Below are positions 1 through 45,373 of a stretch of DNA of 45,373 nt, in pieces (positions within the stretch are counted from its first letter, which is position 1; each line of letters starts with the position of its first letter). Location of the stretch: NCBI GenBank assembly GCA_027366525.1, contig DAHXKG010000013.1:294-45666 (forward strand), read 5' to 3'. The notes under the pieces are model-generated. The model was not told where the DNA came from. It made no database searches and saw nothing but the letters and a program-made list of their open reading frames with translations. A program made the position numbers and the translations under genes. The stretch is from a candidate division FCPU426 bacterium (GTDB taxonomy: Bacteria > Oederibacteriota > Muellerivitia > Muellerivitales > DAHXKG01).

Positions 1-71
1 AAATCAGCAGTCGTAATGGTCATATCCTAGGACTTTTTTTAACCCATCCTGTCGAGCCACATCTAAGTGCT

Positions 72-521
72 TTGGACACTGTTCGAAAAATTCATGAACA
101 AAATGGACTTGCTATTCTGCCGCATCCCTTTCATCTCTATGTTGGACGAACGGCTCCAGAACCTCGAGCGGCCAATCTTTTGCCCAATATCCCCTTTGAT
201 GGTATTGAATCGATCAACCATGGCGATGCTCTTTCTTTTTTAGGAAATCGACCTGTTCAAAAATTACTTCAAAAATTCAAATTAGCAGCCATTGGATCCA
301 GTGATGCGCATGATAGTGCTTTTGTTGGCATGGCTTGCACACTTTTTCATGGTCAAACACCGGATGATTTGAAAAAAGCGATTGGGACCCAGAAAACACA
401 AGCTTGTTATTTTAGATCATGGACATTTAAAGATATTGTTCGACAATTAAAAGGAAGTTCCGAAGTCTTAACTCGTTTTATGCAGTCTGACTCTTTTTTG
501 AAAAGCAAAAACTTTTTTTAA
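72..521 (+). CDS. PHP-domain (polymerase/histidinol-phosphatase-like) phosphoesterase, C-terminal fragment
   Basis: Translation carries C-terminal PHP motifs (LPHPFH, GIESINHGD, GSSDAHD). The ORF starts at TTG, and an in-frame TAA at 15-17 means the N-terminal HxH half of a PHP domain is not present in this frame. It is either a truncated remnant, a frameshifted gene, or a short standalone protein. Confidence 0.45.
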   Translation: MDTVRKIHEQNGLAILPHPFHLYVGRTAPEPRAANLLPNIPFDGIESINHGDALSFLGNRPVQKLLQKFKLAAIGSSDAHDSAFVGMACTLFHGQTPDDLKKAIGTQKTQACYFRSWTFKDIVRQLKGSSEVLTRFMQSDSFLKSKNFF

Positions 522-533
522 ATGGACGCCCGG

Positions 534-552
534 CGGTCTTTGAATTCGACCG
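534..552. terminator. Weak hairpin (CGGTC-N9-GACCG) in GC-rich spacer between convergent genes
   Basis: Inverted repeat cggtc/gaccg with a 9-nt loop sits in the 60-bp spacer between the convergent ORFs 72..521(+) and 582..1472(-). The stem is only 5 bp and there is no clear U-tract, so this is tentative. Confidence 0.2.
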
Positions 553-581
553 TGCCACTAGACCCAAATTTCAAAATCCAT

Positions 582-1472
582 TTAAAAAGCATGTCCTAAA
601 ATCTCCACTCGAGGAGCCGCCTCGACACGTTTTTGAACAAAAGCAAGATCGCGAATAAATAAAGTATTTCCTTGATCCTGACATGGTTTTTCTAATTTCT
701 TCAACCGACGCTGCCAAGGATCATATTCATACGCCTTGAATTGATGTTTTAACATCTGAACTGCAATGGCTTGATTGGTAAACCCATATGTTTGTCCACT
801 ATCATTGGTTTCAATCAAGATCGCTTTCATGGATCTTTTTTCAAGCAGATGATGCGCTCCCTGTAATACTGGAACTTCATAGCCCTCGACATCAATTTTC
901 ATAATACGAGGATTGGATTTTTTTAAAATTCGATCCAAGGTTTCCACACGCACTTGAACAAAATCCTTTGAATGTTTCGTTGCAATAATCCGATTCATAC
1001 AGTCATTACGGCTTGAAAAACGCTGATAGCCTACACGGGATCCCATACCTACATTGAATATTTGTACACGGGTCTCTAAATCATTTAATTGAATATTTTT
1101 GCGTAATCGCTGGAAGGTTTCTGGAATGGGTTCAATTGCATAACCTCGTGCTCCACACACTCCACCACAAAGCAAGGTATAGGATCCCGCATTAGCGCCC
1201 ACATCAACAAACCAATCCTGTTTTCGCGTAAAGTGAAGCACAAAAGCCATATCGGTAAATTCATGAAGCCCTACATAAAGATTTCCAGTCAATCCTGTTT
1301 CGCCTTGCCCAACCAAAAAAGTAATATTTTTGATCCATGTATGCATTACTTTTTCTGAAATTAATCGACTTCCCATTTGCCATCGGATCCAGCGTAAAAG
1401 AGCTCTGAATTTTTGATCTCGTGTCAAAGGATGCTGATTAATCAATTTCAAGATTTGGATTAATTGTTTCAT
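582..1472 (-). CDS. FkbM-family SAM-dependent methyltransferase
   Basis: 296 aa with the motif VDVGANAGSYTLL (SAM-binding glycine-rich loop) and overall FkbM-like organisation. ATG start at 1472 and TAA stop. Confidence 0.65.
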   Translation of the reverse strand: MKQLIQILKLINQHPLTRDQKFRALLRWIRWQMGSRLISEKVMHTWIKNITFLVGQGETGLTGNLYVGLHEFTDMAFVLHFTRKQDWFVDVGANAGSYTLLCGGVCGARGYAIEPIPETFQRLRKNIQLNDLETRVQIFNVGMGSRVGYQRFSSRNDCMNRIIATKHSKDFVQVRVETLDRILKKSNPRIMKIDVEGYEVPVLQGAHHLLEKRSMKAILIETNDSGQTYGFTNQAIAVQMLKHQFKAYEYDPWQRRLKKLEKPCQDQGNTLFIRDLAFVQKRVEAAPRVEILGHAF

Positions 1473-2216
1473 ATTTTCAAAAAATATCCTTTTCGACGGC
1501 TTAATGTTTTAGATTCATTAACTGCGTTGGTTGGAGTTATAAAACATTGCCGTAGTATAAACTCCCGATCATCAATTTTTAATTTGCGGATCGATGTGAG
1601 AAATCTCAACCATCCATTTCTATATTTGCACATGCTTAAACGAGAGTCCATTTAAAATTGAATCCACTTTTGCGACCACTAAAAGGCTGCTTCACGCGGT
1701 TAACTCGAATCGTTCCAATAAAAGCTTCCATGACAAAAAGGAATCCTAACTAAAATGGAAATCCAAGTCGAATTTCTAAATCCTAGTTTATGTCACACTC
1801 CATGATGTTCAAGGCTTAAAAAAATTTCATTCGCGGGAGAAACCACTACTCCTCTTGGAATATTAATGAGCTCACTTCATCGTTTCAATGGTTATGCCTT
1901 GTATGACAGCGCTACTATTTATTATTTTTAAATCCTAATTTTGATCATCTTTTCCTAATTTTAAAAATTTTATAATTTTACCATTGATTTTTTTTGACTA
2001 AATCTAGTACTTTGGTGCAGCCTCATTTTAAAATCGCACTTATGCCTCATCTAGAAAAGAACACCTTAAAGCTTGTTCTGTTCCAAGAACAATGGATGGA
2101 TGTGTTGTCGAAAAAAATTGCATCGTGACATTTTAAAACAAATGCGGAATTTATTAGGATTTTATTTTATAATTAATGTTTATTTATTATTTTTATAGAA
2201 GGAGATCAATTTACTC

Positions 2217-4673
2217 GTGACTACTCAAACTCAACCGGCAGAATCGTTAGCGGCTTCTCCAGATTTTCAAAAACTATCCAACGAAGAATGCTTGGCGATT
2301 CTAAAAGCGGATGCAACGCAAGGATTAACTTCCCAAGAAGTCAAACAACGCATCACCCAATATGGACCCAATCAAACTCCAGAAGAAAAAAGAAATCCCT
2401 TTTTTTTATTCTTCAATAAATTCTGGGGCGTAACGGCGTGGATGCTTGAAATCACTATCCTGCTCGCATTAATCCAAGACCGAAAATTAGATGCCGGCAT
2501 TATTGCGGCCTTATTATTTTTGAATGCTATTTTGGGTTCCTTTCAAGAATTCAAGGCTTCCCAAGCGGTTGAAGCTCTCAAAAAAAAATTGCAAGTTTGG
2601 GTACGTACTCTTCGCGATGGTCAATGGGCCTTACTGGGCGCTGCTGATCTAGTTCCTGGCGACATTATCCGATTAAGATCCGGTGATTTTGTTCCGGCCG
2701 ATCTTAAAATTTTAACTGGAAATTTAGAAGTAGATTTATCAGCACTCACAGGAGAATCGGAACCAAAATCATTTGAACCGGGAACACAATTATGGTCGGG
2801 AGCCATTGTCCGTCGAGGCGAAGCCGTGGCATTAGTTTTGTTGACCGGAACCAAGACGTTTTTTGGAAAAACCACGCAATTAGTTCAATTGGCCCGTCCT
2901 AAACTTCATTTTGAAACTGTGATTGCACGCGTCACGCGATGGTTACTACTCATGGTAGGCGTTTTACTCGCAATTTCGATTATCTTATGGACCATGAAAG
3001 GGGGAGATCTTTTAGACATTCTACCACTAACCATGATTTTGCTCGTTTCAGCGATTCCCGTTGCACTCCCCGCCATGTTTACGATTACCCTTGCTTTGGG
3101 CTCTGTGGAGCTAGTTAAATGCGGCATTTTAATCACCCGCCTCAATGCCTCTGAAGATGCCGCCCGCATGGACATTTTATGTTCGGATAAAACAGGTACG
3201 CTTACTGCCAATCAGTTATCACTTGCTAGCTTAACTGCTGCTCCAGGATTTACTGAAAATGATATTTTACTCCAAGCGATGTTTTGTAGCCAAGAAGCCA
3301 ATTATGACCCGATTGACAGTGTTTTTTTTCGCGAAGTCAAAAACCGCAAACTTGCTCCACCTTCTTGGACTCAAAAATCATTTACGCCATTTGATGCCAA
3401 AACCAGAAAAACTGAAGCAGTCATTCAGCAGGGTGATCAGGAATTCAAGGTCGTCAAAGGAGCGGTTGATACTGTCCTGGGTTTATGTGTCACCTGTTCT
3501 TTGGATGAAAAAAAACAATTTCAAACCTGGGTTGAAGCAGGAGCTAAAAAAGGCTACCGCTCGCTCGCGGTTGCTCGAGAAGATACTCTTCATCAACTCA
3601 AATTGGTCGGAATTGCTTCCTTATATGATGCCCCTCGAGCCGACTCCAAATCAGTGATTTCCGAATTAAACTCCATGGGCGTTCAAGTTAAAATGCTTAC
3701 TGGCGATGCACTTCCGATTGCTCAACAAGTTGCTCAAGAACTTGGGTTAACCAAAAAAATACTTGGATTTCATCAACCAACCGATGCTGCCTCAACCGAA
3801 AAAACTCCTTCAGCCGATGAAATGGTGGAAGCGGATGGATTTGCGGGCATCTATCCCGAAGATAAATATCGCATTGTCCAAGGATTACAAGAAAAGGGCC
3901 ATATTATTGGAATGACTGGTGATGGCGTTAATGATGCACCTGCTCTCAAACAAGCAGAAGTCGGCGTTGCGGTTGAAAATGCTACGGATGTGGCCAAAGG
4001 AGCGGCTAGTGTCGTCCTAACAAATGAAGGACTTTCTCCACTCCCCAAGCTCATTCAAGTAGGCCGCTCACTTCACCAGCGCATTGAAATTTGGATCCTC
4101 AACAAGATTATTAAAACCTTTGAAACCGTAGTCTTTGTAGTCATTGCCTTTATTATCCTTGGACAATTCATCGTCAACACCTTTGGGATGGTTTTACTAC
4201 TTTTCTTGATTGATTTTGTAACCATTGCCATTGCAACCGATCGCGTGAAAGGTTCCATGAAACCTTCTACCTGGGATATAACTCATCTTGTCAAGGTTTC
4301 AGTCCAACTAGGTCTTTGTGTTATTTTGGAATCCTTTGGGGTTTTATGGTTAGGCTGGCATGATTTTCATCTCGCTTTCCATCTCAATCGCCTTCACACC
4401 TTTGGATTTGAAATCCTGTTCTATTTTGGATTATTTACAGTCTTAGTGGTCCGTGAAAAAAATTTTTTCTGGACTTCACGACCGAGTTGGCCATTACTCA
4501 CCGCACTCATCGGGGATATGCTATTGGGTGGACTTTTTGCAACCATTGGTATTCCGGGACTAACCAAGATTCCTATTCAAGCAACATTGCTTGTTTTTAC
4601 CTATGCCCTGCTCTTTGGATTGGTCATTAATGATCTTCTTAAACGGTTTTTGTTCCGAGCAACTTTAACATAA
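2217..4673 (+). CDS. P-type ATPase, type IIIA (plasma-membrane H+-ATPase-like) cation pump
   Basis: 818 aa. Phosphorylation motif CSDKTGTLTANQLSL (closer to the PMA1-type ...TKNKLSL than to the MgtA-type). TGES-like actuator region, MLTGD motif, and hinge GDGVNDAPALKQAEVGVAV. Multiple transmembrane hydrophobic segments at both ends. GTG start with an AGGAG RBS ~8 nt upstream. Confidence 0.85.
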   Translation: MTTQTQPAESLAASPDFQKLSNEECLAILKADATQGLTSQEVKQRITQYGPNQTPEEKRNPFFLFFNKFWGVTAWMLEITILLALIQDRKLDAGIIAALLFLNAILGSFQEFKASQAVEALKKKLQVWVRTLRDGQWALLGAADLVPGDIIRLRSGDFVPADLKILTGNLEVDLSALTGESEPKSFEPGTQLWSGAIVRRGEAVALVLLTGTKTFFGKTTQLVQLARPKLHFETVIARVTRWLLLMVGVLLAISIILWTMKGGDLLDILPLTMILLVSAIPVALPAMFTITLALGSVELVKCGILITRLNASEDAARMDILCSDKTGTLTANQLSLASLTAAPGFTENDILLQAMFCSQEANYDPIDSVFFREVKNRKLAPPSWTQKSFTPFDAKTRKTEAVIQQGDQEFKVVKGAVDTVLGLCVTCSLDEKKQFQTWVEAGAKKGYRSLAVAREDTLHQLKLVGIASLYDAPRADSKSVISELNSMGVQVKMLTGDALPIAQQVAQELGLTKKILGFHQPTDAASTEKTPSADEMVEADGFAGIYPEDKYRIVQGLQEKGHIIGMTGDGVNDAPALKQAEVGVAVENATDVAKGAASVVLTNEGLSPLPKLIQVGRSLHQRIEIWILNKIIKTFETVVFVVIAFIILGQFIVNTFGMVLLLFLIDFVTIAIATDRVKGSMKPSTWDITHLVKVSVQLGLCVILESFGVLWLGWHDFHLAFHLNRLHTFGFEILFYFGLFTVLVVREKNFFWTSRPSWPLLTALIGDMLLGGLFATIGIPGLTKIPIQATLLVFTYALLFGLVINDLLKRFLFRATLT

Positions 4674-5474
4674 TTTTAAAAATCTTTGGACATTCAGGGT
4701 AAAAAACTTTATGACTGATTCAGAGCCCTAGGTTAAGAATATCTATACGAATCTTTATCCTGCACCGCTTCAGTCACCCTTTTTTGAGTTGATTCATTTG
4801 CCTGAAATGAAACCCGATATTGTCTTGATAATATCAGATTTCATTTGATCAAGCATACTGATTGGAATTATTAAACCTATATTAGGTCGACTGGGTTAGT
4901 TTTAAAAAGACAACCGTTGAAACTGTTTTCCTTCTATAGTCCATTGAACTCCACCCCCAAAACGTCCAATCATGGTTGAAAATTATTGCTCACGGAGCTA
5001 TTCCAATGAATGAAAAAGAACGTTACATGTTCATCTAAAAAATGAATCACTCAGGACATTGAACTTGATCTAAGGTTATCCGAAGTTATTCGTCTCTACA
5101 AGATCGATCATTTTAGGATATTTAATAAGAACAACCCATTCGAATACACGGATTTTATCTTTTCATTACTAGCTATAATGCCTATACCTGTGCCCACGTC
5201 GACTCTCTGTTCAAATCATTAAAGGGCAAAGAAATAGCTTTGTTTTTTACCATTTAAAGAAGTTCTTCAAAGATTTTCATGTTTATCGAAGAGATGGATA
5301 ACCCAAAATAACTTGGCCCTTCTCTCAATGACTTCTATCGAAAGTATTTAAAAACAAAATGCCGCATCTCATAGCCGGAAATTTGGGTCTTCCATAAGAT
5401 TTTCCCCTAGCCGACTACAGGCATCATCCAGTTTATCCCATCCATTTTTCAAGTTTAACTTGAGCTCTTATTTC

Positions 5475-6464
5475 TTACTTTTGAGATGTAGCATTAAATA
5501 AATTTTTCAGACTTCCTAAAGAACTCAATAGCGCCGACGCTTCATAGGGAATGTAAATGACTTTATTATCCTTACCTGTGGTCATTTCTCTGAGCGCATC
5601 AATATACTTAAGCGCAATGAGATATGCGGTTGGATTGCCTCCAGCATTTTGGATCGCTTTGGTCACCTTTAACACGGCTTCTGACTCAGCTTGAGCGACT
5701 GTAATTCGAGCCTCGGCCTCTCCTGAGGCCTGAAGAACTAATGACTGTTTGATCCCTTCCGCCTTGTTGATTTCAGATTGTCGCATACCTTCAGCCTCAA
5801 GAATTTTGGCTTGTTTATTTCCTTCCGCCTCCAAAATTTGTGCTCTTCGATTGCGTTCGGCTCGCATTTGTTTTTCCATCGCCTCTTTCACATCTGCAGG
5901 AGGAATAATGTCTTGAAGTTCTACACGATTCACCTTAATCCCCCACTTTTCTGTCGCCTCGTCTAATGTCGCTCCTAATTTCTGATTAATCGTATCCCGA
6001 GAAGTCAATGTGTGATCCAAATCCAAATCGCCAATCACATTACGCAAGGTCGTCTGAGTTAATTTCTCAATAGCATCTGGTAAATTCTGAATTTCATAAA
6101 TAGCTCGTTTGGGATCTACAATCTGAAAATACAGTAAAGCATTGATCTGAATCGTTACATTATCACGCGTAATGACATTTTGCTTTGGAAAATCATAGAC
6201 CGTCTCTCGAAGATCAATGCGCGATTTGATCACACGGCGAATTGTCAGTTCCCCATTTACACCTGTTTTGATATATTTCCATTCAATATCCCGTGCGTGT
6301 TCAAGAAACGGCCAGATAATATTTATACCTGATGGAAGAATTCTTGAAAATCTTCCCAACCGTTCAATAACCATCGTTTCTGCTTGTTTTACAATGACTA
6401 ACCCCATTATTGTTAAGCTTATGATACCTAGAACTATCACCCCAATGATAATACCCATGATCAT
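5475..6464 (-). CDS. SPFH / band-7 (stomatin/prohibitin/HflKC-like) membrane protein
   Basis: N-terminal TM helix followed by an SPFH core (…RIDLRETVYDFPKQNVITRDNVTIQINALLYFQIVDP…). C-terminal coiled-coil with repeated EAEGNKQAKILEAEGMRQSEINKAEG motifs typical of the family. Confidence 0.8.
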   Translation of the reverse strand: MIMGIIIGVIVLGIISLTIMGLVIVKQAETMVIERLGRFSRILPSGINIIWPFLEHARDIEWKYIKTGVNGELTIRRVIKSRIDLRETVYDFPKQNVITRDNVTIQINALLYFQIVDPKRAIYEIQNLPDAIEKLTQTTLRNVIGDLDLDHTLTSRDTINQKLGATLDEATEKWGIKVNRVELQDIIPPADVKEAMEKQMRAERNRRAQILEAEGNKQAKILEAEGMRQSEINKAEGIKQSLVLQASGEAEARITVAQAESEAVLKVTKAIQNAGGNPTAYLIALKYIDALREMTTGKDNKVIYIPYEASALLSSLGSLKNLFNATSQK

Positions 6465-7320
6465 CGCATCATCCTTTCCTGGATCCCACTCCTGAAATTA
6501 TAGTCCACGACGCTTCGCATTGGACATTCCTTGTAAATAGATATGCAATACACTTTCAATTTTAAAAATTTCCCAGCACTCGAATACGTTCAGTAAACAC
6601 CATATTTGCCTAGCAAAACTTTTTATGAAAATATTCGGATTTCATGTATTTTACTCTTTTAGACTTGGAGTTTAAACTGAAACTTATTTTAAGTTCTCAT
6701 TCTGTTTAAGTAACCATGGCATTATTCGATTCACCTTCAAATGTCATTTTTACTTTCTTTTTTCAATCAATTGATAGCAAAAAAAATAATTGGACGCCCG
6801 CCTTCAGCGAAGAAAACCTAAGACTGCAGCTAACGCCGTTCTCCTCCAGAAAAGCCTTATTCGATATCTGCTGTTGAAAAAAATGGGGCCAACTTGGTTC
6901 ACAGTTAAAACAACTTTATTATTGACAATGATGTCCCTTTGGCACAACCATCGTATGAGGTGCTTGTAAACGTTTTTTAGAACTGGGTTTCCACATTTGA
7001 CACAGACGGTAACCAGATCGAAATCCGTGAAATCCGCCTTTACATTTTTTGAACCACAATGACTGTATTTAAACTTTTGGGGCCATAGGCAGTACTGTAA
7101 TCTCTAACTTTTTTAGGTATACTTAATTCTTGTCAAGGAGATTTTGGTATTACTTCTTCAACCAAACCTATTTTTTGATGGTTACAGTTCACACAGGTGA
7201 TAAAAAGTGTGATTTGAGATCTCATTATTAGATTCCACACCTATTTTCACAAAGACAGCCACGGTATCGGAATCCCCCCTAGGCAATGACGTAATTGTAT
7301 CCATCGACTAGTTTTTTCGT

Positions 7321-8463
7321 CTAAAATTTCTTTGCAGATTTATGCTCCTTTTTCAAAATGGATTGAACCACTTTTTCAACCGCTTGATGATCTTTCATCG
7401 CTTGAACAATCCATTGCCCAAGCGCTGTGGGCAGTACAAATCGCAGTTGGCCTTGTTTAGCTTTTTTATCGTGCGCCATGATTTTCATAATCATAGATAC
7501 TTTCAATCCTAAAGATTCCGCCGTTATTGGAAGGCCTGATTGGTTGAGTACCTTTATCAATCGAGATAAAAGAGAGGGTGAGCAGTACTTCAAGTTAACA
7601 GCCAATCGAGTTGCTGCAACCATTCCAATGGAAACGGCTTCGCCATGCGTCAGTTTGTATTGAGAGGCTATCTCCAGTGCATGACCAATGGTATGTCCAA
7701 AATTTAAAACAATGCGCTGATCTTGGGTATCACGTTCATCTAGCTCGACGACCCTGACTTTAATTCGATATGATTTTTCAATTATAGGTAGAATAATTTG
7801 GGGATCTAATTGAAATAATCTTGTTATATGATCGGGATTTTCCAAAAATTCAAAAAGAGAGCGGTCACAAACCACTCCATATTTGATCACTTCTGCCAAT
7901 CCTGATCGAAACTCTCGAATGGGTAGAGTTTTTAAAACACTCCAGTCAGCTAAAACCAATCGAGGCTGATAAAAAGCACCGACCAAGTTTTTAACTTGTT
8001 CAAAATTAACACCGACTTTTCCACCCACACCACAATCCACAAATCCCAAAAGCGTTGTCGGAATTTGGACATAGTCAATTCCGCGACGATACGCCGATGC
8101 CACAAACCCACCTAAATCTCCAACTACACCTCCCCCTAAATTGATAATTAAAGGAACCGATTCATCGGAAAAATGATGCGTTAAAGCACGCAAACATCTC
8201 TCAAATTCCGTAAAATTTTTGTGCTGTTCTCCATCCGGAATATTTTGACGAACCACGTGTTGAAATCCCGCCTCTTGAAGCGAACGTGCAACGGTAGCAT
8301 AATAGAAATGTCCAATATGCGGACTCGTAATCACCATCACATCCTGGTCCCCAATCCCCTTATTGCGAAGGAATGCCCCAAGACGGTTTAAACTATGTTG
8401 TGCGACAATAATTTCATAAGAAAGCTTCCCCAGGTGAACTGGAATGACTATATTTTTTTTCAT
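7321..8463 (-). CDS. 3-dehydroquinate synthase family sugar-phosphate cyclase (AroB / EEVS / DOIS superfamily)
   Basis: Motifs GGGVVGDLGGFVASAYRRGIDYVQIPTTLLGFVDCGVGGKVGVNF and HGEAVSIGM match DHQS-like NAD/metal-binding cyclases. The likely true start is the internal ATG (MKKNIVIPV) at 8463, preceded by an AAGGAAG RBS. The ORF track extends the N-terminus to 8511. The protein has a Lys-rich C-terminal tail. Confidence 0.8.
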   Translation of the reverse strand: MKKNIVIPVHLGKLSYEIIVAQHSLNRLGAFLRNKGIGDQDVMVITSPHIGHFYYATVARSLQEAGFQHVVRQNIPDGEQHKNFTEFERCLRALTHHFSDESVPLIINLGGGVVGDLGGFVASAYRRGIDYVQIPTTLLGFVDCGVGGKVGVNFEQVKNLVGAFYQPRLVLADWSVLKTLPIREFRSGLAEVIKYGVVCDRSLFEFLENPDHITRLFQLDPQIILPIIEKSYRIKVRVVELDERDTQDQRIVLNFGHTIGHALEIASQYKLTHGEAVSIGMVAATRLAVNLKYCSPSLLSRLIKVLNQSGLPITAESLGLKVSMIMKIMAHDKKAKQGQLRFVLPTALGQWIVQAMKDHQAVEKVVQSILKKEHKSAKKF

Positions 8464-8637
8464 TGACACTTCCTTGGTTCGATTGTTTATGAATGTCTGG
8501 GTGCCGCTCAACTTAACTTTCTAGAAGTATAACTGTTTTTTTATTTTTTAAAAGTTCCAACTTATTCCAAATATCTTGATTCTTGTTATAACTTCAAGCA
8601 TACTACCTTCATTGACATTTCAAATAAGGCCATTTCT

Positions 8638-9402
8638 TTGAATTCATCTGTTCCACATCGTTCACATCCCTCACAACTCATTTTCTTACTGGACTATGAT
8701 GGGACGCTCACGGATTTCACCCAAAATCCTCAGCAAGCCCACTTATCTCTCTCAGTCAAACAACTGCTGTATTCACTTCAAATCTATTATCCGATCATTC
8801 TCGTCACTGGACGTCATGTTCAAGGACTTTTACAAGCTTCCCGTCTCGTCGGATTCCCAATTATCGGAACCCATGGCTTTGAAGCGTATCATCTTCCAAA
8901 TCAACTTAAATTTGTATCCCAAAAACTTCAAATTTTTTATGCCCATGAAACGCAGCGACTCCGAAAAAATCTATCTTTCCTTTGTCAAAAATATCCAAAC
9001 CTTCACTTAGAATCCAAGCCTTATTCGTGTACCCTTCATTATCGAACCTTACCTTGGACACGCTCTCAGATTCAAAAACTACATCGACAATTCGTCTCCA
9101 TCTTTAACCAATCCGTTTCTCGTCAATACTGGAAAATTCAAATTGGGAAAAAAATGATTGAAGCACTGCCTCGTGGTTTTTCTAAAGGCCAATCTGTCAT
9201 TCGACTCTTACAAGCCTTCCCCAACCATTATCCCATTTATGCCGGTGATGATTTAACGGATATTTCTGTTTTTAAACAACTTCGAGGGCGTGGTCTTCGG
9301 ATTGCCGTCGGATCCAGGATTCCTGACACCCTGTATGACCTTCAGTTCCCCGCACCCCACAATTTTGTATCGTGGCTGCGAGGGTTTCTTCCTCAGGATT
9401 GA
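8638..9402 (+). CDS. HAD-IIB family phosphatase, trehalose-6-phosphate phosphatase (OtsB)-like
   Basis: HAD motif I LLDYDGTLTDF near the N-terminus, motif II LVTGR, motif IV AGDDLTDISVF. TTG start. Divergently transcribed from the DHQS-like gene across a 126-bp spacer. Confidence 0.7.
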   Translation: MNSSVPHRSHPSQLIFLLDYDGTLTDFTQNPQQAHLSLSVKQLLYSLQIYYPIILVTGRHVQGLLQASRLVGFPIIGTHGFEAYHLPNQLKFVSQKLQIFYAHETQRLRKNLSFLCQKYPNLHLESKPYSCTLHYRTLPWTRSQIQKLHRQFVSIFNQSVSRQYWKIQIGKKMIEALPRGFSKGQSVIRLLQAFPNHYPIYAGDDLTDISVFKQLRGRGLRIAVGSRIPDTLYDLQFPAPHNFVSWLRGFLPQD

Positions 9403-9647
9403 CCTTCGTCGGCTTTCTAACCTTCTTCTTGCTAATGTCAAAATAATTTTAAATAACCTTCAAAAATTAAACTTGCGTTATCTGGATATGCTTGATCACA
9501 CTACCTCTTCATGAATCCCAAAAACCAAAAAGGAAAACGGAAAACAATCATTGCACTCGATCCGTCGAGAAAAACCGTGATCTCTAATTTTAAAAAACAA
9601 ATGAGTGCTGCATTATCGAATTTCTTGATTGAATCCGTTTTTGATGA

Positions 9648-9998
9648 TCAGGGCTGTTTGCCCTGAGTTTCTTTGAAAAATTTTTTAATTTCATCGACGC
9701 TTGGAATAACACCCATGGATTTAACTTTGCCATCAATAGCTAAAGCCGGGAGCATCGCAATATGTGGTAAATTAATCATGATTCGCATATCTGTAATACG
9801 AATCAATTCATATGGTTTACCAAATTCTTGAGCCGCTTTTCGCACTGCCGCCACCAGCTGTTTTGATTGTTCATTTTCGGTTCCAAAAACCTCAATCTCC
9901 ATTGCAAAGCGACTTTGCATCAATGGTTGCGGAGCTCTGTGTTTTTCATTTGCAAAATGATTTAACGGGTTTGTTTTTTTGACATCCTGTCTTTTCAT
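9648..9998 (-). CDS. Thioredoxin-fold protein (Thioredoxin_3 / small redox-active disulfide protein-2-like) lacking the CXXC active site
   Basis: The core MEIEVFGTENEQSKQLVAAVRKAAQEFG…LPALAIDGKVKSMGVIPSVDEIKKFF aligns by eye to the ~77-aa MKIEVFGTGCAKCK…PALVIDGKVV…PSKEEIKKLL family. The CXXC is replaced by ENEQ. The ORF has a ~32-aa N-terminal extension, and the true start may be the internal Met of MEIEVFG. Confidence 0.6.
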   Translation of the reverse strand: MKRQDVKKTNPLNHFANEKHRAPQPLMQSRFAMEIEVFGTENEQSKQLVAAVRKAAQEFGKPYELIRITDMRIMINLPHIAMLPALAIDGKVKSMGVIPSVDEIKKFFKETQGKQP

Positions 9999-10630
9999 GG
10001 TCCTTGCCTCGCGTTAATAAATTTAAGGTATTCGTTTTACTGTAAAGTAACATACTTCGCTAAAAATTAAAATGCATGAAATCCATTTCATAATTTTTTT
10101 AAAGTTAAACATTTAACTTAAGATTCTTTTTATTATGTCCTTCATCATAAAAATTATTATTTGATCTCGGAACCTCTCGTGAGATTTGTTTGATAAATTT
10201 AATCCTAAACTTTAAAAAAATCAAACAATGAATTCCAAACCGAAAAATTTTGATTTATTTTGGAACTAGCTATTTAGACATTGGGTGCGCTTTTTTTCTT
10301 TTGAAATTAAAACTTAGTACATCGCTCTAGCTTCTTTGATAAAACACCTTGACTAATTCTAGCAAGAATTAGGATTTAAAATTCTTATGCCTAACTATTA
10401 AATCCATATTTAACTTCCGTACGCATAATTCAGTTGATTTAATCCTAAAATTAAAAAATTTTTGAAAATCTTTTCGATTGCTTATCCCTGTTGGAAACTT
10501 TATTGAAGTTGATAGACCATAGTTTTCGTTTCATGACTTGTTGAACCCTGAAATTTTTCATGGATTTACTGATTTTATATATTCAATTTTCGAAGCGCTC
10601 AAAATCCATTTTCTAATACTGAAATGTCCT

Positions 10631-13600
10631 TTAAAACGTGGGATTCTGATATTGAACCAATTTTTTCCCACGAGAATCAAAAACGGCCAAAGTGGCCCTC
10701 CCTGCAAGAATACGAAGTGATGCTTGAAATCCAAAATGATGATCTTGAAACCGAATTACCCGATCGTGGCTGCCTTCATTAAAAATCATGTAGAGAACCG
10801 TTGACGAAAATCGCTTGGGTAAAATTGTGACTTCGAATAAATCGGCACCTTCAAGCGTACAATACGGTTGGATATGGTTTTGATGCATCAACGTCTGATA
10901 AAATGAAAGAATTGGTCCCCACTGATCGTTGGCTTCCAGTGGAAGTGGCATATAATATAGCGAAGTCCCTGCGGTTTTGAAATAATGGATGCGAGCTTCT
11001 CGACTGATATCCTTCTCCACTTGATATGTTTTATTTAAAGTATAGGTCAAGGCGTAAGCTTGTTGATTCATCCTTACTGATTCTTGAGGATTAACGGCTT
11101 GTCGAATTTCTTGAATGCCGAAACAACTTAATCCCGGCATGACCCTTCCATACCCATCTTCTGCCACGGGGCCTGAAACCCATAAATTACGCTTAGAAGA
11201 TCGGCGCACCCATCCCTCCATCGCTTGAGGATCTATGCGGCTGATGGAAGGAAATAAAACAGCTTTTTCATAATCCCACTGATCAAATTCCCATTCACTT
11301 AAAGCATGAAATGGAATTCGAAGGGCTGACAAAATTCGGTGAGCCACCCGTTGAGCTTTTTCAGTCCAAGTCCGAGATGATAAAAGACCACTAAAAGAAG
11401 TCAGGACTCCTAAACTTGGAGGTTCTGGTTTCTCTTGTAAATAGCCTTGCGCTTTTTTAAAAAAATTGCCGATTGATTCCAAAACCCAGGCCTCTGGACG
11501 CGCTGTTTGATCAATCCGAAAAGCTCCAATTTCTATTTCATTATGATTATTCATATAAGCATTCACGTTGAAACACCATTGAATAAATCCAGCGCCTCCC
11601 ATAAAACTAGAAATCACTTTTCGTTCAAAAAGTTTTCCAGCATCCTTTTCACTGATTCGACTCGCACGACGAACTGTATCCGAAAACATCACTCCGGTTT
11701 CTTGAACTAAAAAAGGTTTACCTTTGACCTTTGATGCCGTGACACCCCAAATCAAATCTTCGTTTTCCCACCAAGTATGATTACAAGTAAAATCCAATGG
11801 ACGATGAAAGAAATGGTTTTCCGGTCGGCGCTGGGACATACCACCCTCATCCTGACCAACCGTAACTAATTGAGAGCTTATCTGACGAATCGTATCGACA
11901 TGATTTTGAACCCATTCCCTAAACACCACTTGACTGAATTGTTGAAAATCAAAAGCCCGACCGGCATGAACCAATCCTTCTTGAGGTGATTTGAATTCAG
12001 AAAAATCCAATTCCGTTGGCAGTTGAATACTGTCCCAGGATGATATTTCTTGTGGTGTCATATTCCATCTTTCTCGAAGCTCGTCTAGACTGCGATGGAT
12101 TTCTTTTAAAAATTTTATAAAAGCCTGGCGTTCGAGTTCGCCTTCTAACGGGCGCGTTTTCCAAAGCTTTTTAGGATGGCTTACGGAAGGTTCATTAATC
12201 AAATCCCAAGAGATTGAAGGGATGTTTGCATAGCGACGAATTACCATCATTAAATATTCACGCTGCAAACTTCTTGCTCGAGAATCCAAATAGGGATGAT
12301 CTGATGGAAATACATCTGGTATAAATGAAAAAAAAGTAAATTGAAGCCAAAATTCATGTTTTAAACTACTCAAAACATAAGCATCCAATGCCCGCAAGCT
12401 ATCATTTCTTGGATGTCCAGCATCAAACATTATTTGACGATGATTGGCCCAAATCCCGGTTCGAATCGTGTTAATACCCATACGCTGCATCTGATCCATA
12501 TCCCGCTCCCACTGAGCTGGGTTAGGCTGTAATAAAAATTTCCGAGAAACATCACCTGCCATATAGGTGGTTCCCACGATGGGAATCGTATGTCCATTCC
12601 TCATGAAACGTATGTCGTTAACACTAATTTGTGGAGCTTGACGTACCCATTGAGTATCCCATCCCCAGAATCCTTGATGCTGAATGGTTCGATAGTGGCC
12701 CTCCACTTCAATCGTAGATTGGAGGTGATAAAATCCAGGTTCAACCTGAAACGATAGCGGTATTACCTGATAATTTGAAGTGATTGTAACTTCATTTTCT
12801 ATAGTTTGTTGATGGATGATTTGATGATCTCTTTGGATTTGAATATCACATTTCAAGGATTGTTGCGTTTCAAAAGCCCGAGCCCAAAAAATCAGAGCTG
12901 GTTGCTCACCGGGATAATAGCAAGCCCATTCTGGACGAACTTGGATTTGAATTGGTTTTTGTAGACCAACTTGAGCTAGATATAAAAGTAGTTTTTCAAA
13001 AAAAACATTCATTTTTGGAAGACGAGCTGAAAGAAATACCCATCTTCCGCCTTTAAATCGTCCTTGATAATGATCAATCATCGATATGGGACAAGAAATC
13101 CGACGTTGTGCCTCATCGACTCCCCAAACTAACGGATGTAGTTCCGCATCCATAGGTCCCGTAGCTCCACAACGCTCCTCATCATCAATTTCAGTGAATC
13201 GAGTCATGAGAGCAAAAGCATTGATTTTAGGAAAGTTTTTAATCTCAAATATTTTCAATTCGTCTGCTATTTCAGTGCCCTGAATTCTTGATGAATCGAT
13301 TTCATTCAACTGCTCAATACCCAAACTTTGATGATAAGCGGTTTGTGGAATTTCTTTCCTCCAATGACTATTTTGCTTTAAACAAGGAAGTTCAAAAGGT
13401 CTGCCACCGACATAGAGCAAGTTGCCCCCTCGATTCAAATAATTCCACAAAACGGCCCAAAGTGCTTTTGGAAAGGCTGATCCATACGGAAGAACAAAAA
13501 GTTTGGTTTGAGTCAATTGAGTTTGAAGAATTTCCTGAAGCGTAAGTTTTTGAATGGGTCCCGCAGAAGTCAAAGACCTTTGCAGTGCACTCCAAGACCA

Positions 13601-13651
13601 TGGCATTGCATCTACTGTAGGGAATCCCGATTCTTGAAAAACAGATATCAT
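10631..13651 (-). CDS. Large multidomain glycoside-hydrolase-like protein (clan GH-A TIM-barrel, GH42/GH5-like)
   Basis: 1006 aa with no obvious signal peptide. The central segment ERDMDQMQRMGINTIRTGIWANH…LDAYVLSSLKHEFWLQFTFFSF resembles the start of GH42/GH5 (beta/alpha)8 catalytic domains (GxNTxR motif). The N-terminal ~100 aa look like a class-I glutamine-amidotransferase-like/trimerisation-type domain. Family assignment is tentative. Confidence 0.45.
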   Translation of the reverse strand: MISVFQESGFPTVDAMPWSWSALQRSLTSAGPIQKLTLQEILQTQLTQTKLFVLPYGSAFPKALWAVLWNYLNRGGNLLYVGGRPFELPCLKQNSHWRKEIPQTAYHQSLGIEQLNEIDSSRIQGTEIADELKIFEIKNFPKINAFALMTRFTEIDDEERCGATGPMDAELHPLVWGVDEAQRRISCPISMIDHYQGRFKGGRWVFLSARLPKMNVFFEKLLLYLAQVGLQKPIQIQVRPEWACYYPGEQPALIFWARAFETQQSLKCDIQIQRDHQIIHQQTIENEVTITSNYQVIPLSFQVEPGFYHLQSTIEVEGHYRTIQHQGFWGWDTQWVRQAPQISVNDIRFMRNGHTIPIVGTTYMAGDVSRKFLLQPNPAQWERDMDQMQRMGINTIRTGIWANHRQIMFDAGHPRNDSLRALDAYVLSSLKHEFWLQFTFFSFIPDVFPSDHPYLDSRARSLQREYLMMVIRRYANIPSISWDLINEPSVSHPKKLWKTRPLEGELERQAFIKFLKEIHRSLDELRERWNMTPQEISSWDSIQLPTELDFSEFKSPQEGLVHAGRAFDFQQFSQVVFREWVQNHVDTIRQISSQLVTVGQDEGGMSQRRPENHFFHRPLDFTCNHTWWENEDLIWGVTASKVKGKPFLVQETGVMFSDTVRRASRISEKDAGKLFERKVISSFMGGAGFIQWCFNVNAYMNNHNEIEIGAFRIDQTARPEAWVLESIGNFFKKAQGYLQEKPEPPSLGVLTSFSGLLSSRTWTEKAQRVAHRILSALRIPFHALSEWEFDQWDYEKAVLFPSISRIDPQAMEGWVRRSSKRNLWVSGPVAEDGYGRVMPGLSCFGIQEIRQAVNPQESVRMNQQAYALTYTLNKTYQVEKDISREARIHYFKTAGTSLYYMPLPLEANDQWGPILSFYQTLMHQNHIQPYCTLEGADLFEVTILPKRFSSTVLYMIFNEGSHDRVIRFQDHHFGFQASLRILAGRATLAVFDSRGKKLVQYQNPTF

Positions 13652-13740
13652 TTTAAGCTTTCTTTTTTGGAATTAAGAAGCACTTTTCTATCATACCTCA
13701 ATCATTAAAACTTTCTGAATTTTTATTGATACCTATTTTA

Positions 13741-13816
13741 AAGTATTTTATTTTCAATTTGTCCTTTGTTGAATTCAAATAAAATTTTTATTTTAAAAAA
13801 TGCAACAATTTAATAT
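13741..13816. repeat. Direct repeat copy 1 (~76 bp, ~95% identical to 17005..17080)
   Basis: aagtattttattttcaatttgtcctttgttgaattcaaataaaatttttattttaaaaaatgcaacaatttaatat. It lies 68 bp upstream of the IS30 transposase start. Confidence 0.8.
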
Positions 13817-13819
13817 CCC

Positions 13820-14900
13820 AAGTTCAATAAGTAAGTACAACACTTACTGTCTGAATGTGACCGCCTCCATTAGGATGTGCGGTTATGAAAAAGAAAAAGA
13901 CTTATAATCATTTAGATGTTAATGAAAGATATCTTATAGCCGTTTTGAGGGTGAAGAGATTAGGAATACGAGAAATCGTTCGGGAACTCGTCCGATCCCC
14001 CTCTTCCATCTCCCAGAAGTTCCAACGCAACGCTCCCCCCATCCTCAAAGGCTATTATTTAGCCCACCGTGCCCACCAAAGATACGTCCTTCGCAATCAA
14101 CAACGAGTCCGAGGGTTACGCCTTAAAACAAAAAAAATTCGTTCCTATGTCACCCGCCATCTAAAAATGGATTGGTCTCCCGAACTGATCTCAGGTCGTT
14201 TGACTCACCTATCGCCTCACCAAACCATTAACCACGAAGCCATCTACCAATGGATTTATCTGGAATCCACGGAATTGATTGGTTACCTCGTTCGTCATCA
14301 TCGAAAACGGTTTTCCTTCAGACACACGCATCGACACGCCCAAAATCAAATTCCAGGGTGTGTTTCCATCAATCAAAGATCAAAGGTTATCCATCGGCGA
14401 AAGCAGTTTGGCCATTGAGAAACTGACACGATGGTTTCACGTCAAAGTAAAGCCGCCATGCAGGCCGTAGTGGAGCGAGCCAGTCGTTATGTGAAATTGG
14501 CGAAGCTACCTCGGAAGATGGCTTTCCATATGCATCGCCTCCTCAAGGATGCTTTAGCGAGCCTTCCTTCCCAAGCTCGTAAGAGTTTGACCTATGACAA
14601 CGGCACCGAGAATGCCTATCACTTGAGAACCCATCAAGCTCTTGAGACGAAATCATATTTTTGTGCCCCGTTTCACAGTTGGGAGAAAGGAATCGTTGAA
14701 AATTCAATCGGCCTCGTTCGTCGGTATTTTCAAAAAAAGACCGACCTTGCTAAAGTGTCTTGGCGGGAATTTAAGTTCATCGAAAGATGACTTAATAATA
14801 GACCCAGAAAATGTCTTGGTTTTAAAACTTCGGCGGAAGTCTTTTGGCACTGTGTTGCACTTACTGGTTGAATTCGGCAATGCTATTATTATATTTCAAA
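13820..14900 (+). mobile_element. IS30-family insertion sequence remnant (boundaries approximate)
   Basis: Contains a complete-length IS30-type transposase reading frame carrying two in-frame TGA codons. GC content of this ~1 kb (~50-58% in places) is far above the flanking DNA. I could not identify clear terminal inverted repeats by eye. Confidence 0.55.
13885..14871 (+). pseudogene. IS30-family DDE transposase interrupted by two in-frame TGA codons
   Basis: N-terminal HTH and WSPELISGRL…INHEAIYQWIY, then KQFGH-[TGA 14416-14418]-ETDTMV where IS30 transposases have GHWEGD, then the DDE C-domain YDNGTENAYH…FCAPFHSWEKGIVENSIGLVRRYF. A second TGA at 14788-14790 is followed in the same frame by the canonical C-terminus LNNRPRKCLGFKTSAEVFWHCVALTG. 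All other Trp residues in the protein are TGG. Confidence 0.8.
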
Positions 14901-15060
14901 CATTTAGACGATGCAGTTTTCCGAGGTTACACTTTCTGATATTTCGTTGGAGTAAAAAGAGAACGAATTTTTCAACTAACGGTTTGATAAATTGGTTACA
15001 ATGAACTATAAGTTTAAAACTAATAATTTCTCGCGGAAATTATTATAAGGAATTTTTTTT

Positions 15061-15921
15061 ATGTTTGAAGTCCAATTGCTCAAGGTTCCAGTAATCGAAA
15101 GATATTTTCCCAGCTGCTTCATGGACGCGATCGAATCAGTTTGTAAATATTCATTTAATATTCCAGATATAAGCCGAACATATGGAATTTATAAATTTTT
15201 TTATCAAAACCCCCAAAAAGAAATTGAGTTTAAAAATAATGGTGTTGAGTTAGATATATTTTTAGGAACAGAGTATTTTTCAAAGGAGGAATATTTAAAA
15301 AGGCTAAAACATTATTATGGCATTGAAGTTTCACCCCGCCTGGTAATTTCCACGCAAGAATTAATCGAACAACATGACTTGGTAACTTCGAGTGATATAA
15401 AGACAGTTTCTTTAGGTTTAAGAAATTTATTAATTGATTATGACAGGAACTTTTTAGACAAAAACGTATTAATAGAGAACTTTTCAATTCTAGAACAAAT
15501 GGCTTTCTTAAAAGATGAGAGGACGGCAATATTTGATCATATTGAAAAAAATAATCCTAAATTAAATGAGACCTGGTATTTGTTGTTCAGCCACAATTTT
15601 TGTATTAATAAATCCTTTTTTCAAAAAGTTGGTGGGTTTGATGTTCAATTTAGCAAATACTGGGGAGCAGAAGATGTGGAGCTTGGCTATCGCATCGCAC
15701 AATTTGGCGGAAAAATAGTCATTAATAAAAACTCTATTTGTTATCACCTGTATTACCCGGTTGGTATTATCCGAAATATTACTCAATTAAGATTCAACTT
15801 AGAATTGTTTTTTAAAAAACACCCTGATGATTTAGTTATTGATGCAAAAACGACCGAAGATTTTTTAAGAAAACATGATTGGAAAAATGTAGCAGAACGA
15901 TTTCAAAAAGTTGCGTGGTAA
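15061..15921 (+). CDS. Glycosyltransferase-like protein (GT-A C-terminal WG-x-ED-x-E-type motif), possibly N-terminally degenerate
   Basis: The C-terminal half LLFSHNFCINKSFFQKVGGFDVQFSKYWGAEDVELGYR resembles the GT2/GT7-C (galactosyltransferase-C) region. I could not recognise the usual N-terminal GT-A Rossmann/DXD part. Very AT-rich codon usage. The stop overlaps the start of the next gene (taATGATG). Confidence 0.4.
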   Translation: MFEVQLLKVPVIERYFPSCFMDAIESVCKYSFNIPDISRTYGIYKFFYQNPQKEIEFKNNGVELDIFLGTEYFSKEEYLKRLKHYYGIEVSPRLVISTQELIEQHDLVTSSDIKTVSLGLRNLLIDYDRNFLDKNVLIENFSILEQMAFLKDERTAIFDHIEKNNPKLNETWYLLFSHNFCINKSFFQKVGGFDVQFSKYWGAEDVELGYRIAQFGGKIVINKNSICYHLYYPVGIIRNITQLRFNLELFFKKHPDDLVIDAKTTEDFLRKHDWKNVAERFQKVAW

Positions 15922-16487
15922 TGATGAAAATTGCATTTGTAATATTTAATGGAATGACGGGGCTGGATTTTGTAGGTGTTTATGACACGGTCATAAGATT
16001 GAAAACTATGCATTTTCGCAAGGATATTTATTGGGATATTTGTAGTAATACGAAAATTGTCAAAGACAACAGTGGGCTTGGTTTTACTCCGACAAAGGTT
16101 AAAAAAAGCCTTGCTAAATACGATTTGATAATCATACCGGGGGGTTATGGGACACGAAAGCTTAGACATAACAAAAAATTCATGATTTGGATAAAAAGCG
16201 CACGATCTGTTCCGCTGAAAGTGTCGGTTTGTACTGGGGCATTGCTTTTAGGTTCGGCGGGATTTTTAAAAGGCATTTGCGCGACGACACATTTAAATGC
16301 TTTTAAGGAACTTAGCGAGTATTGCGAAAAGGTGGTAAATAAACGAATTGTAGATGAAGGAAAAGTAATTACCGCTCGCGGCGTTACATCTGCAATCGAC
16401 TTAGGTTTGTACTTATGTGAAAAATTGGCAGGAAATAAAGCAAAAGAAAAAATAAGAGTTCAGATGGATTACAAAACAAAAAAATGA
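15922..16487 (+). CDS. DJ-1/PfpI family (class-I glutamine amidotransferase-like) protein
   Basis: MMKIAFVIFNGMTGLDFVGVYD…IIIPGGYG…VSVCTGALLLGSAGFL contains the nucleophile-elbow Cys of DJ-1/PfpI. Translationally coupled to the upstream GT-like ORF. Confidence 0.75.
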
Positions 16488-16493
16488 AATTAA

Positions 16494-17045
16494 ATGAGAG
16501 CCACAAACAAAGTTGGGTTACTCGAAGTCAGAAAAGACACATTTATATCCTTTCGTTCAATAGGGAATGGGCCTTCTTTGGTTATCCTCAATGATTTTTT
16601 TAGTGTAGAGGGAGATTGGGTGGATCGAACAAAAAAATTTCAACCAAAATTCACTGTAATAAGTTTTGATTTTAGGAACCAAGGTAAATCTTCTAATTGC
16701 AGTTCTGTTATCTATGAGGATTACTTGGATGATCTGTTAAAACTTATGAATCACTTAAAAATAAAGGAAACATGCTTTCTGGGTATTTCTTCCTCGACAA
16801 AAATCCGTCTCGATTTCTATAGAAAATTTGAATCCAGGGTTAGATCAATGATTCTATGCAGTCCAGTATTTGATATTTTTGGAATGGTCAAATGGGCTTA
16901 TCTTCTTAGGAGTTTTAACCAAAAATTCAAATCAATCGAAAGTATTTTCGATTTTCTTTACTCCTGTATTTCTCTAGCCAATTTATTAAACAATCGAACA
17001 TACAAAGTATTTTATTTCAATTTGTCCTTTGTTGAATTCAAATAA
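16494..17045 (+). CDS. alpha/beta-hydrolase fold protein fragment (truncated, degenerate nucleophile motif)
   Basis: The N-terminal part resembles alpha/beta hydrolases (…GNGPSLVILNDFFSVEGDW…VISFDFRNQGKSS…). The nucleophile elbow reads LGISSS (GxSxS rather than GxSxG). The protein stops at 183 aa without the Asp/His region, and its last 13 codons are encoded by repeat copy 2. Confidence 0.45.
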   Translation: MRATNKVGLLEVRKDTFISFRSIGNGPSLVILNDFFSVEGDWVDRTKKFQPKFTVISFDFRNQGKSSNCSSVIYEDYLDDLLKLMNHLKIKETCFLGISSSTKIRLDFYRKFESRVRSMILCSPVFDIFGMVKWAYLLRSFNQKFKSIESIFDFLYSCISLANLLNNRTYKVFYFNLSFVEFK

Positions 17046-17080
17046 AATTTTTGTTTTTAAAAAATGCAACAATTTAATAT
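17005..17080. repeat. Direct repeat copy 2 (~76 bp)
   Basis: aagtattttatttcaatttgtcctttgttgaattcaaataaaatttttgtttttaaaaaatgcaacaatttaatat. It differs from copy 1 by about 3 indels/substitutions. Confidence 0.8.
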
Positions 17081-17655
17081 TCAACTGATGGAATTTTTTA
17101 TTTTAAAAACAAGTAGCTGTCTGTTGAACTTATTGAATAGGCCTATGAAAAGTTTGTGGTATACCTTTATAAAAATCTATTTTCAAATTAAATCTTGAGC
17201 TTATAGGCACCAATTGACTAAAAGATATTTAATAAAAAATGATTTTCGATTAAGCCTACCTAATGATACTTTTTTTGAAGTTAGATAAAAACACTTCTAT
17301 TGCCGTATTATTCTTTAAATTAATTTAAATCACTTCTGAATACTCCGGATAATCAGATCTTAAAACTTGTTCTATAACAGAATTCACATTTCAATACACT
17401 AATTTATTGGGTGCGTATTCGTCTATTCGTCTTTGGCCCTTCAATGAAATTCAAAATCGCTAGAGTGGATTACTTCCTATTTTGAATAAGTTAAAAAATC
17501 CTTCCACCATGATTTTAAAGCACCAAGATGCAATCATCTTATCCGAGCAAACAGTTCATCTTTGAAGCAACAAATCGTTATATGGATAATCAAAAAATTG
17601 TTTTTAAGGTTTTGAATTCAATCAATTTCTAAATATTTTAACTAAAAAAAATTAT

Positions 17656-17730
17656 TGGTAGCCCCACGGGGAATCGAACCCCGATTTAATGGCTGAGAAC
17701 CATCCGTCCTAACCGTTAGACGATAGGGCC
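17656..17730 (-). tRNA. tRNA-Glu (anticodon CUC)
   Basis: Minus-strand sequence GGCCCTA-TC-GTCT-AACGGTTA-GGAC-G-GATGG-TTCTCAG-CCATT-AAAT-CGGGG-TTCGATT-CCCCG-TGGGGCT-A-CCA folds as a 75-nt cloverleaf. The 7-bp acceptor has two G·U pairs, there is a GG in the D-loop, U33 and A37 are present, and the T-loop is TTCGATT. The CCA is encoded. The anticodon loop TTCTCAG gives CUC. Coordinates ±2. Confidence 0.7.
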
Positions 17731-18086
17731 AATACGCAGATCTGTTAATCCCACTTTGAATTTTATCAGTTTTACTTCTCGAGACTTCAGATTTCCTCAA
17801 TGCTTAGCTTCTTGAACTTCAGCATCAAACTTGGTATTCTGGATTGTAAAATTCATTTTATTTTTATATAGTATCAAAGAAATACTTCACACAGCAAATG
17901 AAAAAATTCAAATCTATAATCCATTTGTGAATCGACCATTAATTATTGATAAAGTAGGAGCTGTGAATAAAATTAAGTGCCCTGTTAATTTCACTAAAAT
18001 GAATCTTCCTAATTTTTATGCATTAAAAATAATCAATCATTTAATTTTTTTTCAAAATTCTTGCGACCCATCAGAAGGAATTAATC

Positions 18087-19247
18087 ATGAATGTTCTCCG
18101 ATGTGTTTCTAGTTTAGCCGAATCAACTGGTGGACCTGCTGTCACAATTCCAACTCTTACTTCCTATTTATCTCAAGAAGGTATTCGTAATCACTTAATC
18201 TGTTTAGATAATTCATATCCTATGGCTGAAACTAAATCGTTTGCATCTTTAACCACGATAAATAAAGCAGAAGTAAATTTCTTTAATCCCTTATGGGTAA
18301 AACGTTTTTATTTAAACCTCGAAAACATTTGTAAATCTAAAAAAATTGATGTGATTCATAACCATGGATTATGGTTGGGAATCAATCATCAAGCTGCTTT
18401 GTTATCATCTAGACTAAAAATTCCCATGGTGACCACTCCCCATGGAATGCTAACAAGTTGGGCATTTAATCATAACCGGTGGAAAAAACAAATTGCTTGG
18501 TTTCTCTACCAAAGACGTGATCTTTTAAAATCTGCCGTAATTCATACGACCTCGGTCAGTGAATCAGAAGATATCCAAAAATTTGGATATCTTGGATCCA
18601 TTGCCATGATACCCCATGGACTTGAACCTTCACCTATTACCGCTACACACCTAACGAATAAAAAAATTCGAGTGGCTCTTTTTCTGTCACGAATTAATCC
18701 CAAAAAGGGATTAATTCATCTCGTTGAAGCATGGGCTAAACTACACCCTAATCAATGGGAACTTTGGATTGCTGGTTTTGATGAATCTGGATATCAAAAA
18801 AAAATTGAAGAATTGGTTAAGACCCTTCAGATAGCACCGTCAATTTTTTTTAAAGGTCCTGTTTTTGGAAATCAAAAATGGACCTTGTATAAACAAGCCG
18901 ATCTTTTCATACTTCCCACGTTTAGTGAAAATTTTGGATTTGCTATTGCTGAAGCACTTTCCAGCGGGCTGCCTGTTATTACTACACATGGAACTCCATG
19001 GAGTGAACTTCTTGAAAAAAAATGTGGTTGGTGGATTCCTATAGGTACTGAACCTCTCATCATTGCATTAAAAGAAGCGATCCAACTTGCCCCCGAACAG
19101 CGACGAACTATGGGGCAAGAAGGTCAACGACTTATTCATGAAAAATACAGTTGGAAAAGTGCTGCTAAACACATGAAACAATTATATGAATGGATTCTAA
19201 ATCCTGAAAGTTCTCCTTCTTTTATTTCCAAAAAATCTAAATCATGA
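18087..19247 (+). CDS. Glycosyltransferase family 4 (GT-B, retaining)
   Basis: 386 aa. C-terminal EX7E-type motif region …FSENFGFAIAEALSSGLPVITT… and overall GT4 architecture. Confidence 0.8.
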   Translation: MNVLRCVSSLAESTGGPAVTIPTLTSYLSQEGIRNHLICLDNSYPMAETKSFASLTTINKAEVNFFNPLWVKRFYLNLENICKSKKIDVIHNHGLWLGINHQAALLSSRLKIPMVTTPHGMLTSWAFNHNRWKKQIAWFLYQRRDLLKSAVIHTTSVSESEDIQKFGYLGSIAMIPHGLEPSPITATHLTNKKIRVALFLSRINPKKGLIHLVEAWAKLHPNQWELWIAGFDESGYQKKIEELVKTLQIAPSIFFKGPVFGNQKWTLYKQADLFILPTFSENFGFAIAEALSSGLPVITTHGTPWSELLEKKCGWWIPIGTEPLIIALKEAIQLAPEQRRTMGQEGQRLIHEKYSWKSAAKHMKQLYEWILNPESSPSFISKKSKS

Positions 19248-19303
19248 TTTAATTTAAACAATATTTCAAAACCTTATCTTTCAAATAAAATGAGCGACCC
19301 AGC

Positions 19304-19873
19304 TCAGTGTTTTTCTATACCCCAATAACTTAAGATTACTCGTCCAAAACTGCCCCACAACTTGAGCATTTCCAACCAAAAAATTCCAGTTTTAAAAAAA
19401 TTTCTAGGTGGTGAATCCGATTCAAGACCATAAACATGGATATTGGATCTCCACAGATAGTAATGTAAAAGAAGGAGCGCTCGTGGCAAATGATACCATG
19501 ACGTTACCAAATCAATGGATCGGATGGGTAATGTTTTAATCAATGCAACGCTAAATCTTGCATTTTCATCTGTGGTTTTAGCATGTGGCTCTAAAATAAT
19601 TATTGCATGACCGGGTTTTCCATTTTGTTGGAACTTATGATGCAAGGCATTCCAAGTAAGGCCTGAAGCCAACCAATAGGGTACCGAGTGCTGTTGACTC
19701 CAATGAATAGCAAAAGGAACACGTGATTCACCACCACTAAAGACAAGTACTAAAGTTGGATTCGAAATACCTTGATTACGCTCTGTAATAACATGAGCGT
19801 AATAAGCTAATTGTATTATTAAACCTAATCCTAGGATAAGAATTATTTTTAAAATATATTTGGGCTTGATCAA
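19304..19873 (-). CDS. DUF218 (YdcF/ElyC/SanA-like) envelope protein with N-terminal membrane anchor
   Basis: N-terminal hydrophobic helix ILKIILILGLGLIIQLAYY, then LVLVFSGGESRVP… and …LASG resembling the DUF218 core. Sits 63 bp downstream of the LysM gene on the same strand. Weak assignment. Confidence 0.35.
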   Translation of the reverse strand: MIKPKYILKIILILGLGLIIQLAYYAHVITERNQGISNPTLVLVFSGGESRVPFAIHWSQQHSVPYWLASGLTWNALHHKFQQNGKPGHAIIILEPHAKTTDENARFSVALIKTLPIRSIDLVTSWYHLPRALLLLHYYLWRSNIHVYGLESDSPPRNFFKTGIFWLEMLKLWGSFGRVILSYWGIEKH

Positions 19874-19936
19874 ATTTCATAATCCCTGCTTAATAAATTA
19901 GAAAATACACTATTTAAGCTTATTGAAATTTAGCAC

Positions 19937-20908
19937 TTATGGTGCTATGGGATAATCTGATCTATAATTTGGATGCGCCTTTTTCCATTGGTCATATTGA
20001 TAATGCGTCACGTTTTTTCCACGCCATTGAATATATTGAATCGTCCACGCTTCTAAGCGCGCTCTTTCAATCGCACTCCAGCTAACGTCTCGTGGGATAA
20101 CTAAGCGAGTACCAGGTTGCATGATTAAAGGAGCTGATAGATTCTTAAAATTTGCATCGACAATCAAAGGATAGAGCGCCGGATCTCCGTATACTTTTTT
20201 GGCAATTTCCCAAAGTGATTCTGCCTTAAATATGTAATGCATTGTTTTTCTATCATATGCTCGTTTTTCTTGCTCAGACAATGTTCTTGGATGAATCTTA
20301 GGCGTATAAAGCGAACGATAAACTACTTTTCTGGCCCATGGAAATAATTTCGCTGGCACAAACGAATGTACAAAGAAAGTTAATCCAAAACGTAAAGTAA
20401 TGGCTTGGAGTGGTTGTTTCATCGGGGTATAAAAATTATAAAGCATCCCCATATCTAAAGCCCAATGCGGGGTTAGCATATACCAAGTTCCTGCTCCAAT
20501 CATTGCGTGGTAATGTCCACCCCACGTCGGAAGTTTTAAATGTAAAAAGGGATTAAACCCAATACCGCCAATAAAATAAGGTGTCCATATACGATGTTTA
20601 AATGGCATAATACGTCCCATTAAATCAATAGAGCCTTCATATAGTATAGGAGGACCGCTGACTGGACCAAAATAATTATCCATACCCCAATCCAACCCTA
20701 GTGAAATATATTTAATAGGTGCAATTTCAGCTCTTGCATAGGTTCCTAAGGCATTATTTGAAAATTCCAGCGGACTTGGAACAGATAGGTGTCGGGAATA
20801 CTGGCCTTCAAGTGTAAAGAAATAATTTGGCTGATCTGCCGACCACCCTAATTTGGTAATGATGAATGTCCCTATAAAAAATACTAAAATCCAAGTCCAT
20901 TTTTTCAT
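19937..20908 (-). CDS. Secreted protein with C-terminal LysM peptidoglycan-binding domain (N-terminal Gly/aromatic-rich, possibly beta-barrel, domain)
   Basis: Signal peptide MKKWTWILVFFIGTFIITKLGWSA. The C-terminal SLWEIAKKVYGDPALYPLIVDANFKNLSAPLIMQPGTRLVIP is a canonical LysM. The preceding ~200 aa are rich in G/Y/W/F with alternating hydrophobicity. Confidence 0.6.
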   Translation of the reverse strand: MKKWTWILVFFIGTFIITKLGWSADQPNYFFTLEGQYSRHLSVPSPLEFSNNALGTYARAEIAPIKYISLGLDWGMDNYFGPVSGPPILYEGSIDLMGRIMPFKHRIWTPYFIGGIGFNPFLHLKLPTWGGHYHAMIGAGTWYMLTPHWALDMGMLYNFYTPMKQPLQAITLRFGLTFFVHSFVPAKLFPWARKVVYRSLYTPKIHPRTLSEQEKRAYDRKTMHYIFKAESLWEIAKKVYGDPALYPLIVDANFKNLSAPLIMQPGTRLVIPRDVSWSAIERARLEAWTIQYIQWRGKNVTHYQYDQWKKAHPNYRSDYPIAP

Positions 20909-21464
20909 TAAACATGCTCTCTTTCTAATTTTAAAGTTTCCAAACTAAGTATCATCGGCAAACTAAAAAACATAGTTTAGCGATTATACTTAAAATCGTT
21001 ATTTCAATTCAACTATAAATAATCATGACACTATCTTATTATTTGTTATTAAAATTATATATAAATTCATCAAGTCGATTTCCCAGTATCCTCAAATTTT
21101 TGAACATATTTTGAATGTGTATAATTAATACATTTCATCTTGACATTAGAAAACACTTTTTTAAAAACATTTGTATTTTGAGATTATTTTCCATACTTGC
21201 CCTGTTTTTGGCGGGAAAATAAACTGTCTTCACTATGCATTTAGATTATAAAATCAATTGAAAATCATATTTGCAATTCTAATTCACTAGCTATAAGTTT
21301 GGTAATTAACAATTCAAATTTTTAAATGCCAACCACCTATTAGTCTTCCTTCCCATAAATATTTTTTGTCAAACATATTTTAAGTAAATTCTGTTGCATA
21401 CTTAAATACTTTGCAATTTTAATAATTGAAATCCCCAAAAAAAACAGGTATCCTAAGCACGTTT

Positions 21465-21491
21465 TGTTGACAATTTGAACATTTAGCTAAA
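21465..21491 (+). promoter_or_regulatory. Candidate sigma70-like promoter (TTGACA-15nt-TAAAAT) upstream of the wza-like gene
   Basis: TTGACA at ~21465 and TAAAAT ~15-16 nt downstream, about 40 bp before the ORF start. The spacer is short. If the host is an FCB-group organism the promoter consensus would differ, so confidence is low. Confidence 0.2.
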
Positions 21492-21530
21492 ATCTGAACC
21501 GAACTATTTTAAATTAATGAAAGATGCCTT

Positions 21531-22268
21531 TTGCAGCACACTTTAAATTCATTGAAACATTTTTTCAGGATCCGAATTTGGTTTCTTCTAGTGGCCGAAG
21601 GAGTAATCCTTTTTGGAATTCCATGGATGGTGCTAGCTCACGCCAAATCATTCAAATACCCACCGCTTTTAATTGGCCCAGGTGATTTACTCAAAATTAC
21701 TGTTTATAATCATTCATCCAACTATGTTTCCAATACCTCCAAAGCCTTTTTATCCGCCTCCAGTCCGATTCCAACACATTATTTAGTTGATTATAATGGA
21801 AAAATTTTTTTCCCGTTTATTGGTTCGGTGAAAATTTCCGGCCTATCCCAAATCCAAGCCAGTCTTTTTCTAATGAAAAAACTTTCACCTTTTCTCAAAT
21901 TTCCTCAAGTAACCGTACTGATCGAAAAATCCAATAGCTACAATATTGCCGTCCTAGGAGATGTAACACACCCTGGGCAATACATGATTCGAGGACAACC
22001 AACACTTTTATCCATGCTTGCCGAAGCGGGAGGACCAGCCCCCACTGCGAACCTTGGAAATGCAGTTTTAATTCATGGAACCCATAAAACTCTCATTAAC
22101 CTTAATTTATATTTAAACGATACCCATTATCTCGGTAAACAACCCGAAGTGTACCCGGGTGATATTCTCTTCATCCCTAAAAGTCCATGGCCCTCGTTAA
22201 CAACCCTTGCCATCCTAGCAAGCGTTCTTTCAAGCGCTTCTATTATTTATGCCACACTTCATCACTAA
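21531..22268 (+). CDS. wza: Polysaccharide export protein, Wza-like (Poly_export + SLBB)
   Basis: N-terminal hydrophobic segment. PGDLLKITVYNHSS and …YPGDILFIPKS match the polysaccharide-export/SLBB motifs of Wza/KpsD-family proteins. The length (245 aa) is short for this family. Confidence 0.7.
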   Translation: MQHTLNSLKHFFRIRIWFLLVAEGVILFGIPWMVLAHAKSFKYPPLLIGPGDLLKITVYNHSSNYVSNTSKAFLSASSPIPTHYLVDYNGKIFFPFIGSVKISGLSQIQASLFLMKKLSPFLKFPQVTVLIEKSNSYNIAVLGDVTHPGQYMIRGQPTLLSMLAEAGGPAPTANLGNAVLIHGTHKTLINLNLYLNDTHYLGKQPEVYPGDILFIPKSPWPSLTTLAILASVLSSASIIYATLHH

Positions 22269-22297
22269 GCCATCCTGCATTATATGATTAAATCTTA

Positions 22298-23950
22298 TTG
22301 GGAGAAATTATGGATACTTCAGTACTAGAAGAACAGCCCTCTGATCTTAGCTTAAAAGAACTCCTACAAATTTTTTGGCACCATATTAAACTCATTATCT
22401 TAGTGACTTTGCTTTTTTTGGGACTTGCAATTATTTATGCTTTGCATTGTCCCCCGGTTTACGAAGCTCGTGCAACTATTAAAATACCTCCGTCTGGTAG
22501 ATCCATGCAAAATGTCCTTCAGCATCTTTCACTTTTACCCAATAGCGAAGATCCCATGCAAACCTACTTGGAATTGGCTAAATCACGATCCATTGCCAAT
22601 GCATGCATTAAAAAATTGCATTTGAATCAATGGCCGCAATTTAAAAAACTCACCTCGGCTCAATTAGAACAGTTAATTCTTAAAAATATTTCTGTCGCCT
22701 CGATTCATCATTCGAATATCCTTTCCATTCAATCCAAAGCAGCTACCCCTATAGAAGCTGCTGAGCTGGCTAATGCTTGGGTTAAAAATTTCATCCACTT
22801 GAATTTAATTTTGAACCAAAAGGGAGCTGAATCGCGTTATCAATTCATTCATCACCAGCTCCAACAAATTAAGAACAAGCTTTTAAAGGATGAAAAAATC
22901 AAAAAAAATTTTTTAAACCCATCCTATTCCGCTGAATCAGATGGACTTCTCTATCGATGGTTATTGGAACAAAATCAAGCTGCTAAAATTGCTGCACATA
23001 TTAATGAATCTGGAATTGAAGTGGTTGATCCTGCCTCTGCCCCCACCTATCCTGTTAGTCCTCATAAAGCAAGAATTGTAATCATGGGGCTTTTTTTGGG
23101 AATTTTTTTAAGTACACAATTAGCTTTTTGGCTCGATCGATTTCAGGATCGAATACGCACCGAAGAAGAATTGCGTCACCTCACGAAATTAAATTTATTA
23201 GCTCATATTCCTAATTTTCGGCATAGGAATCTGAAAATGAAAACATCCAGTCGATTTTCCAAGGACTATTTGATTGGAAATCCAAAATTTGAATTTTCTT
23301 ATTATCGAGAAAGCTTTAAAATTTTAAGAACCAATCTTACTTTTGCACAAGTTGATCATCCTCTTCAAACCATCAGTATCCTTTCTCCCAGTCCTCAAGA
23401 GGGAAAAACGCTTATAAATTCTGATTTCGCACTAAGTTTAGCGGAGACTGGAAAAAAAGTCCTTTTAGTTGATGCAGATTTACGCAACCCTTCCATTGCT
23501 GCAACCTTTGAACTCCCTATTGAATCTTACGGTGGTTTGCCGCTTTTAATTGCCGGAAAAGCTGAACTTTTAAAGTCTATTATTGATTCAAATTTTAAAA
23601 ATTTGTGGTTGTTGCCAAATCAAGTTTTCCCTCCTAATCCAGCCGAATTACTTGGATCACATGCCTTTCAGACCTTGATCCACGAAATGAAGCAACACTT
23701 TGATATTATTATTTTTGATGGTCCTCCCCTCTTGCCTGTTACCGATTCCATCTTGTTATCTAAACAATTAGATGGCGTTATTCTTTTGGCTTATTATGAT
23801 CAAACTCGTCGAGCAAATCTCAAAAAAATCTTAACTCAATTACATATGATTCATTGTCCTTTATTAGGGACTATTTTGAATGGAGTTGAAATGAATAAAA
23901 ATGAATATACTTATTACTATCCCTATAGCCGCAGAACTACTTCAGCCTAG
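22298..23950 (+). CDS. wzc: Wzc-like polysaccharide co-polymerase / bacterial tyrosine autokinase (Wzz domain + P-loop ATPase + C-terminal Tyr cluster)
   Basis: N-terminal Wzz-type TM1 (IKLIILVTLLFLGLAIIYAL) and second TM (IVIMGLFLGIFLSTQLAFWL). Walker A SPSPQEGKTLINSDFALSLAETGKKVLLVDADLRNPS, Walker B IIIFDGPP. The C-terminus NEYTYYYPYS is tyrosine-rich. Confidence 0.8.
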   Translation: MGEIMDTSVLEEQPSDLSLKELLQIFWHHIKLIILVTLLFLGLAIIYALHCPPVYEARATIKIPPSGRSMQNVLQHLSLLPNSEDPMQTYLELAKSRSIANACIKKLHLNQWPQFKKLTSAQLEQLILKNISVASIHHSNILSIQSKAATPIEAAELANAWVKNFIHLNLILNQKGAESRYQFIHHQLQQIKNKLLKDEKIKKNFLNPSYSAESDGLLYRWLLEQNQAAKIAAHINESGIEVVDPASAPTYPVSPHKARIVIMGLFLGIFLSTQLAFWLDRFQDRIRTEEELRHLTKLNLLAHIPNFRHRNLKMKTSSRFSKDYLIGNPKFEFSYYRESFKILRTNLTFAQVDHPLQTISILSPSPQEGKTLINSDFALSLAETGKKVLLVDADLRNPSIAATFELPIESYGGLPLLIAGKAELLKSIIDSNFKNLWLLPNQVFPPNPAELLGSHAFQTLIHEMKQHFDIIIFDGPPLLPVTDSILLSKQLDGVILLAYYDQTRRANLKKILTQLHMIHCPLLGTILNGVEMNKNEYTYYYPYSRRTTSA

Positions 23951-23977
23951 TTCTTAAAAATAAAGAGGTTCGAATCC

Positions 23978-25612
23978 ATGCACCATTTATATCTACTTTC
24001 TCTTGTAGCTTCCTGCGTAATCAGCCTTGGTGTTACCCCTCTCTTTATTTACTGGGCAAAACGTCGAAATTATTTAGATCATCCTACTCATCGAAAAAAT
24101 CACGAAAAACCCGTTGCCTATCTTGGCGGATTAGCTATTTTTATTACCGTACTTGTGACTTTAGGAATTAATGCTTGGCTAAACCCCAACCCACTTTTAA
24201 AACAGTTAACTTCTCCTAGTATTCGAAAACTCGAATATATTCTCATTTGTACTTTGGGTATGCTTTTTATTGGATTATGGGATGACTTAGGAAAACCACC
24301 TATTCGATATAAGTTTTTAGGACAACTTTTTTTTACATCTTTATTTGTTTTCGGAGGTTATCGTTTTGATTTTTTTTATATTTCAAAATTAATAGCATTC
24401 CATTTAGGAATTTTTGCAATTCCCTTCACCATTTTTTGGATGCTTTCAATTATAAACGCAATCAATATGATTGATGGACTCGATGGCCTTGCTGCATCGG
24501 TAACCATTGGGAGTCTATTTTTTATTAGTATGGCTGCCGGTGTATTGGGTAATTCTCATGAGTGCATCTTAAGTTTAGCCACTTTGGGTGCTCTGTTAGG
24601 CTGGATTGGCTATAATTGGTCCCCAGCAAAAATGTACCTGGGAGACTCCGGATCAAATGCCTTAGGCATGTTGATCGCTGGACTCTTAGCATCTTTGGGA
24701 TGTACTCAACCCGTCTTCCCCCTGCATCCGCTTTCACACCCCAAAGTTTTTCAAGCTTTTCCATATCAAATTATTGTTGTCACCTTAATGGTTGCTTATC
24801 CGGTTATTGAAATCATACTTTCCGTCTTTCGTCGATTATTGCGTGGAAGTCCCATTAGTCGAGCCGATAAAGGTCATATTCATCACCGGTTTCTCAAGCT
24901 GGGTTGGTCTCCTGCAGCTATTTGCGGAATTTTGCTTTTAAGTTCGCTTTTCCCCGGAACCGCCGCCCTAGCTATTTTAACCCATGAATATGAATTGGCC
25001 ATTGGACTGTTGCTTATTTTTGGCTTGTTATTTGGAATTTCACTTCCCTTGCTCGGATTTTTAAATTTCCTGGAACCAAAAAGTTTGATCCTACGTCGCC
25101 CTCATTTTTTGATTGCCAATCACTTTATCCAAATGCAGGAATTAAAGCTTCCACTTATTCATGATCCAGAAGAAATTTTTACATTACTCACCCAAACTTG
25201 CATTGAATTCGGAGTTCAAGGATACAAAATATCAGTCCCTTCTAAAAAAATAGAACATTCTTGGGAACGACCCTTGGATGAACATCGAGCTTACTTAACT
25301 TACCTCAAAACAGATCTCACACATCCAGATCTAAAACAGTTTCACGATAAAATCTTTCTTGAAAACAATGATGGAAAAGCCTATTGGATTTTTGACCCTT
25401 ATACGGAAGAAGTTGACCTTGATATTGAATATCGAGTTCTCATCAGTGACCTTATGAAAAAAGTACTCTTACATCTCGCTCATTTATCTCTTACTACCGC
25501 AACTCATTCAGAAACGCAAGTTCATCCCCAAGTACGAATAAGTTCCAAATTATTAAACCGTCAGGATCCCTTGACACATCCTCGAAGTTCATCTGCCAAA
25601 CATAAAACCTAA
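23978..25612 (+). CDS. Polyprenyl-phosphate sugar-1-phosphate transferase (WecA/MraY/WbpL family, PNPT) with ~200-aa C-terminal cytoplasmic extension
   Basis: Multi-TM protein with the PNPT signature NAINMIDGLDGLA and Mg-binding DD (WDDLG). Family members are ~330-370 aa. Here residues ~340-544 form an extra soluble domain of unrecognised family. Confidence 0.75.
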   Translation: MHHLYLLSLVASCVISLGVTPLFIYWAKRRNYLDHPTHRKNHEKPVAYLGGLAIFITVLVTLGINAWLNPNPLLKQLTSPSIRKLEYILICTLGMLFIGLWDDLGKPPIRYKFLGQLFFTSLFVFGGYRFDFFYISKLIAFHLGIFAIPFTIFWMLSIINAINMIDGLDGLAASVTIGSLFFISMAAGVLGNSHECILSLATLGALLGWIGYNWSPAKMYLGDSGSNALGMLIAGLLASLGCTQPVFPLHPLSHPKVFQAFPYQIIVVTLMVAYPVIEIILSVFRRLLRGSPISRADKGHIHHRFLKLGWSPAAICGILLLSSLFPGTAALAILTHEYELAIGLLLIFGLLFGISLPLLGFLNFLEPKSLILRRPHFLIANHFIQMQELKLPLIHDPEEIFTLLTQTCIEFGVQGYKISVPSKKIEHSWERPLDEHRAYLTYLKTDLTHPDLKQFHDKIFLENNDGKAYWIFDPYTEEVDLDIEYRVLISDLMKKVLLHLAHLSLTTATHSETQVHPQVRISSKLLNRQDPLTHPRSSSAKHKT

Positions 25613-25637
25613 ATTTTTTAAATTATTTCAGATTAGA

Positions 25638-26744
25638 TCATGATTTTGAAATCGATGATGTGATGTTTAAATTGTTGAGAATTTTTTCACACCCACTTAA
25701 TACTTCAGCAACTGAAATAGAAAGAATACATTGTTTTTGTTTTAAAATGCAATCATCTAGCTCACAACCTTCACATTCTATCGGTGTTCGATAAATGTGA
25801 TGCCCTTGTCCATAGGGATACCATAGCCCTGGATACTGTGCTGATGAAAAAATGGCAATGCAGGAAATGCCGACAGAAGCAGCCAAATGCATTGTACCTG
25901 TATCATTACCACAATAAAGCCAACAACGCTGAAGTGCAATGGCAGATAACCGAACTGATACTTTTCCTGCAAAATTATAGCCACAATTTAACCTTTTAAT
26001 CAAATCCTGACCTAAATCAAAATCATCCACCCCTCCTAGAATTACAGGCCAAATTGAATATTTTTCAATTAATACAGTCAGCACCTTTTGATATCGCTCC
26101 AAAGGCCAAATGGAAATTGATCGATTGGATGCAATTCCACAAGCTATCCATGGTCTTGAAAAATCATTTGGCAATTTGCTAATAATTGTTTGAAATGACT
26201 TTTCTTCTTCAGAAGTCAAATTAATACTGGGATTACCACAATTAATATCGGGCACCTTTAGTCCTGAAGCTTTTAGCCGCAATAAAAATCGATCGGCCTC
26301 CCGCTCTACCAATGGCAAAAACGAGTTGGGCTGACGTGGAGGCAATGGAAAATCTTCTTTAATTCCAATTGTTTTTTTGATACCAACCAGTTTAAAAAAA
26401 ATGGAATCTCTCTTTTTTTGCCATCCTGTTCTTCCCGATGGGGCAAAATATACCAGAAGATCAAATTTAGTTTTTCGGATCATGAACACAATTTTTAAAA
26501 AATTAAAAAAACTTTTAAAGCCTTGAATTCGTGATGAGTAATGAAAATATCCAGAAAAAAAATCCGAATGATCAAAAATCTGTTCCGCCGTTACTTTTTT
26601 ACTTTGATTCTCTGAATTTGAAAGAAGAAAAAGTGTTGCATACGGGAAATTTTCTTTCAGAACCCATATCGAAGGTACCATAATAAGCATGTCACCTAAT
26701 GAACCTATTCTAAAAATCAAAATTTTTTTGACTTTTTCACTCAT
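25638..26744 (-). CDS. Glycosyltransferase family 9 (ADP-heptose:LPS heptosyltransferase-like)
   Basis: N-terminal KILIFRIGSLGDMLIMVPSIWVLKENFP matches the GT9 signature (ILIIRxSxLGDxI). GT-B length (368 aa). Convergent with the WecA-like gene. Confidence 0.7.
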   Translation of the reverse strand: MSEKVKKILIFRIGSLGDMLIMVPSIWVLKENFPYATLFLLSNSENQSKKVTAEQIFDHSDFFSGYFHYSSRIQGFKSFFNFLKIVFMIRKTKFDLLVYFAPSGRTGWQKKRDSIFFKLVGIKKTIGIKEDFPLPPRQPNSFLPLVEREADRFLLRLKASGLKVPDINCGNPSINLTSEEEKSFQTIISKLPNDFSRPWIACGIASNRSISIWPLERYQKVLTVLIEKYSIWPVILGGVDDFDLGQDLIKRLNCGYNFAGKVSVRLSAIALQRCWLYCGNDTGTMHLAASVGISCIAIFSSAQYPGLWYPYGQGHHIYRTPIECEGCELDDCILKQKQCILSISVAEVLSGCEKILNNLNITSSISKS

Positions 26745-27063
26745 TTATAATCCACCCAAATCATCAAATTCAGATTTTCTTTACAATAATTGAAATATTT
26801 TAATTTCATTGACTTTAAAAAATGGCACCTTAAAAACTTTATTACTTTAATACACCTAAATCAGTTATTTTATTCTTAAGAAGTTCTGAATTTCAGTGAT
26901 AAATCAAAAAAATTCAGAACGGACATTCTGGAACTTGTTTTTGTATCCAATATGTACTCTCTATCTATCAAAGTTCAAAACCATTTTTTCACCATTTGTG
27001 TTCAATTGTAGCCTTTGCTCTTGTGATATTATCAATGTATAATATCTAACGTTTAATCTTGAA

Positions 27064-28452
27064 TTATTTATTCCTTGATTTCACTTGTTTTTTTATCCAC
27101 TCAAAAACTTTAAAGAGAATAAATAAAATCAATACATTTCTCAAAATAATCCAATCTGCTATTAAATTGGTTTGAAAAAAGAAAGCGATTGTGAGTGCAG
27201 CAGAAAAAACACATAATGAAAAAAAAACATTTCCCATTTTAAATAAAAGGCCTGAAACTTTTTCAAGAAAAACCAATAGGCCACCTAGTAATAGCCCCAT
27301 AAAGAAAGCTCCTGGAATACCCCAATCTGCGCATCCAAAAAATGGCCAATCCACCCCACGATCTCGCGAAGCCATTCCATAAAAATGTTCAATATATTGA
27401 AGGGGCTGACGATGTAAATATTTTTGATCTAAAAACACCTTGGGGACAACCCAATATAATGTTCGAACTATCGCTCTCCCCATCATCAGCGGTTGCGTGT
27501 TTTGTTTTTTTAAAATTCGAGCTATCGGGCGAATAATTAATGCCCGATGAGACATATTTCGGGCATATCTTTTCCCCCACGTGTGGAGTACTGGATGCGT
27601 TATTAAATACGATGCAATGGCAGAAACTTTAGTCAAAGGCGATAAATAATGAAAGCGATAGGAAGCAATCCGAATATCCAAGTACAATGGAAAAATGAAA
27701 CTATTTGCAAAAACAATTAGAGCAAGAGCACCTATCACAAATTTAAATTTTACTTTTTTTTCATTAATCAGATAAATGATGAAAATCAAGACCAAAAAAA
27801 AAGCCATTTCTCTTCGAGCGTAAATGAGTGCAAAAACAAATTCACTCAATAAAATGACCATAGAAATTAATTTATTTTTTCCTTTTAAAAAAGAAGTCAC
27901 ACTCCAAACCACACAAATATATTTAAATAATCCAATCATCATATTGATCGAGGTTAACCAATATGGCAATTTCACCCATGTTGATTTATTTATTCCTGAC
28001 AAAAATCCAGCTTTTAAATCAAAAAGTATTTGAAAAAAAAACGTACCAATAAAAAACAAGATCATAGATGTTGGGTCCACGAATAAAATAAAAGATGTAA
28101 TTACTTTTAAAAAACCACCCAAGTACTCTTGTGTACCATTTTTAATTTTGAATTTTGGGGTCCATGCACGCATTAAAAATAAGCCATAGATGAAAAAAAG
28201 AACAGCTCCGTAAGTCTCCAAGAGTATATACAAACTGACATCACTCAATTTGTGATTTCCATAATAAAATGAAATCCAAGGTGCAAATCCAAAAATCGCC
28301 GCATTGCTCCAAATTGCCAAATCAATTGTTGAAAAAATTTCAAAATTATTTCTAATTTTCAAAAATGTGAAAATACCAGTCAGACCGATTAAAAGGCCTA
28401 AAATTAATTCTATCGCCACGTTATTCATTTTAAACAAATTCCATATAAACAC
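27064..28452 (-). CDS. Polytopic membrane protein, putative Wzy-like oligosaccharide repeat-unit polymerase / O-antigen ligase-like
   Basis: 462 aa with ~10-12 hydrophobic helices and a large loop rich in R/H/W near the C-terminal third. Sits between GT genes and the flippase in the glycan operon. Sequence-level family assignment is weak, as usual for Wzy. Confidence 0.4.
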   Translation of the reverse strand: MFIWNLFKMNNVAIELILGLLIGLTGIFTFLKIRNNFEIFSTIDLAIWSNAAIFGFAPWISFYYGNHKLSDVSLYILLETYGAVLFFIYGLFLMRAWTPKFKIKNGTQEYLGGFLKVITSFILFVDPTSMILFFIGTFFFQILFDLKAGFLSGINKSTWVKLPYWLTSINMMIGLFKYICVVWSVTSFLKGKNKLISMVILLSEFVFALIYARREMAFFLVLIFIIYLINEKKVKFKFVIGALALIVFANSFIFPLYLDIRIASYRFHYLSPLTKVSAIASYLITHPVLHTWGKRYARNMSHRALIIRPIARILKKQNTQPLMMGRAIVRTLYWVVPKVFLDQKYLHRQPLQYIEHFYGMASRDRGVDWPFFGCADWGIPGAFFMGLLLGGLLVFLEKVSGLLFKMGNVFFSLCVFSAALTIAFFFQTNLIADWIILRNVLILFILFKVFEWIKKQVKSRNK

Positions 28453-28494
28453 ATTTTTTTCATACTGAATATTCTAAAAAGTGAATTTTAAAAT

Positions 28495-29535
28495 TCATTG
28501 TAGCCCTATCATTAATATTTCCTGCATCCGTTCTGGATAACTATACTTGGATTTGATACATCGCATTCGTCCAGCTTGGGCAATTTTTTTTCTTAGTGAT
28601 TCATGCTTTAAATAAAATTTACATTTATCCACCAATTCTTCTTTTGTTTCAAAAAACTCGGCTTCTTTACCCTCTTGAAATAAAGATAAATGTTCTTGAG
28701 TTCGCTCCCCCAGCATAAACGCTCCACAAGCAGGAATTTCAATCGATCGCTGTGTTTGCAAATCAAAATTCATTTTTCTTAAAAAACACAAATTAATATC
28801 AAAACTACAAATCGTTTTCCCATAGTTTTTTCCTTCTATTGCTCTTCGCATGATTAATACATTACTATTCGTTTTTTGAATTCGTTCCCAGTCTGATCCA
28901 TAAATCACAACTTGAAGTCCCTGATTTCCTAGATATTGTAAATAAGAGAATCGATCATTCTCATATGTTCCAATAAATCCAATTGCGCCTCCAAATTTAT
29001 TTTTGAATTTTGATGAAATGCGATGCTGACGATGCGTACATGGATCATATCCATTTCCTTGAAACAAAACACGTTTAACTCCTATTTTTTGATGCCATTG
29101 AACAGCATACGATTTCGTTGTAACAAAGAGATCATAATATTTGGAGTGTTCAATAAATAATAGACTATTATTATGACGCATCTCCATATAATCGGGAGAA
29201 TACCCGATGACTTTAATAGCAGGAAATTGTTGTTTAATTCGCTTAATGGTCTGCGAAGAAACATAATTACCCTTGTCAATCCAAAGAACATCCCATGTTT
29301 TTTTAAAAGCCGTTTGCAAAATGGTTTGATTGATAACCTTTATCTGAAATTTTAAAGAAGGAAGAGTATGTTGATAACACCATTCATTAAGCCTTAAAAA
29401 AAAATTTATTTTTTCAGGTTGATGTTGAACGAGTGTTACTGAATGTCCATTTTTTTTTAAGGCTTGGTAACGTTGAAGACTGGTTCCGGAAGGAACACCT
29501 AAATATAAAATTTGAAGATGTTGTTTGTTCATCAT
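28495..29535 (-). CDS. Putative glycosyltransferase (CgeB-like / GT1-like C-terminal domain)
   Basis: C-terminal …FETKEELVDKCKFYLKHESLRKKIAQAGRMRCIKSKYSYPERMQEIL resembles the tail of GT-B (Glyco_trans_1_2/CgeB) enzymes. Overlaps the upstream GT4 stop by 4 nt (ATGA). Confidence 0.45.
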   Translation of the reverse strand: MMNKQHLQILYLGVPSGTSLQRYQALKKNGHSVTLVQHQPEKINFFLRLNEWCYQHTLPSLKFQIKVINQTILQTAFKKTWDVLWIDKGNYVSSQTIKRIKQQFPAIKVIGYSPDYMEMRHNNSLLFIEHSKYYDLFVTTKSYAVQWHQKIGVKRVLFQGNGYDPCTHRQHRISSKFKNKFGGAIGFIGTYENDRFSYLQYLGNQGLQVVIYGSDWERIQKTNSNVLIMRRAIEGKNYGKTICSFDINLCFLRKMNFDLQTQRSIEIPACGAFMLGERTQEHLSLFQEGKEAEFFETKEELVDKCKFYLKHESLRKKIAQAGRMRCIKSKYSYPERMQEILMIGLQ

Positions 29536-30668
29536 GTTGTTAAAGTTTCTAAAAATTGATTATATCGATTTCCATACGCTCGCCAAGACATTTTTTCAAG
29601 ACTATTATTTGAAATTTGTCGTAAGCCCTTTTGTTGTCGAGCTATTTCCACAACTTTTTCAATTCCTCTTTTAAGACTTTCAACATCATTGGATGGAACA
29701 ACAGTTATTAGTTTTTTTTCAGTAGGTGTTAAAATTTCCATCAAATCTTCTCCACCAGTTTTATCCGAACAAACAATCGGAAGACCACAGGCAAGCGCTT
29801 GGCCAAGAACTAGTGCCATTCCTTCTTCCCGAGACGGCAAAACAAAGAGATGGGCTTGGGCATAAATCAATGCCAACTGGGTTTGATCAACCTTTCCTAT
29901 ATGTTTAAAATTTTCTAATCTCGGAAACGGACAATCACCAAGTATTCCCACATGTACAAGCTGATAAGTACTTTTGTATAATGCTTGGCTCAATAAATCA
30001 CATCCTTTCCGATAACTCCAAGTTCCTGCCATGCAAATCACTAAGGGGGCTAGTGGTGGAGCTATTGTCGGTTTAAAATGAATTAAAGAAGTTCCGTAAG
30101 GATTACGAAAAATTTTTTTAGCAGAAACACCTTCTTCAATCATGCTTTTAAAAACATGGTGGGATGGAACCACAATGATGTCGGCAACTGCATAGTCCCG
30201 CAATTCTCGAAAAATTGCTGAGTTTGAAACAGTTACTGCTTTTTTATTAAGATTAGCACAAACCTGATCCATGATTTTTTTTTGAGATTGAATATGTCTG
30301 GATCCTCTCTCAATTAAAATTTTTGCATTCCACTTTTTTTTAGCGAGAACGACACTCCGGTAAAAACATCCAGACATGGCAATCACAATATCACAGGGTT
30401 CCATAGTTTCGGATACGATTAGATCCATTAACCAAATTGAAAAATTATTTGCTTTGTCTCCTAAGAAACTCCCACCGGTTAAACGTGCTATTAAGTAATG
30501 TAACCCCAACGTCCAAACAGGCCGTGCACATTGGGGGGGTAATCCAAATTGAGAAGTTCGAAATTTTGGAACATATGAATAAAATCGAACCTCATGTCCT
30601 AGCATTGATAATTCACGAGCCAAATCACAAACGTGAAATCGTCCTGGCGTAAGAATATTAATTCTCAT
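29532..30668 (-). CDS. Glycosyltransferase family 4
   Basis: EX7E region LPSREEGMALVLGQALACGLPIVCSDKTGGEDLM. GT-B length (378 aa). Confidence 0.8.
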   Translation of the reverse strand: MRINILTPGRFHVCDLARELSMLGHEVRFYSYVPKFRTSQFGLPPQCARPVWTLGLHYLIARLTGGSFLGDKANNFSIWLMDLIVSETMEPCDIVIAMSGCFYRSVVLAKKKWNAKILIERGSRHIQSQKKIMDQVCANLNKKAVTVSNSAIFRELRDYAVADIIVVPSHHVFKSMIEEGVSAKKIFRNPYGTSLIHFKPTIAPPLAPLVICMAGTWSYRKGCDLLSQALYKSTYQLVHVGILGDCPFPRLENFKHIGKVDQTQLALIYAQAHLFVLPSREEGMALVLGQALACGLPIVCSDKTGGEDLMEILTPTEKKLITVVPSNDVESLKRGIEKVVEIARQQKGLRQISNNSLEKMSWRAYGNRYNQFLETLTT

Positions 30669-30685
30669 TCCTAAGTTACTCCTTA

Positions 30686-32122
30686 CTAAATTTTATTGTT
30701 CATCCATCGCTTCATTAAAGTACTCATTAACAATCTACCTCCTCCTAAATCGCTTTTCCACCATAGTAAGGCACTCAAAATAACAAATCCAAACATTAGA
30801 CCCAGTTGTATTGTCAACACTGTTGTTATTGACAATCTCCAGCATAAAATCCAAGCACCTGCATTTAAAACTATAGGAACTATAAATTTTTTTAAGTGGC
30901 CTTTGAATATAGAACTATATACCCACGCCATGTAAGTGAAACTTCCTATTAAAGTTCCTAAAGCAAATCCAATACTTGCACCGATAACTTGATCCATCAG
31001 AGCCCCCTGCCAAGTCAAGATTCCATTTAAAACCACTTGTATTGTGGATGCGATGACTAATTTTTGATATTTTCCATTCGCGGTTAACCAAGCAGATCCC
31101 ACTACCCAAAATCCACGAAATATAAGCCCGCTACTTAATATGATTGCTAATGGAATTGCGGGAAACCATTGAGACGGTAAAACCAATTGCATTAAATCCT
31201 GAAACAATAACGCTTGTGTTCCACATACAATAAACACAATTGCGGTGAGTATATGTGCAGATTTTAGTGCCACTTGATTCAATAAAACTGGTTTATGGTT
31301 AATATACGTAAAACTGGGAAATAATATTTCTTTTAAATTAATTGCCAAAAGAAAAATCAGTTGATTGGCAATCATCCACCCCCAAGAAAAAAAACCCGTA
31401 TTTTGATTTCCAAGATAAATTCCGCAAATAAAAATAGGAAGTTGAGTTTGTAATCCGAATAAAAGTCCTGTAATGGCAATGGTTAGTGAAGGATATATAA
31501 GTAATCGAATTGTATTCCAGTTTGGATGTTCAAAACGGAACGAAGCCCCTTGCCGATACATGATAATCATGTTAATAATTTGCTTCGGAATCAATGGAAC
31601 AATTAACGCATATGGACCCCATCCTAACCAAGCTAAAAAAATAACTAATGGCGTGAAAACCATCCCTCCTATAAATTGCGAAAATGCAATGCTTTTATAG
31701 TTCAATTTACTCTTGAGATCCGCAGCCAAAATCGTAGCGGGAGCTCCTATTAAATTTGCCACTGCAAGAATTAGAAGAAGATTTCCATCAATATTTTTTT
31801 TGTAAAAAAAATTTATCAGCGCAATCAAAGCGATTATCAACGAAGTGAGTAATGAAAATGTTCCTGAGAGCCAAAAAGCTTGACCAGATTCTTGATTAAC
31901 CTTTTTCCGTTGCAAAAGAACATCACCAATACCTCCCACTGATAGTATGGCGGTAAACGCAATTACTGATTGGACCCAATTAGCTATTCCAACATCCTTC
32001 GGCAATAAAAGCCATGTAAGAGCCAGTTGACCTAAAACGGTCACAACTTTGTTTAGACTAGAAAAAAAAACACTCCAAAATGCGTTCTTGATCGTTTGAT
32101 ATCTAATGTCCATAGAATACAC
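30686..32122 (-). CDS. wzx: Wzx-type oligosaccharide flippase (MOP/polysaccharide biosynthesis protein family)
   Basis: 478 aa with ~12-14 TM helices. The N-terminal TIKNAFWSVFFSSLNKVVTVLGQLALTWLLLPKDVGI is the typical Wzx/PST-family start. Confidence 0.75.
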   Translation of the reverse strand: MYSMDIRYQTIKNAFWSVFFSSLNKVVTVLGQLALTWLLLPKDVGIANWVQSVIAFTAILSVGGIGDVLLQRKKVNQESGQAFWLSGTFSLLTSLIIALIALINFFYKKNIDGNLLLILAVANLIGAPATILAADLKSKLNYKSIAFSQFIGGMVFTPLVIFLAWLGWGPYALIVPLIPKQIINMIIMYRQGASFRFEHPNWNTIRLLIYPSLTIAITGLLFGLQTQLPIFICGIYLGNQNTGFFSWGWMIANQLIFLLAINLKEILFPSFTYINHKPVLLNQVALKSAHILTAIVFIVCGTQALLFQDLMQLVLPSQWFPAIPLAIILSSGLIFRGFWVVGSAWLTANGKYQKLVIASTIQVVLNGILTWQGALMDQVIGASIGFALGTLIGSFTYMAWVYSSIFKGHLKKFIVPIVLNAGAWILCWRLSITTVLTIQLGLMFGFVILSALLWWKSDLGGGRLLMSTLMKRWMNNKI

Positions 32123-32170
32123 TGATTACCTTAAGTTGGATCCGCAGATGCACGGTCTATATTTCAAAGT

Positions 32171-33364
32171 TCAGATAAAATGATTCATTGTACTTTGAAC
32201 CGCTTGATAAATACCTTCAACTGTGAATTGATTGTTGTAGAATAGACTAATAAGATTTCTTGCATGAATTCCCATTTGTTTGACTTGCATAGGTTGATTA
32301 ACTAATTTTTCAATATACAAAGCCAACGCATTAACATCTCCTTCAGGAAATACATAACCTGTAACTCCTGGTTTAACTAGATCAAATCGAGAACCCACGC
32401 CATCAGAAACAATCACTGGAAGCCCAAATTGCATGGCCTCATTCACCGCCAATCCCCAAGTTTCAAATTTTGAAGGTAATACCGCTAGATCCGCTGCCTG
32501 ATAAAACTTCCCCAGTTGAGATTGGTTAACAAATCCTTGAAAAATCAATTGATGAGGAAGATAACGGTGAGCAAAAGATTGAATCTCTTGGTTCATGGGG
32601 CCTTCGCCCATTAAAATGCACTTAATGTCATCTCTTTTAAGTTTTGCAATTGCTTGTAGAAGCAATAGTGGATTTTTACGTGGAATGAATTTTCCTGAAA
32701 AAATAATTACAAAATCAGTTGGCGCAAGGTTCAAGTCTCGACGGCTCTTTTCACGGCTAAACTGAGTGCGTTGTTTTTCAAACAAATCTGTGTCAACTGA
32801 ATATGGACAAAATGTCATTTGGGATTCAGAAATTCCATGCTGGATTAAATGACGCCTTGCATTTTCACCAATAACTCCAAAATGATGAATCTCTTTATAA
32901 AACCAAGACAAGTATGTTCTATGAATAATCTCTAAAGCAAAGGGGCGTCTTCTGTCAGTAAGTTCACCTTGAAAAATCAATCGATTTTTCAAGCGAGAGC
33001 GTAGTTGTCGTATCTGAACAGCAAATCCATAGGTGTACCCTTGAATAAGAATGCAGTCAAATGAATTCGATTTTAAAAAATCATATGCATGAGGAATTTT
33101 AATGGACCACGGATTATTCAAATTAGCATCATGTGAAATAAAAACACTTTTATACCCGCTCAATAAATCAATATCCCAAGTAATAGCTTTATTAAATCCA
33201 GGATCAAATCCATTCCTTAAACTATTATCACTGAAGAAGTATACCGTCATGTCTAATTGTGGTTTTAAAGCCAACTTTTTCCAAATAGGACAAAAATATT
33301 GTATCGGATGGGTTGTAAAAATACCAAGTTTGATCATCTTAATTTTTTCAAATAATTTTATCAC
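32171..33364 (-). CDS. Glycosyltransferase family 4
   Basis: LAVLPSKFETWGLAVNEAMQFGLPVIVSDGVG (EX7E motif). GT-B length (397 aa). Confidence 0.8.
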   Translation of the reverse strand: MIKLFEKIKMIKLGIFTTHPIQYFCPIWKKLALKPQLDMTVYFFSDNSLRNGFDPGFNKAITWDIDLLSGYKSVFISHDANLNNPWSIKIPHAYDFLKSNSFDCILIQGYTYGFAVQIRQLRSRLKNRLIFQGELTDRRRPFALEIIHRTYLSWFYKEIHHFGVIGENARRHLIQHGISESQMTFCPYSVDTDLFEKQRTQFSREKSRRDLNLAPTDFVIIFSGKFIPRKNPLLLLQAIAKLKRDDIKCILMGEGPMNQEIQSFAHRYLPHQLIFQGFVNQSQLGKFYQAADLAVLPSKFETWGLAVNEAMQFGLPVIVSDGVGSRFDLVKPGVTGYVFPEGDVNALALYIEKLVNQPMQVKQMGIHARNLISLFYNNQFTVEGIYQAVQSTMNHFI

Positions 33365-33505
33365 ATCACAAAAACAACTTATGAATAGCTTATCTTATTT
33401 CTTTTGATTTTGATATCAATTCAAAAATTGATTATTAATACTTTCCCATTGAATTCACGTTATTTTGTTCGTGTTTCTTTTACCATGATTATTTTTCAAC
33501 CGCGA

Positions 33506-36500
33506 TTAATGAAGAACCACGAACTTAACAATTTGATGACCAAGTTGATGACCCGAAGCACCTTGTAGTGTCGCCACGGCCAAATAAAGCCCACTCGCCA
33601 AATTAGAAACTGAATATGTTGCTGAATTGGCTCCAAGGTTGCCTGCAAATTCATCTACCAATTCACCAGCCGTATCATAAACCCGAACACGACTGATTGT
33701 CCAATTCGCCGATCCCACCGGAGGAATTACGCGTAACGTCAATATATCCTGACCATAATTTAAAATATTGGGAGCAGCATAAACCGTTCCTGTTTCCGTT
33801 GCGCCACTTAATACACTGACTTCCTGAGTTACAACTACTTGTGATCCGCTACCGGAATTTGAAATAATTTCAATAAAATAATCGCCATTGGACACAATCG
33901 TACCGTTATCATTTCGTCCATTCCAAGTAGTGGTTCCAATAGTGCCACCCGAATTATTCAGCCATGTAATTTTCATCTGTGGAGCATTCACTGTGTTATT
34001 AGGCGCTAAAACATTTGTAGATATTTGGGCATTAGTTGCTTCTGTTTGAGTGCTATAATCTGTTGTCTGTGTATAAAGATGTCGTACCACCTCACCTGAT
34101 TCGTTATAAATTTCAACAGAAATAGTTTGTATATCTCGATTCACGGTCACAGTTTTGGTTTCGGTGGTCACATTCCCAAAGGGATCCGCATTATCAATGG
34201 TAATATAATATTGCCCATTTGCAACAGGTTGATTGGCATTATTGGTTCCATTCCAAGTTCCGATCAAAGTACCTTGATAGTAGATGCCAATGGTCGTTTC
34301 CAAATTTTGAATTTCATCAGTAGACAAAAGTTGGACATTGTTGATCGGCTCAGAATATTTGGCAACTAGAATCTGTTTAACAATTTCACCGGATCCATTA
34401 TAAACATTGATCGTTACTGTATAAATACCTGTCGTGGTTACTGGCGCATTGGCCACTACTGGAGGATGCTCTAAATCACCCCATACAGCTTGGTTATTAA
34501 TTACATCCCCTCCAACAATGACCTGATTCACTGTTGCGGTATAGCTGAATGTGTAAATCCCTGGAACAACTGTTCCTAAATTCCAAATCAGAAGTGTCGA
34601 TGGCGCACTTCCACCTAAACTGGTAGTCACCGTTGCTTGAGGAGTTACATTTCCAGTATAAGTTAATCCGGCAGGAACGGTATCCCAAAGCATGGCATCT
34701 TGAGCCATGTTATTGGAAACATATGCCCGAATGGTATATGTTTCTGGAGCCCCCGCAGCAGGAGACAAATTGGACGCAATTTTAGTTAATTGAACCGTAA
34801 CCACGGGCGTTGGCGTGTTTGTTGGTGTTGGAGTAACCGTTGGCGTAAAAGTCAACGTGGGTGTAGGAGTACTGGTAGACGTATCCGTAACTGTCGGTGT
34901 ATTGGTTGACGTAAAAGTGGGTGTGGCCGTCAACGTATTCGTAGGTGTGGCCGTAGGCGTAGCCGTTAAGGTATTAGTTGGAGTTGAAGTAACTGTCAAA
35001 GTAGGTGTGGCCGTAGGTGTATTGGTTGGAGTAAAGGTATTCGTGGGAGTAAAGGTGTTCGTTGGTGTTGCTGTATTGGTTGGTGTCTCAGTCGGTGTAA
35101 AAGTGGGTGTCGGCGTTGCCGATGGAACCGGTGTGTTCGTAGGTGTATAAGTTGGTGTGTTAGTGGGCGTAGCTGTGGGTGTCACTGTAAAAGTATTGGT
35201 CGGTGTATTCGTAAATGTGGGTGTAGACGTCATTGTAAATGTATTGGTCGGTGTAAACGTGGGTGTTTGGGTTGGAGTATTGGTTGCAGTAAATGTAGCA
35301 GTTGCCGTCGGCGTTGGCGTAGGAGTATTTGTTGCAGTTGGAGTTGGCGTATTCGTGGGCGTATTCGTAGGTGTAAACGTGGGTGTTTGAGTTGGAGTAT
35401 TGGTTGGAGTAAATGTAGGAGTTGCAGTCGGTGTTTGTGTAGGAGTATTCGTCGCAGTTGAAGTTGGCGTATTCGTGGGTGTAGGCGTTTGAGTCGGGGT
35501 ATTCGTCGGCGTACTTGTATTCGTTGCCGTAGGTGTTGGCGTATTTGTTGTACAAGAATTAACTGTTACAGTCACTGAATTTGAAGTTAATGTTTGAGGC
35601 GAACCTGAAACCGTTCCACTGATATTCGCCACATTAACTTGCTGGGTTGGATTACACGTCACTGCAGCAGACCATGTCACTGATCCGTCTAAATCATAAA
35701 CTGTAACCGGGTTAGCTCCACCTACATCCCACACTAGACTTGGTGAAGTTTGAGATGGTGTTAGACTCGAACTGCCTGCAACATAGGTTTCTCCGGCTGG
35801 AATAGGGTCTGTCAACACCGGACTAATAACAGGATCAGCTGAAATCATGCTAAGGTTTGCATATAATTGTCGTCCGGCTGTATAGTTTCCAGAAACAGAG
35901 GTTGGATCGGCTACCCATCCATAATAATACGTTCCACCAGCCGCTTCTGTATTACATGGCATCGTGGTGGTGGTGTAAGTAATGTCCCATCCGGCAGGTT
36001 CAGCCGTCCCAACGGGCCAAACTTTTATATTGATCGTATACGTACCCGTCGCTGAATTGTAATTAATCTGCGATAAAACCGTATACCATGTATTGAACCC
36101 AATATAATTGCTTCCAAATTGATTCATGGCAGAGGATTGAAAATGAGGAGAATTGACAGAAGCCACTGTCGCATAATTATGAGAACCATCGTTTTGCTGG
36201 AGTGCTAAGTTTCCTGGAACATCATCGATTGAAAGAATCACATCAAACCCATAGTTATTGGAGGGATTACTCATAATCGCCATGGTCGCATCTTCACCTG
36301 CACCATTTGCGCTCCCATTTTGAAGGAGTGAAGGAATATAAATATTCCCTTCAATAATCCAAGTTCCACCCGTACATGCGCCAACATTCGTTGGACTTTG
36401 TCTTAAAAGAGCTTCATACCCATTGGTATTATTGATATTATTGGGGTTAGCTTCTACATCAATATAATTTCCATTTCCAGGAGATCCCACCGGTGCTGTT

Positions 36501-37681
36501 GCATTATTCTGAACTTCCCAATTATCTTCTTGAGATGTGCCTGAAAGTGCATACGTTGTTCCATCAAAACCAGTAATGTTACTCCCGGTGGTTGTCGTTG
36601 ATGGAGCGGAGTCATTATTATACGTATCATACGTTTGCAAACTAGTTTGTCCAATCGAATACTGTAATGCATATGTAACCGGACTCCCTGCAGTCAAACC
36701 CATGGATGGACCTATAATACTTTTAATTAATTGAAAATCTCCACCCACCGTTACTTGTGCTGGATTCGAAATCACCGTTCCTGTTGCGGCGGATCCTGCA
36801 CTTGCAGTATTGGTAATTGTCCCTGAGGAAAACCCACTACTCACACGAGTCAAAAACCAAACGTATCCTTGAGGTGTTGTACTGGTATTATTAATAACCC
36901 ATTGGATGACTGAACCTGCGCCACCAGTCCCGCTTACTAAAGTTCCTCCTGGACTAATCACCGCACTCATGGTTCCGCTGGCTAAACTAGTATTAGCAGG
37001 AATCGTATCAGTAATCGTTATGGGACTCGTATTAATCGCAGTATAGTCAATTCGAAATAAAACTAAATCTCCAGCCAAAGCGCTGTTTCCTATTGCTTCT
37101 TTAGAAATAGTTAAGCTTGGAGTTACTGATGTATAATTCACATTAATCGGGGTGTATCCTTGTTCGCTTGACGGAATACTACCTGCATTACTACATTGAA
37201 TATCATCGGTTTGCGCTCCAACCACAATATTGTAGGATCCCACGGTCATCGTCGTTGGAATTTGTACATCAAACACTTGAGTTGCAGGACAAGGCCCCAC
37301 GGCCGCTGCGTTTCCAGAATCCCAACCATTATTATCGGTATAATCATTTTGAGTAGAAGTCAAAGGATTGGCTGGACCAGCTGGATTATTGCCGTCCACT
37401 AAAAAATGTTGATCGGGTTGAGGACAATCTTGGATCGTCGTTGAACTTGAGGGTTCTAACGCAACATCAAAATAGGTATTGTTATACGATGCATTTTCAC
37501 AGTAGACAACTGTAACTCCTATATCTGAACCTGGAGCTGGATTGGTATTAGAGACAGTTACTGAGGTTACCGAAGCTGTAGCATGTGCCAAGATAGGCAG
37601 TAGCATCCCAAAAAGAAAAACGAATCCAAAATAAAATCGTTTTTTAATTTTATCACCACGCGTCGCCATATCACTCACCAT
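33506..37681 (-). CDS. Giant secreted cell-surface protein: signal peptide + DUF11-like repeats + FlgD-Ig-like repeats + ~260-aa Thr/Pro/Asn linker + T9SS (Por) C-terminal sorting-domain-like tail
   Basis: Signal peptide [24 protein letters not shown]11/conserved-repeat-like segments ([40 protein letters not shown]; [27 protein letters not shown]…[11 protein letters not shown]). Three …YN(G/E)SGE(I/V)V… Ig-like repeats. Residues ~705-965 are almost pure (T/N/S/A/F)-P-T repeats. The last ~85 aa ([18 protein letters not shown]…[11 protein letters not shown]…[10 protein letters not shown]…KFVVLH) resemble the TIGR04183 Por secretion C-terminal domain. It is the first gene of a minus-strand operon continuing into GT4/wzx/GT4 genes. 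Confidence 0.75.
34790..35570 (-). repeat. Low-complexity coding repeat encoding the TPT/NTPT mucin-like linker (contains a ~120-bp internal near-duplication)
   Basis: The plus strand is a degenerate ggtgt/ggcgt-rich periodic sequence. The segments ~35225-35345 and ~35365-35485 are near-identical (tattcgtaggtgtaaacgtgggtgttt(g/a)gttggagtattggtt…). This produces spurious ORFs on the antisense strand and in alternative frames (poly-VGV, CRS/RRW-rich). Confidence 0.8.
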
Positions 37682-38149
37682 TATAATCGTTTACCTTGCC
37701 AAATTAATCGTTTTATCTTCTCTAAATTATACTCTGAATTTTAAAGTTCGTCTAATTAAGTTTTTATCCTAATTTGAAAATAGTGTCTATCCTTGATAGT
37801 AATTAAAATTCACTCCAAATTCTAAAAAAACCTTATAACATCGATCTTTTTAAAAAACAAAGCCATATTATTAAAATATTCAAAAAATAAGCTATTAACT
37901 TTAGAAATAAGTCTATTGTGAATTTTATCTATAATTCTTAGTTCTCGCTCCAATTAGGGTTGCATTGAATTAATAAAGCTTTCATTCAACTCTCTCTTCA
38001 ATAAAATTCTTTAGCTTCAATTGCCTTGATGGGTTCAAAATCAATTCAAATGCTTGGCATGGCTTCAATTTTGCATAATCATCTTTTTAAAATTGAATTC
38101 ACTTTGAAAAATTTTAAAATTTAAGTATGATTCGAACAAGTGAATTCAA

Positions 38150-39700
38150 ATGTCCGATCCTAAAAATATATCCTTAGCTCAACTCACAAACAAAAAATTA
38201 TTAATTAAAAATTCGCTTTGGAATTTTATTGGTCAGCTAATTCCACTAACAATGGCGGCTATCAGCATGCCTATTTTGATTCATCGATTAGGCTCCGTTC
38301 GTTTCGGCATTCTTATCCTAGCTTGGACTTTAATTGGATATTTAGGATTATTAGATTTTGGAATTGGAAGCGCTATGGCTCAATCCATTTCAAAAAAATT
38401 AGGTCAAAACCAAATTGACGAAATTCCTCCCACCATTGGAACAGCTTTATTGGCAGTTGGCTTTTCAGGATTTACAGGAGGTCTTTTAGCTTTTTTACTT
38501 GCTCCAATGTTGGTACACCATTTTTACCATGCCTCACCTGCCATTCAAAAAGAACTGCTTCTTTGCCTTAGAATTATGGCCCTGTCGCTTCCCTTAGTCA
38601 TTGTATCTCATGTTTTAAGTGGTGCTTTAGCTGCTAAACAAAAATTTAAATTATTAAATCAAATACGCATTCCATTGGGAACCATGAACTTTTTAATTCC
38701 TTTGATCATTTTAAATTTCACCACTCACGTCTACTGGATTGTTGGATTTTTAGCCTGCTCCCGTCTCATCGGATTTTTTCTATATATTTATTCATGTTTC
38801 AAGGAATATCAAGTGCAATTCAAGCATTTAAAAATTCAATGGGATTATCTAAAATCGTTGATTGTTTTTGGAGGGTGGGTAACCATTACCAGCCTTGTCA
38901 GTCCGATTCTAGTTACTTTCGATCGGTTTATCATTGGATCCTTTATTTCCATCGCTGCCATTGCCTACTACTCTACTCCTTATGAATTAGCCAATAAAAT
39001 TCAAATTTTTTCATCTCCTCTGATTCAAGTTTTATTTCCGGCATTGGCTTCAAGCTATCAAACGACATCCGACAAAACTACTCTTTTACTCAAAGAAAAT
39101 ACCAAAATAGTGTTTTTTTTACTCTTCCCGATTACGTTAACTGTCGTTTGCTTTGCTCGATTATTTCTATCATTATGGCTAGGTAACACTTTTGCCGCAC
39201 ATAGTGAGAAAGTTTTACAATTAATCGTCATTGGCGTTACCTTCAATATTCTTGCGCAGTTTTTTTACATTCTGATTCAAGGGGCAGGACGTCCAGATTT
39301 GACAGCGAAAAATCATCTTGCTGAAATTCCTTTTTATTTAATTGTTCTATTTTTATTTATACACTGGTTTGGAATTACAGGCGTTGCTTGGGCTTGGATC
39401 ATACGAGTGATACTGGACCTTGGACTTCTCGCTTGGCAGTCCTATCATATTATTTTAAAAAGAATGATTTTTTCAGTACCTGTATTCTCTTGGATGACCG
39501 GATCATTAATTTTTCTATTGGGAACAACATTTCTTCATCTTTCGTTAATTACACACCTCATTCTCTACATGATCCTCTTGATTGTTTTCCTTAATATCAG
39601 TTGGTTAAAATTTTTAGACAGTTCAGAAAAAACACTTCTCAAAAAATTTTTTATTCAATTTATTCTCAGAAAAAATTTCTCAACCTCACATCATTTGTAA
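38150..39700 (+). CDS. Polysaccharide biosynthesis protein / Wzx-like flippase (MOP superfamily), second copy
   Basis: 516 aa polytopic. The N-terminal LLIKNSLWNFIGQLIPLTMAAISMPILIHRLGSVRFGILILAWTLIGYLGLLDFGIG is the typical PST-family N-terminus. Divergent from the giant surface-protein gene. Confidence 0.7.
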   Translation: MSDPKNISLAQLTNKKLLIKNSLWNFIGQLIPLTMAAISMPILIHRLGSVRFGILILAWTLIGYLGLLDFGIGSAMAQSISKKLGQNQIDEIPPTIGTALLAVGFSGFTGGLLAFLLAPMLVHHFYHASPAIQKELLLCLRIMALSLPLVIVSHVLSGALAAKQKFKLLNQIRIPLGTMNFLIPLIILNFTTHVYWIVGFLACSRLIGFFLYIYSCFKEYQVQFKHLKIQWDYLKSLIVFGGWVTITSLVSPILVTFDRFIIGSFISIAAIAYYSTPYELANKIQIFSSPLIQVLFPALASSYQTTSDKTTLLLKENTKIVFFLLFPITLTVVCFARLFLSLWLGNTFAAHSEKVLQLIVIGVTFNILAQFFYILIQGAGRPDLTAKNHLAEIPFYLIVLFLFIHWFGITGVAWAWIIRVILDLGLLAWQSYHIILKRMIFSVPVFSWMTGSLIFLLGTTFLHLSLITHLILYMILLIVFLNISWLKFLDSSEKTLLKKFFIQFILRKNFSTSHHL

Positions 39701-39777
39701 TCAATTATTTCTGTCGAGACTCTCATTTGACATTCGCGTCATACTGAATTACAATAATCTTAAAAACTTAATTCGAT

Positions 39778-40791
39778 ATGGACAATCCATCCAGTTTTCA
39801 TTCTATTACTGCAGTCATCGTAACTTATGGTAATCGTAAGTGCTTTTTAGAACCTGTATTGAAATCTGTTCTTACTCAACAGGTTCATTCAATTCTCATT
39901 ATCAATAATGGCGGCCGTTGGGATATTGAAGCTTTGGCTGCCTCGCTTAGCCCTATCATTCAAGTCATTCATCTTCCAACAAATACAGGGTCTGCGGGAG
40001 GATTTTCCGCTGGAATCCAAAAAGCACTCGAACTTCAATCTCAATTGATTTGGTTACTCGATGATGATACTTGTCCTTCCACCCAAACGCTCGATCAACT
40101 GTTTAAGGCTTATCTTGATCTTAGCTCAAAACACCAACCAGAAAATCTGGCTGTCGTATGCTTTCGGCCTACACGTTTCTCCCCTTGGGTTTATTCACAC
40201 CCAAATCGGCTTTTTAGAAATCCATTCAGTTTCATGGGATTTGATATAACTCAAATTCCATCAAGATTATGGACTCGAATAACACGAATTTTTTCACACG
40301 ACCCATTAATTCTACCGGATAAAATTCCTTTGGAAACTGCACCCTATAGTGGGCTTTTGTTTCATTCAACTTTGATTAAGCATATTGGACTGCCGTGTCA
40401 AGATTTTGTTGTCTATGTAGATGATAGCGAATTTACATATAGAATAACGCAAACTGGTGGTGTTCTTTATCTAATCACCCATTCCGTTCTAAAAGATATT
40501 GGACCTATTTGGCATCACGGAATTTCAACCCATCAATTTTTTGTGGCCCTGCAAGGGCAAGATGATTTTCGAGCTTATTATAATATGCGCAATGAAGTTT
40601 ATTTCGACCTTCATATCCGAAAACACGCCCCTCAATGGCTATACCACATAAATCAAATTTTGTTTTTTGGGATTCTTTTTATGTTTTCAATTCTTTATGG
40701 AAAACAAAAACGATATCGTATTCTCGTCCGTGCTATACAAGATGGACAAACCCAACGTCTTGGAATTCACCCCAATTATCCGTTATCTTAA
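39778..40791 (+). CDS. Glycosyltransferase family 2 (rhamnosyl/galactofuranosyl-transferase-like GT-A)
   Basis: ITAVIVTYGNRKCFLEPVLKSVLTQ (GT2 N-terminal beta-strand plus N), DXD-type LLDDDTCP, second acidic motif VYVDDSEF. Confidence 0.75.
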   Translation: MDNPSSFHSITAVIVTYGNRKCFLEPVLKSVLTQQVHSILIINNGGRWDIEALAASLSPIIQVIHLPTNTGSAGGFSAGIQKALELQSQLIWLLDDDTCPSTQTLDQLFKAYLDLSSKHQPENLAVVCFRPTRFSPWVYSHPNRLFRNPFSFMGFDITQIPSRLWTRITRIFSHDPLILPDKIPLETAPYSGLLFHSTLIKHIGLPCQDFVVYVDDSEFTYRITQTGGVLYLITHSVLKDIGPIWHHGISTHQFFVALQGQDDFRAYYNMRNEVYFDLHIRKHAPQWLYHINQILFFGILFMFSILYGKQKRYRILVRAIQDGQTQRLGIHPNYPLS

Positions 40792-41104
40792 TTTGATTTA
40801 ATTTGGATTTAAATGCTTAGAACAGGTTTGCTTTATCAAATAAAAATCCAAAGCATTTGTTCCATTTTCAAAATATTTTATGATTTTTATTAAATCAAAA
40901 TTAATCATGCCTCACAAATAAAAAATACCATTTTTTATTTTACCATAGCTACTCAGCAAAATCTTAAATTGTCCAAAAAACATTTTAACTCCACGCCAAA
41001 ATTATTCATGAATTGACAAATTTTATTCCTTAATATTATTTGAAATATCACAATTTATACATATAATGCATCTGTTTTGGATCCCGAGGGAAAGGAATAC
41101 CTTC

Positions 41105-41764
41105 ATGGAAAATTATTATAGCACCTATCGAGAAGAAATTATTCCCTTCATCCCTGTAGACTGCAAAACACTTTTGGATGTGGGTTGCTCGGAGGGAAAC
41201 TTTGCGCAATCTATTAAAAAACACAATCAAGCTGAAGTTTGGGGAATTGAAAAAAATCAATCTTGTGCTCACCAAGCCGAACAAAAAATTGATTGCGTTT
41301 TATGCGGAGATATCCAGTCGCTCATTCCCAAAATTCCCGATCAGCACTTTGACTGCATTACTTTCAATGATGTTCTGGAACATTTAATTTCACCCGATTA
41401 TGTTCTCCAGCAAATGAAAAAAAAATTGACCACGCGCGGTATAATCGTTTGTTCTATTCCCAATATATTAAATATTAGCATCTTAAAAAATTTAATCTTT
41501 CATCGGGATTGGGAATATGCTTCAAATGGGATTTTGGATAAAACCCATTTAAGATTTTTTACTCAAAAAAGTATGCGTCGCATGTTTCAGGATTTAGGCT
41601 TTGACGCCCAAATTACTGGGATCAATCCGACCCGATCTTTGAAATTTAAGTTATTCAACTGCTTAACATTATTCCGATTTCAGGAAACAGCTTTTATACA
41701 ATTTGTCAGCCTGCTTCGTATAAAGACATGGGAAGGCAAACTCACTTTTCCGTTAGATTTATGA
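41105..41764 (+). CDS. Class I SAM-dependent methyltransferase
   Basis: Motif I LLDVGCSEGNFAQ, plus FNDVLEHL and IVCSIPN typical of the Methyltransf_11/23 fold. The start is taken at ATG 41105 (MENYYSTYREE, AAGGAA ~7 nt upstream) rather than the track's 41066. Confidence 0.7.
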   Translation: MENYYSTYREEIIPFIPVDCKTLLDVGCSEGNFAQSIKKHNQAEVWGIEKNQSCAHQAEQKIDCVLCGDIQSLIPKIPDQHFDCITFNDVLEHLISPDYVLQQMKKKLTTRGIIVCSIPNILNISILKNLIFHRDWEYASNGILDKTHLRFFTQKSMRRMFQDLGFDAQITGINPTRSLKFKLFNCLTLFRFQETAFIQFVSLLRIKTWEGKLTFPLDL

Positions 41765-42396
41765 TAATTTTTATTTTCAATTAAACCTTTTGAAAAATTA
41801 AATCGGTTATCTACATGAATTCCTTGTATTTCAAGTTTCACTTATTTTTGTCGCTATCCCACAATATTTATTCTCTCGTTTTTATTTTAAAGAAATTAGA
41901 GACAAGGACGTTATTATCTCTCTTGTTTTCCTAAATTGAATCGAAATTTACAGGTTTTTTCAACTTCAATAATGTCCTCAAACACCCTTGATTTATCAAA
42001 TACCATTAACAATTGCCCAACGTCACTATCTTTAATTAAATTTGTATGGACGAATTTTTTCAATGATTTACCCCATTGATTTACATGATCTGCTTCATAT
42101 CATTTTATTTATTTTTTAATAACCATATTCCTATGATTAATTCAGTAATTTCACACATTCAATTAGTTAATTAAAATTTAGTTAAATATATTGTATCTTA
42201 TTTGGAACTAACAGAAATATGCTCTTGAAGCTTGATGTTGATCCACATCTTAATTACAGGTTTCTTTTCTACTCCCAATATTCAGATGGAATCTCAACAA
42301 TCACTTGTATGACTTTCTCTGACTCCAACCATTGAGTGGCTTTTCCCATTTGCACGAATGAAAATTTCGAAAGTGACTGATATTATTCTTTTTAAA

Positions 42397-43296
42397 TTAT
42401 TTTTTCATAAAATTCGACGTTGCTTGATTTAAGGATGAAGAATGCTTTTGAAGACGTTTGAACTCTTCTTGAATCCAGCCCTCATACTGACTTATCATTA
42501 ACGTGTATTTGATTCCAGGCCATCCATCTAAAAAAGTTAAGCGGATCAAAAACATATAAAAAAGGCGAGCGGTTCGTCGAATAGGCACCCGATACGATAA
42601 ACTTTTCAAAAATCGTCGTCGTTGAAAAGGATCTGGATTTAATAAATTCTTCCAATCAATCCTTTGCTTTGAAATTTTAAAACCCTCTTGCGCCTCTAGC
42701 TGAGCATAGTTTCGATGTTTCTCAATCCAAGAACCTAGCCCTTTATTAAAAGGGAAATGGAGAATATGGCCTTTCAGATTTCCAACTGCACCGTCAACCA
42801 TGGGATGTTCATGAACTAACCGCGATTCATATCGTGCTTGAGCATGTTTAAAAAAACGCAAAAAATATGTCGGATATAAAGTTGCCCGAGGAATCCATCT
42901 ATCCAGAAAATAATCTTTTCGGCGTATTCTAAATCCAGAAAATGGACAAGTTACCTCGGTAGAAATAGCTTGCATTTCTTCAGCTAATGTTTCATCTACA
43001 CACTCATCGGCATCTAAAATTAAAAGCCAGGTGTGTTTAAAATGATATTGCTGCAAGGCGGCTTGACGTTGAGAGCCATAATTATCAAATTTTCGAGTTA
43101 AAACATTGGCACCTTTAGATTGAGCCAGCATAGCTGTTCGATCCGTGCTGCCTGAATCAAAAACCAATATATCATCACTCCAAGCCACTGAAGAAAGACA
43201 ACGTAGTATATTGATTTCCTCATTAAACGTTAGAATAAGAACTGAAATATTTAATGACACTTCATGTTCGTGGAGATCTTGTTTTTTTAAAATCAT
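42397..43296 (-). CDS. Glycosyltransferase family 2
   Basis: ISVLILTFNEEINILRCLSSV…FDSGSTDRT…LILDADE are GT2 (GT-A) hallmark motifs. Confidence 0.8.
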   Translation of the reverse strand: MILKKQDLHEHEVSLNISVLILTFNEEINILRCLSSVAWSDDILVFDSGSTDRTAMLAQSKGANVLTRKFDNYGSQRQAALQQYHFKHTWLLILDADECVDETLAEEMQAISTEVTCPFSGFRIRRKDYFLDRWIPRATLYPTYFLRFFKHAQARYESRLVHEHPMVDGAVGNLKGHILHFPFNKGLGSWIEKHRNYAQLEAQEGFKISKQRIDWKNLLNPDPFQRRRFLKSLSYRVPIRRTARLFYMFLIRLTFLDGWPGIKYTLMISQYEGWIQEEFKRLQKHSSSLNQATSNFMKK

Positions 43297-43623
43297 AGCT
43301 ATGTTATTCTATATTTTTAAATAAAAATCATCCAAGCATATTTTTTATATTTTTACTCCAAACTCACCTCAGATATTTTTGATGAATTTTTGAAACTTAT
43401 AGGTATTTTTGAATAGAAATAGTGGACGAGCGTCTAAGTAATTGATCCACCTTCAGCCCAACTATAAGCAGAATAAATTTGAACCACCAAAACCAGCAAA
43501 TCACTCTTGGTCATTATGAAATTCAAACTCGAATGATCTTTTAAATTACCCACTTAACTAATTCAGAAATGCAGGCAGGTATCCTCCAAAATATTTACAC
43601 AGCCGGAGATACAATTGATATGG

Positions 43624-44172
43624 TCAATTCATTGAAATTTTTTTTAGTTTTCTTTTCTTAATAATTCTAGCCGGATTGCCTATGACTACTCTCCAAGGTG
43701 GAATATTTTTAAATACAACCGCGGCCGCCCCTATAACAGCTCCTTCCCCAACAATAACACCTGGACCAATAAACGCGCTTGCCGCAATCCAAACATTGGA
43801 CTTAATTTGAATAGGTTTCGCAACTAATTTGAAATTGACATCGTAAATATCATGACTCGCCGAACAAAGAAATACCTCTTGACTTATTACTGCATTTTTG
43901 GCTATGAAAATTTTATCAACCGAATAACAATTAACATTATGACCCAAACAGCTGTTATCTTCCATTTCCAAATTCCAAGGAGCCCAAATTTTCACAGATG
44001 GATAAATGTGAACTTTTTTTCCGATTTTTGCGCCCCACAATCGCAAAACAGAATTTCTCCACTCATACAAAAAAAATGGAGTGAATTTAAAAACAAAAAC
44101 CCAAGTTATATTCCAAATTAAACGTTTTAGACGTCCTTTAAAAGAAATCTGATCTATGATTTTATCAGACAT
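43624..44172 (-). CDS. Hexapeptide-repeat (LbH) acetyltransferase, WcaF/colanic-acid-acetyltransferase-like
   Basis: The N-terminal hydrophobic patch and …SNVWIAASAFIGPGVIVGEGAVIGAAAVVFKNIPPWRVVIGNPARIIKKR give left-handed beta-helix hexapeptide repeats and a WcaF-type tail. Confidence 0.75.
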   Translation of the reverse strand: MSDKIIDQISFKGRLKRLIWNITWVFVFKFTPFFLYEWRNSVLRLWGAKIGKKVHIYPSVKIWAPWNLEMEDNSCLGHNVNCYSVDKIFIAKNAVISQEVFLCSASHDIYDVNFKLVAKPIQIKSNVWIAASAFIGPGVIVGEGAVIGAAAVVFKNIPPWRVVIGNPARIIKKRKLKKISMN

Positions 44173-44454
44173 TAGCGCCCTCTTATTTTTGAGAATCGAT
44201 TCCCGCCCGTGGGATTAATACTTCGAATTACACTACTACGTCAACATGAAAATTATATTTCTTCCATTAAACTCTTAACTCAGCACACTATCGTTTAAAA
44301 TGATATCGTCCTGTACGAATATTCGAAATAGTACTCCCAGACAACGTTTTCATTGGAGTTTTGATGCACTTTCTAAAACCCTTGAATCATATGCCCATGG
44401 TGATTATAGGCAAACAACTTTATTTTATAAAAATCGACTTTCAAAAGTGAGAGA

Positions 44455-45373
44455 TTATATATTTCCCAACTGAACTTGTTGGTCAATCCACGGTATGACT
44501 TCATCCAACATTTGATCTAAAGAAGTGGTCGCTTCAAATCCAAGTAGACGTTTGGCTTTGGAAATATCCGGCACTCTCTTTTGAACATCATATGGATAAG
44601 CAGGATCGATAACATATTGAAAAGAATCCTGAGGCCGGATTTTTTCCCAAATTAATTGAGCCAATTCTAGAACTGTCGTCGATTGATTCGTTGAAATATT
44701 AAAATCCTCGTTGAGTGCTTGTGGATTTTCAAGACATAAACCAATCGCCCTAGCTAAATCACCACCATATGTATAATGCCGAATTTGATGGCCTGATCCT
44801 AATAAATGCAAAGGATTTTGGCCTTTTAAAACCTTTTGAATTAAATCAGGAACCACATGACTCAACGCAAGTTTTATGTTGCCTGAAATAATAGTTTGAC
44901 CACCCCGCGCTTGTCGTTCACCGATTCCAACACAATTAAACGGTCGAATAATAGTAAAAGGAAGTTGATACTGTTCATAAGCTCCCTGAGCATAATATTC
45001 GGTCGCTAATTTTTGAAAGCCATAGGTGGATGAAGGCGGAGGACATTTTAATTGTTCACCTTCGGGTGTTGGAAAAATTGTAGTGTTTTCAAAAACCATG
45101 GACGAAGATACCACATTGACTTTCTTCAATTTTTTTGTTCGATGAGCCCAAATTGCCGCATCAAACGTTGAGGCTATAATACGTTCATTTTCTGCTAAAA
45201 GATCATAGGCGTATGTGTGAAAGTATGAAATACCTCCAATCATGGCTGCAATCGCAATGATCTGATCGCAATCCACGATTAGCTCTTTTAACAAACCCAC
45301 ATCTTTAACATCCCCTTGAATAAAAGTATACTTGGGGTTGGTGTCGTAATTTTTGGTCAATTCACCATATTTG
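44455..45373 (-). CDS. NAD-dependent sugar-nucleotide epimerase/dehydratase (extended SDR), 5'-partial (N-terminus beyond window end)
   Basis: The translated region has extended-SDR features (active-site YxxxK region AYEQYQLPF…, substrate-binding C-terminal half). The Rossmann GxxGxxG N-terminus is missing, and the reading frame is open to the window edge. Confidence 0.7.
   Translation of the reverse strand, partial: KYGELTKNYDTNPKYTFIQGDVKDVGLLKELIVDCDQIIAIAAMIGGISYFHTYAYDLLAENERIIASTFDAAIWAHRTKKLKKVNVVSSSMVFENTTIFPTPEGEQLKCPPPSSTYGFQKLATEYYAQGAYEQYQLPFTIIRPFNCVGIGERQARGGQTIISGNIKLALSHVVPDLIQKVLKGQNPLHLLGSGHQIRHYTYGGDLARAIGLCLENPQALNEDFNISTNQSTTVLELAQLIWEKIRPQDSFQYVIDPAYPYDVQKRVPDISKAKRLLGFEATTSLDQMLDEVIPWIDQQVQLGNI

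Follow-up and report, generated by a model that had tools for sequence, protein, structure and literature searches.

The rbm matrix-protein genes of Vibrio cholerae lie between vps-I and vps-II, the A-LPS genes of Porphyromonas gingivalis are dispersed and not operonic with their cargo, and the general O-glycosylation sequon of Bacteroidota is D(S/T)(A/I/L/V/M/T). In Geobacillus, sgsE and sgtA, which encode S-layer proteins, are found near their slg clusters (PMC2943079). Wzy_C is carried by the O-oligosaccharyltransferases (O-OTases) WsaB and WsfB (PMC2943079). The pgf cluster of Streptococcus mutans encodes the Ser/Thr-rich adhesins Cnm, CnaB and CbpA, which are O-glycosylated by Pgf (PMC12041528, PMC5856776). 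In fibrillar adhesins, CLIPPER serves as a stalk domain between the adhesive domains and those for sorting (PMC12617251). RbmA binds VPS directly (PMC5605196).

Here, we describe a surface-protein gene and the glycan genes that follow it on the same strand, within a stretch of 45,373 nucleotides that was analysed as a whole (the window). The protein is an ordinary member of a large lineage-specific modular family, and its pairing with glycan genes is not a conserved dedicated glycoprotein system, as judged from more than 100 relatives. The arrangement is probably that of a fibrillar-adhesin-type protein beside a separate, ordinary polysaccharide locus, the adjacency being specific to this genome.

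The surface-protein ORF (33506-37681, minus strand) encodes 1391 aa. The true start is likely to be Met5 at 37669, which is closely preceded by a GGTGA motif and agrees with an ENA gene call of 1387 aa. Residues 1-34 (37580..37681, minus strand) read as a signal peptide, with a K/R-rich n-region, a hydrophobic core and an AHA/T site in the translation. The variable head that follows (residues ~35-712; 35546..37579, minus strand) is predicted to be all-beta, with several Ig-like or beta-sandwich domains; it has no Pfam match, even at E<=1. Its AF2 model (pLDDT 62.9) contains strands throughout, and Foldseek returns only generic multi-Ig adhesin, S-layer and integrin structures (TM<=0.25). Nine head homologues of ~800 aa each are found in the database, and the layout of head, linker and C-terminal module recurs in at least 10 proteins of 1205-1544 aa from FCPU426-type MAGs. 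There is no compositional sign of foreign origin: GC3 of the gene (0.30-0.36) is close to that of its neighbours (0.23-0.30), and the rise in GC over the gene is due to amino-acid composition (linker GC2 0.77).

Head and C-terminal module are joined by a Thr/Pro-rich (PT) linker of 246 aa (residues ~713-958; 34808..35545, minus strand), recognised by composition and repeats. Thr makes up 47% of residues 713-975, Pro 20% and Asn 9%, and the underlying DNA consists of degenerate tandem repeats of 18, 24, 48 and 120 nt. The Bacteroidota sequon is absent from the linker; the protein has it four times in all, starting from residues 225, 357, 1000 and 1336.

The C-terminal module begins with a DUF11/CLIPPER stalk domain (residues ~958-1082; 34436..34810, minus strand). 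PF01345 scores 27.3 bits (gathering score 24.6), only on this domain C-terminal to the linker, and the domain has a CnaA-like Ig fold; the CLIPPER structure 9ifr is matched both by profile A1 (E 1.2e-6) and by Foldseek (TMt 0.72). At the sequence level, alignment A1 shows candidate residues of the isopeptide triad: D43 and N106 do not vary, and the Lys is present in most sequences. Two FlgD_ig-type beta-sandwiches follow (residues ~1084-1292; 33806..34432, minus strand). PF13860 scores 47.4 bits against a gathering score of 27 over residues 1101-1309, in three matched stretches, and 32.6 bits on the whole protein. FlgD structures are also matched by profile, and an AF2 model of the C-terminal part (pLDDT 85.5) consists of two FlgD_ig-type sandwiches and the C-terminal domain (CTD). 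The proposed DUF11-like and Ig-like repeats find Pfam support in this module.

The CTD itself (residues ~1297-1391; 33509..33793, minus strand) lies just below threshold in the window protein for both PF18962 (26.1 bits, gathering score 27) and TIGR04183 (21.3 bits, cut-off 23). Among CTDs of the family, 72 of 90 match PF18962 at E<=0.01, with a best E of 1.8e-10; FlgD_ig is matched by 23 of the 90. The family profile A4 aligns over the full length of the PorU CTD 6za2 (1.9e-4), and also matches PorZ 5m11 (1.5e-3) and, more weakly, the T9SS CTD chain of 8glj (E 0.015). In the window protein and in complete family ORFs the domain ends at the stop codon, and the window protein combines this terminal position with an N-terminal Sec signal read from the sequence. 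At family level, these profile matches identify the domain as a CTD of the T9SS type-A-like kind. The sorting domain named in the first-pass annotation holds for the family, while the window copy falls just short by HMM.

The family comprises 106 ORFs, in each of which a PT linker joins a variable head to the common C-module. Complete members range from 830 to 2493 aa, which places the window protein in the middle of the range and makes the epithet 'giant' a relative one. Linkers span 60-1592 aa across relatives, and heads include adhesin-like, GH9 and GH5-like types. Relatives occur in candidate division FCPU426, Firestonebacteria and other MAGs; the window is assigned to FCPU426 on homologues of 33-42% identity, and the best named matches of aroB are from Verrucomicrobiota (~49% identity). 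The organism is therefore outside Bacteroidetes, and the earlier Bacteroidetes frame is mistaken. PorV/PorQ-family genes (NF033709, 118.7 bits; cut-off 90) lie 0.1-4 kb from family members at six loci in five MAGs, often clustered with an ECF sigma factor, an anti-sigma-like protein carrying FlgD_ig, and cargo genes. Within 73 kb of the source contig there is no T9SS machinery (SprA/Sov, PorK/L/M/N, PorU or PorV), and the 1.27 Mb of related loci contain no SprA-sized ORF. YfhO-type GT-C genes lie between PT-linker genes at five related loci. These GT-C genes are better candidates for linker glycosylation than the window's glycan genes, and the PorV/PorQ-family genes are better candidates for CTD handling.

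Downstream of the surface-protein gene, five genes follow on the minus strand. Domain searches confirm their identity and order as first annotated: a GT4 glycosyltransferase (GT4a, 32171..33364; Glycos_transf_1 PF00534, 136 bits), a Wzx/MOP-family flippase (Wzx1, 30686..32122; Polysacc_synt_3 PF13440, 105 bits, and NF007773), a second GT4 (GT4b, 29532..30668; PF00534 and PF13692, ~66 bits), a Glyco_trans_1_2 glycosyltransferase (28495..29535; PF13524, 98 bits), designated CgeB-type, PF13524 being the Pfam family that contains CgeB, and a Wzy-like polytopic membrane protein of 462 aa (27064..28452). The gaps between these genes are short, as claimed, but on recount measure 141, 48, 17, -4 and 42 nt rather than 142, 49, 18, -4 and 43. 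The first gap (33365..33505, minus strand) widens from 141 to ~168 nt if GT4a begins at the ATG at 33337, which gives a typical N-terminus, MIKLGIFT. Its RNA fold z-score is -1.1, and it contains a single promoter-like match (33419-33392, 9/12), which is about the background rate. A strong terminator here would have spoken against the operon first proposed; no terminator-like site was found in this gap or elsewhere among the surface-protein gene and the five glycan genes. Co-transcription is therefore possible, by read-through into GT4a, with co-expression as a possible outcome.

The 462-aa protein has no direct Pfam, NCBIfam or PDB match. Approximately 10 hydrophobic (TM) segments and a 120-aa loop are predicted, and homologue searches recover 119 clusters; Wzy_C and O-ag_pol_Wzy are each matched by 4 of 60 homologues. 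The invariant residues of this family are R213, R261, R303, R438 and D364, and both the topology and these conserved Arg positions would suit a Wzy polymerase. The protein may be assigned at the level of the Wzy/WaaL superfamily, which covers polymerases, ligases and O-OTases alike; its identity as a polymerase would follow by transitive homology only.

The five genes were held to form a complete glycan assembly set. They are instead a slice of a locus of at least 40 kb. Beyond a 319-nt gap lies a GT9 gene of the heptosyltransferase family (25638..26744, minus strand; PF01075, 50 bits; TIGR02195), and on the plus strand (21531..25612) are genes for Wza (OPX; PF02563 with SLBB), a Wzc-like PCP/tyrosine kinase (PF02706 with GNVR and AAA_31) and a WecA/MraY-family initiating transferase (PF00953). 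On the other side, an AT-rich divergent intergenic region of 468 nt (37682..38149) lies upstream of both the adhesin gene and Wzx2; its best minus-strand promoter-like match is at 37754-37726 (10/12). The right part of the locus (38150..45360) encodes the Wzx2/MATE flippase (PF01943 and PF13440), a GT2, a methyltransferase, a second GT2, a hexapeptide acetyltransferase and an epimerase. The locus runs past the window into genes for UGDH, a GT2, a WcaI-like GT4 and an FkbM methyltransferase. A 638-aa protein with 8 TM segments is also encoded beyond the window. On the far side of the same locus, ~16 kb away, is a second paralogue of the head family, 759 aa long and 44% identical at its N-terminus. 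With a Wzx flippase, an initiating transferase, Wza and Wzc present, the gene set looks like a polymer-export pathway of the Wzx/Wzy kind, the simplest product of which would be a surface polysaccharide. A protein-directed transferase was not found: the 462-aa protein lacks Wzy_C and the window lacks any YfhO-like sequence.

Conservation of the linkage was examined by blastp and phmmer on 82 related loci (1.27 Mb), with the window's GT4a, GT4b, GT4c, Wzx1, Wzx2, Glyco_trans_1_2, Wzy-like, GT2, WecA and Wza proteins as queries. Homologues of these GT4, Wzx, Glyco_trans_1_2, Wzy-like, GT2, WecA and Wza proteins were found at none of the 82 loci; the sole glycan-gene matches were GT9 (locus L013), weak Wzc-like matches (L085, L076) and a weak acetyltransferase match (L036). 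None of the four contexts of the closest head homologues has an adjacent glycosyltransferase/flippase operon, and same-sample paralogues adjoin genes for GH116, ABC transporters and TonB receptors. L088, the glycan cluster most closely related to that of the window, contains homologues of GT4b, GT4a, Glyco_trans_1_2, GT9 and GT4c at 34-47% identity (GT4a 46%, GT4b 47%, Glyco_trans_1_2 44%) and is without any stalked surface protein of the family. The gene order on which the idea of a dedicated system depended is thus not conserved. At L013, a head-type member lies directly downstream of four GT9-like genes. Together with the second head paralogue at the window locus, these neighbours give a hint of a loose, recurrent association of the family with envelope-glycan genes.

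On the reading we favour, the host would be an uncultured diderm bacterium related to candidate division FCPU426. The N-terminal signal peptide would direct Sec export, and the T9SS type-A-like CTD would then mediate translocation across the outer membrane and retention at the surface. The CLIPPER domain and the two FlgD_ig sandwiches would form the base of a stalk, and the linker, here taken as ~250 aa, an extended spacer that is possibly O-glycosylated and that would display the all-beta head at its tip. The downstream genes would contribute to a Wzx/Wzy-dependent, Wza/Wzc-exported surface polysaccharide (EPS, capsule or O-antigen-like), the adhesin gene having been placed at one of the locus's divergent promoter regions.

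The first-pass annotation favoured a dedicated module, in which the five genes build a lipid-linked glycan that is put on the PT linker or that anchors this protein. The shared strand, the short gaps and the lack of a terminator-like site fit such a module, as does a superfamily for the Wzy-like protein that also includes O-OTases. Nor would it be the undescribed arrangement it was taken for, with precedents in sgsE and sgtA near slg (PMC2943079) and in Cnm, CnaB and CbpA with pgf (PMC12041528). We nevertheless consider it very improbable. The linkage is seen at 0/82 related loci and in 0/4 head-homologue contexts, a related glycan cluster exists without the protein, the five genes form part of a locus for Wza/Wzc export and the 462-aa protein has no direct Wzy_C match. 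Moreover, same-sample paralogues carry the same linker and CTD in unrelated contexts; therefore any glycosylation or anchoring would need to act in trans on many substrates. Another proposal is that the locus makes a general A-LPS-like anchor glycolipid for all CTD cargo and that adhesin genes accumulated nearby. Type-A cargo of P. gingivalis is tethered to A-LPS via a linking sugar (PMC7468200, PMC13086638), and the window locus has a GT9 (an LPS-core family), a Wzy/WaaL-superfamily protein, a UGDH-family dehydrogenase, a hexapeptide acetyltransferase and two head-family paralogues in it or at its edge; the L013 member beside GT9-like genes points the same way. This proposal is quite unlikely, however, as Wza and Wzc are signs of polymer export and not of LPS, over 100 further family members lie away from such genes and nothing links the glycan to the CTD. 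Of the Wbp pathway, neither a DegT-type aminotransferase nor a WbpB-type (GFO_IDH_MocA) oxidoreductase is encoded in ~55 kb, where only the dehydrogenase and the acetyltransferase were found.

A non-covalent partnership, in which the adhesin is co-regulated with the polymer and binds or organises it as a matrix protein, would suit a gene at a divergent promoter region within the locus, with possible read-through, a head of beta-sandwich domains (candidate ligand binders) and a second head paralogue in the same locus. Against it, a Pfam search detected no carbohydrate-binding family in the head and the association is not conserved in relatives, so we regard it as unlikely. A low probability also attaches to the view that the CTD is merely another Ig-like stalk domain, in a lineage without T9SS, and that release or anchoring takes another route. 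The window copy misses the thresholds of PF18962 and TIGR04183, 23/90 CTDs also match FlgD_ig, and PorV-family barrels are FadL-like, the PorV-like protein being also a weak match to UPF0164. Relatives of UPF0164 occur in spirochaetes, which are not known to have a T9SS. Two papers describe T9SS as restricted to Bacteroidota (PMC11611037, PMC12365241). Yet over 100 proteins whose heads are unrelated, enzymes included, all end in this domain; 72/90 copies match PF18962, the family profile aligns with the whole PorU CTD and PorV/PorQ-family genes are embedded among cargo genes.

An adhesin beside an ordinary polysaccharide locus, the reading that we prefer, can be set against the systems described at the outset. 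As in Geobacillus, a surface-protein gene lies close to glycosyltransferases, an initiating transferase and an enzyme of the Wzy_C type or superfamily. In contrast, the slg clusters have an ABC transporter, a recognisable Wzy_C O-OTase and an S-layer gene that is transcribed alone (PMC2943079), whereas the window has a Wzx/Wzy and Wza/Wzc set, no recognisable O-OTase, no sign of an S-layer and a linkage that is not conserved. The Pgf system of S. mutans likewise has Thr-rich adhesins beside O-glycosylating enzymes, and YfhO-type GT-C genes occur at the five related loci; however, the system is Gram-positive and sortase-anchored, and the window has GT4, Wzx and Wzy-like genes, without a YfhO-like gene, in place of GT2 and GT-C. 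The likeness to A-LPS anchoring in P. gingivalis (PMC7468200, PMC13086638) is conceptual, a link between CTD cargo and a surface glycolipid, and the hallmarks of the Wbp pathway are missing from the window locus.

The group 1 capsule and colanic-acid loci share with the window an initiating transferase, glycosyltransferases, Wzx, a Wzy-like protein, Wza, Wzc and sugar-nucleotide and modification enzymes; the window locus differs in its two flippases, its GT9 and its two embedded surface-protein genes. Type-A cargo of the Bacteroidota T9SS (gingipains, PorU, PorZ, RemA) has the same Sec signal and C-terminal beta-sandwich of ~90 aa. Further points of likeness are the family-profile matches to PF18962 and to the solved CTDs of PorU and PorZ, and the PorV/PorQ-family genes near relatives' cargo. 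The window lineage is outside Bacteroidota, its likeness being known from the CTD and the PorV/PorQ-family genes; the window copy is sub-threshold, and the family CTD always follows a fixed module of CLIPPER and two FlgD_ig domains and a long PT linker. Compared with CLIPPER fibrillar adhesins (PMC12617251), the window stalk is mostly low-complexity PT linker with one CLIPPER and not tandem Ig repeats, and anchoring would be by a CTD instead of an OmpA-like or LPXTG domain. Common to both are a signal peptide, a distal head, a stalk and a sorting or anchoring domain, with CLIPPER recognised by HMM and by fold.

The large surface protein of the window is encoded by an open reading frame (ORF) at 33506–37681 (−), the translation of which gives 1391 aa. 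Translation probably starts at Met5 (37669), in view of the GGTGA motif just before it and of the ENA call, which is 1387 aa long. The N-terminus is a classical signal peptide with a K/R-rich n-region, a hydrophobic core and the site AHA↓T. It is followed by a head region (residues ~35–712), for which no functional assignment was obtained: a Pfam search with its ~680 aa returned zero matches at E ≤ 1, and Foldseek on the AF2 model, where the head is predicted as a string of beta-sandwiches, retrieved only generic multi-Ig neighbours such as adhesins, S-layer proteins and integrins (TM ≤ 0.25). A Thr/Pro-dominated run, termed the PT linker, occupies residues ~713–958; it is coded by degenerate repeats with units of 18, 24, 48 and 120 nt, and residues 713–975 comprise 47% Thr, 20% Pro and 9% Asn. 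The rise in GC across the gene is attributed to this amino-acid composition, since it is driven by codon position 2 (GC2 of the linker is 0.77). The possibility of foreign DNA was rejected on the same grounds, GC3 of the gene (0.30–0.36) being near that of its neighbours (0.23–0.30).

The C-terminal block of ~430 aa contains a CLIPPER domain (the current name for DUF11; 27.3 bits, gathering score 24.6) together with FlgD_ig at 47.4 bits. An AF2 model of this block, using 19 homologues (pLDDT 85.5), predicts four beta-sandwiches: CLIPPER, two FlgD_ig-type domains and a C-terminal domain (CTD), together termed the C-module. The first sandwich superposes with the solved CLIPPER domain 9ifr (TMt 0.72). 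Within the CLIPPER domain (34436–34810, −; alignment A1), D43 and N106 are invariant family-wide and most members have a Lys close to the first strand, a pattern that would be compatible with the Lys–Asn isopeptide triad described for CLIPPER domains.

The C-terminal 433 aa, used as a query, recovered 29 'stand-alone' proteins of ~420 aa. These are gene-caller truncations of ORFs of 1030–1282 aa (the 434- and 458-aa JGI calls, for instance, cover just the C-terminal parts of 1030- and 1282-aa ORFs), and the view of the block as a captured stand-alone protein was rejected. The ORF listings give the true ORFs a signal peptide, a differing head, a PT linker of 250–530 aa and the same C-module. 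Three derive from the metagenome sample that yielded the window protein, and their C-modules are 55–60% identical to its own. The fetched loci hold 106 ORFs that end in the C-module; the complete ones span 830–2493 aa, the PT stretches 60–1592 aa, and the genes often lie in tandem arrays. Among these the 1391-aa protein is a family member of ordinary size. Its head occurs in short forms of ~800 aa (head, short PT linker and single CTD; 58–61% identical) and in long forms with head, linker and C-module; at least 10 long-form proteins (1205–1544 aa) are present in FCPU426-type MAGs, and a one-off fusion of head and C-module was rejected on this basis. The same kind of PT linker and CTD is found on other proteins in these loci, including GH9, pectate lyase and GH5-like proteins. 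Public gene calls break family genes at the PT linker (L007:4919–8032, L007:8213–11305, L008:7529–11377 and many of the loci L011–L086), and small spurious antisense ORFs are called over it. As a result of the splitting, the family is under-reported and shown as 'stand-alone FlgD/TIGR01451 repeat proteins'.

The terminal 95 aa of the adhesin score 26.1 bits against PF18962 (gathering score 27) and 21.3 bits against TIGR04183 (cut-off 23), and so constitute a near miss on both. In individual scans, 72 of 90 family CTDs match PF18962 (best E 1.8e-10), while 23 of the 90 additionally match FlgD_ig. Among solved structures, a family CTD profile finds the CTDs of PorU (6za2, E 1.9e-4, end-to-end alignment) and PorZ (5m11), with weaker matches to the CTD chain of 8glj (E 0.015) and to RemA, and the domain is always terminal in family proteins. 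Judged by these profile matches, the CTD is T9SS type-A-like at family level; the first-pass annotation of the tail as a T9SS-type domain is borne out for the family, the window copy being sub-threshold. No SprA-sized ORF occurs in the 1.27 Mb of fetched loci, and our literature search found no report of T9SS in FCPU426, Goldbacteria or Firestonebacteria; two reviews describe the system as restricted to Bacteroidota (PMC11611037, PMC12365241). Clustering of all ORFs neighbouring the family genes gave no partner family in more than 8 of ~80 loci. An outer-membrane barrel of the PorV/PorQ family, which has a TPR tail (NF033709, 118.7 bits; cut-off 90), is nevertheless encoded 0.1–4 kb from family members in six loci of five MAGs, often together with, and frequently after, genes for an ECF sigma factor and for an anti-sigma-like protein whose C-terminus is FlgD_ig. 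The barrel genes lie amid CTD-cargo genes at L063:4053–5393, L060:3173–4513, L037:852–2120, L026:13066–14466, L034:3702–5162 and L068:2430–4109. Barrel, sigma/anti-sigma-like and CTD-cargo genes form a recurrent cluster in FCPU426-type MAGs, outside Bacteroidota.

The exact adhesin protein is present in metagenome contigs only. The aroB gene of the window has a best non-self match of 54% identity and named matches in Verrucomicrobiota at ~49%, suggestive of a deep lineage and nothing narrower. Scanning GTDB species representatives with an alignment of the C-module yielded 91 relatives in 76 loci, labelled mostly 'candidate division FCPU426 bacterium' and in some cases Candidatus Firestonebacteria; weaker matches are to Goldiibacteriota and to MAGs labelled Spirochaetia, and a few labels are evidently loose. 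From these homologues, 33–42% identical, we infer that the host is a member or neighbour of FCPU426, and the Bacteroidetes frame in which the protein had been interpreted does not hold. The window also encodes a 1006-aa protein (10631–13651, −) with a weak GH42-like core and no signal peptide. Its full-length homologue (L026:18059–21082) is 50% identical and lies in a MAG in which C-module family members and PorV-like and YfhO-like genes also occur, making it a useful marker for the closest genomes.

Downstream of the adhesin gene, five genes follow on the same strand (−) with spacings of 141, 48, 17, −4 and 42 nt. They encode, in order, a GT4 transferase (GT4a, 136 bits), a Wzx/MOP flippase (Wzx1, 105 bits), a further GT4 (GT4b, 66 bits), a Glyco_trans_1_2 (CgeB-type) transferase (98 bits) and a polytopic membrane protein of 462 aa; a GT9 gene lies on this strand after another 319 nt. 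The 462-aa protein, which has about ten hydrophobic segments and one 120-aa loop, gives no match in Pfam, NCBIfam or PDB by sequence or profile. A full HMMER scan places its homologues in 119 clusters, and of 60 aligned homologues four match Wzy_C and four O-ag_pol_Wzy, with four Arg and one Asp invariant. These matches and residues place it in the Wzy/WaaL superfamily, within which polymerase, ligase and O-oligosaccharyltransferase are indistinguishable. The gap between the adhesin gene and GT4a measures 141 nt, or ~168 nt with the GT4a start at the ATG giving MIKLGIFT. Co-transcription across it is possible, given that the 141 nt contain no intrinsic terminator-like site, that they are predicted to fold no more stably than shuffled sequence (z = −1.1) and that their one 9/12 promoter-like match is of a kind near background (55 found, 42 expected). 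Neither the adhesin leader nor the gap contains an Rfam element.

The five glycan genes are a slice of a far larger polysaccharide locus. Upstream, on the opposite strand, lie genes for Wza (OPX), a Wzc-like PCP/tyrosine kinase and a WecA/MraY-family initiating transferase; diverging from the adhesin gene are those for Wzx2 (Wzx/MATE), a GT2, a methyltransferase, another GT2, a hexapeptide acetyltransferase and an epimerase, and further GTs are found at 15–19 kb of the window. In ENA contig k141_1102221 (73,163 nt), the window occupies the final 45,373 nt in reverse complement, and past the window's right end the locus runs on with a UGDH-family dehydrogenase, a GT2, a 638-aa protein, a WcaI-like GT4 and an FkbM methyltransferase. 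The locus spans at least 40 kb and has a full Wzx/Wzy and Wza/Wzc tool-kit, for which an exported surface polymer would be the simplest product. The 638-aa protein (L095:4554–6470, −, in the contig extension) has ~8 TM segments and a large C-terminal soluble part, matches no Pfam or NCBIfam family, and could be a GT-C or polymerase-like enzyme of unrecognised type. A tRNA-Glu(CTC) gene (17656–17730, −) sits inside the polysaccharide region, where the GC content of the window is at its lowest (0.29). An IS30-like transposase remnant (13885–14790, +), split into an HTH_38 ORF of 177 aa and an ORF of 119 aa with an rve fragment, borders the glycan genes on the left and speaks for local plasticity. 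A 323-aa secreted protein (19937–20908, −) diverges from wza, ~620 nt away; it has no Pfam match, and its C-terminal segment is LysM-like (NF008399 at 37.8 bits, short of the cut-off).

The first-pass annotation had correctly recognised the domains of the large protein and the GT4, Wzx, GT4, CgeB-like GT and Wzy-like genes on its strand, and had proposed them as a candidate dedicated surface-glycoprotein system; comparison with relatives argues against that step. All ORFs of 82 related loci (1.27 Mb) were searched by blastp and phmmer with the window's GT4a, GT4b and GT4c, Wzx1 and Wzx2, Glyco_trans_1_2, Wzy-like, GT2, WecA and Wza proteins. No GT4, Wzx, GT2, WecA or Wza homologue was found in them, the glycan-gene matches being confined to GT9-like genes in L013, weak Wzc-like matches in L085 and L076 and a weak acetyltransferase match in L036. 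None of the four inspected contexts of head homologues has an adjacent GT/flippase operon; the two closest share another conserved neighbourhood, from an LMF1 gene through to gltX, and same-sample paralogues adjoin GH116, ABC transporter, TatC and TonB-dependent receptor genes. Conversely, L088, the closest related glycan cluster in the metagenome collection, has on one strand homologues of GT4b (47%), GT4a (46%), Glyco_trans_1_2 (44%), GT9 (39%) and GT4c (34%), and no PT or CTD protein. With no such linkage in the 82 loci or the four head-homologue contexts and no adhesin in L088, the association is specific to this genome, and the comparative evidence against a cargo–glycan system in cis leads us to annotate the gene as an adhesin gene inside an ordinary surface-polysaccharide cluster.

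A few heterogeneous cases point the opposite way, and from them a loose functional tie between the head subfamily and envelope-glycan loci can be drawn with low probability. A second head-family paralogue (L095:1–344, −; k141_1102221 below 19335) is found ~8.5 kb past the window's right end; it is 759 aa as called, with a signal peptide and an N-terminal 89 aa that are 44% identical to the window protein (first 114 aa read), and lies ~16 kb from the adhesin gene on the far side of the same polysaccharide locus. In L013, the only other locus of the 82 with envelope-glycan GTs beside a family member, four GT9 (heptosyltransferase-like) genes and a 452-aa polytopic membrane protein (1–6758) are directly followed by a head-type long form (7223–11314). 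Near the head homologue P0008, a gene for a 1011-aa Wzy_C protein and a YfhO-like gene lie 5–8 kb away. That CTD-bearing stalked adhesins of this FCPU426-related lineage undergo T9SS-like export and are then tethered to or decorated with this locus's glycan seems to us improbable. If it were true, the co-transcribed run from the adhesin gene and GT4a through to the Wzy/WaaL-like gene, the second paralogue and the L013 GT9 cluster would be traces of a coupling of cargo to its anchor glycan encoded in cis, which is not seen for A-LPS in Porphyromonas gingivalis; cargo and anchor glycan in cis, as originally proposed, would have been without precedent. Signatures of particular known couplings are lacking: ~55 kb contain no aminotransferase or oxidoreductase of the Wbp pathway, the linker has no Bacteroidota-type D(S/T)(A/I/L/V/M/T) sequon, and the window has no recognisable O-OTase or GT-C.

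Other candidates for linker modification are encoded beside paralogues. YfhO-type GT-C membrane proteins (PF09586, 36.9 bits against a gathering score of 28.5; weak PgfM1/PgfM2 matches) occur in nine copies in five loci, several of them between PT-linker genes; those adjoining or between such genes are at L026:2742–4847, L055:8277–10490, L018:3333–5453, L045:2972–5056 and 17375–19900, and L042:17104–19551. The window contains neither YfhO-type nor PorV/PorQ-family genes. In streptococci, Ser/Thr-rich regions of surface proteins are O-glycosylated by YfhO-type enzymes from Und-P-sugar donors (PMC12041528), and by analogy with the Pgf and PgtC2 enzymes the YfhO-type proteins are candidate linker O-glycosyltransferases. 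Should the linker be glycosylated, the Wzx/Wzy block pathway would be a less likely source than these paralogue-adjacent enzymes.

The domain order and family membership of the 1391-aa protein are clear, and it is most likely a surface protein of the fibrillar-adhesin type. Published work describes CLIPPER domains as parts of stalks, positioned between the adhesive and the sorting domains (PMC12617251). The adhesin would be exported by Sec and would depend on its CTD, with a PorV-like partner, for passage and for retention at the surface; the C-module would form the stalk base and the PT linker an extended spacer, displaying the head. The neighbouring genes would make a surface polysaccharide, and shared regulation of the two is plausible. 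What also emerges is an expanded and mis-annotated CTD family, a large and apparently undescribed group in which PT linkers are combined with T9SS-type CTDs in surface proteins of a candidate phylum outside Bacteroidota for which we found no report of T9SS. Its PorV/PorQ-family and YfhO-type neighbours provide concrete candidates for sorting and glycosylation.

Among known systems, the arrangement in the window resembles that of Vibrio cholerae, where the rbm matrix-protein genes sit between vps-I and vps-II. S-layer genes near slg clusters offer a similar layout, with the distinction that the S-layer gene is transcribed independently and the system includes an O-OTase with Wzy_C (PMC2943079). 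The pgf cluster of Streptococcus mutans is also like the window, and encodes in addition the adhesins that it modifies (PMC12041528). The arrangement differs from A-LPS anchoring in P. gingivalis (PMC7468200, PMC13086638).
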